Source of the DNA: Escherichia coli
GTDB lineage: Bacteria; Pseudomonadota; Gammaproteobacteria; Enterobacterales; Enterobacteriaceae
DNA: 64,000 nucleotides
NCBI RefSeq assembly: GCF_029227855.1
Contig: NZ_CP074358.1
Direction: 5' to 3' (one strand)
Translations under genes and position numbers: made by a program
The notes under the pieces: generated by a model
Databases searched by the model: none
The model's input: only the letters and a program-made list of their open reading frames with translations
Told to the model about the DNA's origin: nothing
In this document: one piece after another, positions 1-64,000 of the stretch
How the letters are laid out: every line of letters starts with the position of its first letter
How positions within the stretch are numbered: position 1 is the stretch's first letter

Positions 1-2
1 GA

Positions 3-170
3 CGCGGGAAAGTACTTGTACTCAGGAAGGGAGATATCGAAATCCCTTCAGATCTTGCCGGGGTTCTCTATACCGAGCTTGATGAGCATGGTGGATGGAA
101 ACGCAAACTGCTGAGTGAGCTTGCGTATGCCGGTGTTCCTTTTGACAAGGATAAAGCATTAAGCGCCTGA
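3..170 (+). CDS. 3' end of an unidentified gene (55 codons in window, stop TGA 168-170)
   Basis: Open frame 3 entering from upstream of the window; ends just before a hairpin shared with the convergent gene; no motif recognised. Confidence 0.3.
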   Translation, partial: RGKVLVLRKGDIEIPSDLAGVLYTELDEHGGWKRKLLSELAYAGVPFDKDKALSA

Positions 171-185
171 TCTCCTTCATTTAGT

Positions 186-217
186 AAGAAAAAGGCCGCT
201 AAGCGGCCTTAATTTTT
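186..217. terminator. Bidirectional rho-independent terminator between convergent genes
   Basis: ggccgc-taa-gcggcc hairpin flanked by an A-run upstream and a T-run downstream (aaaaaggccgctaagcggccttaattttt). Confidence 0.6.
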
Positions 218-219
218 GG

Positions 220-2445
220 TCAGTCGTCATTTTCCAGCGCTGTTTTGAGCGCTTCCTGCTCCGGAGTCAGCTCGTTGCCGGACAGCATAACCTTCAACTT
301 CTCTTCGACTGCTGGCCAGTCATCAAAGAACGGACTGACCTGGTCACGCGCAATCCGGCGATATGCCCCTCGGTGGGAGCTGAAGACACTGGTCTGTAAT
401 CGTATCAACAGGTTAACAAGGCCTTCATCAGTGGTAGTAACTTCTCTGACCCATTGCTTCACGGTTTCACCTGAACTCATGTCTCTCCAGGCGTAGAGAT
501 ACCCGAGAAGAGACTTGCGCAGGAGAAGCTGTTGCTGAAGTTCTGGTTGATTCATACGTTCCGCAAACCTGTCACGCAACCGTTCCGTAATATCGCGACT
601 GAAAAGAGCATCTGAAGGCGAAGGTACTGCATTCTGAGCAAGTCCATGTTCCCAGATAAGATCCCGCATAAAATCGGCTATCCAGAACGGCGAAGCACCC
701 GTAACGATCAGTTTTTCCATAAGCGTGATCGTTCTGGTCTCATCAATATCCTGCATATGCTTCAGCAGATGCCGTACAACCTCATTAATGGCCATTTCAC
801 GCAGGGAAAACCATGGGTTACGGATACTGAAGCGAGTGCTCACCTCATCGGTGTGCTCGAAGAAAAAATGAACCAGTCCTGCGCACTCTTCGAAATTACG
901 TTCTCTTATCAGGCCTGGAGTCAGTCTGCTCAGTATATGTTCAAACCAGGTTCCGGACAGACTGCCCACACTGTTGATTTTTGAGAGCAGCAATTCAGAA
1001 AGCTGCTGCTGTTTTTCCGATACGCCAGCCTGTTCAAAAAGCTGTCTGAAGAATTCAGGTGGCAGAACATTCTGTGGTGAGGAGAAGGCAAAATAATATC
1101 GCCAGTGCGTCAGGCTGCTGAGTCGTTTACCGGTCGTCTGGATATGACGAAAATCCTCACTGACGGGCTCAAAAAGATTCAGATATTCATCATTATGTCC
1201 ACTGATACCTGGGATCCAGTCTGCAAGTGTCAGAAACGAGTCTGCATTTGATGCCCTGAACGTCTTCATACATCTGATAAGCCCCTCCCGGAAGTCTGCT
1301 TTCTCTCCGTCAGAAAGCATACCCTGACCGGTTTCAATCACGGACCGTTCTGTCAGGTAATGCTCTGTCCAGTCATACAGAGCCGGGTTTGTCACCCGTA
1401 TAAGCTGAAGCAGGCACAAATCAGGGAAATAAACAAAATCCCGCATCCCCGGATAAAGAAAAATCAGGGAATTAATGGCCTGATGGATTTCCCGTGGCGT
1501 CGAAAGTGCGGCACCATAGGTATCAGTCACCGCGATGAGATCCCTTACCATTCCAGAGTCTGGCGGTTGATTATTAATTTGCTGATATAGAGCCTCAGCC
1601 CGCTGGCGAAATTCATTACGTAAATCAAAGGCTTCAGGTCGGGGTAATTTAAAACTAAGCTGAATGATTTTCTGGAGATAACGGCTGCCATCTTCGATAT
1701 TCAGCGCATGTTCAACGGCATGAGTGATAATCTGCCTGTCATAACAGAGAATATGGGTAAAGCGGGGCAGATCGGCTACTGCACGCACAAGCCTGAACAC
1801 TTCCGCCACCTGGGATGGCTCCAGTCGGTCCAGATCATCCATGACAACAATGAACTTCAGATCCAGACTCACCAGTTGTCCTGCAATTTCAGCCCGAAGC
1901 TTTGTCGTGGTTTTCTGATCAACAGCCAGACGGCTGTCTGAAAATACCTTTATTCCGCCTGCTATCCAGTTAATAATGCTGGAAAACTGTCCGATATATT
2001 GAACCAGTGGAAGGACGCGCGATGAAGTATCCTGAGCATACTCAATCACTTTTTGAGCTTCCGGTGACAACAGATATTTACGCCAGAGCTTTTTGAAGCC
2101 CTTCGGGGGATAGCGTATTTCCATTTCCTGCTGGATAACCGTGGCAACCGGAAGAAAGAGCGCTTCAACCGGACTGCCGCCACTCAGCCAGGGAGAAATA
2201 TGCAGCACATGTGTGTGAGCATCTTTTTTCAGGGCAAGGTTTCTCAGGATCAGATTAAGGAGGCTTGTTTTACCCGATCCCCATGCACCTTCTATTCCGA
2301 CAACATTTGAAGCCTCCAGAGGAAGAGTAAGGATGGAACGGGATATATTTTCTGCGATATTACCGAAACCGTATCGATCCTCAGGTACATCTTCAACTGC
2401 CGCATCAAGCCCTTTCTGGTTCCACAGCTGCCTCAGTATCTTCAT
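220..2445 (-). CDS. pifA: KAP-family P-loop NTPase, 741 aa; probable PifA (phage T7 exclusion / abortive infection protein of F-like plasmids)
   Basis: Walker A GAWGSGKTS near N-terminus, Walker B-like hhhhDDLDR, size typical of KAP NTPases; PifA is a founding member of the KAP family; start 1 nt after upstream gene stop (TAATATG). Confidence 0.7.
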   Translation of the reverse strand: MKILRQLWNQKGLDAAVEDVPEDRYGFGNIAENISRSILTLPLEASNVVGIEGAWGSGKTSLLNLILRNLALKKDAHTHVLHISPWLSGGSPVEALFLPVATVIQQEMEIRYPPKGFKKLWRKYLLSPEAQKVIEYAQDTSSRVLPLVQYIGQFSSIINWIAGGIKVFSDSRLAVDQKTTTKLRAEIAGQLVSLDLKFIVVMDDLDRLEPSQVAEVFRLVRAVADLPRFTHILCYDRQIITHAVEHALNIEDGSRYLQKIIQLSFKLPRPEAFDLRNEFRQRAEALYQQINNQPPDSGMVRDLIAVTDTYGAALSTPREIHQAINSLIFLYPGMRDFVYFPDLCLLQLIRVTNPALYDWTEHYLTERSVIETGQGMLSDGEKADFREGLIRCMKTFRASNADSFLTLADWIPGISGHNDEYLNLFEPVSEDFRHIQTTGKRLSSLTHWRYYFAFSSPQNVLPPEFFRQLFEQAGVSEKQQQLSELLLSKINSVGSLSGTWFEHILSRLTPGLIRERNFEECAGLVHFFFEHTDEVSTRFSIRNPWFSLREMAINEVVRHLLKHMQDIDETRTITLMEKLIVTGASPFWIADFMRDLIWEHGLAQNAVPSPSDALFSRDITERLRDRFAERMNQPELQQQLLLRKSLLGYLYAWRDMSSGETVKQWVREVTTTDEGLVNLLIRLQTSVFSSHRGAYRRIARDQVSPFFDDWPAVEEKLKVMLSGNELTPEQEALKTALENDD

Positions 2446-2446
2446 A

Positions 2447-3538
2447 TTACAGATCTCCGTACAGGCAGCGCAGCCCGGTCAGGGCCTCCGCCAGCGGGCC
2501 TTCTTGACACCGCGTGGCGAGCTCCCGGACCAGCGTCTCAAAGGCCTCCGCCGGCATAAAAATCCGCAGGCCGTCTATCCCGAAGAAGCCCTCCGGCGTG
2601 ACGTTTCCGGGCGGGGAGAACATCACTCGCTCCCCCTGGTGACCGTGCGTCAGGGCTTCCGGATGCCGGGCATACAGCGTGAACAGGCCCAGCAGTTCGG
2701 ATAACGCTTCCCAGCCGTACGGCACCACGAAGTCCTGGCCGGTGATCAGCAGGTGCAGACGGGGTGTGGTGTACCAGGCCCCCGGGCGTTCTCCGGGGTG
2801 CTGGCCGTCAACGCGGATCTCCAGGCGCAGCGTGCCGGCCTCAATGGTTTCCGTGACGGCAGAAATAACCGGGCGCAGCTCCTGTGCCAGCGTTCTTGCC
2901 TGTTCTGTGTTCCAGTCCAGGCCGCGCAGCATCAACGGGAAAACAGCTTTCAGCCGCGGCAGGGTGAAGATTTCTGCCAGCACCGCGTCCGGCACCTCCG
3001 CCAGGCCAAAACAGTCGCTCTCGAGCGGACGCAGGAGGTGTTCGGCATACATCTGATCCACCACGGGGCGCAGCGCTGCCCGGAAGGCTTCAAACTCTTC
3101 CGTCCAGTTTTTCCCGGCCAGGCGGAAAATCCCCTTCAGGTAGTGACCGTCCACAGGGCGATCGTGCTCCACCTGCCAGGCCAGCAGGTTGCCAGTGATG
3201 TCCAGCAGCGTGTCCAGGGCCGGGAGTGTGGCCAGCCTATTATGCCCGCGCAGGAAGGCCTCCCTGACGTGAACCAGGACAAAGCGCAGTTCGTCGCGGG
3301 AGAGCGCTGACGTGCCGAAGGTCTGGCCCAGAATGATATGCCGGTACAGCTGCCGGACCGTGGCCTCCGGATCGGCAATGAGCTGAAAATACCCGTCACC
3401 GGGCGCGACCGTTTTCAGGCCGTCATCGAGGAAGCGTTCGGCTAGGGCGTTGACCGAAGTATTTTCCCGACCGGCACGCGTTTTCAGCGCCTCGATAAGT
3501 TTTTTGTGAAAACGCAGGTTAAGCTGGCTTAGCATCAT
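2447..3538 (-). CDS. pifC: 363 aa protein with N-terminal ribbon-helix-helix/Arc-like motif; probable PifC (RepC) autoregulator of the pif operon
   Basis: N-terminus LNLRFHKKLIEALKTRAGRENTSVNALAERFLDDGL resembles RHH DNA-binding domain; ~40 kDa; immediately upstream of and coupled to the KAP NTPase gene. Confidence 0.55.
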   Translation of the reverse strand: MMLSQLNLRFHKKLIEALKTRAGRENTSVNALAERFLDDGLKTVAPGDGYFQLIADPEATVRQLYRHIILGQTFGTSALSRDELRFVLVHVREAFLRGHNRLATLPALDTLLDITGNLLAWQVEHDRPVDGHYLKGIFRLAGKNWTEEFEAFRAALRPVVDQMYAEHLLRPLESDCFGLAEVPDAVLAEIFTLPRLKAVFPLMLRGLDWNTEQARTLAQELRPVISAVTETIEAGTLRLEIRVDGQHPGERPGAWYTTPRLHLLITGQDFVVPYGWEALSELLGLFTLYARHPEALTHGHQGERVMFSPPGNVTPEGFFGIDGLRIFMPAEAFETLVRELATRCQEGPLAEALTGLRCLYGDL

Positions 3539-3565
3539 CGATCCTTTAATGTTTGTTTTGTTCTT

Positions 3566-3582
3566 AATGCTAACCTAGCATT
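3566..3582. promoter_or_regulatory. Perfect palindrome aatgcta-acc-tagcatt in AT-rich region upstream of pifC; candidate operator (pifO-like)
   Basis: Inverted repeat read directly from sequence ~35 bp upstream of the pifC start on the - strand. Confidence 0.35.
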
Positions 3583-4220
3583 TTATTATTAGCTATTAAT
3601 CAGTTTTTTAGTTTTTGAAAATTGTGATGCTTCTAAAATTACTAAAATTGAGGATTTTAATGCTACAACAATGCCTGCCTCTTCTTATTTCTCCGGAGAT
3701 CCGAAAACCCCAAGTTCAGGATCTTCCTCTCCCCCCACACAACGCCACCTCCTGTAAGCACAATATGTGGTGCCGGATTCAGCTACTGATGACACTATAT
3801 GTTGTGTCATCTCCCTGACCTGTGATGCGTCGCGCAGGGGCGGAAAACAGCGATATGATGATTTCCTCAGCGTGGTACACTTCCGGAAACCCGTCAATAA
3901 CAGAAAAATCGGATCTGCCTGAAATGGGCATCCGGTAATTTAATGGCGTGGTTATATGCCTGCTTATTATCTGACAGGTGATGATTTATTTAGGGGAAAA
4001 TAATTCATGCTGACAGAGTGTTGTGCTGCCATGCGTAATAACTCTGAGCGACTGTTGCTTCCGGTATCAGTTGAGTGAGGATTTTCAGACCACCACGTTT
4101 TACTGACCAGTAAAAATTTTTTTTGCCCGCAAGGCTGACAAGTGACTTCTTTTAGAATTTCGGCATCCACAACCAATGGCAGGAAGCCCGATGCAAAAAT
4201 TTTTAAGGAGAGCTCTTTTA

Positions 4221-4460
4221 ATGAAAATTGCTCAGCAATTACTGGAAGCCGTTCTGCAATTTATGAATGCATCTGCAATGACTCAGGTGCTGACGTTGCT
4301 ATTCCTGGCTCTGATAATACAGGTACTGAAAACATTAATTACGGCGTGGATAGTAAGAAAACCATCTTCAGGAGAGATGGTTTTAGACCGGAAACCTGAC
4401 TCTGCCGGGCGTAAGGATCACTGCAGGCAGCTGTCTCAACAAAGGAAAAAACATGGCTGA
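4221..4460 (+). CDS. Small predicted membrane protein (79 aa), unknown function
   Basis: ATG 4221 preceded by aaggag; hydrophobic segment VLTLLFLALIIQVLKTLITAWIV; stop overlaps next start (ATGGCTGA). Confidence 0.35.
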   Translation: MKIAQQLLEAVLQFMNASAMTQVLTLLFLALIIQVLKTLITAWIVRKPSSGEMVLDRKPDSAGRKDHCRQLSQQRKKHG

Positions 4461-4742
4461 CTGGTTTATTGCAACTGAAGGTGTGAAGGTGGTGAAAGAT
4501 AGTGCCAGCCTGTGGCCGCAGATCATCACGGCGGTTTTGTCTGCCGGTACTGCATTTGGTGGTGTGTGGTACGGGCAGTGGCGGATAACACAGCGAGAGG
4601 AGGAAGCTGCAACAGCGAAGCTGGTCAGCGAACGTCTCTTTATTGCCACGGAGCTGGTTTTTCTGCTGGAGAGGTTTGCGCAGCGTTGTGCTCCAGCAGC
4701 AACAGCAACTGTGGAGCACGATCAGGATGGCAGAGGAGAAGC
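4453..4742 (+). pseudogene. Membrane-protein gene truncated by the IS3 insertion (about 96 native codons retained)
   Basis: Strong RBS aaaggaaaaaacATG; hydrophobic segment LWPQIITAVLSAGTAFGGVWYG; reading frame runs into the IS3 left inverted repeat and stops inside it. Confidence 0.4.
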
Positions 4743-4798
4743 TGATCTTACCCAGCAATAGTGGACACGCGGCTAAGTGAGTAAACTCTCAGTCAGAG

Positions 4799-5107
4799 GT
4801 GACTCACATGACAAAAACAGTATCAACCAGTAAAAAACCCCGTAAACAGCATTCGCCTGAATTTCGCAGTGAAGCCCTGAAGCTTGCTGAACGCATCGGT
4901 GTTACTGCCGCAGCCCGTGAACTCAGCCTGTATGAATCACAACTCTACAACTGGCGCAGTAAACAGCAAAATCAGCAGACGTCTTCTGAACGTGAACTGG
5001 AGATGTCTACCGAGATTGCACGTCTCAAACGCCAGCTGGCAGAACGGGATGAAGAGCTGGCTATCCTCCAAAAGGCCGCGACATACTTCGCGAAGCGCCT
5101 GAAATGA
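4799..5107 (+). CDS. IS3 OrfA (transposase N-terminal HTH part)
   Basis: 102 aa, helix-turn-helix and leucine-zipper-like C-terminus ([19 protein letters not shown]); inside the IS3 ends. Confidence 0.9.
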
Positions 5108-5970
5108 AGTATGTCTTTATTGAAAAACATCAGGCTGAGTTCAGCATCAAAGCAATGTGCCGCGTGCTCCGGGTGGCCCGCAGCGGCTGGTATACGTGGT
5201 GTCAGCGGCGGACAAGGATAAGCACGCGTCAGCAGTTCCGCCAACACTGCGACAGCGTTGTCCTCGCGGCTTTTACCCGGTCAAAACAGCGTTACGGTGC
5301 CCCACGCCTGACGGATGAACTGCGTGCTCAGGGTTACCCCTTTAACGTAAAAACCGTGGCGGCAAGCCTGCGCCGTCAGGGACTGAGGGCAAAGGCCTCC
5401 CGGAAGTTCAGCCCGGTCAGCTACCGCGCACACGGCCTGCCTGTGTCAGAAAATCTGTTGGAGCAGGATTTTTACGCCAGTGGCCCGAACCAGAAGTGGG
5501 CAGGAGACATCACGTACTTACGTACAGATGAAGGCTGGCTGTATCTGGCAGTGGTCATTGACCTGTGGTCACGTGCCGTTATTGGCTGGTCAATGTCGCC
5601 ACGCATGACGGCGCAACTGGCCTGCGATGCCCTGCAGATGGCGCTGTGGCGGCGTAAGAGGCCCCGGAACGTTATCGTTCACACGGACCGTGGAGGCCAG
5701 TACTGTTCAGCAGATTATCAGGCGCAACTGAAGCGGCATAATCTGCGTGGAAGTATGAGCGCAAAAGGTTGCTGCTACGATAATGCCTGCGTGGAAAGCT
5801 TCTTTCATTCGCTGAAAGTGGAATGTATCCATGGAGAACACTTTATCAGCCGGGAAATAATGCGGGCAACGGTGTTTAATTATATCGAATGTGATTACAA
5901 TCGGTGGCGGCGGCACAGTTGGTGTGGCGGCCTCAGTCCGGAACAATTTGAAAACAAGAACCTCGCTTAG
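5104..5970 (+). CDS. IS3 OrfB (transposase catalytic DDE part; expressed as OrfAB fusion by -1 frameshift)
   Basis: 288 aa with DDE/rve integrase core (WAGDITYL..., HTDRGGQY..., E in SFFHSLKVE). Confidence 0.9.
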
Positions 5971-6223
5971 GCCTGTGTCCATATTACGTGGGTAGGATCA
6001 GTTTGCATAAAAACGCAGCTATGTTGGGAGTAAAAGCACTGCGGTTATCACGAGAACTGAGAATGTTATGTGGCCTCCCTCTGCACGGCCTTTCCGATAC
6101 ACTATCGCCAACGAGGTTGGTATTGTTGAAAGCCAGAGGTAAAACACTCCAAAAGGAGTACGAAATGGTAAAGAAGTCTAAAAAGACCGAGCAAGAGATT
6201 GAGGATTTCATAAAGGGGACATC

Positions 6224-7015
6224 ATGAGTGGCCCACAATTGCTTTCCCTGCCTGGTTCTTTTTTAACGCCTCCGGCAACATTACCTGTTGCCATTGATTA
6301 CCCGGCTGCGCTGGCACTACGTCAGATGGCACTTGTGCAGGGCGAATTACCAAAATATCTGTTGGCGCCGGAGATCAGCGCCCTGCTCCGCTATGTACCG
6401 GATCTGCACCGCAAAATGTTGCTGGCCACCCTGTGGAACACGGGCGCACGTATAAACGAAGCGCTGGCGCTGACGCGGGGAGATTTTTCACTGGCGCCGC
6501 CATATCCGTTCGTACAGCTGGCCACGCTCAAACAACGGACTGAAAAAGCGACCAGAACGGCAGGCCGTGTCCCTGCTGGCAGTCAGGTGCATCGCCTGGT
6601 TCCCCTGTCCGATACACAATACGTCAGCCAACTGCAGATGATGGTGGCCACGCTGAAAATCCCACTGGAGCGCAGAAACAAACGAACCGGAAGAATGGAG
6701 AAGGCGCGCATCTGGGAAATCACCGACCGCACAGTTCGCACCTGGCTGAATGAAGCTGTAGAGGCCGCTGCGGCCGACGGCGTGACGTTCTCTGTTCCGG
6801 TTACCCCACATACTTTCCGCCATTCCTACGCGATGCATATGCTGTATGCTGGTATTCCGCTGAAGGTGCTGCAGAGCCTGATGGGGCACAAGTCGATTAG
6901 TTCGACAGATGTGTACACGAAGGTGTTTGCGCTGGATGTGGCTGCACGGCACCGGGTGCAGTTTTCGATGCCTGAGTCCGATGCTGTCACAATGCTGAAA
7001 AACAGACACGCATAA
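6224..7015 (+). CDS. resD: Tyrosine site-specific recombinase, ResD-like plasmid multimer resolvase
   Basis: C-terminal catalytic region with HTFRHSYAMHM...LMGHKSISSTDVYTKV (R..H..R..Y tyrosine recombinase signature). Confidence 0.8.
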   Translation: MSGPQLLSLPGSFLTPPATLPVAIDYPAALALRQMALVQGELPKYLLAPEISALLRYVPDLHRKMLLATLWNTGARINEALALTRGDFSLAPPYPFVQLATLKQRTEKATRTAGRVPAGSQVHRLVPLSDTQYVSQLQMMVATLKIPLERRNKRTGRMEKARIWEITDRTVRTWLNEAVEAAAADGVTFSVPVTPHTFRHSYAMHMLYAGIPLKVLQSLMGHKSISSTDVYTKVFALDVAARHRVQFSMPESDAVTMLKNRHA

Positions 7016-7152
7016 GTCACAAATCATAATTATGAATTGTGATTTATTCTATAAAAGAAGAGACCACTGCAATATGTGATCTCTTGTATGCAAGGGTGCT
7101 TAAACAGTGTGAATTCACAAGTGTGATTTCATAAGTAATAACTTCTTGATTA

Positions 7153-7428
7153 TTACGTTAGTGTTTTTAAGTATTGCTCAAGGGCTACTCTGACGATGGC
7201 ACTTACATTTTTTGGATCTTTACCATTGCGTTTATTCCTCAATGCCAGATCTTCTATTGTGACAAGCATGCTTTCACCAAGAGAGATTGTCGTCCGACAT
7301 TGTTTTTCTGGTTCGGGTTTTTCCGGCGCGCCGTATGGTTTATCCGCAAGGCGCTGAGCCAGAGCCTCTGCTTGTTCTACCGTAACTGCAGCTCTGTTTA
7401 ATGCTTGCTGGCTGGGTTTCTTCACCAT
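7153..7428 (-). CDS. Small centromere-binding protein of a type Ib partition system (ParG / small-ParB-like, 91 aa)
   Basis: Immediately downstream of and overlapping the ParA gene; RHH-like C-terminus (TTISLGESMLVTIEDLALRN...). Confidence 0.6.
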   Translation of the reverse strand: MVKKPSQQALNRAAVTVEQAEALAQRLADKPYGAPEKPEPEKQCRTTISLGESMLVTIEDLALRNKRNGKDPKNVSAIVRVALEQYLKTLT

Positions 7429-8066
7429 GGGCCAAATACCTCATTCATTAAATGTTCAATTTCTGCTCTGGCTGCTGTATTGTTCGTTTCTACTACACCG
7501 GTGCCGTTGCTCATGCAATCGCGATAGACTTTTCTGAAACAAATAACTGAATCCAGGACTTGAATTGTTGGGAATTCTTCAAGATATTCAAGGAATTCTT
7601 TTCTCTCATTTCCCCTCAAAACCGGATTGGTTGTTGCCATACTTTGTAAACAATAAACCTTAAGTTCCGGGTTAAGGTTACGCATTGCGTCTATCTGTTG
7701 TTCTAGTTCTGTAAGAGTATCCAGATCTGGTTGAGAACACTGTAGTGGCGCAATTATTTGATGTGCGACAACTCCACTCGTTATGAATTCCTTTGAGTTT
7801 CTTCCTGCGACATCCACTATTACATCATCGAACTTTTCATTCAGAGCCTGTAGTGTTTGTGTCAGGTTATCAAATTTCTCAACAAGGGTTATTGCTGGTA
7901 ACAGTCCTGCAGCTTCTCGTTCTGCATGATGTTTTGCGGCTGTTCGTTGTAGATCTCCGTTTAACAGGCAGACTTCCCTTCCTTTATTTGCGAGAGCAAT
8001 AGCCAGGTTTGATGCAATGGTAGTTTTCCCTGAACCACCTTTGTTCCCACCAACTACAGTAATCAT
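7422..8066 (-). CDS. parA: ParA-family partition ATPase (small, ParF-like, about 214 aa)
   Basis: Deviant Walker A GGNKGGSGKTT; start moved to MITVVGG (ATG at 8066 with gagg RBS) rather than the longer ORF-track start. Confidence 0.85.
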   Translation of the reverse strand: MITVVGGNKGGSGKTTIASNLAIALANKGREVCLLNGDLQRTAAKHHAEREAAGLLPAITLVEKFDNLTQTLQALNEKFDDVIVDVAGRNSKEFITSGVVAHQIIAPLQCSQPDLDTLTELEQQIDAMRNLNPELKVYCLQSMATTNPVLRGNERKEFLEYLEEFPTIQVLDSVICFRKVYRDCMSNGTGVVETNNTAARAEIEHLMNEVFGPW

Positions 8067-8084
8067 TGCAACCTCATAAATGTG

Positions 8085-8290
8085 ATGTGTGAAGTATGAT
8101 GATATTTTGACACGGTAACCTGATGTGTCAATATGCATTCATATTTATGAAGTATGAAATATGAAGTGTGTCATATGATGTAATAAATATTACTTGTGTT
8201 TTGTGATTTCATAACTATGATAGTTCTCAAATTGAGTATTACCTTGCAACCAGAAACAGTTATTTACTCAGATTGAGTATTTAAGGGGCT
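8085..8290. repeat. Iteron-rich intergenic region between divergent par operons (candidate shared centromere/promoter region)
   Basis: Repeated atgaagt(a/g)tg and tgtgatttcataa motifs between the divergent parA and parM starts. Confidence 0.5.
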
Positions 8291-8294
8291 ATAG

Positions 8295-9266
8295 ATGAAC
8301 GTATACTGCGATGATGGTTCAACAACAATCAAGTTGGCATGGAATGACAATGGGAAAATCTGTAAGTCGTTGTCGCAAAACTCATTTCGTCATGGATGGA
8401 AGGTTGACGGGTTAGGGATTCGCCAGACATTTAACTATGAACTGGATGGTAAAAAATACACGTATGATGAAGTTAGCAACCAATCTATTCTTACGACTCA
8501 TATTGAGTATCAATATACGGATGTTAACCTGTTAGCTGTGCATCACGCTTTACTGAATAGTGGATTAGCGCCTCAGCCTGTATCATTGACTGTGACTTTA
8601 CCTATCAGTGAGTTCTACACGAAAGAGTGTCAAAAAAATGAACTCAACATTCAGCGTAAAATTGAGAATTTAATGAGGCCGATTCGTCTTAATAAAGGCG
8701 ATGTTTTCACCATTGAACACGTTGATGTGATGCCTGAATCATTGCCAGCTGTGTTTTCTCGTCTGGTCATGGATAAAGTTGGTCAGTTCGAAAAATCGCT
8801 GGTAGTTGATATTGGCGGCACTACGCTTGATGTTGGTGTTATCGTTGGTCAATTTGACTCTGTAAGTGCCATTCATGGTAATTCTGGCATTGGTGTGTCT
8901 TCAGTTACGAAAGCTGCAATGAGTGCATTGCGCATGGCATCCAGTGATACCAGTTTCCTCGTTGCAGATGAATTGATTAAACGTCGTAATGATCCGGATT
9001 TTGTTCGGCAGGTTATAAATGACGAAACAAAAACTGATCTGGTCCTTAATACCATTGAGGGGGCTATTGCCAGTCTGGGGGAGCAAGTAGTCAATGAGCT
9101 CGGTGATTTTCATCATGTGAATCGTGTTTATGTTGTCGGTGGTGGGGCCCCGTTGATCTATGGTTCGATAAAAACGGCATGGCACCATCTTGGGCAAAAA
9201 GTAGTGATGATGGAGTCGCCACAGACAGCACTGGTTGAAGCTATCGCGGCTTTCAAAGAGGAGTAA
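8295..9266 (+). CDS. parM: Actin-like partition ATPase ParM/StbA
   Basis: N-terminal DDGSTTIKLAW and DIGGTTLD motifs of ParM/actin fold; 323 aa. Confidence 0.9.
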   Translation: MNVYCDDGSTTIKLAWNDNGKICKSLSQNSFRHGWKVDGLGIRQTFNYELDGKKYTYDEVSNQSILTTHIEYQYTDVNLLAVHHALLNSGLAPQPVSLTVTLPISEFYTKECQKNELNIQRKIENLMRPIRLNKGDVFTIEHVDVMPESLPAVFSRLVMDKVGQFEKSLVVDIGGTTLDVGVIVGQFDSVSAIHGNSGIGVSSVTKAAMSALRMASSDTSFLVADELIKRRNDPDFVRQVINDETKTDLVLNTIEGAIASLGEQVVNELGDFHHVNRVYVVGGGAPLIYGSIKTAWHHLGQKVVMMESPQTALVEAIAAFKEE

Positions 9267-9270
9267 TATT

Positions 9271-9663
9271 GTGGACGATGAACGGAAAAGGAAAAAATTC
9301 ACACTTTATCTGCATCCGGAAAAAGCTGCAGACTTTCAAACTTTGGAAGCGATAGAGTCCGTTCCGCGTTCTGAGCGTGGTGAGCTGTTCCGGAATGCAT
9401 TTATTTCTGGAATGGCGTTACACCAACTTGATCCTCGCCTGCCTGTATTGCTGACTGCCATTTTGAGCGAGGAGTTTTCAGCAGATCAGGTTGTAACCTT
9501 ACTCAGTCAGACGACTGGATGGAAGCCTTCTCAGGCCGATATCAGAGCTGTGTTGACTGAACTCGGTGCTTTGCAATCTGCTGAAAAAATGCCTCCTTCT
9601 GCTACTGATTCGGTGCAGGAGGCAATGAATGATGTGCGCCTTAAAATGCAAAAATTATTCTGA
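9271..9663 (+). CDS. parR: ParR/StbB centromere-binding adaptor
   Basis: Small basic ORF directly after parM; in-frame GTG at 9271 chosen just after the parM stop (ORF-track ATG at 9235 would overlap parM by 32 nt). Confidence 0.65.
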   Translation: MDDERKRKKFTLYLHPEKAADFQTLEAIESVPRSERGELFRNAFISGMALHQLDPRLPVLLTAILSEEFSADQVVTLLSQTTGWKPSQADIRAVLTELGALQSAEKMPPSATDSVQEAMNDVRLKMQKLF

Positions 9664-9674
9664 TATATCAGAAT
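9657..9674. repeat. Perfect 18-bp palindrome attctgatatatcagaat containing the stop codons of both convergent genes (parR and impB)
   Basis: Read directly; TGA at 9661-9663 (+) and TGA at 9670-9668 (-) are symmetric within the palindrome. Confidence 0.8.
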
Positions 9675-10939
9675 GAAGCAATGGGGATCTCAGTCCATTG
9701 TGTTGTATACGAAGGCGAGAGCATTTCCCGTTTCATTTGCCATTCAGGGGCGGTTCCTCGCCCCGCAAACCACACTTTCCCTTTTCCCGACTGGTTCAGT
9801 TCATCGAGTGTTTTCATTAACTTTTCACTGTTTTTACGGGGCTGGATTTCATCAAATAATCCCGGCTGCGCTATACCCGATGGTGTGAAATCAGCCAGCA
9901 TGACTCCTGCCTTCATATAGCGGTACCCTTCACGCCAGACATGGTTTAAGGCTCTGCATGCGGCGGCAATAATGTCCCGGCTGTCCTGTGTGGGCAATGG
10001 AAGCTTTTCCACAGCGGCATTGCTGTAACAGGGTTCTTTTACTGCAAAGGGGGATGTCCGTACAAATGTCGTCACCTGCCGGCAATACTGACGCTCCCCA
10101 CGTAGTTTCTCTGCGGCCCGCTCTGCATACTGAACAACAGCCTGGTGCATGGCATCTTTGTCTGTGATTCGTTCACCAAAACTGCGACTACAGACAATCT
10201 GCTGTTTTGCCGGTGGTGCTTCTTCCAGGGATATGCAGGACTCGCCGTTGAGTTCGCGTACCGTACGCTCAAGAATGACGCTGAAGTTTTTCCGGATGAA
10301 TGCCGTGTTAGCCTGCGCCAGCTGCAGTGCTGTGTTAATACCCAGCGCATTCAGCTTTTCCGTCAGTCTGCGTCCTACTCCCCAGACCTCACCAACTGGC
10401 TGCAGCCCCAGTAGCTTCAAGGTCCGATTACGGTTTTCTGCCGTCAGCGCGACCACTCCGGAAAACTGTGGCCATTGCTTTGTTGCCCACTGTGCACTTT
10501 TAGCCAGCGTTTTTGTAGGCGCAATGCCCACCCCCATGGTGAGTCCTGTCCAGCTCTTTACCTGTTCCCTGAGCTGATGACCAAAAAACTCCGGAGAGAT
10601 GCAATGATTTATCCCCCGCAAATCAATAAACATTTCATCAATTGAGTAGGGCTCAACTGCGGGAGAAAGCGACTCCAGAACAGCCATGACCCGTTGGCTC
10701 ATGCTGTGGTACAGCGCATAATTGCTGGAAAATACATGTATTTTCTTCTCCAGGCGCATCTGTCTCACCTGAAACCAGGGCTGCCCCATTCTGATGCCAA
10801 GGGCTTTTGCCTCCGGGCTGCGCGCGATCACACAGCCATCGTTATTGCTGAGTACGATGACCGGTTCGTTGCGAAGGTCCGGGCGGAAAACTTTTTCACA
10901 TGAGGCGTAGAAACTGTTGATATCAGCCAGTGCAAACAT
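9668..10939 (-). CDS. impB: Y-family error-prone DNA polymerase catalytic subunit (UmuC/MucB/ImpB family)
   Basis: N-terminus MFALADINSFYASCE...VIVLSNNDGCVIARS, typical UmuC/DinB fold; 423 aa. Confidence 0.9.
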   Translation of the reverse strand: MFALADINSFYASCEKVFRPDLRNEPVIVLSNNDGCVIARSPEAKALGIRMGQPWFQVRQMRLEKKIHVFSSNYALYHSMSQRVMAVLESLSPAVEPYSIDEMFIDLRGINHCISPEFFGHQLREQVKSWTGLTMGVGIAPTKTLAKSAQWATKQWPQFSGVVALTAENRNRTLKLLGLQPVGEVWGVGRRLTEKLNALGINTALQLAQANTAFIRKNFSVILERTVRELNGESCISLEEAPPAKQQIVCSRSFGERITDKDAMHQAVVQYAERAAEKLRGERQYCRQVTTFVRTSPFAVKEPCYSNAAVEKLPLPTQDSRDIIAAACRALNHVWREGYRYMKAGVMLADFTPSGIAQPGLFDEIQPRKNSEKLMKTLDELNQSGKGKVWFAGRGTAPEWQMKREMLSPSYTTQWTEIPIASF

Positions 10940-11376
10940 CAGCGTAACTCCCGCGTCCTGTGTATCACGTGAGTGACAACACCAAAAATACAGATGTTTT
11001 CCGGATACAGTGTGCGGAATTCCGGGCTGTCTGAAACCGGCTCCAGTGCCGGGCGTGGGCGCAACAGCAGTCGTTTGACGGTGAACTCACCGTCGATCTC
11101 AGCGATAACGATGTCCCCGTGTTGTGGTTTTTCGGCCCTGTCCACTACCAGCAGATCACCATTCTGCACGCCAGCCTGGTTCATCGATTCACCGCTGGCG
11201 CGCAGAAAGAAGGTGGCTGCAGGTCTGCTGATGCAATAGCTGTTCAGATCCAGTTCCTGCTCAGCATAATCAGTGGCAGGCGAAGGAAAACCGGCCTGGC
11301 AACGATCGGCAAACAACGGTCGCACGTAACTGTCATCGCCTGAAGGGTCAGCCGGACGGTGATAAACGGTACTCAT
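10939..11376 (-). CDS. impA: UmuD/MucA/ImpA-like LexA-type S24 peptidase accessory subunit
   Basis: 145 aa; S24 self-cleaving peptidase motifs (…AGFPSPA… SM… VVDR… GDIVIAEIDGEFTVKRL). Confidence 0.9.
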   Translation of the reverse strand: MSTVYHRPADPSGDDSYVRPLFADRCQAGFPSPATDYAEQELDLNSYCISRPAATFFLRASGESMNQAGVQNGDLLVVDRAEKPQHGDIVIAEIDGEFTVKRLLLRPRPALEPVSDSPEFRTLYPENICIFGVVTHVIHRTRELR

Positions 11377-11621
11377 GCTGCAGGCAGCCAGCTGTCGTCC
11401 TGCCAGATTTCTTCCAGCAGAGACAGGATACGTTCTTTATCCTTGTCGTTGCGGGCTCCTGTGACAGATACAGACGGGGCGCTGCCCTGGTCAATACGCA
11501 GCCAGATTTCCGGGTAGTGTGGTTTCAGACGTTGTTCGATTTCATTCTGTAGCGCCTGAAGTGTGCCTGATTTGAGGTTTTTTGTGCTCTGGCGGTCGAA
11601 AAGAATTTCAATGCGGATCAT
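11373..11621 (-). CDS. impC: ImpC-like small protein, first gene of impCAB operon (82 aa)
   Basis: Start moved to MIRIEILFDR (ATG 11621, ggaga RBS); overlaps impA start; position and size match ImpC. Confidence 0.7.
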   Translation of the reverse strand: MIRIEILFDRQSTKNLKSGTLQALQNEIEQRLKPHYPEIWLRIDQGSAPSVSVTGARNDKDKERILSLLEEIWQDDSWLPAA

Positions 11622-11644
11622 GTTCTCATCTCCCTTTTCTTTTG

Positions 11645-11660
11645 CTGTATGTATATACAG
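11645..11660. promoter_or_regulatory. LexA (SOS) box CTGTATGTATATACAG upstream of impC
   Basis: Matches CTGT-N8-ACAG consensus, about 25 bp upstream of impC start. Confidence 0.75.
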
Positions 11661-12012
11661 TATTCTAATAACTGAATTCACACAGTCAAATGTCCTTATT
11701 GTGACTAAAAAACGCTCAGCTCTCTGAGTGTGTGCCTGTATGCCTGCTGTGGACTGCTGTGTCCAGCTTATCCACAGCATTATGCGCACGGTTCTGTGGA
11801 CAAAATACCTGGTTACCCAGGCCGTGCCGGCACGTTAACCGGGCTGCATCCGATGCAAGTGTGTCGCTGTTGCCGGCCTCCTCACCCGGTCACGTTTCGT
11901 CGTTCCTCCTCCACGCGCTGCGGCTTCGGGGCCGCACCTGCATTCGTATGCGGTCGCCCGGTTACAGGTGCGGCACGGCCTGATGGAGGCCGCATGTAAG
12001 AGGAGAATTCCC

Positions 12013-12939
12013 ATGCCAAACTGGTGCGCCAATCGTATGTATTTTTCTGCCGAACCGGCACAGATTGCTGAGATTAAACGACTGGCCAGCGGTGCCGTCA
12101 CACCGTTTTATCGCCGCGCCACAAATGAAGGTATTCAGTTGTTTCTGGCCGGAAGTGCCGGACTTCTGCAAACCACTGAAGATGTGCGGTTTGAACCATG
12201 CCCCGGACTGAGCGCTGCCGGACGTGGCGTTGTATCGACGGAAAATATTGCGTTCACCCGCTGGCTGACACTCCTGCAGGACAGTGTACTGCTGGATGAG
12301 CAAAACTGCCTGATGCTGCATGAACTCTGGCTGCAGAGCGGTACTGGACAGCGTCGCTGGGAAGGATTACCGGATGATGCCAGGGAAACCATCACTGTGC
12401 ATTTCACCGCAAAAAGAGGTGACTGGTGTGACATCTGGGGTAACGAGGATATATCGGTGTGGTGGAACCGTCTGTGTGACAACGTACTGCCGGAAAAAAC
12501 CATGCCGTTTGACCTGTTGACGGTTCTGCCGACCCGCCTGGATGTTGAAGTAAATGGCTTTAACGGTGGTGTTCTGAACGGTGTTCCTTCTGCATATCAC
12601 TGGTATACAGAACGGTATGGCGTGAAGTGGCCTTGTGGGTATGACCTGAATATCAGCAGTCAGGGAGAAAACTTCATTCAGGTTGATTTCGACACGCCGT
12701 GGTGTCAGCCGGAAAGCGACGTTATTGCAGAATTAAGCCGCCGTTTCAGCTGCACGCTGGAGCACTGGTTTGCCGAACAGGGCTGTGATTTCTGTGGCTG
12801 GCAGTTGTATGAGCGCGGAGAGCTCGTTGATGTGCTGTGGGGGGAACTGGAATGGTCTTCCCCGACAGATGACGATGAGCTGCCGGAAGTCACCGGACCT
12901 GCGTGGATAGTCGACAATGTGGCGCATTATGGCGGATGA
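12013..12939 (+). CDS. Conserved hypothetical protein (308 aa), Cys/Trp-rich, first + strand gene of the leading-region block
   Basis: ATG 12013 with aggaga RBS; followed by hairpin terminator; no catalytic motif recognised. Confidence 0.55.
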   Translation: MPNWCANRMYFSAEPAQIAEIKRLASGAVTPFYRRATNEGIQLFLAGSAGLLQTTEDVRFEPCPGLSAAGRGVVSTENIAFTRWLTLLQDSVLLDEQNCLMLHELWLQSGTGQRRWEGLPDDARETITVHFTAKRGDWCDIWGNEDISVWWNRLCDNVLPEKTMPFDLLTVLPTRLDVEVNGFNGGVLNGVPSAYHWYTERYGVKWPCGYDLNISSQGENFIQVDFDTPWCQPESDVIAELSRRFSCTLEHWFAEQGCDFCGWQLYERGELVDVLWGELEWSSPTDDDELPEVTGPAWIVDNVAHYGG

Positions 12940-12952
12940 AGTATGACGGAGA

Positions 12953-12978
12953 CGGGCGGGCAACCGCCCGTTTCTTTT
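12953..12978 (+). terminator. Rho-independent terminator-like hairpin
   Basis: cgggcggg-caac-cgcccg followed by tttctttt. Confidence 0.55.
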
Positions 12979-13323
12979 CCGGTAAAGGATGTCGCCGTGC
13001 TCCTCTTTTTACTGCGCCGGCTGACGCGGCGCGGCATAAACGCTGCCTGTGGTCAGTGTCCCGCGTCCGGTGGGTACGGGACGGGCGCTTTTACCGCTCC
13101 CGGCTGGCGTCGGTGACAGTGTACGCCAGCCTGTCGCCCTTTTCTGATGAGCGCCCTTCAAGCCGCTTTCGCGGCATAGCCTTGCCGTCAAAAAGACGAC
13201 GGCTGCGGTATTCCACGGTCGGCCTGACCCGTTACCGGACGCGGTGAACAGCCCACAGGCAGCGGGGAACGGGCACCACAGGGGTGCCCTCCCGGTGCCT
13301 TCTGTAAGAGAAGGAGTGTTGTT

Positions 13324-14007
13324 ATGTCCCGTTTTGTCCTCGGTAACTGCATCGATGTTATGGCCCGTATTCCTGATAACGCCATTGATTTCATACTGAC
13401 TGACCCGCCATATCTCGTCGGTTTCCGTGACCGTTCCGGGCGCACCATCGCCGGTGATAAAACCGACGAATGGCTGCAACCGGCCTGTAATGAAATGTAC
13501 CGCGTGCTGAAAAAAGATGCGCTGATGGTGAGCTTCTATGGCTGGAACCGCGTCGATCGCTTTATGGCCGCCTGGAAAAATGCGGGATTCAGCGTGGTTG
13601 GCCACCTGGTATTTACCAAAACCTACACATCGAAGGCCGCATATGTGGGCTATCGCCACGAATGCGCTTACATCCTGGCAAAAGGGCGTCCGGCGCTGCC
13701 TCAGAAGCCATTGCCCGACGTGCTGGGCTGGAAATATTCAGGCAACCGCCATCACCCGACGGAAAAGCCTGTTACCAGCCTGCAACCACTGATTGAGAGC
13801 TTCACACACCCGAACGCGATTGTGCTGGACCCGTTTGCAGGCAGCGGCTCAACCTGTGTGGCTGCCCTTCAGTCCAGACGCCGGTATATCGGTATCGAGC
13901 TGCTTGAACAGTATCACCGTGCCGGACAGCAACGACTGGCCGCCGTGCAACGGGCCATGCAGCAGGGGGCCGCGAATAATAACTGGTTTGAACCGGAGGC
14001 TGCGTAA
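13324..14007 (+). CDS. Orphan DNA methyltransferase (N6-adenine/N4-cytosine type, beta-class motif order)
   Basis: DPPY motif IV (ILTDPPYLVGF) precedes motif I (FAGSGSTCVAA); RBS agaaggag; no restriction endonuclease partner nearby. Confidence 0.85.
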   Translation: MSRFVLGNCIDVMARIPDNAIDFILTDPPYLVGFRDRSGRTIAGDKTDEWLQPACNEMYRVLKKDALMVSFYGWNRVDRFMAAWKNAGFSVVGHLVFTKTYTSKAAYVGYRHECAYILAKGRPALPQKPLPDVLGWKYSGNRHHPTEKPVTSLQPLIESFTHPNAIVLDPFAGSGSTCVAALQSRRRYIGIELLEQYHRAGQQRLAAVQRAMQQGAANNNWFEPEAA

Positions 14008-14229
14008 ATGAACTATGCCGGACACGAAAACCTTCGTGCTGAAGTGGCGGAGGTGGCCAATGCCATGTGTGACCTTCGGGCCAGGCTGAACGATATGGAG
14101 CATCGCTGTCGCTTTGATTCCGATGTGCTCGTTGAACGCCTGGCACGCCAGACGCTGTATCGCGCCAATCGCCTGTTCATGGAGGCATATACCGAAATTC
14201 TTGAACTGGATGCGTGCTTCAAAGATTAA
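14008..14229 (+). CDS. Small hypothetical protein (73 aa), translationally coupled to the methyltransferase
   Basis: ATG directly abuts the upstream TAA stop. Confidence 0.45.
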   Translation: MNYAGHENLRAEVAEVANAMCDLRARLNDMEHRCRFDSDVLVERLARQTLYRANRLFMEAYTEILELDACFKD

Positions 14230-14241
14230 GGGGGAGACGAA

Positions 14242-14676
14242 ATGTACGGAACATGCAAAACGCTCTGCCGGGAGCTGGCAGCAAAGTATCCGGGAGACAC
14301 GCCGCTGATGCTGCTTATCTGGTCCCCGGAAGAGATTCAGGCCCTCGCTGACGGAATGGATATTTCCCTGTCCGATCATGAAATCAGGACTGTCCTGGCG
14401 CGCCTGGAGGACATCCCGGAAGACCAGCGGACTGAATCCGGTATTTCTTCCGCCGCTGCGATGGAGATTATCAGCAACGTGAGCGAAAACCGCCAGGTGA
14501 CCGTCTCTGCTGAACTGCTGGCGTCCCTGATTCAGACTGCTGAACAGGCACTGTGGAAACGTGAATGGGCCGCCCGGGATCATGGCCTCGCCGTCCCGGA
14601 ATGCGTCACCCGCCGTCAGGCGGTGATTAATCAGGCCCGCACCCTGCTGAAAAACAACACACACGAAAACGACTGA
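14242..14676 (+). CDS. DUF1380-like leading-region protein (paralog of 16394-16816)
   Basis: Shares acidic helical pattern and RQVTV(S/P)A motif with the 16394 ORF; family assignment from memory. Confidence 0.55.
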
Positions 14677-15293
14677 TGTTATCGCCGCCTGCCCTGCGGG
14701 CGGCGATACAGGGAGAACGCTTAATCATGAACGAAAACTGCACGCTGAACGCACTGATTTGTCGTCACGCCCGCAACCTGCTGCTGGCGCAGGGCTGGCC
14801 GGAGGAGACGGATGTTGATCAGCGAGATCCACAGAACTATCCGGGCTGGATCAGCATTTACGTGCGGCTGGATGCGCCCCGGCTGGCGACGTTACTCGTC
14901 AACCGCCACGATTGCGTACTGCCGCCGGTCCTGGCTTCCGCCATGCAAAAACTGACCGGAACCGGGGCGGAGCTGGTACTGTCCGGCAGTCAGTGGCAGT
15001 CGCTGCCGGTACTTCCGGCAGACGGAACGCAGGTGTCTTTCCCGTATGCCGGCGAATGGCTGATCGAAGACGAAATCAGGGCTGTACTTGCGGCGGTGCG
15101 CGATGCGGTACGCAGTGTCAGTTGCCGGGTGGCAGAAGATGCACGGCGTATCCGGGCGGCGCTGACCACCACCGGTCAGACGTTGCTGACCCGCCAGACG
15201 CGCCGCTTTCGTCTGGTTGTGAAGGAAAGCGATTACCCCTGCTGGCTTGATGAAGATGACGAAAATCTGCCGTGGTGCTCGATGCCATTCTGA
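14676..15293 (+). CDS. Hypothetical protein (205 aa if coupled start TGATG at 14676; 188 aa if ATG 14727)
   Basis: Start overlaps upstream stop; alternative ATG at 14727 has gggaga RBS. Confidence 0.45.
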
Positions 15294-15505
15294 ACCGTGG
15301 CGCACGTTTTTCCTCTGTGGAAATGTACCTGGTCTGTGAGTGTGTGGAGCATATCCTGGCCAGTGGTCTGGTCTGTGATGTGCTGCGTATACCAGATGAA
15401 CCGTCCCGTCGCTGGTTTGACCGGGATATTCTGCGGGAGGTTGTTCTGGAGGCACGGGATGAAATCCGCAGCATGGCGGATGCACTGGCGAAAATCCGGA
15501 AATGA
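15272..15505 (+). CDS. Small hypothetical protein (77 aa, GTG start)
   Basis: Overlaps end of upstream ORF by 22 nt; followed by hairpin ggcgg-ggaaaaatct-ccgcc with T-rich tail. Confidence 0.3.
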
Positions 15506-15921
15506 TGACGCTGGCGGGGAAAAATCTCCGCCTTTTCCAGCCGGTCCTCGGACAGAGCACAAAGGAAGTCGCCGCCGGGTCCGCTTTACCCGGCCATGCA
15601 GGGCATGGCCTTGTGGTTTTTCAGTTATGTGGCCTCAGCGTCGTGTGCGGGCTGTGCCGTGCCTCCATCTTAGCCGGGCTGGCGTTGATGCAAGGGTACG
15701 CTTCGCCGCTGCGGTCACCCGGTCCCTCCTTCCCGTCTGCCGTGATTTTCCGGTCGTTCACCCGCTCAGATTTCGCGGTCTCACCCTGCAACTCCCGTCA
15801 GCCGTGTGCGTCAGGCTGCGGCTTCCCTTGCGCCCCTGCATCCCCGCCTGTTCGCCCGGCTTTTATGGAGGCACGGCACCGCCCGGTGTCGCGGAATATG
15901 TGAACAACAGAGGAAAACATC

Positions 15922-16347
15922 ATGCAATATGCGAAACCTGTCACTCTGAATGTTGAAGAGTGCGACCGTCTCTCCTTTCTGCCGTATCTGTTTGGCAACG
16001 ATTTTCTGTATGCCGAGGCGTATGTGTACGCGCTGGCGCAAAAAATGATGCCGGAATATCAGGGAGGCTTCTGGCACTTCATCCGCCTGCCGGACGGTGG
16101 CGGTTACATGATGCCGGATGGCGACCGTTTCCACATGGTGAACGGTGCAAACTGGTTTGACCGTACCGTGAGTGCTGATGCCGCAGGCATCATCCTGACC
16201 TCCCTTGTGATTAACCGCCAGTTGTGGCTGTACCACGACAGCGGGGATGCAGGACTGACCCAGCTTTACCGGATGCGCGATGCGCAGTTGTGGCGTCACA
16301 TCGAATTTCACCCCGAATGCAACGCGATTTACGCGGCTCTGGACTGA
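15922..16347 (+). CDS. klcA: Antirestriction protein, KlcA/ArdB family
   Basis: [31 protein letters not shown] and [12 protein letters not shown] match recalled KlcA/ArdB pattern; 141 aa. Confidence 0.8.
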
Positions 16348-16393
16348 TTAACGGACGGGGCGGCAATGCCGCCCCTGTAAAGGAGACGAGAAC

Positions 16394-16816
16394 ATGTACT
16401 GTACTGTTAAAGAAATTATCCGCGAAGTGCTGGATACAGACGTGCCGGACAGTGAATGCGTTTTTGCCGTAGTGCTGACCCGTGGGGATGTGCGTCACAT
16501 AGCCCAGGACTGGAGTCTGACAGACGATGAGCTGGAAACCGTCATGCAGCGGCTGGACGATGCCTTTGAATATGGTGCGGATGTCAGCGTTGTTCACGGC
16601 GTTGTTCGTGAACTGATGGAAGAAAAGCGCGCCAGCCGTCAGGTGACAGTCCCGGCGGTGATGCTGGAAAAAGTGATGGCGCTGGCAGGCAGTGAAATGA
16701 AGCGCCTGTATGCCGTCGGGAGTGAGAACGGGGGCGACGGTGACGCATTCGTCAGGGAGGAACGCGAAGCAATGGACGTTGTGTTACAGGCGCTGGACGG
16801 GGAGACGATGTCATGA
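16394..16816 (+). CDS. DUF1380-like leading-region protein (140 aa)
   Basis: Acidic protein immediately after klcA, paralogous to 14242 ORF. Confidence 0.55.
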   Translation: MYCTVKEIIREVLDTDVPDSECVFAVVLTRGDVRHIAQDWSLTDDELETVMQRLDDAFEYGADVSVVHGVVRELMEEKRASRQVTVPAVMLEKVMALAGSEMKRLYAVGSENGGDGDAFVREEREAMDVVLQALDGETMS

Positions 16817-17004
16817 ATATCAGCACAGAAACCCGCGAAATTCTGCGTAATTACAGGGCCGTGATTAATGCGCGGCGTCGTGAAATGGGGCAGAAACCGC
16901 TCACCACCGCGCAGATTGTTGATGAAATCTGCGATTTTGTGGCGAATCAGCAGGCGGTTTTCCTGGGCGGTCACTACATCTTACAGGGTAGCAGAAACAG
17001 GTGA
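16813..17004 (+). CDS. Small hypothetical protein (63 aa), coupled (ATGA overlap)
   Basis: Start overlaps stop of upstream ORF. Confidence 0.4.
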   Translation: MNISTETREILRNYRAVINARRREMGQKPLTTAQIVDEICDFVANQQAVFLGGHYILQGSRNR

Positions 17005-17169
17005 TACAGGGGCAGGCGGTGGAGGCCGCCTGTCAGTCCGCGCGAAAACCCCTGGCAGGCTGACGCCTGCCGGAAGGGAAGCGGACCACGCTGGCGCGTC
17101 GCCCGTTACCCTTCCCGTCTGTGATGTGTCTGACTCAGGAGTGTTTCTTTCTTATGTTATGGAACTGTT

Positions 17170-17625
17170 CCTGATGTTGTTGTTCCTTTATCTGCTGCTC
17201 TGATTCTGACTACTGCAGTGTTGTTCTGTCTGCCGGGCGCACCTTCGGCTCCCGGCATCCCGGCAAAAGGCCGCCGGGATGTAAGGGGCAACGCCGTTTC
17301 GCGCACGCGCTCTCCGTCGTTGCGGCGGGTCCCTGCTCATTGCCTGCCGGTGCCACACACCCGTATGAGTCCCTGTCGCCGGGGGCTGATACAGCCACAA
17401 CCTGCCGCACTGACTGTCCAGGGTAAATGAACAGCCCACAAAATTTTTTACCCAAAACCCGGTAAAAAATTTTGCGTTCTGCCCAGGACAGGTGCGTCAG
17501 GCCGTGGCAGTGATGCCCCTTGCGGCGAAGGTTCTCAAACGGGTGAAGTTCATACCACAGGGAATACAGCAGCAGGTTCCCGCGAAACGTCAAAACCGCG
17601 GCTCCCGAAACTCAACGGGTGATGT
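17170..17625. repeat. Frpo/ssi-like structured non-coding repeat, copy A (short form)
   Basis: Shares 5' block ctgattctgactactgcagtgttg...cgggcgcaccttcggctcccggc and 3' block with copies B and C; lacks ~190 bp internal block; hairpin 17437-17476. Confidence 0.6.
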
Positions 17626-17853
17626 TCTTTAAAAATCAGGATTTATTTCAGGCTCCGGCAATACGCATTTATGTGTTCTGTCAGTCATCCGGCTGGCAGG
17701 TAATGAGAACGCAGGAACAGAAGGAGGAAAACACCGGAGAACGTCAGACGCAGATATGAAAAAAGCAGGTCAGGGACCTGCTTAATCCACACCGCAGAGA
17801 CTGCACGAACAGTCTTTACGGTTTCATTAATTAACGTCATAAGAGGCTAAATT

Positions 17854-18084
17854 ATGACAGTAAGTATTGTTTCACCTTCCGCAGCGGCTGTAAAGCCCCG
17901 CCGTCATCCCCGTTGCAGACGCGAAGACATCCCCGCGCCGGAAATTGACCCCGTGCTGAAAGCCTTCGGGCGACACATTGCCCGGAGTTTTCACCGGGGG
18001 CGTGGTGTACACATCCCCGCCATGAAAAACACGGCCTTCGGGCAGGTGCTCCGCACACTCGAACTGAAACGCGCTTTTAACTGA
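17854..18084 (+). CDS. Small basic hypothetical protein (76 aa)
   Basis: First ORF after repeat copy A; RBS agagg about 10 nt upstream. Confidence 0.35.
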   Translation: MTVSIVSPSAAAVKPRRHPRCRREDIPAPEIDPVLKAFGRHIARSFHRGRGVHIPAMKNTAFGQVLRTLELKRAFN

Positions 18085-18135
18085 TGAGGTGAGCCGCCCC
18101 GCGAGGGGCGGCAACAGACGGAAGGAGAACATTTT

Positions 18136-19497
18136 ATGACATTAGCAGCAATCACCATGACCGCCCCGGAAGCCGCCAGCCCTGTGCAGATGTACCGCGC
18201 GACCTACTCACCGGATGACAACAAACTGCGCCTGTATGCCGTGTCACGTCTTGACTCGGAGACGTATAAAAAAGTGCATGATGCCGGTTTCCGCTGGGCA
18301 CCAAAACAGGCGCTGTTTGTCGCGCCAGCCTGGACACCGGGCCGGGAAGACGTGCTCCTCTCACTTGCCGGAGAGATTGAGGATGAAGACAGCACGCTCG
18401 CTGAACGTCAGGAAGCACGGGCGGAGCGGTTTACCGGATACAGCGGAAAGCGGGCCAGTGAATCCGCACAGGCACTTGATGAAGTGGAAAGACTGGCCGC
18501 GATGATCCCGCCCGGTCAGCCCATTCTTGTGGGGCATCACAGCGAACGCCGCACCCGTCGTGATGCGCAGCGTATTGAAAACGGCATGAAACGAGCCGTG
18601 ATGCTCTTTGAACGTGCGGAATACTGGGAAGAGCGGGCGCGGTCGGCACTGCTTCACGCGAAGTATAAAGAACGTCCGGACGTTCGCTGGCGTCGTATCA
18701 AAAAAATCGAAGCTGATTTGCGCAAGGCTGAAAAGACCATCGCGCAGTCGCAGAAATATCTGACGATGTGGCGGGCTGAATCGCTGGATCTGAATATGGC
18801 AAAACTCATCAGCAGTCATGACCATATCAGCGCCTGTTTCCCGCTGGATACGTATCCGCGCCCGGCAGAAAAAAGCCAGTATGAAGGAAGTCGATCGTTA
18901 TGGTCGGCCCTGGATGATGACATCATCACCACGGAGCAGGCCCGCGAAATTGCGATCCGCTGTCATGAACGGCAGATTCAGCATCAACAACGCTGGGTTA
19001 ACCACTATCAGAACCGCCTGATCTATGAGCGTGCCATGCTGGACGAAAGCGGCGGCGTGGTTACCCGGACACAGGATTTTGAGCCGGGCGGACAGGTTTT
19101 CAGCCGGGGCGAGTGGCTGACCATCATCCGTGTGAACAAAAGCAACGGGGCGGTGAGTTCAGTCACAACGCCAAATTACAGTTTTCTCGGGTACAGCGGC
19201 ACGATGAAAGTGACGCCCGATCGCATCACGGACTACAAAGCACCATCGGCAGAAGAGGCTGCCGTCGCCAGTCAGGCCGCGAAGCGTCCGCCGGTAGTCA
19301 ACTATCCGGGGGAAGGTTTCCGGGAAATGACAAAGGCACAGTGGGCCGCCCTGCCCCGGGACTGTAAGGCCGTGCGCAGTGTGGCAGAAGCAGAAGACCA
19401 CGGGGCATACCGGTACCGCCGCACAATGGACAATAATTTCCGCCTGGTGAATGTGTATATCACCGACATGAAAATCACGGAAATCCCACAGAAATAA
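18136..19497 (+). CDS. Conserved hypothetical protein, 453 aa (DUF3560-like large leading-region protein)
   Basis: Long ORF with RBS ggaaggaga; charged helical middle region; family assignment from memory only. Confidence 0.65.
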   Translation: MTLAAITMTAPEAASPVQMYRATYSPDDNKLRLYAVSRLDSETYKKVHDAGFRWAPKQALFVAPAWTPGREDVLLSLAGEIEDEDSTLAERQEARAERFTGYSGKRASESAQALDEVERLAAMIPPGQPILVGHHSERRTRRDAQRIENGMKRAVMLFERAEYWEERARSALLHAKYKERPDVRWRRIKKIEADLRKAEKTIAQSQKYLTMWRAESLDLNMAKLISSHDHISACFPLDTYPRPAEKSQYEGSRSLWSALDDDIITTEQAREIAIRCHERQIQHQQRWVNHYQNRLIYERAMLDESGGVVTRTQDFEPGGQVFSRGEWLTIIRVNKSNGAVSSVTTPNYSFLGYSGTMKVTPDRITDYKAPSAEEAAVASQAAKRPPVVNYPGEGFREMTKAQWAALPRDCKAVRSVAEAEDHGAYRYRRTMDNNFRLVNVYITDMKITEIPQK

Positions 19498-19544
19498 GGT
19501 ATATCCCCCCGGGAAAATCCCCGGAGGATGACGGAGATAATGAT

Positions 19545-20108
19545 ATGCACAGTCAGTTAAGAGAACGTATCCGGCTGATGCGCGCAAGGCTGGATAACGC
19601 CGCGCCGGTTGCTGAAATCCGGGCTGAATCTCAGCTTTTTGTGACTCCTGCCCCGGTCTGTGATCGCCTGGTGATGCTGGCGGAGATCAGCAACCGTGAT
19701 CACATTCTGGAACCCTCTGCCGGCACCGGGGCCATACTGCGGGCGATTCGGGATACCGCGCCGGGGGCCATGTGTGATGCGGTGGAAATCAACAGCGGGC
19801 TGGTCCGGTATCTGCGGGAAAATTTTAACGGTGTCAGGGTTCAGTGTGGCGACTTCATGGAATGGCAGCCAGTGCAGTATTACAGCCGGGTTATCATGAA
19901 TCCGCCGTTCAGCCACGGGCAGGATATCCGGCATATCCTGCGGGCCTTTTCCCTGTTGCGTCCGGGTGGCGTGCTGGTCGCCGTCTGTCTCAACGGACCA
20001 CGCCAGCAGGAGAAGCTGTTACCGTTTTCTGACGTCCGCGAGGAGCTGCCGCGCGGCACGTTTGCTTATACCGATGTCCCGACGATGATTATTCGTCTGC
20101 GTGCCTGA
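19545..20108 (+). CDS. Small SAM-dependent methyltransferase-like protein (187 aa), candidate second orphan methyltransferase
   Basis: Motif I EPSAGTGA and NPPF motif; RBS ggagg. Confidence 0.65.
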   Translation: MHSQLRERIRLMRARLDNAAPVAEIRAESQLFVTPAPVCDRLVMLAEISNRDHILEPSAGTGAILRAIRDTAPGAMCDAVEINSGLVRYLRENFNGVRVQCGDFMEWQPVQYYSRVIMNPPFSHGQDIRHILRAFSLLRPGGVLVAVCLNGPRQQEKLLPFSDVREELPRGTFAYTDVPTMIIRLRA

Positions 20109-20264
20109 TGACACAGGGCCGGCGGGAGGATAAATGCCTGTCTGCCCGCGCCGGGAAAAAACGCGCGCCGGTGGCGCTGAAAGGGGCCGCGCTCACGCGC
20201 CGCCCCTTTCATTACGCGGACGTTCTGATGGGGGCTTCTGTTTCTTCATGCCTGTCATTTGTCT

Positions 20265-20965
20265 GTTACTGATGATGTTGTTGTTCCTGCTACTGCTACT
20301 GCTACTGCTACTGCTACTGCTACTGTTCTTCTTTTTCCTGCTGCTCTGATTCTGACTACTGCAGTGTTGTCCTGTCTGCCGGGCGCACCTTCGGCTCCCG
20401 GCTGCCTGGCGGCATCCGGTCGTCAGGCCCGACTCCGACAGGCAGCTGCTGGCGCACCTGCCAGTCTCCGCCGAACCCGCTGGCGCGGTTTCGGGCTGTC
20501 GCTACGGTCCGATGCGTGAAAACCCCGGGCTTGCAGCGACCGTTCCGGTCGCGCCACCCTTGTCGCGCCGTGGCCTGCGCTCCTGGCATCCCGGCAAAAG
20601 GCCGCCGGGATGTAAGGGGCAACGCCGTTTCGCAAACCGCGCTTCACGTCGTTGCGGCGGGTCCCTGCCCGTTGTTCTGTCCGGTGCCATTCACCTGTTT
20701 AAGCCCCTGTCGCCGGGGGCAAAGACAGCCACAACCGTCTCCGCCAGTCCAGGGGTGAAATGTACATCCCGCAAAACTTTTTGCCCAAAAGCAGGCAAAA
20801 ACTTTTGCGGTCTGCCCCCGGACAGTCGTTTCCGTCCGTGGCAGTGATGCCCCTTGCGGCGAAGGTTCTCAAAAAGGTGATGGTGAATACCGGAGGGAAC
20901 AAAAGGCAGGTCCCCGCAAAACGTCAAAACCGCGGCTCCCGAAACTCAAAAGATGATGGGGGCTG
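20265..20965. repeat. Frpo/ssi-like structured non-coding repeat, copy B (long form), immediately upstream of ssb
   Basis: Near-identical to copy C over ~620 bp; hairpin ccgcaaaactttttgcc-caaaagca-ggcaaaaacttttgcgg at 20769-20810. Confidence 0.6.
20287..20325. repeat. Hexanucleotide microsatellite (CTGCTA)x6.5
   Basis: Six perfect tandem ctgcta units plus ctg, at the 5' edge of repeat copy B; absent from copies A and C. Confidence 0.9.
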
Positions 20966-20991
20966 AAAACATCAACAGAAGGAGGCACATC

Positions 20992-21827
<836 letters not shown>

Positions 21828-21892
21828 GAGAGGTGCCGGACGGGGACACGTCCGGCAGACAATCATTATTACCGTTTTGGGAGGTACTAACT

Positions 21893-23851
21893 ATGTCAGT
21901 TACAGAGTCTAAGGCAAAAACGGAGCGTAAATCCAGCCGTAAACCTGCAAAAACGCAGGAAACAGTCCTGTCTGCCCTGCTGGCGCAGACGGAGGAAGTG
22001 AGCGTGCCGCTGGCCTCACTGATTAAATCACCGCTGAATGTGCGCACGGTGCCGTATTCTGTGGAGTCCGTCAGCGAACTGGCTGAGTCCATTAAGGGCG
22101 TTGGCCTGTTGCAGAATCTGGTCGTGCATACCCTGCCTGGTGACCGTTACGGTGTCGCCGCAGGTGGTCGCCGACTGGCTGCACTCAACATGCTGGCAGA
22201 GCGTGGCATCCTTACGGCTGACTGGCCTGTACGCGTGAAGGTCATTCCGCAGGAACTGGCGACTGCCGCATCAATGACTGAAAACGGTCATCGTCGGGAT
22301 ATGCACCCTGCCGAACAGATTGCCGGATTCCGCGCAATGGCGCAGGAAGGCAAAACACCTGCGCAGACTGGCGACCTGCTGGGCTATTCACCCCGCCACG
22401 TCCAGCGAATGCTGAAACTGGCAGACCTTGCACCCGTCATCCTTGATGCGCTGGCAGAAGACCGCATCACCACCGAACACTGTCAGGCGCTGGCGCTGGA
22501 GAACGACACCGCGCGTCAGGTGCAGGTGTTTGAAGCCGCCTGCCAGTCAGGATGGGGCGGTAAACCGGATGTGCGGGTTATCCGCAACCTGATTACCGAA
22601 AGTGAAGTGGCGGTGGCTGGGAACAGTAAATTCCGCTTCGTGGGGGCTGATGCCTTCTCGCCAGACGAACTGCGCACCGATTTGTTCAGCGACGACGAGG
22701 GTGGCTATGTGGACTGCGTGGCGCTCGATGCCGCCCTGCTGGAAAAACTCCAGGCTGTCGCAGAGTTCCTTCGGGAAGCCGAAGGCTGGGGATGGTGTGC
22801 CGGACGCATGGAGCCTGTAGATGAGTGCCGTGAGGATGCCGGAACATACCGCTGTCTGCCGGAGCCGGAAGCGGTGCTGACGGAGGCGGAAGAAGAACGT
22901 CTGAACGAACTGATGGCTCGTTACGACGCGCTGGAAAACCAGTGTGAGGAATCTGACCTGCTGGAAGCAGAAATGAAGCTGATGCGCTGCATGGCGAAGG
23001 TCAGAGCGTGGACGCCGGAGATGCGTGCCGGAGGTGGAGTGGTGGTGTCCTGGCGTTATGGCAACGTGTGTGTCCAGCGTGGTGTGCAGTTGCGCAGTGA
23101 GGATGACGTGGCTGACGACGCTGACCGCACGGAACAGGTGCAGGAGAAAGCGTCAGTGGGGGGAATCAGTCTGCCACTGCTGACGAAAATGTCTTCCGAA
23201 CGCACGCTGGCAGTCCAGGCGGCGCTTATGCAGCAACCGGACAAATCTCTGGCACTGCTGGCATGGACGCTCTGCCTGAATGTGTTTGGCAGCGGAGCGT
23301 ACAGTAAACCGGCACAAATCAGCCTGGAATGTAAACATTATTCGCTGACCAGCGATGCGCCGTCAGGGAAGGAAGGTGTCGCATTCATGGCGCTGATGGC
23401 AGAAAAAGCCCGTCTTGCTGCCCTGTTACCGGAGGGATGGTCACGGGACATGACGACCTTCCTGTCACTCAGTCAGGAGGTGCTGTTATCCCTGCTCAGT
23501 TTCTGCACCGCATGCAGCCTTAACGGTGTCCAGACCCGTGAGTGTGGTCACACGTCACGCAGTCCGCTTGACTCGCTGGAAAGCGCTATCGGATTCCACA
23601 TGCGCGACTGGTGGCAGCCGACAAAAGCAAACTTCTTCGGACACCTGAAAAAGCCGCAGATTATCACAGCCCTGAATGAGGCAGGACTGTCCGGTGCCGC
23701 ACGGGACGCGGAGAAGATGAAGAAAGGTGATGCGGCTGAACATGCAGAGCACCATAAGAAAGACAACCGCTGGGTTCCAGGCTGGATGTGTGCACCACAT
23801 CCACAGACAGATGCCACTGAACGCACCGATAACCTGGCTGATGCCGCCTGA
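21893..23851 (+). CDS. ParB-like nuclease-domain protein (652 aa) of the leading region
   Basis: N-terminal ParB/Srx box (GLLQNLVV...GGRRLAAL); RBS gggagg; start moved to MSVTESKAK. Confidence 0.8.
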   Translation: MSVTESKAKTERKSSRKPAKTQETVLSALLAQTEEVSVPLASLIKSPLNVRTVPYSVESVSELAESIKGVGLLQNLVVHTLPGDRYGVAAGGRRLAALNMLAERGILTADWPVRVKVIPQELATAASMTENGHRRDMHPAEQIAGFRAMAQEGKTPAQTGDLLGYSPRHVQRMLKLADLAPVILDALAEDRITTEHCQALALENDTARQVQVFEAACQSGWGGKPDVRVIRNLITESEVAVAGNSKFRFVGADAFSPDELRTDLFSDDEGGYVDCVALDAALLEKLQAVAEFLREAEGWGWCAGRMEPVDECREDAGTYRCLPEPEAVLTEAEEERLNELMARYDALENQCEESDLLEAEMKLMRCMAKVRAWTPEMRAGGGVVVSWRYGNVCVQRGVQLRSEDDVADDADRTEQVQEKASVGGISLPLLTKMSSERTLAVQAALMQQPDKSLALLAWTLCLNVFGSGAYSKPAQISLECKHYSLTSDAPSGKEGVAFMALMAEKARLAALLPEGWSRDMTTFLSLSQEVLLSLLSFCTACSLNGVQTRECGHTSRSPLDSLESAIGFHMRDWWQPTKANFFGHLKKPQIITALNEAGLSGAARDAEKMKKGDAAEHAEHHKKDNRWVPGWMCAPHPQTDATERTDNLADAA

Positions 23852-23905
23852 TGAACAACCACACCGCCCCGCCGGAGACGGGGCGGCAGCAAGGGAGATA
23901 TCGTG

Positions 23906-24340
23906 ATGAAAACTGAACTGACCCTGAATGCCCTGCAGTCCATGAACGCACAGGAATATGAAGATATCCGTGCTGCGGGAAGCGATATGCGCCGTAATCT
24001 CACTCACGAGGTGATGCGTGAAGTGGACGCACCGGCTAACTGGATGATGAATGGCGAGTATGGCAGTGAGTTCGGGGGCTTTTTCCCCGTCCAGGTTCGT
24101 TTCACGCCAGCCCACGAACGTTTCCACCTGGCGTTATGTTCACCGGGCGATGTCTCTCAGGTCTGGGTGCTGGTTCTGGTGAATGCCGGTGGTGAGCCGT
24201 TTGCGGTGGTTCAGGTACAGCGGCGGTTTGCACCGGAAGCCGTCAGCCATTCACTGGCACTGGCGGCGTCACTGGACGCGCAGGGGTACAGCGTCAGTGA
24301 CATCATCCATATCCTGATGGCGGAAGGAGGTCAGGCATGA
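23906..24340 (+). CDS. psiB: Plasmid SOS inhibition protein B
   Basis: 144 aa matching recalled PsiB ([25 protein letters not shown]...). Confidence 0.9.
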
Positions 24341-25056
24341 GCGCACGTTCACAGGCACTGGTTCCTCTCAGCACAGAGCAACAGGCCGCATGGCGGGCGG
24401 TGGCGGAGACCGAAAAACGCCGCCATCAGGGTAACACGCTGGCTGAATATCCGTATGCGGGGGCGTTTTTCCGCTGTCTGAACGGAAGCCGCAGGATATC
24501 GCTGTCTGACCTGCGATTTTTCATGCCGTCCCTGACCGCAGAAGAACTGCACGGCAACCGTCTTCAGTGGCTGTATGCCATCGATGTGCTGATTGAAACA
24601 CAGGGCGAGGTCTGCCTCCTTCCCCTTCCCGGTGATGCAGCAGAGCGCTTGTTCCCGTCGGTGCGGTTTCGTGTCAGGGAACGCAGTCGCCATAAATCCG
24701 CGCTGGTCATGCAGAAGTACAGCCGCCAGCAGGCGAGGGAGGCAGAGCAGAAAGCCCGTGCGTACCAGGCGCTGGTCGCTCAGGCTGAAATCGAACTGGC
24801 ATTCCATTCGCCGGAAACAGTCGGAAGCTGGCATGCACGCTGGAGTGACCGGGTGGCAGAGCATGACCTGGAAACCCTGTTCTGGCAGTGGGGCGAGCGT
24901 TTTCCGTCACTGGCCGGAATGGAACGCTGGCAGTGGCAGGATATGCCATTCTGGCAGGTCATCGCAGAGGCTGGTATGGCGGCAAGGGTGGTTGGTCATG
25001 CTGTTCGTGAGATGGAGCGGTGGATGGTGCCGAACAAACTCCGGGAGGCAGCGTGA
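24337..25056 (+). CDS. psiA: Plasmid SOS inhibition protein A
   Basis: 239 aa, coupled to psiB (ATGA overlap), matches recalled PsiA. Confidence 0.9.
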
Positions 25057-25249
25057 TGCGGCAACAATCACACGGATTTCCCGTGAACGGTCTGAATGAG
25101 CGGATTATTTTCAGGGAAAGTGAGTGTGGTCAGCGTGCAGGTATATGGGCTATGATGTGCCCGGCGCTTGAGGCTTTCTGCCTCATGACGTGAAGGTGGT
25201 TTGTTGCCGTGTTGTGTGGCAGAAAGAAGATAGCCCCGTAGTAAGTTAA

Positions 25250-25320
25250 TTTTCATTAACCACCACGAGGCATCCCTATGTCTAGTCCACATCAGGATAG
25301 CCTCTTACCGCGCTTTGCGC
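25250..25320 (-). ncRNA. sok: Candidate Sok-like antisense RNA of the hok/mok locus (approximate coordinates)
   Basis: Inferred from hok/sok architecture; region antisense to the mok translation-initiation region. Confidence 0.35.
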
Positions 25321-25490
25321 AAGGAGAAGAAGGCCATGAAACTACCACGAAGTTCCCTTGTCTGGTGTGTGTTGATCGTGTGTCTCACACTGTTGATATT
25401 CACTTATCTGACACGAAAATCGCTGTGCGAGATTCGTTACAGAGACGGACACAGGGAGGTGGCGGCTTTCATGGCTTACGAATCCGGTAA
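25278..25490 (+). CDS. mok: Mok-like overlapping reading frame (modulator of hok translation)
   Basis: 70-codon ORF overlapping hok in another frame, as in hok/sok loci. Confidence 0.5.
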
Positions 25491-25494
25491 GTAG
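25336..25494 (+). CDS. hok: Hok-family membrane toxin (52 aa)
   Basis: [52 protein letters not shown]; not in the ORF track because <60 aa; RBS aggagaag. Confidence 0.9.
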
Positions 25495-25744
25495 CAACCT
25501 GGAGGCGGGCGCAGGCCCGCCTTTTCAGGACTGATGCTGGTCTGACTACTGAAGCGCCTTTATAAAGGGGCTGCTGGTTCGCCGGTAGCCCCTTTCTCCT
25601 TGCTGATGTTGTACGGGCATGAACAACCTGACTTCAGGAAGGTCGTTTCCCTTCAGGAACGGGGATGAACGCGCGCCTGCGGCGCCCGTTCTTTTCCCCC
25701 GCCTTCTCTGGTTATGGCCTGTCAGAAATCACATCACCTTCCCT

Positions 25745-26395
25745 GTGATTATTCTCTTTTTCTTCCTGCTCTGATTCTGACTACTGCAGTGTTGTCCTGT
25801 CTGCCGGGCGCACCTTCGGCTCCCGGCTGCCTGGCGGCATCCGGTCGTCAGGCCCGACTCCGACAGGCAGCTGCTGGCGCACCTGCCAGTCTCCGCCGAA
25901 CCCGCTGGCGCGGTTTCGGGCTGTCGCTACGGTCCGATGCGTGAAAACCCCGGGCTTGCAGCGACCGTTCCGGTCGCGCCGCCTCTGTCGCGCCGTGGCC
26001 TGCGCTCCTGGCATCCCGGCAAAAGGCCGCCGGGATGTAAGGGGCAACGCCGTTTCGCAAACCGCGCTTCACGTCGTTGCGGCGGGTCCCTGCCCGTTGT
26101 TCTGTCCGGTGCCATTCACCTGTTTAAGCCCCTGTCGCCGGGGGCTGATACAGCCACAACCTGCCGCACTGACTGTCCAGGGTAAATGAACAGCCCGCAA
26201 AACTTTTTGCCCAGAAGCAGGCAAAAACTTTTGCGGTCTGCCCCCGGACAGTCGTTTCCGGCCGTGGCAGTGATGCCCCATGCGGCGAAGGTTCTCAAAC
26301 AGGTGATGGTGAATACCGGAGGGAACAAAAGGCAGGTCCCCGCAAAACGTCAAAACCGCGGCTCCCGAAACTCAACAGATGATGGGGGCTGAAAA
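25745..26395. repeat. Frpo/ssi-like structured non-coding repeat, copy C (long form)
   Basis: Near-identical to copy B; hairpin 26195-26236; 3' part resembles copy A (ctgatacagccacaacctgccgcactgactgtccagggtaaatgaacagccc). Confidence 0.6.
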
Positions 26396-26416
26396 CCAGA
26401 GAGAGGAGAAAGCAGG

Positions 26417-26704
26417 ATGAGTACCCGAAATATCCAAGTTAACACCGCGTCGTACACGCTTCTTGTTGCCGGGAAGAAAAAAAACACCGGGGAAGAGTGG
26501 GACGTCCTGGAATTCAGCAGCCTGACTGAGCTGAAAAAATATCGCAAAAGCCACCCGGAAAAGATGGCCTTCAGTTATAGCTACGCGCTCAGTCAGGGTG
26601 TGGATAAGCAGTTCCGCCATATCAACATTGCGGAAGCCGATCACTTCAAACAGTTCCTGCGTCAGATTAAGCGTGCCGGCCTCGATATCCGGGCGATCTG
26701 CTGA
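26417..26704 (+). CDS. Small conserved leading-region protein (95 aa)
   Basis: ATG 26417 with aggagaaagcagg RBS directly after repeat copy C. Confidence 0.55.
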   Translation: MSTRNIQVNTASYTLLVAGKKKNTGEEWDVLEFSSLTELKKYRKSHPEKMAFSYSYALSQGVDKQFRHINIAEADHFKQFLRQIKRAGLDIRAIC

Positions 26705-26823
26705 CCGGATGTGATGAATACCCCTCCTGATTGTTGCAATCTTGTTAATGGAGATCGGGGGGGGATGATATTAAGCGGAAAAATTTTTTATTAAATTTAT
26801 TCTTTCATAAAGGAGTAGCTGTT

Positions 26824-27588
26824 ATGCGATTAGCTTCCCGTTTTGGTCGGTATAATTCCATCCGCCGTGAACGTCCTTTAACGGATGATGAATTAATGCA
26901 GTTCGTGCCTTCGGTATTTTCCGGTGATAAACCTGAGTCCCGGAGTGAACGTTATACGTATATTCCAACAATCAATATCATCAATAAGTTACGTGATGAA
27001 GGTTTCCAGCCATTCTTTGCCTGTCAGAGTCGGGTTCGTGATTTGGGACGTCGCGAATACAGTAAACATATGTTACGTCTTCGCAGGGAAGGGCATATTA
27101 ACGGACAGGAAGTTCCTGAAATTATCCTGCTTAATTCACATGATGGTTCATCCAGTTATCAGATGATCCCCGGAATTTTTCGTTTTGTCTGCACAAATGG
27201 CCTGGTGTGCGGAAATAATTTTGGCGAAATCCGCGTTCCACATAAAGGTGATATTGTCGGGCAGGTTATCGAGGGAGCGTATGAAGTGCTCGGTGTCTTT
27301 GATAAGGTCACTGATAATATGGAGGCGATGAAAGAAATTCATCTTAACAGTGACGAGCAACATTTATTTGGCAGAGCTGCACTGATGGTCAGGTATGAAG
27401 ATGAAAATAAAACGCCAGTGACACCTGAACAGATAATTATTCCCCGTCGTCGGGAAGACAAACAGAACGATCTCTGGACAACCTGGCAGCGGGTTCAGGA
27501 GAATATGATAAAAGGTGGATTATCGGGGCGAAGTGCCTCCGGAAAAATACCAGGACAAGAGCCATTACAGGTATTGATGGTGATATAA
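26824..27588 (+). CDS. Conserved leading-region protein (254 aa), oriT-proximal
   Basis: RBS aaaggag; no catalytic motif recognised. Confidence 0.6.
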   Translation: MRLASRFGRYNSIRRERPLTDDELMQFVPSVFSGDKPESRSERYTYIPTINIINKLRDEGFQPFFACQSRVRDLGRREYSKHMLRLRREGHINGQEVPEIILLNSHDGSSSYQMIPGIFRFVCTNGLVCGNNFGEIRVPHKGDIVGQVIEGAYEVLGVFDKVTDNMEAMKEIHLNSDEQHLFGRAALMVRYEDENKTPVTPEQIIIPRRREDKQNDLWTTWQRVQENMIKGGLSGRSASGKIPGQEPLQVLMVI

Positions 27589-27940
27589 GAATCAACAAGG
27601 CGTTATGGGTGATTGCCGAACAGTTCAGAAAGTGGAAGTCATGATAATATAAGTAAAGCCCCGAAAAAATTTTCGGGGCTTTACTTATATTATCATTTTT
27701 CGGCATTGCTGTGTCGTCTGATATACCTCAATTTCATCAACCGGCTTTCCGGTTGTCTGTAAATATTGTGCCCGCGAAAAATGGTCTGGCAGGAGGCTGC
27801 GCAGTTACCGGGTATATATAAGATGGGTTCCCGCTTCGCGGGGCTTCGGCCAGTCAGTATTGTCACTCATATGATATTTTTGTGTGTGGCCTTCCATGCC
27901 GCTTTTGCGGCATAACCGGTATCTGACAATGTCTGTAAGA

Positions 27941-28450
27941 TTAATTGTTCTGCACGCTGTTAATTTCCGGAAGTGATTTCTTCGTGGCCGGAAGCCGGAT
28001 ACCTTTACTGCTTTTTATCCCGGTATAAATCCGGTAAACATCTGATGCGTAGGCAAGACGTCTCTGGTTCTGGCGTTCGGTTTTCCTGAATCCGGCATTG
28101 TATGCACCAACGGCCTCCCAGGTGACGCCCCATTTTTTAAATGCTATTGCCAGATAATAAGCACCGGTATAAATGTTCATGCAGGGATCTGTTGTCAGAT
28201 GTTCTGGCTTAATTCCGTAGCGGGCCAGTTCGTTAAAATGCTGGGAATCTACCTGCATCAGTCCGCTGCCATATCCCGTTACCGGATTAATACCGATGGC
28301 ATTAACCCGGTAACGGGATTCTTGCCATGATATTGCTCTCAGTAAATCAGGATCTATTTTGTAATCCCGGCCTGCAAGATCAAAGCAATCAGTGGCCTGG
28401 CAGATCTCATTTATAAACATCAGGCAGATGGCTAACATCCATTTTTTCAT
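27941..28450 (-). CDS. Lytic transglycosylase (F plasmid gene X / orf169 / P19 family), 169 aa
   Basis: Signal peptide [19 protein letters not shown]; SLT motifs ISWQESRY and GLMQV; start moved to MKKW (ATG 28450). Confidence 0.85.
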
Positions 28451-28499
28451 TTTTCCACCTCTGGTGACTTTATCCGTAAATAATTTAACCCACTCCACA

Positions 28500-28860
28500 A
28501 AAAGGCTCAACAGGTTGGTGGTTCTCACCACCAAAAGCACCACACCCCACGCAAAAACAAGTTTTTGCTGATTTTTCTTTATAAATAGAGAGTTATGAAA
28601 AATTAGTTTCTCTTACTCTCTTTATGATATTTAAAAAAGCGGTGTCGGCGCGGCTACAACAACGCGCCGACACCGCTTTGTAGGGGTGGTGCTGACTATT
28701 TTTATAAAAAACATTATTTTATATTAGGGGTGCTGCTAGCGGCGCGGTGTGTTTTTTTATAGGATACCGCTAGGGGCGCTGCTAGCGGTGCGTCCCTGTT
28801 TGCATTATGAATTTTAGTGTTTCGAAATTAACTTTATTTTATGTTCAAAAAAGGTAATCT
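28500..28860. other. oriT: Origin of transfer (oriT) with F-type nic region and inverted/direct repeats
   Basis: Bottom strand carries ttgcgtggggtgtggtgcttttggtggtgagaacc (F-like nic sequence, nick near 28540/28541); 14-bp inverted repeat gcggtgtcggcgcg/cgcgccgacaccgc at 28639-28676; direct repeats gctgctagcgg(c/t)gcg. Confidence 0.75.
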
Positions 28861-28863
28861 CTA

Positions 28864-29247
28864 ATGGCTAAGGTGAACCTGTATATCAGCAATGATGCCT
28901 ATGAAAAAATAAATGCGATTATTGAGAAGCGTCGACAGGAAGGGGCAAGGGAAAAAGATGTCAGTTTTTCAGCAACAGCTTCAATGCTTCTTGAACTGGG
29001 GCTTCGTGTACATGAGGCTCAGATGGAGCGTAAAGAGTCTGCATTTAATCAGACTGAGTTTAATAAATTGCTTCTTGAATGCGTTGTAAAAACACAATCA
29101 TCAGTAGCGAAAATTTTGGGTATTGAGTCTCTCAGTCCTCATGTCTCCGGAAATCCAAAGTTTGAATATGCCAATATGGTTGAAGATATCAGGGAGAAGG
29201 TATCATCTGAGATGGAACGATTTTTTCCAAAAAATGATGATGAATAA
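28864..29247 (+). CDS. traM: TraM relaxosome accessory protein
   Basis: 127 aa matching recalled F TraM (MAKVNLYISNDAYEKINAIIEKRRQEGAREKDVSFSATASMLLELGL...). Confidence 0.95.
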   Translation: MAKVNLYISNDAYEKINAIIEKRRQEGAREKDVSFSATASMLLELGLRVHEAQMERKESAFNQTEFNKLLLECVVKTQSSVAKILGIESLSPHVSGNPKFEYANMVEDIREKVSSEMERFFPKNDDE

Positions 29248-29354
29248 AAGAAATTTGACTTCGTTCAAATATCAGAGTTTTTATGATTTAAAAAGGTGAC
29301 AGTACGAAAGATAATTAGTATATTAATTACGTGGTTAATGCCACGTTAAAATTT

Positions 29355-29435
29355 GAATTTGAAAATCGCCGATGCAGGGAGTTCTCTCCTCCCTGCATCG
29401 ACTGTCCATAGAATCCTTTGTGAGGAGGTTCCTAT
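29355..29435 (-). ncRNA. finP: FinP antisense RNA (approximate), complementary to the traJ leader
   Basis: 12-bp perfect hairpin cgatgcagggag-ttctctc-ctccctgcatcg at 29370-29400 in the traJ 5' UTR; architecture of FinOP systems. Confidence 0.5.
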
Positions 29436-30123
29436 GTATCCGATGGATCGTATTCAACAAAAACATGCTCGTCAAATAGATCTGCTGGAAAATCTGACGG
29501 CAGTTATTCAGGATTATCCAAATCCAGCCTGTATCAGGGACGAAACTGGAAAATTTATTTTTTGCAATACGCTGTTTCATGAGTCATTTCTTACACAAGA
29601 TCAAAGTGCTGAAAAATGGCTTCTGTCGCAGAGAGATTTTTGTGAATTGATCTCTGTCACAGAGATGGAAGCATACAGGAATGAGCATACGCATCTTAAT
29701 CTTGTAGAGGATGTTTTTATTCAGAACAGATTCTGGACAATATCTGTCCAGTCATTTCTTAATGGACACAGAAATATCATTCTGTGGCAATTTTATGATG
29801 CTGCTCATGTTCGTCATAAAGACAGTTATAATCAAAAAACGATTGTCAGTGATGATATCAGAAATATAATCAGAAGAATGAGTGATGATTCTTCTGTATC
29901 ATCATATGTAAATGATGTCTTTTACTTATATAGCACCGGAATCAGTCATAATGCTATAGCAAGAATATTAAACATATCCATCTCCACATCAAAGAAACAC
30001 GCGTCTCTGATATGCGACTACTTCTCTGTTTCTAATAAAGATGAGTTAATCATCTTACTCTACAATAAAAAGTTTATTCATTATTTGTACGAGAAGGCTA
30101 TGTGTATCATAAATACGCGTTAA
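29434..30123 (+). CDS. traJ: TraJ transfer activator (229 aa)
   Basis: ATG 29434 with gaggagg RBS; AT-rich gene; position between traM and traY. Confidence 0.85.
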   Translation: MYPMDRIQQKHARQIDLLENLTAVIQDYPNPACIRDETGKFIFCNTLFHESFLTQDQSAEKWLLSQRDFCELISVTEMEAYRNEHTHLNLVEDVFIQNRFWTISVQSFLNGHRNIILWQFYDAAHVRHKDSYNQKTIVSDDIRNIIRRMSDDSSVSSYVNDVFYLYSTGISHNAIARILNISISTSKKHASLICDYFSVSNKDELIILLYNKKFIHYLYEKAMCIINTR

Positions 30124-30221
30124 TAAAGTGTTAATAAAATATAGGCTTTCCGTCTATTTACCTTTTCTGATTATTCTGCAAACATAAGTAGTAACCAGAA
30201 GATAAACAGCGGGAGGTGTTA

Positions 30222-30617
30222 TTGAAAAGATTTGGTACACGTTCTGCAACAGGTAAGATGGTAAAACTAAAATTACCTGTAGATGTGGAAAGTCTATTAA
30301 TTGAGGCAAGTAACAGAAGCGGAAGAAGTCGATCGTTTGAGGCAGTAATAAGACTTAAAGATCATCTTCACCGCTATCCAAAGTTTAACAGGGCAGGGAA
30401 TATCTATGGTAAGTCGCTGGTTAAGTATCTGACAATGCGTCTGGATGATGAAACTAACCAGCTACTTATTGCAGCCAAAAATCGTAGTGGATGGTGTAAA
30501 ACAGATGAGGCTGCAGACAGAGTTATTGATCATTTGATCAAGTTTCCTGATTTTTATAACTCGGAGATATTCAGGGAGGCAGATAAAGAGGAAGATATAA
30601 CATTTAATACACTCTAG
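30222..30617 (+). CDS. traY: TraY oriT-binding RHH protein (131 aa, TTG start)
   Basis: MKRFGTRSATGKMVKLKLPVDVESLLIEASNRSGRSRSFEAVIRL (tandem RHH); gggagg RBS 5 nt upstream of TTG. Confidence 0.85.
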   Translation: MKRFGTRSATGKMVKLKLPVDVESLLIEASNRSGRSRSFEAVIRLKDHLHRYPKFNRAGNIYGKSLVKYLTMRLDDETNQLLIAAKNRSGWCKTDEAADRVIDHLIKFPDFYNSEIFREADKEEDITFNTL

Positions 30618-30649
30618 TTTTATTCATTTATCCGAAATTGAGGTAACTT

Positions 30650-31009
30650 ATGAATGCTGTTTTAAGTGTTCAGGGTGCTTCTGCGCCCGTCAAAAAGAAG
30701 TCGTTTTTTTCTAAATTCACTCGTCTGAATATGCTTCGCCTGGCTCGCGCTGTGATCCCGGCTGCTGTTCTGATGATGTTCTTCCCGCAACTGGCAATGG
30801 CAGCACAGGGCCAGGACCTGATGGCAAGCGGTAACACCACGGTTAAGGCGACCTTCGGTAAGGACTCCAGTGTTGTTAAATGGGTCGTTCTGGCTGAAGT
30901 TCTGGTCGGTGCGGTCATGTACATGATGACCAAAAACGTCAAGTTCCTGGCCGGTTTTGCCATCATCTCTGTATTTATTGCTGTGGGTATGGCCGTCGTT
31001 GGCCTCTGA
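30650..31009 (+). CDS. traA: Propilin TraA (F-pilin precursor)
   Basis: Long leader then mature pilin ...[65 protein letters not shown]. Confidence 0.95.
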
Positions 31010-31023
31010 CAGGAAATAAAACG

Positions 31024-31335
31024 ATGTCGGGAGACGAGAATAAACTTAAGAAATATCGTTTCCCGGAAACACTGACCAACCAGAGCCGCTGGTTTGGCCT
31101 GCCACTGGATGAACTGATCCCCGCAGCAATCTGTATTGGCTGGGGTATCACAACATCGAAATATCTGTTCGGTATTGGTGCAGCGGTTCTGGTTTATTTC
31201 GGGATTAAAAAACTGAAAAAAGGGCGGGGCAGTTCCTGGTTACGTGACCTGATTTACTGGTATATGCCAACAGCCCTGCTGCGCGGTATTTTTCATAATG
31301 TTCCCGATTCGTGTTTCCGGCAGTGGATTAAATAG
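31024..31335 (+). CDS. traL: TraL pilus assembly protein
   Basis: Small membrane protein following traA in F order. Confidence 0.85.
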
Positions 31336-31356
31336 AACTGATACCAGGATTGTTAT

Positions 31357-31923
31357 ATGGAACACGGTGCCCGTTTAAGTACCAGTCGTGTAATGGCCAT
31401 CGCCTTTATATTTATGTCAGTGCTTATTGTTCTCAGCCTCTCTGTTAACGTCATTCAGGGGGTGAATAACTACCGTCTTCAGAATGAGCAACGCACTGCG
31501 GTGACGCCAATGGCATTTAATGCCCCCTTTGCCGTGTCACAGAATAGTGCCGATACCTCTTATTTACAGCAGATGGCGCTGTCATTTATTGCCCTCCGTC
31601 TGAATGTTTCATCAGAAACTGTCGATGCCTCACATCAGGCGCTTCTGCAATATATTCGTCCGGGGGCACAGAACCAGATGAAAGTTATTCTGGCCGAAGA
31701 AGCCCAGCGTATTAAAAACGATAACGTGAATTCTGCTTTTTTCCAGACCAGTGTCCGTGTCTGGCCTCAGTATGGCCGTGTGGAAATTCGTGGAGTGCTT
31801 AAAACCTGGATTGGTGATTCAAAACCTTTCACTGATATCAAACATTACATCCTTATTCTGAAGCGGGAAAACGGGGTGACCTGGCTGGATAATTTCGGGG
31901 AAACAGACGATGAGAAAAAATAA
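31357..31923 (+). CDS. traE: TraE pilus assembly protein
   Basis: 188 aa with N-terminal TM; F gene order. Confidence 0.9.
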
Positions 31924-32638
31924 TACAGCAATAATATTCGGCGGCCTGTTTTTTTCCTGCAACGTGATGGCCGGAGCCGGTACGCTGGCCCCCACAGTGG
32001 TGCCAATGGTGAACGGTGGTCAGGCCAGTATTGCCATCAGTAATACCAGCCCGAATCTGTTTACCGTTCCCGGTGACCGGATTATCGCCGTGAACAGTCT
32101 GGATGGTGCCCTGACCAATAATGAGCAGACTGCTTCCGGCGGTGTGGTGGTGGCCACCGTCAACAAAAAGCCCTTTACGTTCATTCTGGAAACTGAGCGG
32201 GGTCTGAACCTTTCCATTCAGGCCGTTCCCCGTGAAGGCGCGGGGCGTACCATTCAGCTGGTCAGTGACCTGCGCGGAACCGGAGAAGAAGCCGGCGCGT
32301 GGGAAACGTCCACGCCTTACGAATCCCTGCTTGTGACCATCAGCCAGGCTGTCCGTGGCGGAAAATTACCTGCAGGCTGGTATCAGGTTCCTGTGACAAA
32401 GGAAACCCTGAAGGCCCCTGCGGGTCTGTCTTCAGTGGCAGATGCAGTATGGATGGGGAATCACCTGAAGATGGTCCGCTTTACCGTGGAAAATAAAACG
32501 CTGTCTGCCCTGAATATCCGGGAAAGTGATTTCTGGCAGCCGGGAACCCGTGCCGTGATGTTCAGCCAGCCTGCCAGCCAGTTACTGGCAGGTGCGCGCA
32601 TGGATGTGTATGTCATCCGTGACGGGGAGGGCAACTGA
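31910..32638 (+). CDS. traK: TraK secretin-like T4SS protein
   Basis: 242 aa, signal peptide; F gene order. Confidence 0.9.
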
Positions 32639-34065
32639 TGGCCAGTATCAATACCATTGTGAAACGCAAGCAGTACCTGTGGCTGGGGATTGTGGTTGTC
32701 GGTGCAGCCTCCGCGATTGGTGGTGCGCTGTATCTGTCTGATGTGGACATGTCCGGTAACGGTGAAACCGTGGCTGAACAGGAGCCTGTGCCGGATATGA
32801 CCGGTGTGGTGGATACGACCTTTGATGACAAGGTGCGTCAGCATGCCACCACCGAGATGCAGGTGACGGCAGCGCAGATGCAGAAGCAGTATGAGGAAAT
32901 CCGTCGTGAGCTGGATGTTCTGAACAAACAGCGCGGTGATGACCAGCGTCGTATTGAAAAGCTGGGACAGGACAATGCCGCCCTGGCAGAGCAGGTAAAA
33001 GCCCTGGGTGCTAATCCCGTCACGGCGACCGGTGAGCCTGTACCGCAGATGCCTGCCTCACCGCCCGGCCCGGAAGGCGAACCACAGCCAGGAAACACCC
33101 CCGTATCCTTCCCGCCGCAGGGCAGCGTTGCTGTTCCACCGCCGACGGCGTTTTATCCCGGGAATGGTGTCACGCCACCACCACAGGTGACGTACCAGTC
33201 TGTGCCGGTGCCTAACCGGATACAGCGTAAGGTGTTTACCCGTAATGAGGGAAAACAGGGACCATCACTGCCGTACATTCCGTCAGGAAGTTTTGCGAAA
33301 GCCATGCTGATTGAAGGGGCGGATGCCAATGCCTCTGTCACCGGTAATGAATCCACGGTGCCGATGCAGCTGCGTATCACCGGCCTGGTGGAAATGCCGA
33401 ACAGCAAGACGTATGACGCAACGGGATGTTTTGTGGGTCTGGAAGCCTGGGGGGATGTGTCCAGTGAGCGTGCCATTGTACGCACCCGCAATATCAGTTG
33501 CCTGAAGGACGGCAAAACTATTGATATGCCGATTAAGGGGCATGTCAGCTTCCGGGGTAAAAACGGTATCAAGGGCGAAGTGGTGATGCGTAACGGCAAA
33601 ATCCTCGGCTGGGCATGGGGCGCGGGATTTGTTGACGGTATCGGTCAGGGAATGGAGCGCGCCTCCCAGCCGGCTGTCGGGCTGGGTGCCACAGCCGCTT
33701 ACGGGGCTGGTGATGTCCTGAAAATGGGTATCGGTGGCGGCGCATCGAAAGCCGCACAGACGCTCAGTGACTACTACATCAAACGTGCCGAACAGTATCA
33801 CCCGGTGATACCGATTGGTGCGGGCAACGAAGTGACCGTGGTGTTCCAGGACGGCTTCCAGCTGAAAACCGTGGAAGAGATGGCGCTGGAACGCACGCAG
33901 AGCAGAGCGGAAGAAGACAATCCGGAAAGTCCGGTTCCTGTTCCGCCATCGGCTGAAAGTCATCTTAACGGCTTTAATACTGACCAGATGCTGAAGCAGC
34001 TGGGCAACCTGAATCCGCAGCAGTTTATGTCCGGCAGCCAGGGAGGGGGCAACGATGGCAAATAA
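32638..34065 (+). CDS. traB: TraB (VirB10-like) T4SS protein
   Basis: 475 aa, N-terminal TM, coiled coil and Pro-rich linker, C-terminal VirB10-like domain. Confidence 0.9.
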   Translation: MASINTIVKRKQYLWLGIVVVGAASAIGGALYLSDVDMSGNGETVAEQEPVPDMTGVVDTTFDDKVRQHATTEMQVTAAQMQKQYEEIRRELDVLNKQRGDDQRRIEKLGQDNAALAEQVKALGANPVTATGEPVPQMPASPPGPEGEPQPGNTPVSFPPQGSVAVPPPTAFYPGNGVTPPPQVTYQSVPVPNRIQRKVFTRNEGKQGPSLPYIPSGSFAKAMLIEGADANASVTGNESTVPMQLRITGLVEMPNSKTYDATGCFVGLEAWGDVSSERAIVRTRNISCLKDGKTIDMPIKGHVSFRGKNGIKGEVVMRNGKILGWAWGAGFVDGIGQGMERASQPAVGLGATAAYGAGDVLKMGIGGGASKAAQTLSDYYIKRAEQYHPVIPIGAGNEVTVVFQDGFQLKTVEEMALERTQSRAEEDNPESPVPVPPSAESHLNGFNTDQMLKQLGNLNPQQFMSGSQGGGNDGK

Positions 34066-34645
34066 TATGTCGTCCCGTCAGGCGTGCCATGCCGCCCGGT
34101 ATGTTGTCGCCCGGGTTCTGCGAGGACTGTTCTGGTGTCTGAAGTACACCGTCATTCTGCCACTGGCCACAATGGCCCTGATGGCTCTGTTTGTTTTATG
34201 GAAGGACAACACCACGCCGGGGAAATTACTGGTTAAGGAGATTAACTTCGTAAGACAAACAGCACCTGCCGGACAGTTCCCGGTCAGTGAATGCTGGTTT
34301 TCTTCCTCTGATTCTTCAGGCAGATCAGAAATACAGGATATCTGCCATTACCGCGCGGCTGATGCTGCAGATTATGTCAGGGAGACTGACCGGTCACTGA
34401 TGCAACTGGTCACCGCATTATGGGCAACACTGGCACTGATGTATGTCTCGCTGGCAGCGATCACCGGGAAATATCCGGTGCGACCCGGAAAAATGAAATG
34501 TATCCGGGTGGTAACCGCAGATGAACATCTGAAGGAAGTTTATACGGAAGACGCTTCCCTGCCGGGAAAAATCAGGAAATGCCCTGCTTATCTTCCTGAT
34601 GACAGAACAAACAGAAACAACGGAGATAAAAATGAACATGCGTAA
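34055..34645 (+). CDS. traP: TraP
   Basis: 196 aa membrane protein in F position. Confidence 0.8.
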   Translation: MANNMSSRQACHAARYVVARVLRGLFWCLKYTVILPLATMALMALFVLWKDNTTPGKLLVKEINFVRQTAPAGQFPVSECWFSSSDSSGRSEIQDICHYRAADAADYVRETDRSLMQLVTALWATLALMYVSLAAITGKYPVRPGKMKCIRVVTADEHLKEVYTEDASLPGKIRKCPAYLPDDRTNRNNGDKNEHA

Positions 34646-34829
34646 TATTAATGTTATTACAGCCCTCTCTGTGCCAGGTAAAACCGTGTCAGATGATTTT
34701 ATGCATGCTGTTCTCTGTAACTGCGCCACAAGAATCGTACTTCCTGCACCGGAGAAATTCGGTTCTGAGTCATTGCCGGACAATTTTAATATGACTGCTG
34801 TCGGTGTGATGAAGAATTCAGAAATATAA
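34632..34829 (+). CDS. trbD: TrbD (65 aa)
   Basis: Start moved to MNMRNINV (ATG 34632); F order. Confidence 0.65.
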   Translation: MNMRNINVITALSVPGKTVSDDFMHAVLCNCATRIVLPAPEKFGSESLPDNFNMTAVGVMKNSEI

Positions 34830-34840
34830 GGAACCCTTCG

Positions 34841-35092
34841 ATGAATAAGCTGGTTTCTGATGGCAGCGTCAAAAAAATAAATTATCCGGTGCTGTATGAG
34901 TCCGGAATAACACCTCCGTTATGTGAAGTCAGTGCACCAGAACCTGATGCGGGGGGAAAACGCATTGTGGCATATGTTTATAAATCATCACGGAGTACGG
35001 TTTTTGAAAATCCTGACATTGTAAAAACCTGTACGGTCAGGGATTTGAAGAAGGATTTTGTGAACTGCGATGAGAAAGGTGAGGGACAATGA
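34841..35092 (+). CDS. trbG: TrbG (83 aa)
   Basis: Size and position as in F. Confidence 0.7.
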   Translation: MNKLVSDGSVKKINYPVLYESGITPPLCEVSAPEPDAGGKRIVAYVYKSSRSTVFENPDIVKTCTVRDLKKDFVNCDEKGEGQ

Positions 35093-35604
35093 AACAGATT
35101 TCTTTATTTATTCCTCTGCTGGGGACCTTATTACTTTCCGGCTGTGCCGGAACCAGTACGGAATTTGAGTGTAACGCCACCACATCCGATACCTGTATGA
35201 CGATGGAGCAGGCCAATGAGAAGGCCAAAAAACTGGAGCAGTCCTCAGAAGCAAAGCCGGTTGCGGCATCACTGCCGCGCCTGGCTGAAGGGAACTTCCG
35301 GACAATGCCGGTGCAGACCGTCACCGCGACCACTCCGTCCGGCAGCAGACCTGCGGTGACAGCACATCTGGAGCAGAAACTGCTGGTACCACGCCCGCTG
35401 TTTACCGCTGCCCGGGAAGTGAAAACGGTTGTTCCGGTCAGTTCAGTTACGCCGGTAACACCTCCTCGTCCGCTAAGAACGGGTGAGCAGACGGCAGCAT
35501 TATGGATAGCGCCTTATATTGATAACCAGGATGTTTATCATCAGCCATCCAGCGTGTTTTTTGTTATTAAACCGTCTGCGTGGGGAAAACCACGTATTAA
35601 TTAA
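35089..35604 (+). CDS. traV: TraV outer-membrane lipoprotein
   Basis: Lipobox LLLSGCAG; 171 aa. Confidence 0.9.
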   Translation: MKQISLFIPLLGTLLLSGCAGTSTEFECNATTSDTCMTMEQANEKAKKLEQSSEAKPVAASLPRLAEGNFRTMPVQTVTATTPSGSRPAVTAHLEQKLLVPRPLFTAAREVKTVVPVSSVTPVTPPRPLRTGEQTAALWIAPYIDNQDVYHQPSSVFFVIKPSAWGKPRIN

Positions 35605-35738
35605 CTGGCCCTGAAGTTGTATATCAGCCGGCAATGCCGGCGGGCTTTCTGTATTCAAAATCTGCCTGTAAAACGAGTGCCCTGTGCGTGAAAAGGGATG
35701 GGCGGTAGCGTGTCAGAACATGTCGGGAGGAATATTCC

Positions 35739-35960
35739 GTGAGTGATGAAGCCGATGAAGCATATTCAGTGACAGAACAACTGACCATGACAGGAATAAA
35801 CCGGATACGCCAGAAAATAAATGCTCATGGTATTCCTGTTTATCTCTGTGAAGCATGCGGAAATCCTATTCCGGAAGCCCGGCGGAAAATATTTCCCGGT
35901 GTGACGTTGTGCGTTGAATGTCAGGCGTATCAGGAAAGACAGAGAAAACATTATGCATAA
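35739..35960 (+). CDS. traR: TraR (DksA/TraR zinc-finger family)
   Basis: C4 zinc finger CEACGNPIPE...CVECQ; 73 aa. Confidence 0.9.
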   Translation: MSDEADEAYSVTEQLTMTGINRIRQKINAHGIPVYLCEACGNPIPEARRKIFPGVTLCVECQAYQERQRKHYA

Positions 35961-36119
35961 GTCAGTCGCAGAACATAGTGATTTAATTCCGGATGAACAT
36001 GAGTGGATATTCAGAAAACAGAAATCTTTGTATATGCGCCGGGAAATGGCGCGTTAATTACAGGTATTCCCTTCATGGCTACCGCATTTCTCGCTTTATT
36101 TTTCAACTAAGGAATTCAT

Positions 36120-38747
36120 GTGAATAACCCACTTGAGGCCGTCACTCAGGCGGTTAACTCCCTCGTCACAGCACTGAAACTGCCTGACGAATCCGCAAAG
36201 GCCAATGAAGTTCTGGGCGAAATGAGCTTCCCGCAGTTCAGCCGTCTGCTGCCGTACCGTGATTACAACCAGGAATCCGGTCTGTTCATGAATGACACCA
36301 CGATGGGCTTTATGCTGGAAGCCATCCCCATCAATGGGGCGAATGAGTCCATTGTGGAGGCCCTCGATCACATGCTGCGCACCAAACTGCCGCGCGGTAT
36401 TCCGTTGTGTATCCATCTGATGTCCAGTCAGCTGGTTGGTGACAGGATTGAATACGGGCTGCGTGAGTTCTCCTGGTCAGGTGAACAGGCTGAACGGTTT
36501 AACGCCATTACCCGGGCCTATTATATGAAAGCGGCAGCGACACAGTTTCCGCTGCCGGAGGGGATGAATCTGCCCCTGACCCTGCGCCATTACCGGGTGT
36601 TTATCTCGTACTGTTCTCCTTCGAAGAAAAAAAGCCGGGCCGACATTCTGGAAATGGAAAACCTGGTGAAAATCATCCGGGCGTCGTTACAGGGGGCCAG
36701 TATCACCACACAGACGGTGGATGCACAGGCCTTTATCGATATTGTCGGGGAGATGATTAACCATAACCCGGACTCCCTGTACCCGAAAAGACGTCAGCTG
36801 GACCCGTATTCTGATCTGAATTATCAGTGTGTGGAGGACAGTTTTGATCTGAAAGTCCGGGCTGATTACCTGACGCTGGGCCTGCGTGAGAACGGCAGGA
36901 ACAGCACGGCCCGCATCCTGAATTTCCATCTGGCCCGTAACCCGGAAATCGCCTTCCTGTGGAACGTGGCCGACAACTACAGCAACCTGCTGAACCCGGA
37001 ACTGTCCATCTCCTGTCCGTTCATCCTGACGCTGACTCTGGTGGTGGAAGACCAGGTGAAAACCCACAGCGAAGCCAACCTGAAGTACATGGACCTGGAG
37101 AAAAAGTCGAAGACCTCCTATGCCAAATGGTTTCCGTCCGTGGAGAAAGAGGCGAAGGAGTGGGGGGAACTGCGTCAGCGGCTGGGCTCCGGTCAGTCCT
37201 CCGTGGTGTCCTACTTCCTCAACATCACAGCATTCTGCAAGGACAATAATGAAACGGCGCTGGAAGTGGAGCAGGACATCCTGAACAGCTTTCGTAAAAA
37301 CGGTTTTGAGCTGATTTCACCGCGCTTTAACCACATGCGCAATTTCCTGACCTGCCTGCCCTTTATGGCCGGGAAAGGGCTGTTTAAACAGCTGAAAGAG
37401 GCCGGAGTGGTTCAGCGCGCAGAGAGCTTTAATGTTGCCAACCTGATGCCGTTAGTGGCGGATAACCCCCTGACACCGGCAGGTCTGCTGGCACCCACCT
37501 ACCGTAACCAGCTGGCGTTTATCGATATTTTCTTCCGGGGGATGAATAACACCAACTACAACATGGCGGTCTGTGGCACCTCCGGGGCCGGTAAAACCGG
37601 GCTGATACAGCCACTTATCCGCAGCGTGCTGGACTCCGGAGGCTTTGCCGTGGTGTTCGACATGGGGGATGGATACAAGTCCCTGTGTGAGAACATGGGC
37701 GGGGTGTATCTGGACGGTGAAACCCTGCGTTTTAACCCGTTTGCGAACATCACCGATATTGACCAGTCAGCGGAGCGTGTCCGTGACCAGTTGTCAGTGA
37801 TGGCCAGCCCCAACGGTAACCTGGATGAAGTGCATGAAGGTCTGCTGTTGCAGGCGGTCAGAGCCTCCTGGCTGGCCAAAGAGAACAGAGCACGTATTGA
37901 TGACGTGGTGGATTTCCTGAAAAACGCCAGTGACAGCGAGCAGTATGCCGAGTCACCGACTATCCGCAGCCGTCTGGACGAAATGATTGTGCTGCTTGAC
38001 CAGTACACTGCCAACGGCACTTACGGCCAGTATTTTAACTCTGATGAGCCGTCCCTGCGGGATGACGCAAAAATGGTGGTGCTGGAGCTGGGCGGACTGG
38101 AAGACCGTCCGTCACTGCTGGTTGCGGTGATGTTCTCCCTGATTATCTACATCGAGAACAGGATGTACCGCACGCCGCGTAACCTCAAGAAACTGAACGT
38201 TATTGATGAAGGCTGGCGTCTGCTGGACTTCAAAAATCACAAGGTCGGTGAATTTATTGAGAAAGGCTACCGTACGGCCCGCCGTCATACCGGTGCCTAT
38301 ATCACCATCACACAGAACATCGTCGACTTTGACTCTGATAAGGCCTCCAGTGCTGCCCGCGCGGCATGGGGTAACTCCTCCTACAAAATTATCCTCAAAC
38401 AGAGTGCGAAGGAGTTCGCGAAATACAACCAACTGTATCCGGACCAGTTCCTGCCACTGCAGCGCGACATGATTGGTAAGTTTGGTGCGGCCAAAGACCA
38501 GTGGTTCAGTTCCTTCCTGCTGCAGGTGGAAAACCATTCCTCCTGGCACCGTCTGTTTGTGGACCCGTTAAGCCGCGCCATGTACAGCTCTGACGGCCCG
38601 GATTTTGAGTTTGTGCAGCAGAAGCGTAAAGAGGGGCTGAGTATTCATGAGGCGGTGTGGCAGCTGGCGTGGAAGAAGTCAGGGCCGGAGATGGCTTCGC
38701 TGGAAGCCTGGCTGGAAGAACATGAGAAATACAGGAGTGTTGCATGA
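36120..38747 (+). CDS. traC: TraC (VirB4-like) T4SS ATPase
   Basis: 875 aa; Walker A CGTSGAGKTG; GTG start. Confidence 0.95.
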   Translation: MNNPLEAVTQAVNSLVTALKLPDESAKANEVLGEMSFPQFSRLLPYRDYNQESGLFMNDTTMGFMLEAIPINGANESIVEALDHMLRTKLPRGIPLCIHLMSSQLVGDRIEYGLREFSWSGEQAERFNAITRAYYMKAAATQFPLPEGMNLPLTLRHYRVFISYCSPSKKKSRADILEMENLVKIIRASLQGASITTQTVDAQAFIDIVGEMINHNPDSLYPKRRQLDPYSDLNYQCVEDSFDLKVRADYLTLGLRENGRNSTARILNFHLARNPEIAFLWNVADNYSNLLNPELSISCPFILTLTLVVEDQVKTHSEANLKYMDLEKKSKTSYAKWFPSVEKEAKEWGELRQRLGSGQSSVVSYFLNITAFCKDNNETALEVEQDILNSFRKNGFELISPRFNHMRNFLTCLPFMAGKGLFKQLKEAGVVQRAESFNVANLMPLVADNPLTPAGLLAPTYRNQLAFIDIFFRGMNNTNYNMAVCGTSGAGKTGLIQPLIRSVLDSGGFAVVFDMGDGYKSLCENMGGVYLDGETLRFNPFANITDIDQSAERVRDQLSVMASPNGNLDEVHEGLLLQAVRASWLAKENRARIDDVVDFLKNASDSEQYAESPTIRSRLDEMIVLLDQYTANGTYGQYFNSDEPSLRDDAKMVVLELGGLEDRPSLLVAVMFSLIIYIENRMYRTPRNLKKLNVIDEGWRLLDFKNHKVGEFIEKGYRTARRHTGAYITITQNIVDFDSDKASSAARAAWGNSSYKIILKQSAKEFAKYNQLYPDQFLPLQRDMIGKFGAAKDQWFSSFLLQVENHSSWHRLFVDPLSRAMYSSDGPDFEFVQQKRKEGLSIHEAVWQLAWKKSGPEMASLEAWLEEHEKYRSVA

Positions 38748-39130
38748 GTTCAACGCAGAAACCCGCCGACGTCACGGCAGAACGACGCAGCCACTGGTGG
38801 TGGAAGGTGCCGGGATGCCTGGCAATGGTGTTACTGAACGCAGCCGTCAGTTACGGCATTGTCAGACTGAACGCACCGGTGACTGTCGCCTTCAACATGA
38901 AACAGACCGTGGATGCGTTTTTTGACAGCGCCAGTCAGAAACAACTGTCAGAAGCGCAGTCAAAAGCCCTTTCAGCGCGTTTTAACACGGCACTGGAAGC
39001 CAGCCTGCAGGCGTGGCAGCAGAAACACCACGCGGTCATTCTGGTGTCGCCTGCTGTGGTACAGGGGGCACCGGATATCACCCGGGAAATCCAGCAGGAT
39101 ATTGCCCGGCGAATGAGGGCGGAACCATGA
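38744..39130 (+). CDS. trbI: TrbI
   Basis: 128 aa, N-terminal TM; F order. Confidence 0.85.
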   Translation: MSSTQKPADVTAERRSHWWWKVPGCLAMVLLNAAVSYGIVRLNAPVTVAFNMKQTVDAFFDSASQKQLSEAQSKALSARFNTALEASLQAWQQKHHAVILVSPAVVQGAPDITREIQQDIARRMRAEP

Positions 39131-39759
39131 GATGCCGGGGGCTGATTGCCCTGCTGATATGGGGGCAGAGTGTGGCCGCCGCCGATCTTGGTACCTGGGG
39201 CGATCTGTGGCCGGTAAAGGAGCCGGACATGCTGACGGTGATCATGCAGCGCCTGACGGCACTGGAGCAGTCCGGTGAGATGGGCCGGAAAATGGATGCC
39301 TTTAAGGAGCGGGTGATCCGCAACAGTCTGCGGCCCCCTGCCGTGCCCGGTATCGGACGCACGGAGAAATACGGTAGCCGGTTGTTTGACCCGTCCGTCA
39401 GACTGACTGCGGATATCCGGGATAACGAAGGGCGGGGGGTTGCCCGTCAGGGTGAAGTGATGAATCCGCTGCAGTATGTTCCTTTTAACCAGACGCTGTA
39501 TTTCATCAATGGCGATGATCCGGCGCAGGTGGCCTGGATGAAACGCCAGACGCCGCCCACACTGGAGAGCAAAATTATCCTCGTGCAGGGCAGTATCCCG
39601 GAGATGCAGAAGTCTCTGGACAGCCGTGTTTACTTTGACCAGAACGGTGTGCTCTGCCAGCGCCTCGGCATTGATCAGGTCCCGGCACGGGTGAGCGCCG
39701 TTCCCGGCGATCGCTTCCTGAAGGTGGAATTTATTCCGGCAGAGGAGGGCAGAAAATGA
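39127..39759 (+). CDS. traW: TraW pilus assembly protein (210 aa)
   Basis: Start moved to MRCRGLIALLIWGQSVAA (signal peptide), ATG 39127 overlapping trbI stop. Confidence 0.85.
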   Translation: MRCRGLIALLIWGQSVAAADLGTWGDLWPVKEPDMLTVIMQRLTALEQSGEMGRKMDAFKERVIRNSLRPPAVPGIGRTEKYGSRLFDPSVRLTADIRDNEGRGVARQGEVMNPLQYVPFNQTLYFINGDDPAQVAWMKRQTPPTLESKIILVQGSIPEMQKSLDSRVYFDQNGVLCQRLGIDQVPARVSAVPGDRFLKVEFIPAEEGRK

Positions 39760-40748
39760 AGCGAAGCCTGTGGCTGCTGATGTTATTCCTTCTCGCCGGT
39801 CATGTCCCTGCAGCGTCTGCGGATTCTGCCTGTGAGGGGCGTTTTGTAAACCCGATCACGGATATCTGCTGGAGCTGTATTTTCCCGCTCTCGCTGGGCA
39901 GTATCAAAGTCAGTCAGGGTAAGGTCCCCGACACGGCGAACCCGTCGATGCCCATTCAGATTTGTCCGGCACCGCCGCCGCTGTTCAGGCGTATCGGGCT
40001 GGCCATTGGTTACTGGGAGCCGATGGCGCTGACGGACGTCACCCGATCACCGGGATGCATGGTTAACCTGGGCTTCAGCCTGCCGGCTTTTGGTAAAACG
40101 GCACAGGGAACGGCGAAAAAGGATGAGAAGCAGGTGAACGGGGCGTTCTATCACGTTCACTGGTACAAATACCCGCTGACGTACTGGCTTAACATCATCA
40201 CATCGCTGGGCTGTCTGGAAGGTGGTGACCTGGATATCGCTTATCTTTCTGAAATCGACCCCACCTGGACGGACAGCAGCCTGACCACCATTCTCAATCC
40301 GGAAGCTGTCATCTTTGCCAATCCGATAGCACAGGGGGCCTGTGCAGCAGATGCCATTGCCAGCGCCTTTAATATGCCTCTCGATGTTCTGTTCTGGTGT
40401 GCCGGTTCGCAGGGCAGTATGTACCCGTTCAATGGCTGGGTGAGTAATGAGTCCAGTCCGTTGCAGTCTTCCCTGCTGGTCAGTGAACGCATGGCGTTCA
40501 AGCTGCACCGTCAGGGCATGATTATGGAAACCATCGGGAAAAATAACGCCGTCTGTAATGAATATCCGTCCCCAATCCTGCCCAAAGAACGCTGGCGTTA
40601 CCAGATGGTGAATATGTACCCGGACAGCGGACAGTGCCACCCGTTCGGGCGCAGTGTGACCCGCTGGGAAACCGGGAAAAATCCGCCCAATACAAAGAAA
40701 AACTTCGGCTACCTGATGTGGCGTAAACGTAACTGTGTCTTCCTGTGA
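39756..40748 (+). CDS. traU: TraU
   Basis: 330 aa with signal peptide; F order. Confidence 0.9.
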   Translation: MKRSLWLLMLFLLAGHVPAASADSACEGRFVNPITDICWSCIFPLSLGSIKVSQGKVPDTANPSMPIQICPAPPPLFRRIGLAIGYWEPMALTDVTRSPGCMVNLGFSLPAFGKTAQGTAKKDEKQVNGAFYHVHWYKYPLTYWLNIITSLGCLEGGDLDIAYLSEIDPTWTDSSLTTILNPEAVIFANPIAQGACAADAIASAFNMPLDVLFWCAGSQGSMYPFNGWVSNESSPLQSSLLVSERMAFKLHRQGMIMETIGKNNAVCNEYPSPILPKERWRYQMVNMYPDSGQCHPFGRSVTRWETGKNPPNTKKNFGYLMWRKRNCVFL

Positions 40749-40753
40749 GGTGA

Positions 40754-41395
40754 ATGATGAAGCTGAGTATGAAATCTCTGGCAGCACTGCTGATGATGCT
40801 GAACGGGGCGGTTATGGCGTCAGAAAACGTGAACACTCCTGAAAACCGCCAGTTCCTGAAGCAGCAGGAAAATTTAAGCAGACAACTGCGTGAAAAACCT
40901 GACCATCAGCTGAAAGCCTGGGCGGAGAAGCAGGTGCTGGAAAACCCCCTTCAGCGTTCAGATAACCATTTCCTGGATGAGCTGGTTCGTAAACAGCAGG
41001 CTTCGCAGGACGGGAAACCCCGGCAGGGTGCTCTGTATTTTGTGTCGTTTTCCATTCCCGAAGAGGGGCTGAAACGAATGCTGGGCGAAACCCGGCACTA
41101 CGGTATACCCGCCACACTGCGGGGCATGGTGAACAATGACCTGAAGACCACCGCTGAAGCCGTGCTGTCCCTGGTGAAAGACGGCGCGACTGATGGTGTT
41201 CAGATCGACCCGACGCTGTTTTCACAGTACGGCATTCGCAGTGTACCGGCACTGGTGGTGTTCTGCAGTCAGGGATACGACATCATCCGGGGAAACCTGC
41301 GGGTCGGCCAGGCGCTGGAGAAAGTGGCCGCCACGGGTGACTGCCGGCAGGTGGCTCATGATTTACTGGCAGGGAAAGGAGATTCCGGGAAATGA
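40754..41395 (+). CDS. trbC: TrbC
   Basis: Signal peptide, about 212 aa; F order. Confidence 0.85.
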   Translation: MMKLSMKSLAALLMMLNGAVMASENVNTPENRQFLKQQENLSRQLREKPDHQLKAWAEKQVLENPLQRSDNHFLDELVRKQQASQDGKPRQGALYFVSFSIPEEGLKRMLGETRHYGIPATLRGMVNNDLKTTAEAVLSLVKDGATDGVQIDPTLFSQYGIRSVPALVVFCSQGYDIIRGNLRVGQALEKVAATGDCRQVAHDLLAGKGDSGK

Positions 41396-43200
41396 AACGT
41401 ATTTTACCTCTGATACTGGCTCTGGTTGCCGGCATGGCACAGGCTGACAGCAACAGTGATTACCGGGCCGGCTCTGATTTTGCTCACCAGATCAAAGGAC
41501 AGGGAAGCAGCAGTATTCAGGGCTTTAAGCCACAGGAGAGTATCCCCGGCTATAACGCGAATCCGGACGAGACAAAATATTACGGTGGCGTGACTGCCGG
41601 CGGGGATGGCGGCCTGAAAAATGACGGCACCACGGAATGGGCGACCGGTGAAACCGGAAAAACCATCACAGAGTCATTCATGAACAAGCCGAAAGACATT
41701 CTTTCACCGGATGCACCGTTTATCCAGACCGGCAGGGATGTGGTGAACCGGGCTGACAGCATTGTGGGAAACACCGGGCAGCAGTGCAGTGCGCAGGAGA
41801 TTAGCCGGAGTGAATACACGAATTACACCTGTGAGCGGGATTTACAGGTGGAGCAGTACTGCACACGAACTGCCCGTATGGAGCTGCAGGGGAGTACCAC
41901 ATGGGAAACCCGGACGCTGGAGTATGAAATGAGTCAGCTACCTGCACGTGAAGTGAATGGTCAGTATGTTGTCTCCATTACCTCTCCCGTTACCGGTGAA
42001 ATTGTCGATGCGCATTACAGCTGGAGTCGTACTTACCTACAAAAGAGTGTACCTATGACAATTACAGTACTGGGAACACCACTGAGCTGGAATGCCAAAT
42101 ACTCAGCAGATGCCTCATTTACACCAGTACAGAAAACACTGACTGCCGGTGTGGCTTTTACGTCATCTCACCCCGTCCGGGTCGGGAATACAAAATTCAG
42201 ACGTCATACGGCAATGAAGCTGCGTCTGGTTGTCAGGGTAAAAAAAGCCTCGTACACCCCGTATGTTGTCTGGTCTGAAAGCTGCCCGTTCAGCAAGGAG
42301 CTGGGGAAACTGACAAAAACAGAATGTACGGAGGCTGGCGGGAACAGGACGCTGGTGAAAGACGGTCAGTCATACAGTATGTACCAGAGCTGCTGGGCAT
42401 ACCGGGACACGTATGTCACACAGTCAGCAGACAAGGGAACCTGTCAGACCTACACCGACAATCCAGCCTGTACCCTGGTGTCACACCAGTGCGCCTTTTA
42501 CTCCGAAGAAGGTGCCTGTCTGCATGAATATGCCACGTACTCCTGTGAGTCAAAAACATCCGGGAAAGTGATGGTCTGCGGGGGAGACGTCTTCTGTCTC
42601 GATGGCGAATGCGATAAGGCTCAGAGCGGGAAGAGTAATGATTTTGCCGAAGCAGTTTCTCAGCTGGCAGCACTGGCCGCTGCAGGTAAGGATGTTGCGG
42701 CGCTGAACGGGGTGGATGTCCGTGCTTTCACCGGTCAGGCGAAATTTTGTAAGAAGGCTGCAGCCGGATACAGCAACTGCTGTAAGGACAGCGGCTGGGG
42801 ACAGGATATCGGGCTGGCCAAATGCAGCAGTGATGAAAAAGCCCTGGCTAAAGCAAAATCAAACAAACTGACCGTCAGTGTCGGAGAGTTCTGTTCGAAG
42901 AAAGTGCTGGGTGTCTGTCTGGAGAAAAAACGCAGCTACTGTCAGTTTGATTCGAAGCTGGCGCAGATAGTCCAGCAGCAGGGGCGCAACGGTCAGCTGA
43001 GTATCAGTTTTGGCAGTGCGAAGCATCCTGACTGTCGGGGGATTACGGTTGATGAGCTGCAGAAAATTCAGTTCGACAGACTGGATTTCACTAACTTCTA
43101 CGAAGACCTGATGAATAACCAGAAAATCCCGGACAGTGGTGTTCTGACGCAGAAAGTGAAAGAGCAGATTGCTGACCAGCTGAAACAGGCAGGACAGTAA
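41392..43200 (+). CDS. traN: TraN mating-pair stabilisation outer-membrane protein
   Basis: 602 aa, signal peptide, Cys-rich C-terminal half. Confidence 0.95.
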   Translation: MKRILPLILALVAGMAQADSNSDYRAGSDFAHQIKGQGSSSIQGFKPQESIPGYNANPDETKYYGGVTAGGDGGLKNDGTTEWATGETGKTITESFMNKPKDILSPDAPFIQTGRDVVNRADSIVGNTGQQCSAQEISRSEYTNYTCERDLQVEQYCTRTARMELQGSTTWETRTLEYEMSQLPAREVNGQYVVSITSPVTGEIVDAHYSWSRTYLQKSVPMTITVLGTPLSWNAKYSADASFTPVQKTLTAGVAFTSSHPVRVGNTKFRRHTAMKLRLVVRVKKASYTPYVVWSESCPFSKELGKLTKTECTEAGGNRTLVKDGQSYSMYQSCWAYRDTYVTQSADKGTCQTYTDNPACTLVSHQCAFYSEEGACLHEYATYSCESKTSGKVMVCGGDVFCLDGECDKAQSGKSNDFAEAVSQLAALAAAGKDVAALNGVDVRAFTGQAKFCKKAAAGYSNCCKDSGWGQDIGLAKCSSDEKALAKAKSNKLTVSVGEFCSKKVLGVCLEKKRSYCQFDSKLAQIVQQQGRNGQLSISFGSAKHPDCRGITVDELQKIQFDRLDFTNFYEDLMNNQKIPDSGVLTQKVKEQIADQLKQAGQ

Positions 43201-43223
43201 GGTAGGGAAAATAACCGGGGAAA

Positions 43224-43484
43224 ATGATGAAAGTCATATTCACGTCGAACCGTTTTATTGATTTTCTTATCCGGCTTTTGATTACAGCGATTGTCATTTC
43301 CCCAGTAATTATCTGGTCGTGGGATACGGTAAAAGAAACCACTGCAGGTGAGATACTTGCTGCTGCTTTCGTTATTTTTTACTCCGGTGTGCTCCTGTTT
43401 ATTCTGTATTTTTGTTTTTCTGCCCTGACTGACCTGCAGAAACCTGATGAAAGAAAAAGTGATGAAAGGAATGAAGATGAATAA
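43224..43484 (+). CDS. trbE: TrbE
   Basis: 86 aa membrane protein; F order. Confidence 0.75.
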   Translation: MMKVIFTSNRFIDFLIRLLITAIVISPVIIWSWDTVKETTAGEILAAAFVIFYSGVLLFILYFCFSALTDLQKPDERKSDERNEDE

Positions 43485-44220
43485 AGCATTACTGCCGCTG
43501 TTACTCTGCTGCTTTATTTTTCCGGCGTCAGGAAAAGATGCAGGCTGGCAGTGGTATAACGAGAAAATAAATCCGAAGGAAAAAGAAAATAAACCAGTAC
43601 CTGCAGCCCCCCGTCAGGAGCCGGACATTATGCAGAAACTGGCCGCACTGCAGACGGCAACAAAGCGGGCGCTGTACGAAGCTATTCTGTATCCCGGCGT
43701 GGATAATTTTGTGAAATATTTCCGGCTGCAGAATTACTGGACTCAGCAGGCCGGGTTTTTCACCATGAGCGCCAAAAAAGCCATGCTGGCGCATCCCGAA
43801 CTGGACTATAACCTGCAGTACAGCCATTACAACGGCACGGTCCGGAACCAGCTGGCGGCAGACCAGGTGCAGCAGCGACAGGCCATTGCGAAACTGGCTG
43901 AACACTACGGCATCATGTTCTTTTACCGGGGGCAGGACCCCATCGACGGGCAGCTGGCGCAGGTCATTAATGGCTTCAGGGATACCTATGGTCTGAGTGT
44001 TATTCCCGTTTCCGTGGATGGCGTGATTAATCCGCTGTTGCCGGATTCCCGGACTGACCAGGGGCAGGCGCAGCGCCTCGGCGTGAAATATTTCCCGGCC
44101 ATGATGCTGGTTGACCCGAAACAGGGCAGTGTTCGTCCGTTATCATACGGTTTTATTTCGCAGGACGACCTGGCAAAACAATTCCTGAACGTTTCTGAAG
44201 ATTTTAAACCCAATTTTTAA
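43477..44220 (+). CDS. traF: TraF (thioredoxin-fold pilus assembly protein), 247 aa
   Basis: Start moved to MNKALLPLLLCCFIFPASG signal peptide. Confidence 0.9.
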   Translation: MNKALLPLLLCCFIFPASGKDAGWQWYNEKINPKEKENKPVPAAPRQEPDIMQKLAALQTATKRALYEAILYPGVDNFVKYFRLQNYWTQQAGFFTMSAKKAMLAHPELDYNLQYSHYNGTVRNQLAADQVQQRQAIAKLAEHYGIMFFYRGQDPIDGQLAQVINGFRDTYGLSVIPVSVDGVINPLLPDSRTDQGQAQRLGVKYFPAMMLVDPKQGSVRPLSYGFISQDDLAKQFLNVSEDFKPNF

Positions 44221-44235
44221 TCGCGGATTTGATTT

Positions 44236-44583
44236 ATGAGTGAAGATTATTTGAAAATGTTTACAGGTGTTGTTCTGTTAATATTTGTCATTATTGCCGG
44301 TTATTTCTTTTCTGAGCGTAATGACAGGAAAATGTTTCTCCTGAGCTCACTGGTTTTCCTTGTTATTAATATCGCGTGTTTATATGTGCTGACTGCCAGT
44401 CTCTGGTTTCTGTGTGGTGCAATTATGAATCAGGGCGCAGCAATGGTTGTTCCAATGGTTATTGGCTCATTACCGAACGTTACGAGCTTCGACGGGTTCA
44501 GAAGAATATTTATCTGTATTATGTTGTCATCAGTATGGTCCGGAGTGATGTGGTTTTTTATAAGGGGGCTTATGACAGGCTAA
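44236..44583 (+). CDS. trbA: TrbA
   Basis: 115 aa polytopic membrane protein; F order. Confidence 0.75.
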   Translation: MSEDYLKMFTGVVLLIFVIIAGYFFSERNDRKMFLLSSLVFLVINIACLYVLTASLWFLCGAIMNQGAAMVVPMVIGSLPNVTSFDGFRRIFICIMLSSVWSGVMWFFIRGLMTG

Positions 44584-44701
44584 GTCATATAAAACGGTAA
44601 TAAAAACCATACAAAATAATGAGGTTGATCTGATTAATATCACACAAACGCGAATATTACAGACATAAATACTCTCATGTAAATAATAACCGGAGTTTAA
44701 C

Positions 44702-44986
44702 ATGATAAGTAAACGTAGATTCTCTTTACCCCGGCTTGATATTACGGGAATGTGGGTATTTTCCCTGGGTGTCTGGTTTCATATCGTCGCCCGTCTTGTT
44801 TACAGCAAACCCTGGATGGCTTTTTTTCTGGCGGAGTTGATTGCGGCCATCCTTGTGCTGTTCGGCGCATACCAGGTGCTGGATGCATGGATTGCCCGTG
44901 TCAGCCGGGAAGAGCGTGAGGCACTGGAAGCCAGGCAACAGGCCATGATGGAAGGGCAGCAGGAGGGCAGACATGTCTCTCATTAA
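44702..44986 (+). CDS. traQ: TraQ pilin chaperone
   Basis: 94 aa, TM segment; F order. Confidence 0.85.
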   Translation: MISKRRFSLPRLDITGMWVFSLGVWFHIVARLVYSKPWMAFFLAELIAAILVLFGAYQVLDAWIARVSREEREALEARQQAMMEGQQEGRHVSH

Positions 44987-45518
44987 ATCACTGTTGTTCA
45001 CCCTGTTGCTGGCAGCCGCTGCCGTGCAGGCCTCCACCCGGGATGAAATTGAACGACTCTGGAATCCGCAGGGCATGGCCGCGCAGCCTGCACAACCGGC
45101 AGCAGGCACGTCAGCCAGGACAGAAAAGCCAGCCCCCCGCTGGTTCCGCCTCAGCAACGGCAGGCAGGTTAACCTGGCCGACTGGAAGGTGGTGCTGTTT
45201 ATGCAGGGGCATTGCCCTTACTGTCACCAGTTTGACCCGGTACTGAAACAGCTGGCACAGCAGTACGGCTTTTTCGTTTTTCCCTACACCCTGGATGGTC
45301 AGGGGGATACCGCCTTTCCGGAGGCATTGCCGGTGCCACCGGACGTGATGCAGACCTTCTTCCCGAATATCCCAGTGGCCACACCGACCACCTTCCTGGT
45401 CAACGTCAACACGCTTGAGGCATTACCGCTTTTACAGGGGGCAACGGATGCTGCCGGTTTTATGGCGCGGATGGATACCGTTCTGCAGATGTACGGAGGG
45501 AAAAAAGGTGCGAAATAA
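44973..45518 (+). CDS. trbB: TrbB thioredoxin-like disulfide isomerase
   Basis: CPYC active-site motif; signal peptide. Confidence 0.9.
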   Translation: MSLIKSLLFTLLLAAAAVQASTRDEIERLWNPQGMAAQPAQPAAGTSARTEKPAPRWFRLSNGRQVNLADWKVVLFMQGHCPYCHQFDPVLKQLAQQYGFFVFPYTLDGQGDTAFPEALPVPPDVMQTFFPNIPVATPTTFLVNVNTLEALPLLQGATDAAGFMARMDTVLQMYGGKKGAK

Positions 45519-45810
45519 GCAGGTGGTGTTACTCATTGCCGGAATATCCGGCATCGCGACGGGAATAATCGTCAGCCTGAATATCCCCTTTATCCATCAG
45601 GGGCTTTTTTATCCCGCCAGCCCTGTAGAAATTGTCGTTTCGCTGTGCCTTACCTTTTCTGTTTCTGTTGTGTTTTTTGTGGGGGCAATTGTGGGATGGA
45701 TTTCGGTGTCTGAAATATATTACAGCCGCAGGACTGGACGGAAATATCGGGATATTCCTGCTGAAATGTCGTATGCGCCGGGAGAACAAATTAAGGGAGG
45801 GCAAGAATGA
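45508..45810 (+). CDS. trbJ: TrbJ (about 100 aa, GTG start overlapping trbB end)
   Basis: Small membrane protein between trbB and traH; start uncertain. Confidence 0.55.
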   Translation: MRNKQVVLLIAGISGIATGIIVSLNIPFIHQGLFYPASPVEIVVSLCLTFSVSVVFFVGAIVGWISVSEIYYSRRTGRKYRDIPAEMSYAPGEQIKGGQE

Positions 45811-47183
45811 TGCCACGCATTAAACCTCTTCTGGTTCTTTGTGCTGCTTTACTGACGGTCACACCCGCAGCGTCAGCGGATGTGAACAGCGACATGAATC
45901 AGTTCTTTAACAAGCTGGGCTTCGCCTCCAATACCACACAGCCGGGCGTCTGGCAGGGGCAGGCCGCCGGTTATGCTTACGGTGGCTCCCTGTATGCCCG
46001 TACTCAGGTCAAAAATGTTCAGCTGATTTCCATGACGCTGCCGGATATCAATGCCGGATGTGGCGGCATCGACGCCTATCTCGGCTCGTTCAGTTTTATT
46101 AATGGCGAGCAGCTGCAGCGTTTTGTTAAGCAGATTATGAGCAATGCTGCCGGTTACTTTTTTGACCTTGCCCTGCAGACAACGGTGCCGGAAATCAAAA
46201 CCGCAAAAGACTTCCTGCAGAAAATGGCAAGCGACATTAACAGTATGAACCTCAGTTCCTGCCAGGCTGCACAGGGGATTATCGGCGGGCTTTTTCCCCG
46301 GACGCAGGTGTCCCAGCAGAAAGTCTGTCAGGACATTGCCGGTGAGAGCAATATTTTTGCTGACTGGGCGGCTTCCCGGCAGGGATGTACCGTTGGCGGG
46401 AAATCTGACAGTGTCAGGGATAAAGCCAGCGACAAGGATAAGGAGCGGGTGACCAAAAACATCAACATCATGTGGAATGCGCTTTCCAAAAACAGAATGT
46501 TTGACGGCAACAAAGAGCTGAAAGAATTTGTGATGACGCTGACCGGCTCACTGGTGTTTGGTCCCAACGGCGAAATCACACCGCTGTCAGCCAGAACCAC
46601 TGACCGCTCAATTATCCGGGCCATGATGGAAGGCGGCACAGCAAAAATTTATCACTGCAACGATTCTGATAAATGCCTGAAAGTGGTGGCAGAGACACCG
46701 GTGACCATCAGCCGGGATAATGCACTGAAGTCTCAGATTACTAAACTTCTGGCCAGCATTCAGAACAAGGCGGTCAGTGACACGCCTCTGGATGACAAGG
46801 AAAAAGGCTTTATTTCCAGTACCACCATCCCCGTCTTCAAATACCTGGTTGACCCGCAGATGCTCGGTGTTTCCAACAGTATGATTTACCAGCTGACGGA
46901 CTATATCGGTTACGACATCCTGCTGCAGTACATTCAGGAGCTGATACAGCAGGCCCGGGCGATGGTGGCCACAGGAAATTATGACGAAGCAGTTATCGAA
47001 CATATTAACGACAACATGAATGATGCCACCCGGCAGATTGCGGCGTTTCAGTCACAGGTGCAGGTACAGCAGGATGCGCTGCTGGTTGTCGATCGTCAGA
47101 TGAGCTACATGCGTCAGCAGCTTTCCGCCCGCATGCTCAGTCGTTACCAGAACAACTATCACTTCGGAGGGAGCACGCTGTGA
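45807..47183 (+). CDS. traH: TraH
   Basis: 458 aa, signal peptide; F order. Confidence 0.95.
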   Translation: MMPRIKPLLVLCAALLTVTPAASADVNSDMNQFFNKLGFASNTTQPGVWQGQAAGYAYGGSLYARTQVKNVQLISMTLPDINAGCGGIDAYLGSFSFINGEQLQRFVKQIMSNAAGYFFDLALQTTVPEIKTAKDFLQKMASDINSMNLSSCQAAQGIIGGLFPRTQVSQQKVCQDIAGESNIFADWAASRQGCTVGGKSDSVRDKASDKDKERVTKNINIMWNALSKNRMFDGNKELKEFVMTLTGSLVFGPNGEITPLSARTTDRSIIRAMMEGGTAKIYHCNDSDKCLKVVAETPVTISRDNALKSQITKLLASIQNKAVSDTPLDDKEKGFISSTTIPVFKYLVDPQMLGVSNSMIYQLTDYIGYDILLQYIQELIQQARAMVATGNYDEAVIEHINDNMNDATRQIAAFQSQVQVQQDALLVVDRQMSYMRQQLSARMLSRYQNNYHFGGSTL

Positions 47184-50002
47184 ATGAAGTTTATGTGATT
47201 GCCGGTGGTGAGTGGTTGCGGAATAACCTGAACGCCATTGCCGCCTTTATGGGAACCAGGACGTGGGATTCCATTGAAAAAATTGCGCTCACATTGTCTG
47301 TTCTCGCGGTGGCCGTGATGTGGGTACAGCGGCACAACGTGATGGATTTGCTGGGCTGGGTGGCCGTGTTTGTGCTTATCAGCCTGCTGGTTAATGTCCG
47401 CACATCGGTGCAGATTATTGATAACAGTGACCTGGTCAAAGTTCACCGGGTGGATAATGTACCGGTCGGACTGGCGATGCCACTTTCACTGACGACCCGT
47501 ATCGGGCATGCAATGGTGGCCAGTTACGAGATGATCTTCACGCAACCGGACAGTGTCACCTACAGCAAAACGGGGATGCTGTTTGGCGCAGAACTGGTAT
47601 CAAAAAGCACCGACTTTTTGTCCCGCAATCCGGAAATCGCCAATCTTTTCCAGGATTATGTGCAGAACTGCGTGATGGGGGATATTTACCTGAACCACAA
47701 ATACACGCTGGAGGAGCTGATGGCCTCCGCTGATCCCTACACGCTGATTTTTTCCCGCCCCAGTCCGCTACGGGGCGTTTATGACAGCAATAATAATTTC
47801 GTGACCTGTAAGGACGCGTCGGTTTCGCTGAAAGACAAGCTGAATCTGGATACACAGAGTGGCGGAAAAACCTGGCATTATTATGCCCAGCAGCTATTTG
47901 GTGGACGCCCTGATCCGAACCTGTTGTTCAGTACGCTGATTGGCGACAGTTACAGTTACTTCTATGGCTCAAGTAAATCAGCCAGCCAGATCATCCGCCA
48001 GAATGTCACCATCAATGCGCTGAAGGAGGGGATCACCAGTTATGCCGCGCGTAATGGTGATTCAGCCAGCCTGGTGAATCTGGCCACCACGTCATCGATG
48101 GAGAAGCAACGTCTGGCACATGTCTCCATCGGTCATGTGGCGATGCGGACACTGCCCATGACGCAGACCATCCTGACGGGGATCGCCATCGGTATTTTCC
48201 CGCTTCTGGTACTGGCGGTTGTCTTCAACAAACTGACGCTATCCGTCCTGAAAGGCTATGTGTTTGCCCTGATGTGGTTGCAGTCATGGCCAATGTTGTA
48301 CGCCATTCTGAACAGCGCCATGACATTTTATGCGAAGCAGAATGGTGCACCGGTGGTGCTCTCGGAAATTTCACAGATACAGCTGAAATACTCCGATCTG
48401 GCTTCCACTGCCGGGTATCTTTCCATGATGATCCCGCCATTATCCTGGATGATGGTCAGGGGACTCGGGGCCGGATTTTCCAGTGTGTACAGCCATTTCG
48501 CTTCCTCTGCTATCAGCCCGACTGCCAGTGCGGCAGGTAGTGTGGTTGACGGTAATTACTCCTACGGCAACATGCAGACGGAAAACGTGAACGGCTTCAG
48601 CTGGAGCACCAACAGCACCACGTCGTTTGGTCAGATGATGTACCAGACCGGCAGTGGCGCAACCGCCACACAGACCCGTGACGGTAATATGGTGATGGAT
48701 GCGAGCGGGGCGATGTCCCGTTTACCGGTCGGTATCAATGCAACGCGTCAGATTGCGGCGGCACAACAGGAAATGGCCCGGGAGGCGTCGAACAGAGCAG
48801 AAAGCGCCCTGCATGGGTTCAGCAGCAGTATTGCCAGTGCCTGGAACTCGCTCAGTCAGTTTGGTTCTAACCGGGGGAGCAGTGATTCTGTCACCGGTGG
48901 TGCTGACAGCACGATGAGCGCACAGGACTCCATGATGGCCAGCCGTATGCGCAGCGCAGTGGAAAGCTATGCGAAGGCGCATAATATCAGTAATGAGCAG
49001 GCGACAAGAGAACTGGCATCAAGAAGTACGAGAGGTTCTGCGGGGATGTATGGCGATGCTCATGCTGAATGGGGGGTTAAACCTAAAATTCTTGGTGTTG
49101 GTGGTGGCGTAGGTGTTAGAGGTGGTGGTCGGGCAAGTATTGACTGGAGTGATGAGGATGCGCATCAGGCCAGCAGTGGTTCACGGGCCAGCCATGATGC
49201 TCGCCATGATATCGATGCCAGGGCTACACAAGACTTTAAAGAGGCCAGCGATTACTTTACCAGTCGCAAGGTCAGTGAATCCGGCAGCCATACGGACAAT
49301 AATGCCGATTCCCGTGTGGACCAGCTGTCTGCAGCCCTGAACTCAGCAAAACAGAGTTACGACCAGTACACGACGAATATGACCCGCAGCCATGAATATG
49401 CTGAAATGGCATCCCGTACTGAAAGCATGAGTGGGCAGATGAGTGAAGACCTGTCGCAACAGTTTGCACAGTATGTGATGAAACACGCGCCGCAGGATGC
49501 CGAAGCTATTCTGACAAACACCAGTTCACCGGAGATTGCAGAACGCCGTCGGGCTATGGCGTGGTCTTTCGTTCAGGAACAGGTGCAGCCTGGTGTTGAT
49601 AATGCCTGGCGTGAATCCCGTGGGGACATCGGTAAAGGAATGGAGAGCGTACCTTCGGGGGGGGGCAGCCAGGATATTATTGCTGATTATCAGGGGCATC
49701 AGGCCATTATTGAGCAAAGAACGCAGGACAGTAATATCCGTAATGATGTAAAACATCAGGTTGATAATATGGTCACAGAATACCGAGGCAATATCGGAGA
49801 TACTCAGAGCAGCATACGTGGCGAAGAAAATATTGTAGGAAGACAGTATTCTGAACTACAAAATCACCATAAAACAGAGGCATTATCTCAGAATAATAAA
49901 TATAATGAAGAAAAATCGGGTCAGGAAAGAATGCCCGGGGCTGACAGTCCACAGGAACTGATGAAAAGAGCAAAGGAGTATCAGGATAAGCACAAGCAAT
50001 AA
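47180..50002 (+). CDS. traG: TraG (F-type, VirB6-like N-terminal domain plus mating-pair stabilisation/entry-exclusion C-terminal domain)
   Basis: 940 aa; polytopic N-terminal half, hydrophilic C-terminal half. Confidence 0.95.
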   Translation: MNEVYVIAGGEWLRNNLNAIAAFMGTRTWDSIEKIALTLSVLAVAVMWVQRHNVMDLLGWVAVFVLISLLVNVRTSVQIIDNSDLVKVHRVDNVPVGLAMPLSLTTRIGHAMVASYEMIFTQPDSVTYSKTGMLFGAELVSKSTDFLSRNPEIANLFQDYVQNCVMGDIYLNHKYTLEELMASADPYTLIFSRPSPLRGVYDSNNNFVTCKDASVSLKDKLNLDTQSGGKTWHYYAQQLFGGRPDPNLLFSTLIGDSYSYFYGSSKSASQIIRQNVTINALKEGITSYAARNGDSASLVNLATTSSMEKQRLAHVSIGHVAMRTLPMTQTILTGIAIGIFPLLVLAVVFNKLTLSVLKGYVFALMWLQSWPMLYAILNSAMTFYAKQNGAPVVLSEISQIQLKYSDLASTAGYLSMMIPPLSWMMVRGLGAGFSSVYSHFASSAISPTASAAGSVVDGNYSYGNMQTENVNGFSWSTNSTTSFGQMMYQTGSGATATQTRDGNMVMDASGAMSRLPVGINATRQIAAAQQEMAREASNRAESALHGFSSSIASAWNSLSQFGSNRGSSDSVTGGADSTMSAQDSMMASRMRSAVESYAKAHNISNEQATRELASRSTRGSAGMYGDAHAEWGVKPKILGVGGGVGVRGGGRASIDWSDEDAHQASSGSRASHDARHDIDARATQDFKEASDYFTSRKVSESGSHTDNNADSRVDQLSAALNSAKQSYDQYTTNMTRSHEYAEMASRTESMSGQMSEDLSQQFAQYVMKHAPQDAEAILTNTSSPEIAERRRAMAWSFVQEQVQPGVDNAWRESRGDIGKGMESVPSGGGSQDIIADYQGHQAIIEQRTQDSNIRNDVKHQVDNMVTEYRGNIGDTQSSIRGEENIVGRQYSELQNHHKTEALSQNNKYNEEKSGQERMPGADSPQELMKRAKEYQDKHKQ

Positions 50003-50022
50003 TATTGTATGGGGAGATGATA

Positions 50023-50520
50023 ATGAAAAATTTAGCTCATATTGCTCTGGTGACGGTGATACAGCTCATTGCCTGTTATCTGGCTGATTGGGGGAGTGCC
50101 GAAACAGTTTTTATCCTGTGCTTTATTGTACTATGGCAGGGATTGTTTATATGGTTATTTTCTCAAATACGAAAAAAACGGCATGTGTCGGATGAGTTTA
50201 AATTCAGTAAAGGCGTTTGGTATATACTGATGCCAGTATCTTCCTTACTCTCTCCGTTATTAAGCCTGATGGTTTTTATCATTGGTACACTATACGAATT
50301 AAGGCGAATTAGTGGTTGTGTAAGTGTAAGAGAATGGATGCAATCTCAGGTAAATGAACAAACTAATGAAGATTTGCATCTGGATTTTGATGATGTGAAT
50401 TTTGATTATGTGGATTTTTATCGTACTAATCCGGCAACAGGATTAGCTATGCATGGAGGATTTGATTCAGCAGGAAATACTTTTGGGACTTGTTGGCAGG
50501 ACTATGATGACAGGCGATAA
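50023..50520 (+). CDS. traS: TraS entry-exclusion inner-membrane protein
   Basis: AT-rich hydrophobic ORF between traG and traT; ATG 50023 with ggggag RBS. Confidence 0.7.
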
Positions 50521-50551
50521 GAAAACTGTGGTTTGTAATAAAGGTAATTTG

Positions 50552-51283
50552 ATGAAAACAAAAAAATTGATGATGGTTGCACTGGTCAGTTCCACTCTGG
50601 CCCTTTCAGGGTGTGGTGCGATGAGCACAGCAATCAAGAAGCGTAACCTTGAGGTGAAGACTCAGATGAGTGAGACCATCTGGCTTGAACCCGCCAGCGA
50701 ACGCACGGTATTTCTGCAGATCAAAAACACGTCTGATAAAGACATGAGTGGGCTGCAGGGCAAAATTGCTGATGCTGTGAAAGCAAAAGGATATCAGGTG
50801 GTGACTTCTCCGGATAAAGCCTACTACTGGATTCAGGCGAATGTGCTGAAGGCCGATAAGATGGATCTGCGGGAATCTCAGGGATGGCTGAACCATGGTT
50901 ATGAAGGCGCAGCAGTTGGTGCAGCGTTAGGTGCCGGTATCACCGGATATAATTCCAGTTCTGCCGGTGCCACACTCGGTGTGGGCCTTGCTGCCGGTCT
51001 GGTGGGTATGGCTGCAGATGCGATGGTGGAAGATGTGAACTATACCATGATCACGGATGTGCAGATTGCAGAGCGTACTAAGGCAACGGTGACAACGGAC
51101 AATGTTGCCGCCCTGCGTCAGGGCACATCAGGTGCGAAAATTCAGACCAGTACTGAAACAGGTAACCAGCATAAATACCAGACCCGTGTGGTCTCAAATG
51201 CGAACAAGGTTAACCTGAAATTTGAAGAGGCGAAGCCTGTTCTCGAAGACCAGCTGGCCAAATCAATCGCAAATATTCTCTGA
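50552..51283 (+). CDS. traT: TraT surface-exclusion / serum-resistance lipoprotein (243 aa)
   Basis: Lipobox LALSGCGA; start moved to [14 protein letters not shown]. Confidence 0.95.
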
Positions 51284-51290
51284 TTATCTT

Positions 51291-51317
51291 CCGGAGGCTG
51301 GTCTGACCGGCCTCCTG
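51291..51317 (+). terminator. Hairpin after traT (possible partial terminator)
   Basis: ggaggctggtc-t-gaccggcctcc stem; no strong T-run. Confidence 0.4.
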
Positions 51318-51535
51318 ACTGACGCCTCGCTTTGCTCGTTGTCCAACCCCGGAAAGAAATAAAATAAATTTTATTTCTCCCCGGCGTTTCCGAAATAAAT
51401 ATGAAAACACTGAGCGGTTGTGCAAATTCTTTGTGCGACCGTGAAGTGTTGCCGGCGAAGCCGGAATTTAACGGTTATTAATTTTTTCATCATTAATAAT
51501 CAGTCCGACTGACTTTCTTTCTTCGGAATATCATC

Positions 51536-53725
51536 ATGAGTTTTAACGCAAAGGATATGACCCAGGGCGGTCAGATTGCGTCCATGCGTATCCGCATGTT
51601 CAGCCAGATCGCCAATATCATGCTTTACTGCCTGTTTATTTTTTTCTGGATACTCGTTGGTCTGGTTTTATGGGTAAAAATAAGCTGGCAGACGTTTGTG
51701 AACGGCTGTATTTACTGGTGGTGTACCACGCTGGAAGGCATGCGGGATTTAATCAAGTCCCAGCCGGTCTATGAGATCCAGTATTACGGCAAAACCTTCC
51801 GGATGAATGCTGCTCAGGTACTGCATGATAAATATATGATCTGGTGCGGAGAGCAGCTATGGTCCGCATCCGTTCTGGCCACAGTTGTGGCACTGGTTAT
51901 TTGCCTGATTACCTTCTTTGTTGTCTCCTGGATTCTGGGGCGTCAGGGTAAACAACAGAGCGAAAATGAAGTCACAGGTGGTCGTCAGCTGACAGACAAT
52001 CCGAAAGACGTTGCCCGGATGCTGAAAAAAGACGGCAAGGACTCCGATATCCGGATTGGCGACCTGCCGATTATCCGGGATTCTGAAATCCAGAACTTCT
52101 GTCTGCACGGCACGGTCGGGGCCGGTAAGTCGGAAGTTATCCGTCGTCTGGCCAACTACGCCCGTCAGCGCGGTGATATGGTGGTGATTTATGACCGTTC
52201 AGGGGAATTTGTTAAAAGTTACTATGATCCCTCCATCGATAAGATCCTGAATCCGCTGGATGCCCGCTGTGCCGCCTGGGATTTATGGAAGGAGTGTCTG
52301 ACACAGCCGGATTTTGATAATACGGCAAATACCCTGATCCCGATGGGCACAAAAGAGGACCCGTTCTGGCAGGGTTCAGGACGTACCATTTTTGCGGAAG
52401 CGGCGTACCTGATGCGTAATGACCCCAACCGCAGCTACAGCAAACTGGTGGACACACTGCTTTCCATCAAAATCGAAAAACTGCGTACCTTCCTGCGTAA
52501 TTCACCGGCGGCCAACCTGGTGGAAGAGAAAATTGAGAAAACGGCGATTTCCATCCGTGCTGTGCTGACCAACTACGTGAAAGCCATCCGTTACCTGCAG
52601 GGGATTGAGCATAACGGTGAGTCTTTTACCATCCGTGACTGGATGCGGGGTGTCCGGGAAGATCAGAAAAACGGCTGGCTGTTTATCTCGTCGAATGCCG
52701 ACACCCATGCCTCCCTGAAGCCGGTGATCTCCATGTGGCTGTCCATTGCCATTCGTGGTCTGCTGGCAATGGGAGAAAACCGTAACCGTCGTGTGTGGTT
52801 TTTCTGTGATGAGCTACCCACGTTACACAAACTGCCGGACCTGGTGGAGATCCTGCCGGAAGCCCGTAAGTTCGGTGGCTGTTATGTGTTTGGTATCCAG
52901 TCCTATGCCCAGCTGGAAGATATCTACGGTGAGAAAGCGGCTGCCACGCTGTTTGACGTCATGAACACCCGTGCCTTTTTCCGTTCTCCCAGCCATAAGA
53001 TTGCAGAGTTCGCTGCCGGTGAGATTGGTGAGAAAGAGCACCTGAAAGCCAGCGAGCAGTACTCCTACGGTGCTGATCCGGTACGTGACGGGGTATCGAC
53101 CGGTAAGGATATGGAGCGCCAGACGCTGGTCAGTTATTCCGACATTCAGTCTCTGCCGGATTTGACCTGTTATGTCACCCTGCCCGGACCGTATCCGGCA
53201 GTAAAACTCTCACTGAAATATCAGGCACGTCCGAAGGTTGCCCCTGAGTTTATTCCGCGTGACATCAACCCGGAAATGGAGAACCGCCTGAGCGCCGTAC
53301 TTGCCGCAAGGGAAGCAGAAGGTCGTCAGATGGCCAGCCTCTTCGAACCGGATGTGCCGGAAGTTGTTTCCGGAGAAGACGTGACTCAGGCTGAACAGCC
53401 GCAACAGCCGCAACAGCCGCAACAGCCGCAACAGCCGCAACAGCCGGTGTCTCCTGCCATCAACGATAAGAAGTCAGATTCAGGTGTGAATGTTCCGGCA
53501 GGGGGGATCGAGCAGGAGCTGAAAATGAAACCGGAAGAAGAGATGGAACAGCAACTGCCACCCGGGATCAGTGAATCCGGTGAAGTGGTGGATATGGCCG
53601 CTTATGAGGCATGGCAACAGGAAAATCATCCGGACATCCAGCAGCAGATGCAGCGTCGTGAAGAGGTGAACATTAATGTGCACCGGGAGCGCGGGGAGGA
53701 TGTTGAGCCGGGAGATGATTTCTGA
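51536..53725 (+). CDS. traD: TraD type IV coupling protein
   Basis: 729 aa; N-terminal TM segments, Walker [10 protein letters not shown]-terminal (QQP)n tail. Confidence 0.95.
53393..53446 (+). repeat. 9-bp tandem repeat (caacagccg x6, first unit gaacagccg) encoding the TraD QQP tail
   Basis: Read directly from sequence; translates to [18 protein letters not shown]. Confidence 0.9.
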
Positions 53726-56700
53726 TGATGAGTATCGCGCAGGTCAGATCGGCCGGAAGTGCCGGTAACTATTATACCGACAAGGATAATTACTATGTGC
53801 TGGGCAGCATGGGAGAACGCTGGGCCGGCAGGGGGGCTGAACAGCTGGGACTGCAGGGCAGTGTCGATAAGGATGTTTTTACCCGTCTTCTGGAGGGAAG
53901 GCTGCCGGACGGAGCGGATCTAAGCCGCATGCAGGATGGCAGTAACAGGCATCGTCCCGGCTACGACCTGACCTTCTCCGCCCCCAAAAGTGTCTCCATG
54001 ATGGCCATGTTAGGTGGCGATAAGCGCCTGATTGATGCACATAACCAGGCCGTGAACTTTGCTGTTCGTCAGGTGGAGGCGCTGGCCTCCACACGGGTGA
54101 TGACGGACGGACAGTCAGAAACGGTGCTGACCGGTAATCTGGTGATGGCACTGTTTAACCACGACACCAGTCGCGATCAGGAACCACAGTTACACACGCA
54201 TGCGGTGGTGGCTAATGTCACGCAGCATAACGGTGAGTGGAAGACACTGAGCAGTGACAAAGTGGGGAAAACGGGGTTCATTGAGAATGTGTACGCTAAT
54301 CAGATTGCCTTTGGCAGGCTCTATCGGGAAAAACTGAAAGAGCAGGTTGAGGCGCTGGGCTATGAAACCGAAGTGGTGGGTAAGCACGGTATGTGGGAGA
54401 TGCCGGGCGTACCGGTGGAGGCCTTTTCCGGACGCTCACAGGCTATCCGAGAGGCCGTCGGGGAAGATGCCTCGCTGAAATCCCGGGATGTGGCGGCACT
54501 GGATACGCGAAAATCCAAACAGCACGTCGATCCTGAAGTCAGAATGGCTGAATGGATGCAGACGCTGAAGGAAACCGGGTTCGACATCCGGGCATATCGT
54601 GACGCGGCGGATCAGCGTGCGGAGACCCGCACGCAGGCGCCCGGGGCTGTTTCACTGGAGGGGCCGGATGTGCAGCAGGCGGTGACACAGGCGATTGCCG
54701 GATTAAGTGAACGAAAAGTGCAGTTTACGTACACGGACGTGCTGGCCAGAACAGTCGGCATACTGCCGCCGGAAAATGGTGTGATTGAACGGGCACGCGC
54801 CGGTATCGATGAGGCCATCAGCCGTGAGCAGCTCATCCCCCTCGATCGTGAGAAGGGGCTGTTCACGTCCGGGATTCATGTGCTCGATGAGCTGTCAGTC
54901 CGGGCACTCAGTCGTGACATCATGAAACAGAACCGGGTGACCGTACATCCGGAGAAAAGTGTCCCCCGGACGGCCGGTTACAGCGATGCGGTCAGTGTTT
55001 TGGCACAGGATCGCCCGTCGCTGGCTATTGTGTCCGGGCAGGGCGGTGCAGCCGGGCAGCGTGAGCGGGTGGCGGAGCTGGTCATGATGGCCCGGGAGCA
55101 GGGGCGGGAGGTGCAGATTATCGCCGCTGACCGTCGCTCGCAGATGAACCTGAAGCAGGATGAACGGCTGTCCGGTGAGCTGATAACCGGACGTCGTCAG
55201 CTGCAGGAGGGCATGGCCTTCACGCCGGGCAATACTGTTATCGTTGACCAGGGCGAAAAACTCTCCCTGAAAGAGACGTTAACCCTGCTGGACGGTGCTG
55301 CACGTCATAACGTACAGGTCCTGATAACCGACAGCGGGCAGCGAACCGGTACAGGCAGTGCACTGATGGCCATGAAAGATGCCGGGGTGAACACATATCG
55401 CTGGCAGGGGGGAGAACAGCGGCCGGCCACCATCATCAGTGAACCGGACCGTAATGTCCGCTATGCCCGGCTGGCAGGAGATTTTGCGGCCAGCGTGAAA
55501 GCCGGAGAAGAGAACGTGGCACAGGTCAGCGGGGTACGGGAACAGGCCATACTGACACAGGCCATTCGCAGTGAGCTGAAAACACAGGGCGTGCTCGGAC
55601 GCCCGGAGGTAACCATGACCGCCCTGTCGCCGGTCTGGCTGGACAGCCGGAGCCGTTATCTGCGGGATATGTACCGTCCGGGGATGGTGATGGAGCAGTG
55701 GAACCCGGAGACACGCAGTCATGACCGCTATGTTATCGACCGGGTGACGGCGCAGAGTCACAGCCTGACCCTGCGGGATGCGCAGGGTGAAACGCAGGTG
55801 GTGCGTATTTCCTCCCTGGACAGCAGCTGGTCGCTGTTCCGGCCGGAAAAAATGCCGGTGGCAGACGGCGAGCGACTGAGGGTGACAGGGAAAATTCCCG
55901 GACTCCGCGTCTCCGGCGGTGACCGCCTGCAGGTGGCATCCGTCAGTGAAGATGCGATGACGGTTGTTGTGCCGGGGCGGGCTGAACCGGCCTCCCTGCC
56001 TGTGAGCGATTCACCATTCATGGCACTGAAGCTGGAGAACGGCTGGGTGGAAACGCCAGGGCATTCCGTCAGCGACAGTGCGACGGTTTTTGCCTCCGTC
56101 ACACAGATGGCAATGGACAATGCCACCCTGAACGGTCTGGCCCGCAGTGGTCGTGATGTCCGGCTGTATTCCTCACTGGATGAAACCCGTACTGCGGAAA
56201 AACTTGCCCGCCATCCCTCCTTTACGGTGGTTTCTGAGCAGATAAAGGCGCGTGCCGGTGAGACATTGCTGGAAACCGCTATCAGTCTGCAGAAAGCCGG
56301 ACTTCACACGCCGGCACAGCAGGCCATTCATCTGGCCCTTTCTGTGGTGGAAAGTAAAAACCTGGCCTTCAGCATGGTGGACCTGCTGACAGAGGCGAAG
56401 TCGTTTGCTGCAGAAGGAACCAGTTTTGTTGACCTGGGACGGGAAATCAATACGCAGATAAAACGCGGTGATTTACTGCATGTGGATGTGGCAAAAGGCT
56501 ATGGCACAGACCTGCTGGTTTCCCGTGCGTCGTATGAGGCAGAAAAGAGCATTCTTCGCCATATTCTCGAAGGTAAGGAGGCGGTCACGCCGCTGATGGA
56601 GAGAGTACCTGGCGAACTCATGGAGAAACTGACATCAGGACAGCGTGCCGCCACCCGCATGATACTGGAAACGTCCGACCGTTTCACGGTGGTGCAGGGC

Positions 56701-58995
56701 TATGCCGGTGTGGGTAAGACCACACAGTTCCGGGCGGTGATGTCAGCCGTGAACATGCTGCCGGAGAGAGAGCGTCCCCGTGTCGTTGGGCTGGGGCCCA
56801 CGCACCGTGCGGTCGGGGAGATGCGCAGTGCCGGCGTGGATGCGCAGACACTGGCGTCTTTTCTGCATGACACGCAGCTGCAGCAGCGCAGCGGAGAAAC
56901 GCCGGATTTCAGCAACACGCTGTTCCTGCTTGATGAGAGCTCAATGGTGGGCAATACCGACATGGCACGGGCATACGCCCTGATTGCGGCCGGTGGCGGT
57001 CGTGCTGTGGCCAGCGGCGACACGGACCAGCTGCAGGCCATCGCGCCCGGTCAGCCTTTCCGTCTCCAGCAGACGCGCAGTGCTGTCGATGTGGCCATCA
57101 TGAAGGAGATTGTGCGTCAGACGCCGGAACTGCGGGAGGCGGTATACAGCCTGATTAACCGGGATGTGGAAAGGGCACTGTCCGGGCTTGAGAGTGTGAA
57201 ACCGTCTCAGGTGCCACGTCAGGAGGGCGCATGGGCACCGGAGCACTCCGTGACGGAGTTCAGTCACAGCCAGGAAGCGAAACTGGCAGAAGCGCAGCAG
57301 AAGTCGATGCTGAAAGGCGAGGCTTTCCCGGATGTCCCCATGACACTGTATGAAGCCATTGTCCGCGACTATACCGGCAGGACACCGAAAGCACGGGAGC
57401 AGACGCTTATTGTCACGCACCTGAATGAGGACCGGCGCGTGCTGAACAGCATGATTCATGATGCACGGGAAAAGGCCGGTGAGCTGGGGCAGGAGCAGGT
57501 CATGGTGCCTGTCCTGAACACAGCGAATATACGCGACGGGGAGTTGCGTCGTCTCTCCACCTGGGAGACACATCGGGACGCACTTGCCCTGGTGGATAAT
57601 GTGTATCACCGGATTGCCGGTATCAGCAAGGATGACGGGCTGATAACCCTGCAGGATGCGGAAGGTAACACGCGGCTGATTTCGCCCCGGGAGGCGGTGG
57701 CTGAAGGCGTCACACTGTACACTCCGGACACCATCCGGGTGGGAACCGGTGACCGGATGCGCTTCACGAAGAGTGACCGGGAGCGCGGTTATGTGGCCAA
57801 CAGCGTCTGGACGGTGACAGCGGTTTCCGGTGACAGTGTCACGCTGTCGGACGGACAGCAGACCCGGGTGATTCGCCCCGGTCAGGAGCGGGCAGAGCAA
57901 CATATTGACCTGGCCTATGCCATCACCGCCCACGGTGCGCAGGGGGCAAGTGAAACCTTTGCCATTGCGCTTGAAGGCACGGAAGGTAACCGGAAACAGA
58001 TGGCCGGCTTTGAGTCAGCCTACGTGGCCCTGTCGCGTATGAAGCAGCATGTGCAGGTGTATACCGATAACCGTCAGGGCTGGACGGATGCCATTAACAA
58101 TGCCGTACAGAAAGGAACTGCCCACGATGTGCTTGAGCCGAAATCGGACCGGGAGGTCATGAATGCAGAGCGGCTGTTCAGTACGGCGCGGGAGCTGCGG
58201 GACGTGGCGGCCGGCCGTGCCGTTCTCCGTCAGGCAGGGCTGGCCGGGGGAGACAGTCCTGCACGGTTTATTGCACCCGGGCGCAAATATCCGCAGCCGT
58301 ATGTGGCACTGCCGGCTTTTGACCGTAACGGCAAGTCAGCAGGTATCTGGCTGAACCCGCTGACCACGGATGACGGAAATGGGCTGCGGGGCTTCAGTGG
58401 TGAAGGCCGGGTGAAAGGCAGCGGGGATGCGCAGTTCGTGACCCTGCAGGGCAGCCGTAACGGAGAGAGCCTGCTGGCTGATAATATGCAGGATGGTGTC
58501 CGGATTGCCCGTGATAATCCTGACAGCGGTGTGGTGGTAAGAATCGCCGGTGAAGGTCGTCCGTGGAATCCCGGTACCATCACCGGTGGTCGCGTGTGGG
58601 GGGATATCCCGGACAACAGCGTTCAGCCGGGAGCCGGAAATGGCGAACCGGTCACGGCAGAGGTACTGGCACAGCGGCAGGCTGAAGAGGCCATCCGCCG
58701 TGAAACGGAACGCCGTGCGGATGAAATTGTCCGTAAAATGGCAGAGAACAAACCTGACCTGCCGGACGGCAAAACAGAGCAGGCTGTCAGGGATATTGCC
58801 GGGCTGGAGCGTGACCGATCTGCCATATCTGAACGGGAAGCCGCGCTGCCGGAGAGTGTACTGCGTGAACCACAACGGGTGCGGGAAGCGGTCCGGGAGG
58901 TCGCCCGGGAAAATCTGCTGCAGGAGCGACTGCAGCAGATGGAGCGGGATATGGTTCGTGACCTGCAGAAAGAGAAAACCCTGGGCGGAGACTGA
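53725..58995 (+). CDS. traI: TraI relaxase-helicase (MobF family)
   Basis: 1756 aa; N-terminal relaxase (HTH...H.H motifs), two helicase regions with Walker A GYAGVGKTT; start overlaps traD stop (TGATG). Confidence 0.97.
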   Translation: MMSIAQVRSAGSAGNYYTDKDNYYVLGSMGERWAGRGAEQLGLQGSVDKDVFTRLLEGRLPDGADLSRMQDGSNRHRPGYDLTFSAPKSVSMMAMLGGDKRLIDAHNQAVNFAVRQVEALASTRVMTDGQSETVLTGNLVMALFNHDTSRDQEPQLHTHAVVANVTQHNGEWKTLSSDKVGKTGFIENVYANQIAFGRLYREKLKEQVEALGYETEVVGKHGMWEMPGVPVEAFSGRSQAIREAVGEDASLKSRDVAALDTRKSKQHVDPEVRMAEWMQTLKETGFDIRAYRDAADQRAETRTQAPGAVSLEGPDVQQAVTQAIAGLSERKVQFTYTDVLARTVGILPPENGVIERARAGIDEAISREQLIPLDREKGLFTSGIHVLDELSVRALSRDIMKQNRVTVHPEKSVPRTAGYSDAVSVLAQDRPSLAIVSGQGGAAGQRERVAELVMMAREQGREVQIIAADRRSQMNLKQDERLSGELITGRRQLQEGMAFTPGNTVIVDQGEKLSLKETLTLLDGAARHNVQVLITDSGQRTGTGSALMAMKDAGVNTYRWQGGEQRPATIISEPDRNVRYARLAGDFAASVKAGEENVAQVSGVREQAILTQAIRSELKTQGVLGRPEVTMTALSPVWLDSRSRYLRDMYRPGMVMEQWNPETRSHDRYVIDRVTAQSHSLTLRDAQGETQVVRISSLDSSWSLFRPEKMPVADGERLRVTGKIPGLRVSGGDRLQVASVSEDAMTVVVPGRAEPASLPVSDSPFMALKLENGWVETPGHSVSDSATVFASVTQMAMDNATLNGLARSGRDVRLYSSLDETRTAEKLARHPSFTVVSEQIKARAGETLLETAISLQKAGLHTPAQQAIHLALSVVESKNLAFSMVDLLTEAKSFAAEGTSFVDLGREINTQIKRGDLLHVDVAKGYGTDLLVSRASYEAEKSILRHILEGKEAVTPLMERVPGELMEKLTSGQRAATRMILETSDRFTVVQGYAGVGKTTQFRAVMSAVNMLPERERPRVVGLGPTHRAVGEMRSAGVDAQTLASFLHDTQLQQRSGETPDFSNTLFLLDESSMVGNTDMARAYALIAAGGGRAVASGDTDQLQAIAPGQPFRLQQTRSAVDVAIMKEIVRQTPELREAVYSLINRDVERALSGLESVKPSQVPRQEGAWAPEHSVTEFSHSQEAKLAEAQQKSMLKGEAFPDVPMTLYEAIVRDYTGRTPKAREQTLIVTHLNEDRRVLNSMIHDAREKAGELGQEQVMVPVLNTANIRDGELRRLSTWETHRDALALVDNVYHRIAGISKDDGLITLQDAEGNTRLISPREAVAEGVTLYTPDTIRVGTGDRMRFTKSDRERGYVANSVWTVTAVSGDSVTLSDGQQTRVIRPGQERAEQHIDLAYAITAHGAQGASETFAIALEGTEGNRKQMAGFESAYVALSRMKQHVQVYTDNRQGWTDAINNAVQKGTAHDVLEPKSDREVMNAERLFSTARELRDVAAGRAVLRQAGLAGGDSPARFIAPGRKYPQPYVALPAFDRNGKSAGIWLNPLTTDDGNGLRGFSGEGRVKGSGDAQFVTLQGSRNGESLLADNMQDGVRIARDNPDSGVVVRIAGEGRPWNPGTITGGRVWGDIPDNSVQPGAGNGEPVTAEVLAQRQAEEAIRRETERRADEIVRKMAENKPDLPDGKTEQAVRDIAGLERDRSAISEREAALPESVLREPQRVREAVREVARENLLQERLQQMERDMVRDLQKEKTLGGD

Positions 58996-59014
58996 TACAG
59001 GAAGATAAACGCTG

Positions 59015-59761
59015 ATGACAACGGATAACACGAACACAACACGTAATGATTCACTGGCTGCCCGGACCGATACTTGGTTGCAGTCGTTGCTGGTCTGGTC
59101 ACCCGGACAGCGGGATATCATCAAAACGGTGGCACTGGTGCTGATGGTTCTGGACCATGCAAACCGCATTCTACATCTGGACCTGTCGTGAATGTTTCTG
59201 GTCGGGCGTGGGGCCTTTCCGCTGTTTGCCCTGGTGTGGGGGCTGAATCTGTCCCGTCATACGCATATCCGGCAGGAGGCCATTAACCGGCTGTGGGGAT
59301 GGGCGGTGATTGCCCAGTTCGCATATTATCTGGCCGGCTTTCCCTGGTATGAGGGGAATATCCTGTTTGCCTTTGCAGTTGCGGCACAGGTGCTGACATG
59401 GTGTGAAACGCGCACCTGGTGGCGTTCCGCAGAGACCATGTTGCTTCTGGCAATGTGGTTACCTTTCTCCGGCACCAGTTACGGCATTGCCGGGCAGCTG
59501 ATGCTGGCAGTCAACCACAGGCTGTACCGGGCGGAAGACAGAATGGAACGTCTGGCGCTGGTCGCCTGCCTGCTGGCTGTTATTCCGGCGCTTAACCTTG
59601 CCACCAGTGATGCAGCGGCGGTGGCCGGCCTTGTGATGACGGTGCTGACCGTTGGTCTGGTGTCGTGTGCAGGAAAATCATTACCCCGTTTCTGGCCCGG
59701 GGATTTTTTCCCGACGTTCTATGCCTGTCATCTGGCTGTGCTGGGCGTTCTGGCGCTGTGA
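59015..59761 (+). pseudogene. traX: traX (F-pilin acetylase) interrupted by an in-frame TGA at codon 59 (59189-59191)
   Basis: 58-codon ORF from ATG 59015 and the 189-codon ORF 59192-59761 are contiguous in one frame, separated by a single TGA; together they give a TraX-sized polytopic membrane protein. Confidence 0.7.
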
Positions 59762-59815
59762 CGGGTGTGGTATCTTTGGCCGCAAGAGGATGATTCGTCA
59801 GAGGCAGAACACAGC

Positions 59816-60376
59816 ATGACAGAGCAGAAGCGACCGGTACTGACACTGAAGCGGAAGACAGAGGGAACAGCGCCTGTCCGCAGCCGGAAAACCATCATCA
59901 ATGTCACCACGCCACCAAAATGGAAGGTGAAAAAGCAGAAGCTGGCGGAGAAAGCGGCTCGGGAGGCAGAGCTGGCGGCAAAAAAAGCGCAGGCCAGACA
60001 GGCGCTGTCCATTTATCTGAACCTGCCCACACTGGATGAAGCCGTGAACACCCTGAAGCCCTGGTGGCCGGGATTATTTGACGGTGACACCCCCCGGCTT
60101 CTGGCCTGCGGTATCCGGGACGTGTTACTGGAAGACGTGGCGCAGCGGAATATCCCGCTCTCGCATAAAAAACTGCGCAGGGCGCTGAAGGCCATCACCC
60201 GTTCAGAAAGCTATCTGTGTGCCATGAAAGCCGGTGCCTGCCGGTATGACACGGAAGGGTATGTGACGGAGCATATTTCTCAGGAGGAGGAAGCGTATGC
60301 GGCAGAGCGTCTGGATAAAATCCGTCGCCAGAACCGGATAAAGGCAGAACTTCAGGCCGTGCTTGATGAGAAATAA
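59816..60376 (+). CDS. finO: FinO fertility-inhibition RNA chaperone (186 aa), apparently intact
   Basis: [17 protein letters not shown]...; uninterrupted reading frame; hairpin gcctcc-N10-ggaggc after stop. Confidence 0.9.
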
Positions 60377-61233
60377 AAAAAAGCCTCCATCAGAGAGAGG
60401 AGGCAGGGAAATAAGGCTTAAAAGGAAATAACTTCCGTACCCGAAAGGAAGCCAGTCCACTGAATTATTTACCACAATAATACTGACGACTAAAAGGGAG
60501 GGGCAGAAAAATGAATGGATTCAGAAACAGTTCACGGAACGGTCAGGTCTGGCGCTGGCAGCGTGCCGGAAGCCGGGCCGTTATTCTGGAGGTCAGTGGA
60601 CGCTGGATGGATGCGGCAGAAGCATGGCGACGGGCTGCCGGTGTTGCGCCCCGGACAGACTGGCGGCAGTTTGCCCGAAAAAGGGCTGCACACTGCCACC
60701 GGCGCTGCCGGGGAAGGGTGTAACGAAAAAAGCAGCCTTCATTACTCCTGGAGTCAGAAGGCTGAATAATGCATGAGATTTACTTTTTTAATCTCCGGTC
60801 GGGTAGTATGACCGGACAACTCTGAGTAGCACAGAGTTTTTTTCCGTATTAAGTCGTGATTTTATATTTTGTGATTTATTTCACAAAATAAGGTGTTATT
60901 CAATGTGTGCTGCAATATTCAGGATGCCTGAAATACAGGTGCCATTTATTTGATATGGAGAATAACATGAGGGAATATATTCCACTGGTATTATTTATCT
61001 TTTCATAGCCGGTATTGTCTGCAGATATTTATGGGCAGGTTGTTCGTGTACTGGGCCAGCAGGAAAGTCTGTGCAGAAGCTTACGGTTTGAATAAGTTGA
61101 ACCCCATAAGACTCTGATTAATATAATTTGTGGCACACAGATACTTGCGGGAAAAGTGTTTCGCACTGAATCTTAACTGGAAATGTAAACTATTTTTAAC
61201 ACCCCCAAAATCCTTTTGGGGAACAACTCATGC

Positions 61234-61551
61234 TTACAATTTCTGCCCCATACATTTTCTCCAGGCACTCCCCTCATTACCATTGTCGAGGAACGTAGAG
61301 GTTGCATATGGAATGCCTCTGATTTTTGTTGATGTGAATGGGCCATCAGACGTCGAAGTTGTACGGAGTTTTGATGTTAGTACGTATTTACCACTTATGC
61401 CTTTCTCTGCCAGAGCTCTTGATTTTATGATAACTAAATCTGCACATTTCTCTGCGGCTACATATTGCGGGTCTTTTTCAACCTTTCCAGCACATGCAGT
61501 TATCGTTAAAACGGTAGCGGCGGCTAACAACTTACCTGGTTTCATCTTCAT
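61234..61551 (-). CDS. Putative lipoprotein (105 aa), unknown function
   Basis: Signal peptide with lipobox LTITACAG; modest RBS. Confidence 0.45.
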   Translation of the reverse strand: MKMKPGKLLAAATVLTITACAGKVEKDPQYVAAEKCADLVIIKSRALAEKGISGKYVLTSKLRTTSTSDGPFTSTKIRGIPYATSTFLDNGNEGSAWRKCMGQKL

Positions 61552-61888
61552 ACCTTATTGGGTGTATTAAAAACAGTAGGCTGCCAAAGTCTTAAACAAG
61601 TTTCAATTCTCCATGACTGCTCAACATCAGACAGAGGGAATTCCCATTCTGGACCAGCGGGAGCATACGAACAATAATTTACGGTTTCGCGCTATAGCTG
61701 GCTCAAGTTAGGTTGGACCCTGAATCTCCAGACAACCAATATCTGATCGCGCCAGTGGTGGCAGTTATTAAGCAACAGGGAATGTAGTATTATCGCGGCG
61801 GGTGTCTGAGCCTTTCTGGTTCAGGCAAGACGCAGGTACCAGAAATGCGAAGACCCCACTTGTTAATCCATTAACTCGTGAGGTCTGC

Positions 61889-62095
61889 ATGAAGTACCTT
61901 AACACTACTGATTGTAGCCTCTTCCTTGCAGAGAGGTCAAAGTTTATGACGAAATATGCCCTTATCGGGTTGCTCGCCGTGTGCGCCACGGTGTTGTGTT
62001 TTTCACTGATATTCAGGGAACGGTTATGTGAGCTGAATATTCACAGAGGAAATACAGTGGTGCAGGTAACTCTGGCCTACGAAGCACGGAAGTAA
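61889..62095 (+). CDS. srnB: SrnB/Hok-family membrane toxin (68-aa frame; Hok-like core from internal Met at 61946)
   Basis: MKYLNTTDCSLFLAERSKFMTKYALIGLLAVCATVLCFSLIFRERLCELNIHRGNTVVQVTLAYEARK; hairpin cggggac-ggaa-gtccccg downstream at ~62104-62128. Confidence 0.85.
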   Translation: MKYLNTTDCSLFLAERSKFMTKYALIGLLAVCATVLCFSLIFRERLCELNIHRGNTVVQVTLAYEARK

Positions 62096-62378
62096 GCTGC
62101 CGGGCGGGGACGGAAGTCCCCGCTTTCCGGAAGTGTGAGGTATTTCAGGGGCAGACACCCTATATACCAGAAACAGCCGGTCCCGCCCGGGGCCGGCACC
62201 CTGGCTAAGGCATTTCCAGCTTTTCAGTCATTTCATTATCAAAATCACATTAAACGGTCGTAATCAGACATGATTTGTGCGCCAACACAGATCATCGTCA
62301 CAACTTTCAAGTCGCTGATTTCAAAAAACTGTAGTATTCTCTGCGAAACGATCCCTGTTTGAGAATTGAGGAGGCGAG

Positions 62379-62636
62379 ATGTCGCAGACAGAAAATGCAG
62401 TGACTTCCTCATCAGGCACCAAGCGTACATACCGGAAAGGTAACCCTGTTCCGGCCAGAGAGAGGCAAAGAGCTTCTCTGGCTCGCAGAAGCAACACTCA
62501 TAAGGCTTTTCATGCGGTTATTCAGGCCCGGTTAAAAGACAGGCTGAGTGAACTGGCGGATGAGGAAGGTATTACTCAGGCGCAGATGCTTGAAAAACTG
62601 ATTGAATCAGAGCTGAAACGCAGAGCGACTTCGTAA
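62379..62636 (+). CDS. repA2: RepA2/CopB copy-number repressor of IncFII replicons
   Basis: 85 aa, [11 protein letters not shown]... with GITQAQ helix; gaggagg RBS. Confidence 0.85.
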
Positions 62637-62714
62637 ATATTCACATTCTTGCTTATCTCAGGAGTGAGTGGTAGATTGCTGATCGTTTAAGGAATTTTGT
62701 GGCTGGCCACGCCG

Positions 62715-62810
62715 TAAGGTGGCAGGGAACTGGTTCTGATGTGGATTTACAGGAGCCAGAAAAGTGAAAACCCCGATAATCTTCTCTAACTTTGGCGAGT
62801 CCAGAAAGAT
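62715..62810 (-). ncRNA. copA: CopA-like antisense RNA (approximate), targeting the repA1 leader (CopT)
   Basis: Located between copB and tap; sense strand carries tttggcg loop motif as in CopT; coordinates inferred. Confidence 0.4.
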
Positions 62811-62869
62811 TACCGGGGCTAACAAGAAACTGCATAGAAGCTGTTGCTCTATGCGGGGAGTATAGTTAT

Positions 62870-62944
62870 ATGCCCGGAAAAGTTCAAGACTTCTTTCTGT
62901 GCTCACTCCTTCTGTGCAACATAAGTGCAGGATGGTGTGACTGA
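62870..62944 (+). CDS. tap: Tap/RepA6 leader peptide (24 aa) translationally coupled to repA1
   Basis: [24 protein letters not shown]; stop TGA overlaps repA1 GTG start. Confidence 0.75.
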
Positions 62945-63794
62945 TCTTCAACAAACGTATTACCGCCAGGTAAAGAACCCGAATCCGGTGTTTACACCCC
63001 GTGAAGGAGCAGGAACGCTGCCGTTCTGCGAAAAACTCATGGAAAAGGCGGTGGACTTCACCTCCCGTTTTGATTTCGCCATTCATGTGGCGCATGCCCG
63101 TTCGCGTGGTCTGCGTCGGCGCATGCCACCGGTACTGCGTCGCCGGGCCATTGATGCGCTGCTGCAGGGGCTGTGTTTTCACTATGACCCGCTGGCCAAC
63201 CGCGTCCAGTGCTCCATCACCACGCTGGCCATTGAGTGCGGACTGGCGACGGAGTCTGCTGCCGGAACACTTTCCATCACCCGTGCCACCCGTGCCCTGA
63301 CGTTCCTGTCAGAGCTGGGATTGATTACCTATCAGACGGAATATGACCCGCTTATTGGCTGCTATATTCCGACCGACATCACGTTCACACCGGCGCTGTT
63401 TGCCGCTCTCGATATCTCAGAAGAGGCGGTGGCTTCCGCACGCCGCAGCCGTGTGGAATGGGAAAACAGACAGCGCAAAAAGCAGGGGCTGGATACCCTA
63501 GGTATGGATGAACTGATTGCGAAAGCCTGGCGTTTTGTGCGTGAGCGTTTCCGCAGTTACCAGACAGAGCTTAAGTCCCGGGGAATAAAGCGTGCCCGTG
63601 CGCGTCGTGATGCGAACAGGGAACGCCAGGATATCGTCACCCTGGTGAAACGACAGCTGACACGTGAAATCTCGGAAGGACGCTTCACTGCCAATCGTGA
63701 GGCGGTAAAACGCGAAGTGGAGCGTCGTGTGAAGGAGCGCATGATTCTGTCACGTAACCGTAATTACAGCCGGCTGGCCACAGCCTCCCCCTGA
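62937..63794 (+). CDS. repA1: RepA1 replication initiator of IncFII (RepFIIA) replicon
   Basis: GTG start at 62937; [39 protein letters not shown]... matches recalled RepA1. Confidence 0.9.
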
Positions 63795-63969
63795 ACCTGA
63801 CCTCCTCTGAATAATCCGGCCCGCGCCGGAGGCTTCCGCACGTCTGAAGCCCGATAGTGCACAAAAAAACAGCACCACATACAAAAAACAACCTCATCAT
63901 CCACCTTCAGGTGCATCCGGTTCCCCCTGTTTTTAATACAAAATACGCCTCAGCTATGGGGAATTTTGC

Positions 63970-63978
63970 TTATCCACA
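63970..63978 (+). promoter_or_regulatory. DnaA box TTATCCACA at the start of the vegetative origin downstream of repA1
   Basis: Exact consensus DnaA box about 175 bp after the repA1 stop; origin continues beyond window. Confidence 0.6.
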
Positions 63979-64000
63979 TTTAACTGCAAGGGACTTCCCC

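Follow-up and report, generated by a model that had tools for sequence, protein, structure and literature searches.

A premature UGA codon in traX of an F-type plasmid transfer operon in Escherichia coli, a probable recent pseudogene or severe hypomorph

The traX locus and its surroundings

We analyzed a 64,000-nucleotide stretch of Escherichia coli DNA (NCBI RefSeq assembly GCF_029227855.1, contig NZ_CP074358.1; here called the window), in which the distal end of an F-type tra operon carries traX, the pilin N-acetylase gene, between traI and finO, in the same order as in related plasmids. The traI reading frame (positions 53725-58995, + strand) ends with a stop codon at 58993-58995, and an ATG at 59015, 19 bases past this stop, opens the traX locus (59015..59761, + strand). 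No uninterrupted frame for the whole protein is found at this locus. Instead, the frame runs for 58 sense codons (59015..59188, + strand) to an in-frame TGA at codon 59 (59189..59191, + strand) and then continues for a further 189 codons (59192..59761, + strand), ending at the TGA at 59759-59761. The second piece begins with an ATG that directly adjoins the premature stop, giving TGAATG at positions 59189-59194. Together, the two pieces and the stop between them make 58+1+189 = 248 codons, which is the length of the traX gene annotated in relatives (747 bp). An earlier note on this DNA had described traX as split by a single in-frame TGA at codon 59 into two frame pieces that add up to the size of TraX; the coordinates were reproduced exactly in our analysis, and the 248-codon total is that of the relatives.

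The finO gene (59816..60376, + strand) lies 54 bp downstream of traX and encodes 186 amino acids, with no internal stop. Among fifteen genes checked from traW to finO, only traX contained an internal stop codon, and the region from traM to trbI is covered by open reading frames of the expected sizes. The gene for the TraX substrate, the propilin gene traA (30650..31012, + strand), is also uninterrupted. Judged by these reading frames, the F-type transfer operon around traX appears to be otherwise intact. By analogy to F (PMC7555446), the propilin is predicted to be cleaved between Ala51 and Ala52, with the mature part encoded at 30803-31012. The predicted mature pilin N-terminus differs in sequence from that of F pilin. 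It may resemble the N-terminus of ColB2-type pilin.

We also observed that, at the traD/traI junction (53722-53727), the stop codon of traD and the start codon of traI overlap, and nothing is inserted between the two genes. In pECC-1470_100 and pRHB17-C12_2, the plasmids with the closest traX, a vapBC toxin-antitoxin cassette lies between traD and traI. Since this cassette is present in the nearest relatives and not here, the tra region of the window is mosaic relative to them. In a separate part of the window (9668-11376, - strand), adjacent 423-aa and 145-aa open reading frames have the sizes of an umuDC/impAB-like pair of a Y-family DNA polymerase and a peptidase S24 that is present in related contigs; matching plasmids name this region "Y-family DNA polymerase", and the two frames may be such a pair.

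The ancestral codon, neighboring substitutions, and the rarity of the allele

When codon 59 was restored to Trp, the traX product matched the profiles of the full-length family, namely Pfam TraX (PF05857) over residues 32-246 with an E value of 1.9e-63 and two NCBIfam equivalog models, NF010260 (526 bits, cutoff 419) and TIGR02755 (396 bits, cutoff 149). At the DNA level, the traX stretch was matched by thousands of F-like plasmids. The nearest were pECC-1470_100 and its relatives, at 99.2% identity over 1001 bp, and over the 747 bp of the locus, the intact traX annotated in pECC-1470_100 differs at 7 sites (99.1% identity). The relatives that are annotated start at this same ATG and encode an unbroken TraX of 248 aa, between traI and finO. 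For the ancestral codon we used a panel of 8 loci from related plasmids, and base 59191 is G in every one of them, with codon 59 reading TGG (Trp59). Because all 8 panel relatives read TGG, we take the lesion to be a G>A nonsense change at 59191. An alignment to intact traX had been called for in the earlier note, together with the statement that TraX is continuous here and that a change of a Trp codon from TGG to TGA is the parsimonious one; the F-like relatives, with their continuous 248-aa protein and TGG in 8 of 8 loci, bear this out. Its description of the gene as a nonsense pseudogene likewise holds up, with a single-base stop inside the TraX domain at a position where all panel relatives have the ancestral Trp.

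Compared with the 8-locus panel, traX has five window-specific substitutions, and three of these, all on the + strand, were unmatched in PLSDB in short-query searches: A>T at 59184 (Q57L), in a variable loop and 7 bp before the stop; G>A at 59191 (W59*); and T>A at 59496 (L161Q), next to the near-invariant G160. All three alter the protein. At position 161, 25 of 26 TraX homologues have L, V, I, or M, and the sequence here has Gln. The remaining two + strand changes, a synonymous G>A at 59173 (L53) and a G>A at 59514 (S167N), are ordinary segregating polymorphisms found also in pCFS3246-1 and in MSB1_9I plasmid 2, respectively; we rejected a count of five private substitutions because these two occur in other traX backbones. 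Mismatches to the nearest PLSDB record over equal 747-bp segments numbered 7 in traX, 3 at the 3' end of traI, and 2 in finO. This excess of traX over its flanks (7 vs 2-3, in nearest-record comparisons) is modest and fits what relaxed constraint after inactivation would produce. A panel-based estimate of enrichment (5 changes in 747 bp vs 1.25 per kb) was dropped because the panels were of unequal size.

Across positions 39001-59514, from traW to traX, 20 of 30 panel-private substitutions are GC>AT transitions and 18 of the 27 coding ones are nonsynonymous, counts that are provisional since private status was scored against a small panel of 4 to 8 loci from close relatives. Such GC>AT-rich, nonsynonymous private changes suggest either that the lineage has recently gained mutations not yet purged or that the consensus is somewhat noisy. 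Some of the panel-private changes are tightly clustered: a pair of T>G changes in traW separated by 2 bp (39437-39439; V104G, F105V), a group of five in 24 bp of the intergenic DNA past finO (60749-60772), and several within 21 bp near the repA region (63935-63955). Recombination patches, multi-base mutational events, and local errors are all conceivable sources of these clusters.

The collections in which we looked for the TGA allele were PLSDB, complete E. coli genomes, species-representative genomes, and metagenome contigs, and the window's own record is not among them. A 41-mer carrying the TGA, for which an exact 28-mer across the stop was needed, had no match among 72,556 PLSDB plasmids or in 5,426 complete E. 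coli genomes. The allele was also not found in species-representative genomes (two exact-pattern scans) or in metagenome contigs (one exact-pattern scan), and the exact 189-aa product has no record among public gene calls. The best PLSDB matches to the window as a whole are mosaic, with about 96-98.5% identity over 25 kb for most records; one record is 99.4% identical to the window query but covers 80% of it. Because the TGA allele is absent from all collections searched, we consider it recent and without sign of being maintained. Only the allele itself is new; apart from that, this is an ordinary nonsense mutation, private to its lineage, in an accessory gene that is already known.

TraX database entries of 188-212 aa were considered as independent truncations and rejected, since they are either partial entries at contig edges or what large tra deletions left behind. 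Among them are recurrent 205-aa gene calls that start at Met44, designated P0094 (public contigs L012-L014) and P0118 (L011), from plasmids in which large deletions took most of the tra region together with the 5' end of traX. The traX remnant has finO behind it on L012-L014, and on L011 it is followed by a finO called in two pieces.

A base-call or assembly error, in which the true plasmid would have TGG at codon 59 and an intact traX, is in our judgment unlikely. It would explain why the TGA allele was absent from all other public sequences searched and why it lies only 7 bp from the unmatched change at 59184, since clustering of this kind can mark a poor consensus, and the spacing of 59184 and 59191 would be equally expected from one that is locally poor. 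The many panel-private, mostly nonsynonymous substitutions across the window could also reflect a noisy consensus. However, the change is a substitution, whereas most sequencing error modes typically give indels, and flanks of equal length are also 2-3 sites off every PLSDB record, which points to an under-sampled lineage rather than to an obviously error-ridden sequence. In addition, no other checked tra gene is broken, and L161Q, which alters a conserved hydrophobic site, is in keeping with real decay of the gene.

Position of the stop and the fate of the two traX pieces

To place the stop within the protein, we aligned the restored TraX (alignment A2) with 26 homologues ranging in identity from 30 to 91%. 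D34, D47, and H48 are invariant in all 26, position 37 is K or R in all 26, and these four positions lie upstream of the stop at codon 59. Downstream of it, G64 is shared by all and R occupies position 65 in 25 of the 26 homologues, while W59 itself varies among distant ones. The first-helix motif of TraX, D-x-x-K/R-x10-H, is present and is encoded by the 58-codon fragment only. Its spacing here (D34-x-x-K37-x10-H48) agrees with that of the DxxRx10H motif of AT3 acyltransferases, the residues of which have roles in acyl-CoA binding or proposed roles in catalysis, with the Arg usually replaced by Lys in TraX (PMC12423673). An AlphaFold model of the restored protein built on alignment A2 (pLDDT, 92; pTM, 0.88) has helices at residues 6-26 and 30-52, with the motif in the latter, a loop at residues 53-57, and the next helix from residue 58, which puts codon 59 at the beginning of the helix after the loop. 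Solved structures were also searched by sequence, without a match. The stop is inside the Pfam TraX domain (residues 32-246), just past the motif helix; the 58-codon open reading frame encodes the helix at 6-26 and the motif helix, and the 189-codon rest covers the other helices (residues 58-247).

When the two fragments were scored separately against NF010260, they reached 110 and 394 bits, the latter for the 189-aa piece, and both fall below the cutoff of 419. The 189-aa piece passes the looser TIGR02755 cutoff, and it lacks the whole D-x-x-K-x10-H motif. In the 20 bases before the ATG at 59192, we found no Shine-Dalgarno signal above background (-3.0 kcal/mol vs a mean of -3.2), and the anti-Shine-Dalgarno pairing at this site was the weakest of 27 starts compared. 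Re-initiation at the adjacent ATG, which the earlier note had offered as an alternative, is thus left without Shine-Dalgarno support. Because the residue at Met60 is Leu in 21 of 26 homologues, this Met is not a conserved alternative start. With background pairing, an unconserved Met60, and a split that is unique to the window, the arrangement does not look like that of a translationally coupled two-cistron gene. From these features of the sequence, the downstream piece is unlikely to be made or active.

We consider it very unlikely that the locus specifies a functional split enzyme, in which translation would terminate at the UGA and re-initiate at the AUG of UGAAUG and the 58-aa and 189-aa products would assemble into active TraX. 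Some split polytopic membrane proteins do reassemble functionally, as fragments of lactose permease do, and this precedent, the direct contact of the premature stop with the ATG, and a break that in the AlphaFold model falls at a helix boundary after a loop, cutting no helix, would be consistent with such an arrangement. The poor start site at 59192 and the unconserved Met60 nevertheless argue against it, L161Q falls in the second piece, and the arrangement is present in no other sequence searched and so shows no sign of selection for it. The chance that the downstream 189-aa reading frame alone is the real active TraX, with reference proteins effectively starting there, is in our estimation very slim indeed. 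Its score above the TIGR02755 cutoff would agree with such a short form, as would the two products of F traX, of 24 and 22 kDa with a common C-terminus, that are reported in a review (PMC7555446). In contrast, relatives are annotated from the upstream ATG, Leu predominates at position 60, and the 189-aa piece stays under the NF010260 cutoff; in addition, the invariant D34, D47, and H48 and the K/R at position 37 are all upstream, at positions that are needed for function in related acyltransferases (PMC12423673). With the Pfam domain beginning at residue 32 and D34, K37, D47, and H48 all ahead of the stop, a start of reference TraX proteins at the downstream ATG, which had been raised as a point that could overturn the nonsense reading, is ruled out.

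Read-through, predicted consequences, and comparison with known systems

We are fairly confident that the traX nonsense change is real and inactivating, or nearly so, which would make this allele a recent pseudogene or a severe hypomorph. In the mechanism that we propose, a single G>A transition at 59191 would have turned Trp59 (TGG) into UGA, and translation from the ATG at 59015 would normally end after 58 residues. The resulting fragment would comprise no more than the N-terminal helix plus the first core transmembrane helix, which bears the D-x-x-K-x10-H motif, the remaining TraX helices would not be made in useful amounts, and the enzyme would be lost or nearly lost. The mature pilin, with Ala52 of TraA at its N-terminus, would then mostly lack the acetyl group, while pili would still be assembled and DNA transferred. 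As it stands, the locus is best annotated as a pseudogene and not as two small open reading frames, and would not be counted as a functional member of the TraX family.

Two reports (PMC2270907, PMC7555446; citing Moore 1993 and Maneewannakul 1995), and likewise PMC5102898, state that TraX is needed for acetylation of the pilin N-terminus and that pilus elaboration and transfer proceed without need of it, and these statements agree with the earlier claim that TraX is dispensable for transfer. From this literature, we expect the pilin of the plasmid here to be mostly unacetylated and transfer to be retained. The TraX of the pESBL transposon study (PMC4288162) comes from an IncI-type system and was set aside.

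The premature UGA is followed by an A (UGA-A). In PMC5289835 (citing Engelberg-Kulka 1981), UGA with A at position +4 is given as the context most prone to tRNA-Trp misreading in E. coli, and Trp-tRNA-Trp competes with RF2 at UGA, with a general read-through frequency of 1e-3 to 1e-2 (PMC10570021). Misreading of this codon by tRNA-Trp would re-insert the ancestral Trp59, so that occasional read-through could plausibly yield trace amounts of the complete TraX protein, with Q57L and L161Q still in place. Since distant homologues vary at W59, insertion of any residue during read-through might be tolerated. It is because a trace read-through product is plausible that we call the allele a pseudogene or severe hypomorph. 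For programmed recoding, by read-through or selenocysteine, a stop conserved among homologues would be expected; we found TGG in 8 of 8 panel relatives, and TGA in none of the collections searched.

In a simple scan of the DNA between traX and finO, we found neither a promoter-like site on the + strand nor a convincing terminator, and Rho-dependent polarity of the traX stop on finO, 54 bp downstream, caused by the untranslated traX mRNA, is conceivable. If such polarity occurs, FinO would be lower and transfer of the plasmid partly derepressed. The finO gene of F has an IS3 insertion (PMC7555446), whereas finO is uninterrupted here, and we infer from this that the plasmid is probably repressed for transfer by FinOP. 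An allele that is not silent, either because read-through or a split enzyme leaves substantial pilin acetylation or because Rho-dependent polarity affects finO, seems to us improbable.

The main value of this analysis lies in correct annotation of the locus, as one traX pseudogene that a stop codon interrupts. Should the A at 59191 be genuine, the host would be a natural traX-null, or very leaky-null, F-like donor, and a natural null in an otherwise intact, finO-positive plasmid could serve as a comparison strain for the role of pilin acetylation. We see value in such a comparison because traX is kept in 88% of MOBF12 plasmids (PMC5102898) though it is dispensable for transfer in the laboratory, and because a pOX38 traX::kan mutant had altered biofilm-associated colistin tolerance (PMC2270907).

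The traX genes of F and F-like plasmids share with this locus the position between traI and finO, the start codon, the length of 248 codons, and the D-x-x-K-x10-H motif, and they differ from it in the TGA at codon 59 and in the unmatched missense changes Q57L and L161Q. The stop has in common with leaky UGA-A termination by tRNA-Trp in E. coli that UGA is followed by A and that the ancestral Trp would be inserted; unlike programmed read-through signals, it is not conserved, and relatives simply have TGG. The 5'-truncated traX remnants of the P0094 and P0118 plasmids are, as traX here probably is, non-functional copies in natural plasmids, but they result from large deletions, whereas the lesion here is a single base in an intact operon. 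In the laboratory F null pOX38-traX482 (traX::kan), as is proposed for the plasmid here, traX function is lost in an otherwise transfer-proficient F-type system, and the same outcome is expected of both, with unacetylated pilin and with pili and transfer kept. The lesion described here differs from that of pOX38-traX482 in being an apparently spontaneous and potentially leaky point nonsense change, with no insertion, in a plasmid with an intact finO.

What the first reader, a model, noticed from the sequence alone, without database searches (positions are those of the whole stretch)
61780..62128. Second Hok-family locus (srnB-like) between finO and the replicon
The frame 61889-62095 encodes MKYLNTTDCSLFLAERSKFMTKYALIGLLAVCATVLCFSLIFRERLCELNIHRGNTVVQVTLAYEARK, with the Hok-like core starting at the internal Met (61946). 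A hairpin terminator follows (cggggac-ggaa-gtccccg). The plasmid therefore carries two diverged hok-family toxins at opposite ends of the tra region.
Basis: partly seen in the sequence, partly recalled or inferred. Interest (0 to 1): 0.3.

Follow-up and report, generated by a model that had tools for sequence, protein, structure and literature searches.

The report
F-plasmid srnB/srnC killer locus
This is an intact copy of the well-known srnB/srnC toxin–antisense RNA "plasmid addiction" module of the F plasmid, found in about a third of complete E. coli genomes, so it is ordinary.

Summary

The locus is the srnB/srnC type I toxin-antitoxin module of plasmid F:
- The 49-aa toxin and the 68-aa in-frame leader frame are 100% identical to F.
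- The DNA is 97.8% identical to F over 821 nt. It is base-for-base identical across the antisense gene, its promoter, and the tac, ucb and leader start elements.
- All defining RNA elements of the hok family are present.

F has the same layout: a hok-type toxin in the leading region and srnB next to the IncFII-type replicon.

1. The hairpin is not the transcript end. It is the conserved post-stop stem-loop that, in hok, ends the processed mRNA.
2. The locus continues to about 62160-62197. The fold-back element (62152-62160) pairs perfectly with the mRNA 5' end (61800-61808).

The locus occurs in 2937 plasmid records and 2004 of 5426 complete E. coli genomes. It is already known and of low interest. 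Cross-regulation with the hok/sok locus at 25163-25560 is unlikely.

The parts
61765..61793 (+). Inferred srnB promoter. The -10 hexamer is TATTAT at 61788-61793. The -35 is weak: TTATTA at 61765-61770 with a 17-bp spacer. The window has A at 61786 where F and five other alleles have G, which removes the TGn extended -10 motif.
   Evidence: Read directly from the sequence and from the alignments to F and to other alleles. The position is 7 nt upstream of the mRNA 5' end implied by the start of the Rfam model. It was not called by the simple promoter scan. The promoter assignment is an inference.
61800..62162 (+). Full-length srnB mRNA, about 362 nt, running from the tac 5' end to just past fbi. 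It is highly structured.
   Evidence: Rfam RF01794 model position 1 aligns at 61800. MFE is -155.7 kcal/mol, z = -7.8, with 0 of 100 shuffles folding as well. The 5'-3' closure is predicted just as in the hok control. The exact ends are inferred by homology and were not measured.
61800..61808 (+). tac element, GGGUGUCUG, at the mRNA 5' end. It pairs with fbi in the full-length RNA and with ucb in the processed RNA.
   Evidence: The Rfam consensus structure pairs 61800-61807 with 61851-61857.
61851..61859 (+). ucb / anti-SD box, AGACCCCAC. It pairs either with the srnB' SD region (closed form) or with tac (open form).
   Evidence: The full-length fold pairs 61851-61859 with 61878-61886. The Rfam structure pairs it with tac. 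Four pairs flanking the SD differ from hok by changes on both sides, read.
61880..61883 (+). Shine-Dalgarno sequence (GAGG) of the leader frame srnB', 5 nt upstream of ATG 61889.
   Evidence: The motif and position are the same as the mok SD in the hok locus of this window.
61889..62095 (+). srnB' leader reading frame, the mok analogue.
   Evidence: The product is identical to the F frame. The frame is not conserved among alleles: in L007 it is 19 aa and ends in ATGA on the toxin start.
61911..61940 (-). srnC antisense promoter: -35 TTGACC (61940-61935), 18-nt spacer, -10 TACAAT (61916-61911).
   Evidence: The promoter scan matches 10 of 12 positions. The sequence is identical to F. Both hexamers are kept in all six full-length alleles, and Sal_Tm has TTGACA. 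PMC12390103 used the endogenous PsrnC on the antisense strand.
61840..61905 (-). SrnC antisense RNA, about 65 nt. It has a 14-nt single-stranded 5' tail, a long imperfect hairpin and a U-rich tail. It is complementary to the SD and start codon of srnB'.
   Evidence: Fold is -20.9 kcal/mol, z = -3.2. The architecture matches Sok folded from the other locus. The ends are inferred to within about 3 nt.
61946..62095 (+). srnB toxin gene, 49 aa, Hok/Gef family. Its SD is GAGAGG at 61931-61936.
   Evidence: Pfam PF01848 scores 37.3 bits. The product is 100% identical to F WP_001312851.1. The only differences from F are two synonymous changes, at 61987 and 62047.
62100..62130 (+). Post-stop GC-rich stem-loop (core 62104-62123) followed by UUU. 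It is the homologue of the 3'-terminal stem-loop of processed (truncated) hok mRNA.
   Evidence: a hairpin sits in this position, always upstream of fbi, in all 7 family members examined. PMC9841398 describes the last stem-loop of Tr-hok as protecting it against 3' exonucleases.
62152..62160 (+). fbi (fold-back inhibition) element, CAGACACCC. It is the perfect complement of the mRNA 5' end.
   Evidence: It is the only occurrence of this 9-mer in the 64-kb window. It pairs with tac in the MFE structure. Covariation across the family supports the helix.
62176..62197 (+). Downstream GC hairpin, GCCGGUCCC/GGGGCCGGC, with no U-run. It is a possible end of the primary transcript.
   Evidence: Fold is -20.4 kcal/mol but z is only -1.8. 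It is conserved among srnB alleles. Its role is uncertain.

Best explanation
The locus is an intact srnB/srnC type I toxin-antitoxin (post-segregational killing) module of the hok/sok family, the same one carried by plasmid F.

Proposed mechanism (homologous elements shown here; the mechanism itself is inferred from hok and F):
1. A stable mRNA of about 362 nt starts at 61800. It is locked shut by pairing of its 5' end (tac, 61800-61808) with fbi (62152-62160). In this form the ucb box (61851-61859) sequesters the SD of the leader frame srnB'.
2. Slow 3' trimming back to the stem-loop at 62100-62126 removes fbi.
3. tac then pairs with ucb, which frees the srnB' translation start.
4. Translation of srnB' is coupled to translation of the 49-aa membrane toxin (61946-62095).
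5. In plasmid-bearing cells, the unstable antisense RNA SrnC binds the srnB' start region, blocks translation and triggers RNase III cleavage. SrnC is about 65 nt and runs on the - strand from about 61905 to 61840, from a near-consensus promoter at 61940-61911.
6. Cells that lose the plasmid lose SrnC first and are killed.
For: Shown here:
- The toxin and leader frame are identical to F, and the DNA is identical to F from 61787 to 61986. That stretch covers tac, ucb, the srnB' start, srnC and its promoter.
- Pfam Hok/Gef is above cut-off, and Rfam RF01794 scores 95 bits.
- The antisense promoter matches 10 of 12 positions.
- SrnC folds like Sok: 5' tail, long hairpin, U tail.
- tac and fbi are complementary at 9 of 9 positions, and the 9-mer is unique in the window.
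- The MFE structure of the full-length RNA closes 5' to 3' and sequesters the SD, exactly as in the hok control. z = -7.8.
- The tac/fbi helix is kept across 6 distinct family members: 92.6% of cells are paired and 4 of 9 pairs show changes on both sides. Slid controls give 28-57%. Within srnB itself, allele L006 has a G-C to A-U swap.
- Enforcing the tac-ucb stem costs +7.6 kcal/mol in the full-length RNA but +3.1 in the truncated RNA. For hok the values are +12.2 and +0.2.
- The post-stop hairpin is conserved upstream of fbi in 7 of 7 loci.

From the literature:
- The hok mechanism: PMC9841398, PMC4147584.
- srnB-srnC of F is a hok/sok homologue: PMC4147584.
- SrnB cloned from an F' strain lyses E. 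coli and SrnC delays this: PMC12390103.
Against: - No expression data exist for this copy. The transcript ends, 3' processing, RNase III cleavage and killing are all inferred by homology.
- The unconstrained MFE of the truncated RNA keeps the SD sequestered. This is also true of the hok positive control, so it is a limit of the method.
- The window has A instead of G at 61786. This removes the TGn extended -10 of a promoter whose -35 is weak, so toxin mRNA output could be lower than in F.
- The NCBIfam Hok models score below their cut-offs: 33 against 89 and 32 against 73.
- No U-rich intrinsic terminator is evident after fbi.
Confidence: 0.93

Rival explanations
1. The copy is a decayed, non-functional remnant, as many chromosomal hok loci and some plasmid srnB copies are. 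It would be carried along passively between finO and the replicon.
For: Decayed srnB alleles do exist:
- L004 has lost the toxin ATG through a 16-nt deletion.
- L005 has its promoter and tac replaced and a frameshift near the C-terminus.
- L008 is truncated.

The window allele has lost the TGn motif at 61786. The exact 60-mer around that position is found in only 12 of 1158 matching E. coli records.
Against: - Every element is intact, and everything except position 61786 in the 5' two-thirds of the locus is identical to the functional F locus.
- The only coding differences from F are synonymous.
- The -10 hexamer TATTAT is retained.
Confidence: 0.05
2. The hairpin at 62104-62123 is the true transcription terminator, so the functional locus ends at about 62128. 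The downstream complementarity would then be irrelevant.
For: - It is a strong GC stem (-22.8 kcal/mol) followed by UUU.
- Similar hairpins with 3-4 U follow the stop codon in relatives, so some termination there cannot be excluded.
Against: - Only three U follow the stem, and the terminator scan did not call it.
- A perfect 9-nt complement of the 5' end lies 29 nt further on. It is unique in 64 kb and covaries with the 5' end across the family.
- In hok, the equivalent hairpin is the 3' end of the processed RNA, not of the primary RNA (PMC9841398).
Confidence: 0.07
3. The 68-aa product of 61889-62095 is the real toxin, and the 49-aa form is not made separately.
For: - The frame is open, has a good SD (GAGG, 5-nt spacing) and is in frame with the toxin in the window, F and L006.
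- Some annotations call the 207-nt CDS.
Against: - The leader frame is not conserved. L007, whose 49-aa toxin is identical (and whose 96.5% identity to the window is shared by many rows, not checked for this deletion), has a 1-nt deletion that makes it a 19-codon ORF ending in ATGA on the toxin start, while the toxin stays identical.
- In hok the leader (mok) is in the +1 frame.
- The Pfam domain begins at residue 23 of the 68-aa frame.
- RefSeq annotates the 49-aa product.
Confidence: 0.08

Closest known systems
srnB/srnC (srnB') locus of E. coli plasmid F (NC_002483, toxin CDS 2926-3075)
   Same: - The 49-aa toxin and the 68-aa leader frame are 100% identical.
- The DNA is 97.8% identical over 821 nt and identical from 61787 to 61986.
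- The neighbours are the same: a hypothetical lipoprotein-like gene upstream, and repA2/copB, tap and the IncFII/FIC replicon downstream.
- A hok-type (flm) locus sits in the leading region, as in F.
   Different: - 18 substitutions over 821 nt.
- One removes the TGn extended -10 (61786 G to A).
- Two are synonymous changes in the toxin.
- The rest lie 3' of fbi and in the spacer to repA2.
- The adjacent replicon here has an uninterrupted repA1 ORF. In the F record no RepA1 CDS is annotated after tap.
hok/mok/sok of plasmid R1 type (the copy in this same window, 25163-25560)
   Same: - Same gene order and the same RNA logic: tac, ucb, leader SD, antisense gene, post-stop hairpin, fbi.
- Both match Rfam RF01794 and Pfam Hok/Gef.
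   Different: - The toxins are only 35-39% identical, and the loci share 240 of 418 aligned nucleotides.
- mok is in the +1 frame, whereas srnB' is in frame 0.
- tac/fbi is GGCGCUU/AAGCGCC in hok and GGGUGUCUG/CAGACACCC in srnB.
- The antisense RNAs are about 53% identical. Non-cognate duplex energies are -34 and -38 kcal/mol, against -124 and -127 for the cognate pairs.
pndA/pndB of IncI plasmids (R483 type; L012 and L013 here)
   Same: - A Hok-family toxin 45-48% identical to SrnB, closer than Hok is.
- An Rfam RF01794 match.
- tac/fbi pairing and a post-stop hairpin.
   Different: - Different plasmid backbone (IncI, next to trbA).
- tac/fbi is GGGCGC/GCGCCC.
- The assignment of L012 and L013 to pnd rests on my recollection of the PndA sequence. 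The records themselves say only 'Hok/Gef family protein'.

Membership tests
Hok/Gef type I toxin family (PF01848) | A toxin of about 50 aa that matches the Hok/Gef profile above the curated cut-off, with an N-terminal hydrophobic helix and conserved Cys residues. | tested here: met
   Scores are 37.3 bits (49 aa) and 36 bits (68 aa) against a cut-off of 22. C13, R24, L27, C28 and G35 are invariant across 7 family members. The NCBIfam HokA and Hok subfamily models match but below their cut-offs: 33 against 89 and 32 against 73.
srnB/srnC of plasmid F | Sequence identity of the toxin, leader and antisense region to the F locus, and the same genomic neighbourhood. | tested here: met
   The protein is 100% identical. 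The DNA is 97.8% identical overall and 100% identical from 61787 to 61986. The locus lies between finO and repA2 as in F-like plasmids.
hok/sok-type type I TA locus | An upstream leader ORF (mok analogue) with its own SD, overlapping the toxin gene. | tested here: met
   GAGG, 5 nt, then ATG at 61889. The frame runs over the toxin start at 61946. Translational coupling itself was not tested.
hok/sok-type type I TA locus | A cis-encoded antisense RNA gene on the opposite strand that covers the leader translation-initiation region. | tested here: met
   At the sequence level only. The - strand promoter TTGACC-18-TACAAT matches 10 of 12 positions. The roughly 65-nt RNA has a 5' tail, a long hairpin and a U-rich end, z = -3.2. 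It overlaps SD 61880-61883 and ATG 61889 and is identical to F. Transcription was not observed.
hok/sok-type type I TA locus | Long-range tac/fbi pairing between the mRNA 5' end and the 3' UTR. | tested here: met
   61800-61808 and 62152-62160 are complementary at 9 of 9 positions, and the 9-mer is unique in the window. The pairing is in the MFE structure. Covariation across the family gives 92.6% paired cells and 4 of 9 pairs changed on both sides. Caveat: the 3' partner was chosen as the best duplex within 130 nt after the stop codon.
hok/sok-type type I TA locus | A ucb box able to pair alternatively with the leader SD (closed form) or with tac (open form). | tested here: met
   SD pairing appears in the full-length fold. 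tac-ucb pairing appears in the Rfam consensus alignment. The enforced open form costs +7.6 kcal/mol in the full-length RNA and +3.1 in the truncated RNA.
hok/sok-type type I TA locus | A stable stem-loop just after the stop codon that forms the 3' end of the processed mRNA. | tested here: met
   62100-62130, -22.8 kcal/mol. It is positionally conserved in 7 of 7 loci. Processing to this point was not tested.
hok/sok-type type I TA locus | A match to the Rfam RF01794 covariance model above its gathering score. | tested here: met
   95.1 bits against 59, over the full model 1-157. The match is on the mRNA-sense strand.
hok/sok-type type I TA locus | Post-segregational or rifampicin-induced killing, 3' processing, and RNase III cleavage of the duplex. 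| not testable with these tools
   Known for F srnB only from the literature (PMC4147584 citing Nielsen 1991 and Gerdes 1992; PMC12390103 for toxicity and the SrnC effect).

The most novel reading that the evidence does not exclude
This rare allele (A at 61786, TGn extended -10 lost) could be a transcriptionally attenuated srnB that no longer contributes to killing. Alternatively, the in-frame 68-aa SrnB' made by F-type alleles could be a second, functionally distinct toxin isoform, absent from the L007-type allele whose leader is a 19-codon ORF.
Probability: 0.08. Interest if true: 0.2.

Novelty: already known. Interest (0 to 1): 0.05.

Why it matters
It matters little beyond correct annotation. 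The srnB/srnC locus has been characterised since the late 1980s and early 1990s, and it is present on thousands of F-like plasmids.

For annotation, three points are useful:
- The functional unit spans about 61765-62197, not just the ORF.
- The toxin is the 49-aa product.
- The Rfam 'sok' hit marks the mRNA leader strand, not the antisense gene.

Carrying two non-cross-reacting hok-family modules (hok/flm and srnB) is the standard F-plasmid maintenance layout.

Tried and rejected
1. Unconstrained MFE folding of the 3'-truncated RNA was expected to show the 'open' translatable form. It did not, either for srnB or for the hok positive control. I therefore used enforced-stem energy differences instead.
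2. I tried to read the primary papers (Thisted 1994, PMID 8168492; Gultyaev 2000, PMC1370018). Neither is held, so transcript lengths and ends for srnB are inferred.
3. When the hok row was included in the tac/fbi mini-alignment, MAFFT shifted its register by one base. hok was left out of the formal pair count and is reported separately.
4. Locus L014 (41% identical toxin, Rfam 52 bits, below threshold) showed no convincing tac/fbi pair. Its 5' end is probably mis-assigned, so it was dropped.
5. The NCBIfam Hok models match only below their cut-offs. I did not treat this as evidence against membership, because Pfam, Rfam and identity to F all agree.
6. I checked for a third Hok-like ORF in the window. 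There is none.
7. The window as a whole is not identical to any single PLSDB record over its first 25 kb, so it is a mosaic F-like plasmid. I did not pursue this.

Full report
**Observation.**
- An ATG at 61889 opens a 68-codon frame ending at TAA 62093-62095. An in-frame ATG lies at 61946.
- The inverted repeat cggggac/ggaa/gtccccg lies at 62105-62122. It extends to a 12-pair structure over 62100-62130 (-22.8 kcal/mol, z = -3.1).
- Small ORFs are plentiful here: 56 of at least 20 aa in 3.5 kb. This one, however, matches Pfam Hok/Gef above the curated cut-off (36-37 bits against 22).
- The region 61800-61956 matches Rfam RF01794 over the whole model at 95 bits against a gathering score of 59.
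- tblastn with SrnB, Hok and PndA finds exactly two Hok-family ORFs in the window, at 25336-25491 and 61946-62092.

**What it is.** The locus is the srnB/srnC module of plasmid F.
- The 821 nt around the locus are 97.8% identical to F (NC_002483) and 100% identical to at least seven other plasmids.
- The 49-aa toxin and the 68-aa frame are identical to F. RefSeq annotates the 49-aa form, WP_001312851.1, as 'Hok/Gef family protein'. One GenBank record calls it 'Protein SrnB'.
- In the pairwise alignment with F, the window is identical from 61787 to 61986. That stretch covers the mRNA 5' end, the leader start region, and the whole antisense gene with its promoter.
- The differences from F are a G to A change at 61786, two synonymous changes in the toxin (61987, 62047), and a cluster 3' of 62160.
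- The neighbours are traI, traX, finO (59765-60376), an ANR-family regulator ORF and a hypothetical minus-strand ORF upstream. Downstream come copB/repA2 (62379-62636), CopA RNA (62762-62852, minus strand), tap and repA1.
- F has the same two-locus layout. It carries a Hok-family toxin (flm) at 63009-63134 between psiB and traM, and srnB next to the RepFIC repA2. [quoted passage not shown]

**Anatomy.** Each element of the published hok scheme (PMC9841398) has a counterpart in the window.
- *5' end.* The Rfam model start puts the mRNA 5' end at 61800. This is 7 nt after a TATTAT -10 hexamer at 61788-61793.
- *tac and fbi.* The first nine bases, GGGUGUCUG, have a perfect reverse complement, CAGACACCC, at 62152-62160. 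This is the only occurrence of that 9-mer in 64 kb.
- *Full-length fold.* The 363-nt RNA folds to -155.7 kcal/mol (z = -7.8). tac pairs with fbi, and the GAGG SD of the leader frame (61880-61883) is sequestered by 61851-59. This is the architecture predicted for the hok locus of the same window, which I used as a positive control.
- *Compensation around the SD.* Between the two loci, four of the pairs flanking the SD differ on both sides while pairing is kept (read).
- *Open form.* The Rfam consensus structure pairs 61800-61807 with 61851-61857, which is the 'open' tac-ucb stem. Enforcing that stem costs +7.6 kcal/mol in the full-length RNA but only +3.1 after truncation at 62127. For hok the values are +12.2 and +0.2. 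In the enforced open form, the SD moves into a small hairpin with 61893-61901, the dcb equivalent.
- *Antisense gene.* On the minus strand there is a promoter, TTGACC-18 nt-TACAAT, at 61940-61911 (10 of 12 positions). It would start an RNA near 61905. The 65-67-nt product has a 14-nt free 5' tail, a long imperfect hairpin and a U-rich tail (z = -3.2). This is the same design as Sok folded from the other locus. It is complementary to the SD and ATG of the leader frame.

**Family-level test.** I fetched diverged Hok-family loci from plasmids of E. coli, Salmonella, Aeromonas and Vibrio (toxins 41-66% identical).
- I defined their 5' ends with the Rfam model.
- In eight of nine loci, the first 6-9 nt have a perfect complement 50-77 nt after the stop codon.
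- In a formal count over six distinct sequences, the helix is 92.6% paired and 4 of 9 pairs are changed on both sides. When the 3' partner is slid by 1-3 columns, pairing drops to 28-57%.
- Within srnB itself, allele L006 changes G61800 to A together with C62160 to U.
- Every locus also has a GC-rich hairpin directly after the stop codon and upstream of fbi.
- Caveat: the 3' partners were chosen as the best duplex in a 130-nt tail, so this count is not blind. A perfect 9-mer in 130 nt is expected about 5e-4 times by chance.

- The hairpin is real but is not the end of the transcript. It has only three U after it and is not called by the terminator scan.
- It corresponds to the stem-loop that forms the 3' end of the processed, translatable mRNA in hok. 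Mutations there expose that RNA to 3' exonucleases (PMC9841398).
- The locus therefore extends at least to 62160, and perhaps to a further hairpin at 62176-62197 that has no U-run.
- The 68-aa frame is the mok analogue (srnB'). Its protein sequence is not conserved.
  - In L007, whose 49-aa toxin is identical, a 1-nt deletion turns it into a 19-codon ORF ending in ATGA on the toxin start.
  - In hok the leader is in the +1 frame.

**Cross-regulation.**
- Hok and SrnB are 35-39% identical.
- Sok and SrnC share 38 of 72 aligned positions.
- Non-cognate antisense-mRNA duplexes are -34 and -38 kcal/mol, against -124 and -127 for the cognate pairs.
- The 5' tails find no equivalent target.
- Cross-talk is therefore unlikely. 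This is an inference and was not tested.

**Prevalence and novelty.**
- The locus is present in 2937 PLSDB plasmids, 2650 of them nearly full length.
- The toxin is at least 99% identical in 1900 plasmid records.
- The locus occurs in 2004 of 5426 complete E. coli genomes, almost always on plasmids.
- SrnB cloned from an F' strain lyses E. coli, and SrnC from its own promoter delays this (PMC12390103).
- The finding is therefore already known and ordinary.

**Limits.**
- Transcript ends, 3' processing, RNase III cleavage and killing are inferred from homology and the literature. The primary srnB papers were not available.
- The A at 61786 removes a TGn extended -10 motif that F and five other alleles keep. 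The exact 60-mer around it is found in only 12 of 1158 matching E. coli records. Whether this lowers expression is unknown.

Noticed in passing
window 61800-61956 and 25162-25338 (+ strand): The Rfam family RF01794, named 'sok antitoxin (CssrC)', matches the mRNA-sense strand at both loci and at all eight fetched relatives. Its consensus structure is the tac-ucb stem of the toxin mRNA leader. An annotation taken from this hit would therefore put 'sok' on the wrong strand. The true antisense genes lie on the minus strand inside the hit.
   Followed up: partly
window 61786: The window has A where F and five other srnB alleles have G. This turns TGGTATTAT into TAGTATTAT and removes the TGn extended -10 of a promoter whose -35 is weak. 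The exact 60-mer 61757-61816 occurs in only 12 of 1158 matching E. coli records. The count is confounded by variation in the upstream flank.
   Followed up: partly
L007:310-369, L004, L005, L008 (srnB alleles on other plasmids): The leader frame varies among srnB alleles. It is 68 aa and in frame in the window, F and L006. It is a 19-codon ORF ending in ATGA on the toxin start in L007 (Klebsiella pneumoniae plasmid pF726925-1). Several copies are decayed: a toxin ATG deleted, tac replaced, or the locus truncated.
   Followed up: partly
window 25163-25560: A complete hok/mok/sok-type locus lies in the leading region. It has a 52-aa Hok, a 70-aa mok in the +1 frame, tac GGCGCUU with fbi AAGCGCC, and a strong terminator-like hairpin at about 25567-25597. 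It sits about 3.8 kb upstream of the traJ leader and FinP (29329-29440). The toxin sequence looks like R1 Hok from memory. I did not check this against an R1 record.
   Followed up: partly
window 61234-61551 (- strand): A 105-aa ORF has a lipoprotein-like N-terminus (MKMKPGKLLAAATVLTITAC) and no Pfam or NCBIfam match. It is annotated 'hypothetical protein' at the same position in F and other plasmids.
   Followed up: no
window 60620-60802 (- strand), overlapping ORF 60511-60723 (+): Rfam AS-pc02 ('antisense to pHK01_099') matches at 190.8 bits. It lies opposite a 70-aa ORF annotated elsewhere as an ANR-family transcriptional regulator, just downstream of finO. Other pHK01-type antisense RNA families also match in the window: AS-traI at 56574-56650, AS-traG at 47899-47984 and AS-pc01 at 17760-17859.
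   Followed up: no
window 62379-63794: An apparently intact IncFII-type replication control region follows srnB. It comprises copB/repA2 (62379-62636), CopA RNA (62762-62852, minus strand, 89.6 bits), the tap leader peptide (about 62870-62944) and an uninterrupted repA1 ORF ending at 63794. In the F record no RepA1 CDS is annotated after tap.
   Followed up: no
L009, L010, L011, L012 (3' UTRs of diverged hok-family loci): In several relatives the fbi element is followed directly by a U-run (for example CAAGCACCC-UUUUU and GCGCCC-UUUCUUCUU). In srnB it is not. Instead a GC hairpin without a U-run follows 15 nt later. How the primary srnB transcript ends is unclear from the sequence.
   Followed up: no

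Follow-up and report, generated by a model that had tools for sequence, protein, structure and literature searches.

The right end of a 64,000-nt stretch of Escherichia coli DNA, referred to here as the window, carries a set of putative replication and control genes, and the question is what kind of replicon they form, whether this replicon is intact, and how far its family name says something about its incompatibility. A sequence-only reading had described the locus as the start of an IncFII (RepFIIA) replicon with copB, the CopA target region, the tap leader peptide, repA1 and a first DnaA box. All five elements were recovered, at the positions proposed for them or within one base, and the set is not a chance pattern. 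Our interpretation, to which we assign a probability of about 95%, is that an F-like conjugative plasmid carries here an intact theta replicon of the IncFII family (R1/R100 type), of which the locus comprises the control half and the initiator gene. It had also been regarded as known biology, and rightly so, since the replication-control module of F-like plasmids is well known. Mosaic IncFII-related replicons have long been described.

The replicon is part of an F-like conjugative plasmid

The window is part of an F-like conjugative plasmid. The first 25 kb contain pif genes, parM/stb, umuDC-like genes and the leading region with ssb and psiB. The traJ 5' UTR and FinP were located with Rfam at ~29.3 kb, and the tra operon continues through traI (53725-58995), followed by traX and finO. 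The segment from 25001 to 39000, which was covered by the Rfam scan only, yielded traJ/FinP and sok, and the segment from 39001 to 64000 contains tra genes and the IncFII-family replicon. At its start (1-3600), the window contains part of the pif region, with a pifA-like P-loop NTPase gene and pifC. On the F map pif adjoins RepFIA, and another replicon may therefore be located immediately outside this end. In the plasmid that matches window positions 1-24959, the annotation contains no further replicon.

Several other features were noted in the conjugative region. The pilin acetylase gene traX (59015-59761, + strand) has an in-frame stop at 59189-59191, corresponding to codon 59, where R100 TraX has a tryptophan. 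The reading around this stop is …LHLDLS* followed by MFLVGRGAFPLF…, and the remaining frame is intact. Given this stop, either traX is a pseudogene or the base is a sequencing error. Full-length antisense RNA family matches were obtained on the minus strand for AS-pc02 (60620-60802, 190.8 bits), located between finO and the hok locus, and for AS-traI (56574-56650), AS-traG (47899-47984) and AS-pc01 (17760-17859). Rfam lists AS-pc02 and AS-pc01 as RNAs that are antisense to pHK01 plasmid genes. A 105-aa ORF at 61234-61551 (- strand) with a lipoprotein-like N-terminus (MKMKPGKLLAAATVLTITAC...) gave no Pfam or NCBIfam match, and its counterpart in the annotation of both F and pRHB17-C12_2 is merely listed as "hypothetical protein".

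As in plasmid F, copB is immediately preceded by a hok-family type I toxin locus (61800-62095, + strand). It contains a mok-like overlapping frame and an Rfam match to sok (95.1 bits), which covers the leader of the toxin mRNA on the + strand. In the leading region, the sok family is matched once more, at 25162-25338. The upstream neighbours in R100 are different, namely hha and a DUF2726 gene.

CopB and the sense promoters

The ORF at 62379-62636 (+ strand) encodes the 85-aa CopB protein (RepA2), which by analogy represses transcription from the repA promoter and whose C-terminal part is RHH-like. The copB/repA2 assignment is borne out by Pfam family PF10723 (RepB-RCR_reg, E=3e-31) and by NCBIfam model PRK13702 ("replication regulatory protein RepA"; 132.9 bits, cutoff 87), both of which are above their cutoffs, and RHH_5 is matched weakly. 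The protein is 96% identical to CopB of the RepFIC replicon of F (NC_002483), and is thus of the FIC type. The identity is 61% with the CopB of Klebsiella pneumoniae FDAARGOS_443 unnamed2, an IncFII plasmid that differs from the window by a third CopB type, and 49% with CopB of R100. In fact, only the first 68 nt of copB align with R100. These are part of a block that is common to the window, R100 and F, and that consists of the region upstream of copB and the first ~23 copB codons. From ~62242 onward the three aligned sequences are nearly identical, whereas farther upstream R100 differs. By homology, the conserved stretch at 62242-62378 (+ strand) presumably contains P1, the promoter for constitutive copB transcription, as well as the ribosome-binding site of copB.

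The remainder of copB and the intergenic sequence up to the -10 element of the next promoter form a segment of the F type. A candidate for this repA promoter (P2), TTGCTT-17 nt-TAGATT, was read from the sequence at 62649-62677 (+ strand). The -10 element (TAGATT, 62672-62677) is conserved in R100 and F, as is everything downstream of it to the base of CopA stem-loop II. In contrast, the -35 side and the spacer co-vary with the CopB type, the window being the same as F and different from R100, as would be expected if the CopB operator lies there. A putative CopB operator would then overlap the -35 side of P2. A sigma-70 consensus scan missed both sense promoters, the P2 candidate with 8 of 12 consensus matches being under the scan threshold, and P1 and P2 were placed by homology only.

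The CopA antisense RNA is neither of the R100 nor of the F type

The gene for the antisense RNA CopA is located on the minus strand (62852..62762), and its + strand complement constitutes CopT in the repA mRNA leader. The CopA target region proposed from the sequence was confirmed by a full-length match (1-92) to Rfam family RF00042, with 89.6 bits compared to a gathering score of 60 (E=2e-16). CopA folds with an energy of -35.8 kcal/mol (z=-5.1), and none of 200 shuffled sequences was as stable. Its shape, a small 5' hairpin and a long bulged hairpin (two stem-loops) followed by a U-rich 3' tail, was kept in a consensus fold of six plasmids, with compensatory changes at 5 pairs, and the CopT loop core TTTGGCG is invariant across the six CopA variants. 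The consensus scan found a CopA promoter (TTGAAC-17 nt-TATACT; 62887..62859, - strand), which is the sole sigma-70-like site reported for 62100-64000, and the -10 element of which ends 7 nt before 62852, where the Rfam match to CopA begins, a distance as expected for the CopA promoter.

The CopA allele was compared with that of several plasmids. R100 CopA has 27 differences in 91 nt. Of these, 13 fall within the 21 nt of stem-loop I, and five, all in the upper stem, within the 29 nt that make up the upper stem and loop of stem-loop II. F CopA has 36 differences in 91 nt, 12 of which are in the same 29-nt part. Accordingly, the CopA/CopT specificity region does not match that of R1/R100, and the CopA loop is not of the FIC type. 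On the other hand, CopA is identical in pRHB17-C12_2 and J2 p3, and 1-3 nt differ in pTD225C4_139 and p504239_155, both E. coli stool-isolate plasmids, and in the K. pneumoniae plasmid FDAARGOS_443 unnamed2. In pRHB17-C12_2 and these last three plasmids, with 0-3 of 91 nt different from the window, stem-loop I is identical. Judged from these alignments, CopA is a member of a third, widespread class of IncFII CopA RNAs, distinct from those of R100 and F. It has been shown that three mismatches in the CopA loop sufficed to abolish displacement, and that few mismatches change displacement specificity (PMC6961859).

An IncI-like pseudoknot was also considered. The CopT strand gave a PK-repZ match in Rfam at 62766-62819, with only 25.3 bits compared to a cutoff of 44, and this candidate was rejected. 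The control of IncI/IncB-type replicons (repZ/repY, with Inc RNA) follows the same logic, combining an antisense RNA with leader-peptide coupling, but the initiator and leader found here belong to the IncFII families and not to RepZ/RepY, so this is a resemblance and not membership.

Tap, RepA1 and the origin flank

The tap leader peptide (62870-62944, + strand) consists of 24 codons plus a stop, with the ATG at 62870 and the TGA at 62942-62944. The 24-codon leader had been called tap-like, and this can be stated more firmly, since it scored 64.9 bits with the equivalog model TIGR03475 (tap_IncFII_lead; cutoff 35.05) and matched PF08048 (E=2.6e-14). Moreover, matching plasmids carry the same ORF annotated as tap. 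The Shine-Dalgarno sequence GGGGAG (62855-62860, + strand) is located 9 nt before the tap ATG and is invariant in all six aligned plasmids (6/6). The sequence begins 3 nt beyond the CopA/CopT duplex, a distance that fits a steric block of tap initiation.

The repA1 gene (62937-63794, + strand) encodes a replication initiator of 285 aa, and its GTG start (62937-62939) lies inside the end of tap, so that the two ORFs overlap by 8 nt, as in R100, and the tap stop follows 2 nt after the GTG. The ORF lister reaches an upstream GTG at 62925, but all related records annotate 62937 as the start. RepA1 passed the equivalog model TIGR03474 (incFII_RepA) with 579.3 bits (cutoff 446.9), covering 9-283 of the 285 aa, scored 618 bits with PRK13750 (cutoff 478), and also matched PF02387. 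The assignment as RepA1 is further supported by an alignment with R100 RepA1, which gives 96% aa identity, and the protein is 100% identical to RepA of pRHB17-C12_2. A predicted mRNA hairpin (62903-62940, + strand) encloses the repA1 Shine-Dalgarno sequence AGGA (62929-62932) and the GTG. The MFE and centroid folds of 62853-62975 both contain it, the energy of this stretch being no better than that of shuffled sequences (z=-0.84). This predicted hairpin would fit the coupling model of R1, for which it is weak evidence.

The consensus DnaA box TTATCCACA at 63970-63978 (+ strand) had been estimated to lie about 175 bp after repA1, and the distance to the repA1 stop is exactly 175 nt. Two more perfect TTATCCACA boxes occur in the window, at 11768-11776 (+ strand) and 26599-26607 (- strand), and the 9-mer by itself is weak evidence, with three in the window versus 0.4 expected. 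However, the box at 63970-63978 is invariant and occupies the same alignment column in R100, pRHB17-C12_2 and J2 p3. In addition, its flanks (GGGGAATTTTGCTTATCCACATTTAACTG) match mutagenesis primers for DnaA-box1 of R1, which has been placed in oriR1 (PMC5883639), and in IncFII replicons the DnaA box and oriR are located downstream of repA1 (PMC2762410). The window ends at 64000, ~20 nt past the box, and the remainder of the roughly 188-bp oriR lies beyond it; the oriR of R100 goes on with ...CATAAGGTTACAACCGTTCATGTCA. The spacer between repA1 and the origin (63795-63969, + strand) is 92% identical to the R100 stretch. We take it to be the equivalent of the CIS region of R1, its function being presumed from what is known of R1.

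Relatives and typing

At least 5000 PLSDB plasmids have a match to the 1.8-kb region. For 3471 of them, mainly of Escherichia, Klebsiella, Shigella and Salmonella, the match extends to 80% or more of the query. Among the complete E. coli genomes in RefSeq, 3607 of 5426 contain a match, with 4558 matching records in total. The matched genes are annotated as incFII family RepA, Tap and replication regulatory protein RepA. At the DNA level, the best-matching sequences belong to F-like plasmids in which incFII family RepA and Tap are annotated, and not to a non-FII replicon. The best full-length identity was 98.0% in PLSDB, with pRHB17-C12_2, among the matches listed, and 99.0% among RefSeq E. coli, with J2 p3. 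The copB gene, the intergenic region, CopA and tap of pRHB17-C12_2 are each 100% identical to the window at the nucleotide level, whereas repA1 (98.5%) and the origin flank (89.7%) differ. J2 p3 (NZ_CP195983.1) is a 47-kb plasmid with a frameshifted repA (3738-4596), the replicon of which is located beside IS1 and IS3 elements, with no tra region there.

The primers used for FII replicon sequence typing match exactly at 62679-62698 and 62922-62939, which delimits the amplicon to 62679-62939; both primer sequences occur in IncF typing papers. The FrepB primers, with their presumed sequences, match as well. For the FIC primers, likewise with presumed sequences, a site for the forward primer is present at 62548-62569 with 1 mismatch, and the reverse primer gave no match within 4 mismatches. 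The latter primer lies on the CopA loop of F. When 62681-62939 was used as amplicon query, 100% identical sequences were found in CP024976, CP057691 and OQ420463 in PLSDB, and CP051220 was 100% identical over 255 of 259 nt (98%), at the end of the record. The 95-99% identity band contains 1,275 PLSDB records, and pTD225C4_139, p504239_155 and the K. pneumoniae IncFII plasmid differ from the window at 2-5 amplicon positions. MOB-suite, according to PLSDB, labels the nearest plasmid IncFIA, IncFIB and IncFIC. These labels were rejected as typing evidence, since they are inconsistent, R100 itself, the IncFII prototype, being labelled IncFIA, and they neither support nor refute the IncFII-family assignment.

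Model for replication control

The roles of CopB, CopA/CopT and tap coupling have been worked out in the R1 model (PMC12361487, PMC5883639). The anatomy of the locus agrees with the R1/R100 model at every point, and the mechanism that we infer from R1/R100 would be as follows. A constitutive promoter upstream of copB would produce a copB-tap-repA1 mRNA, and a further repA promoter, stronger and located in the copB-copA interval, would be repressed by CopB. CopA, presumably made constitutively and unstable, would pair with CopT (62762-62852) in the mRNA leader. The resulting duplex, with its end immediately 5' of the ribosome-binding site of tap, would block tap translation. The Shine-Dalgarno sequence and GTG of repA1 would be hidden in the hairpin that overlaps the tap end, so that RepA1 would be made only when tap is translated, by translational coupling. 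RepA1 would then act in cis at oriR, which would start ~175 bp downstream of repA1 at the DnaA box. In such a system the copy number would be set by the CopA concentration, and CopA would be the main incompatibility determinant.

A mosaic replicon of the IncFII family

The order copB, CopA/CopT, tap, repA1 and DnaA box/oriR is that of the RepFIIA basic replicon of R100 (NR1) and R1, and gene order and spacing are as in R100 and in annotated IncFII plasmids. No observation speaks against the family assignment. However, the segments have different affinities, and the comparisons indicate a mosaic replicon composed of known sequence variants. The F-type segment with copB is followed by the CopA allele described above and by an R100-like segment, in which tap is 93% and repA1 93.7% identical to R100 at the nucleotide level, and the origin flank 92%. 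The combination of a F/RepFIC CopB with its operator, a CopA that is neither R100 nor F, and an R100-like RepA1 and origin flank is a rare allele, with an identity over the whole 1.8 kb of at most 98.0% among the PLSDB matches listed. The label RepFIIA that had been given to the locus therefore holds for the IncFII family and architecture and not in the strict R1/R100 sense, in view of the CopB of the F/RepFIC type and the CopA that differs from R100. Because of these two components, the label should be read as that of a family and, as far as the alignments indicate, not as R1/R100 incompatibility specificity. It is possible, though we consider it doubtful, that this recombinant replicon has an incompatibility specificity of its own and would be compatible with R1/R100 as well as with F-RepFIC plasmids.

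How close the locus is to F raises the question whether it should rather be regarded as a strict RepFIC replicon, as in F and P307, with FIC incompatibility specificity, and not as RepFIIA/IncFII. The CopB identity (96% with F versus 49% with R100) points in this direction, as do the copB-copA intergenic region, which is 97.6% identical to F, and the hok-family gene directly before copB, which is shared with F and not with R100, this gene and the intergenic region being 95-98% identical to F; the closest plasmid is also labelled IncFIC by MOB-suite. Yet 36 of 91 nt are different from F in CopA, by which FIC and FII are distinguished, and the FII primers match exactly while the presumed FIC reverse primer has no match within 4 mismatches. 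The initiator cannot be used for this comparison, since the RepFIC of F lacks repA1: BLAST found no match to repA1 there, and the region carries transposon-type genes, including a Tn3-like transposase, whereas the window copy is intact. Altogether, a strict RepFIC replicon is improbable.

The disrupted RepFIC of F also illustrates another explanation, namely that the replicon in the window is silent, a remnant such as the Tn1000-disrupted RepFIC of F, and that the plasmid is kept by a FIA or FIB replicon outside the window. F-like plasmids often contain multiple replicons, the closest relative is typed as a multi-replicon plasmid, and the window starts in the pif region, beside RepFIA on the F map. 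In addition, oriR extends beyond the window end, and the near-identical replicon of J2 p3 has a frameshifted repA. The replicon in the window, however, has only intact, full-length ORFs, the CopA structure and promoter are intact, and conservation extends to the DnaA box and its flank. Moreover, RepA1 is 100% identical to that of pRHB17-C12_2 despite 13 nt differences, and is therefore under purifying selection. We consider a remnant improbable, and favour an intact IncFII-family replicon. The possible presence of FIA or FIB replicons outside the window does limit the claim that the locus fixes the plasmid type: this stands for the FII component, and the rest of the type is not determined by it.

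The importance of these findings is limited to annotation and typing. They describe a functional-looking IncFII-family replicon on an F-like conjugative plasmid and delimit its FII typing amplicon to 62679-62939, and this is known biology that implies no new biology. Since CopB, CopA and RepA1 have different nearest relatives, incompatibility and curing should be predicted from the CopA allele and not from the match of RepA1 to R100.
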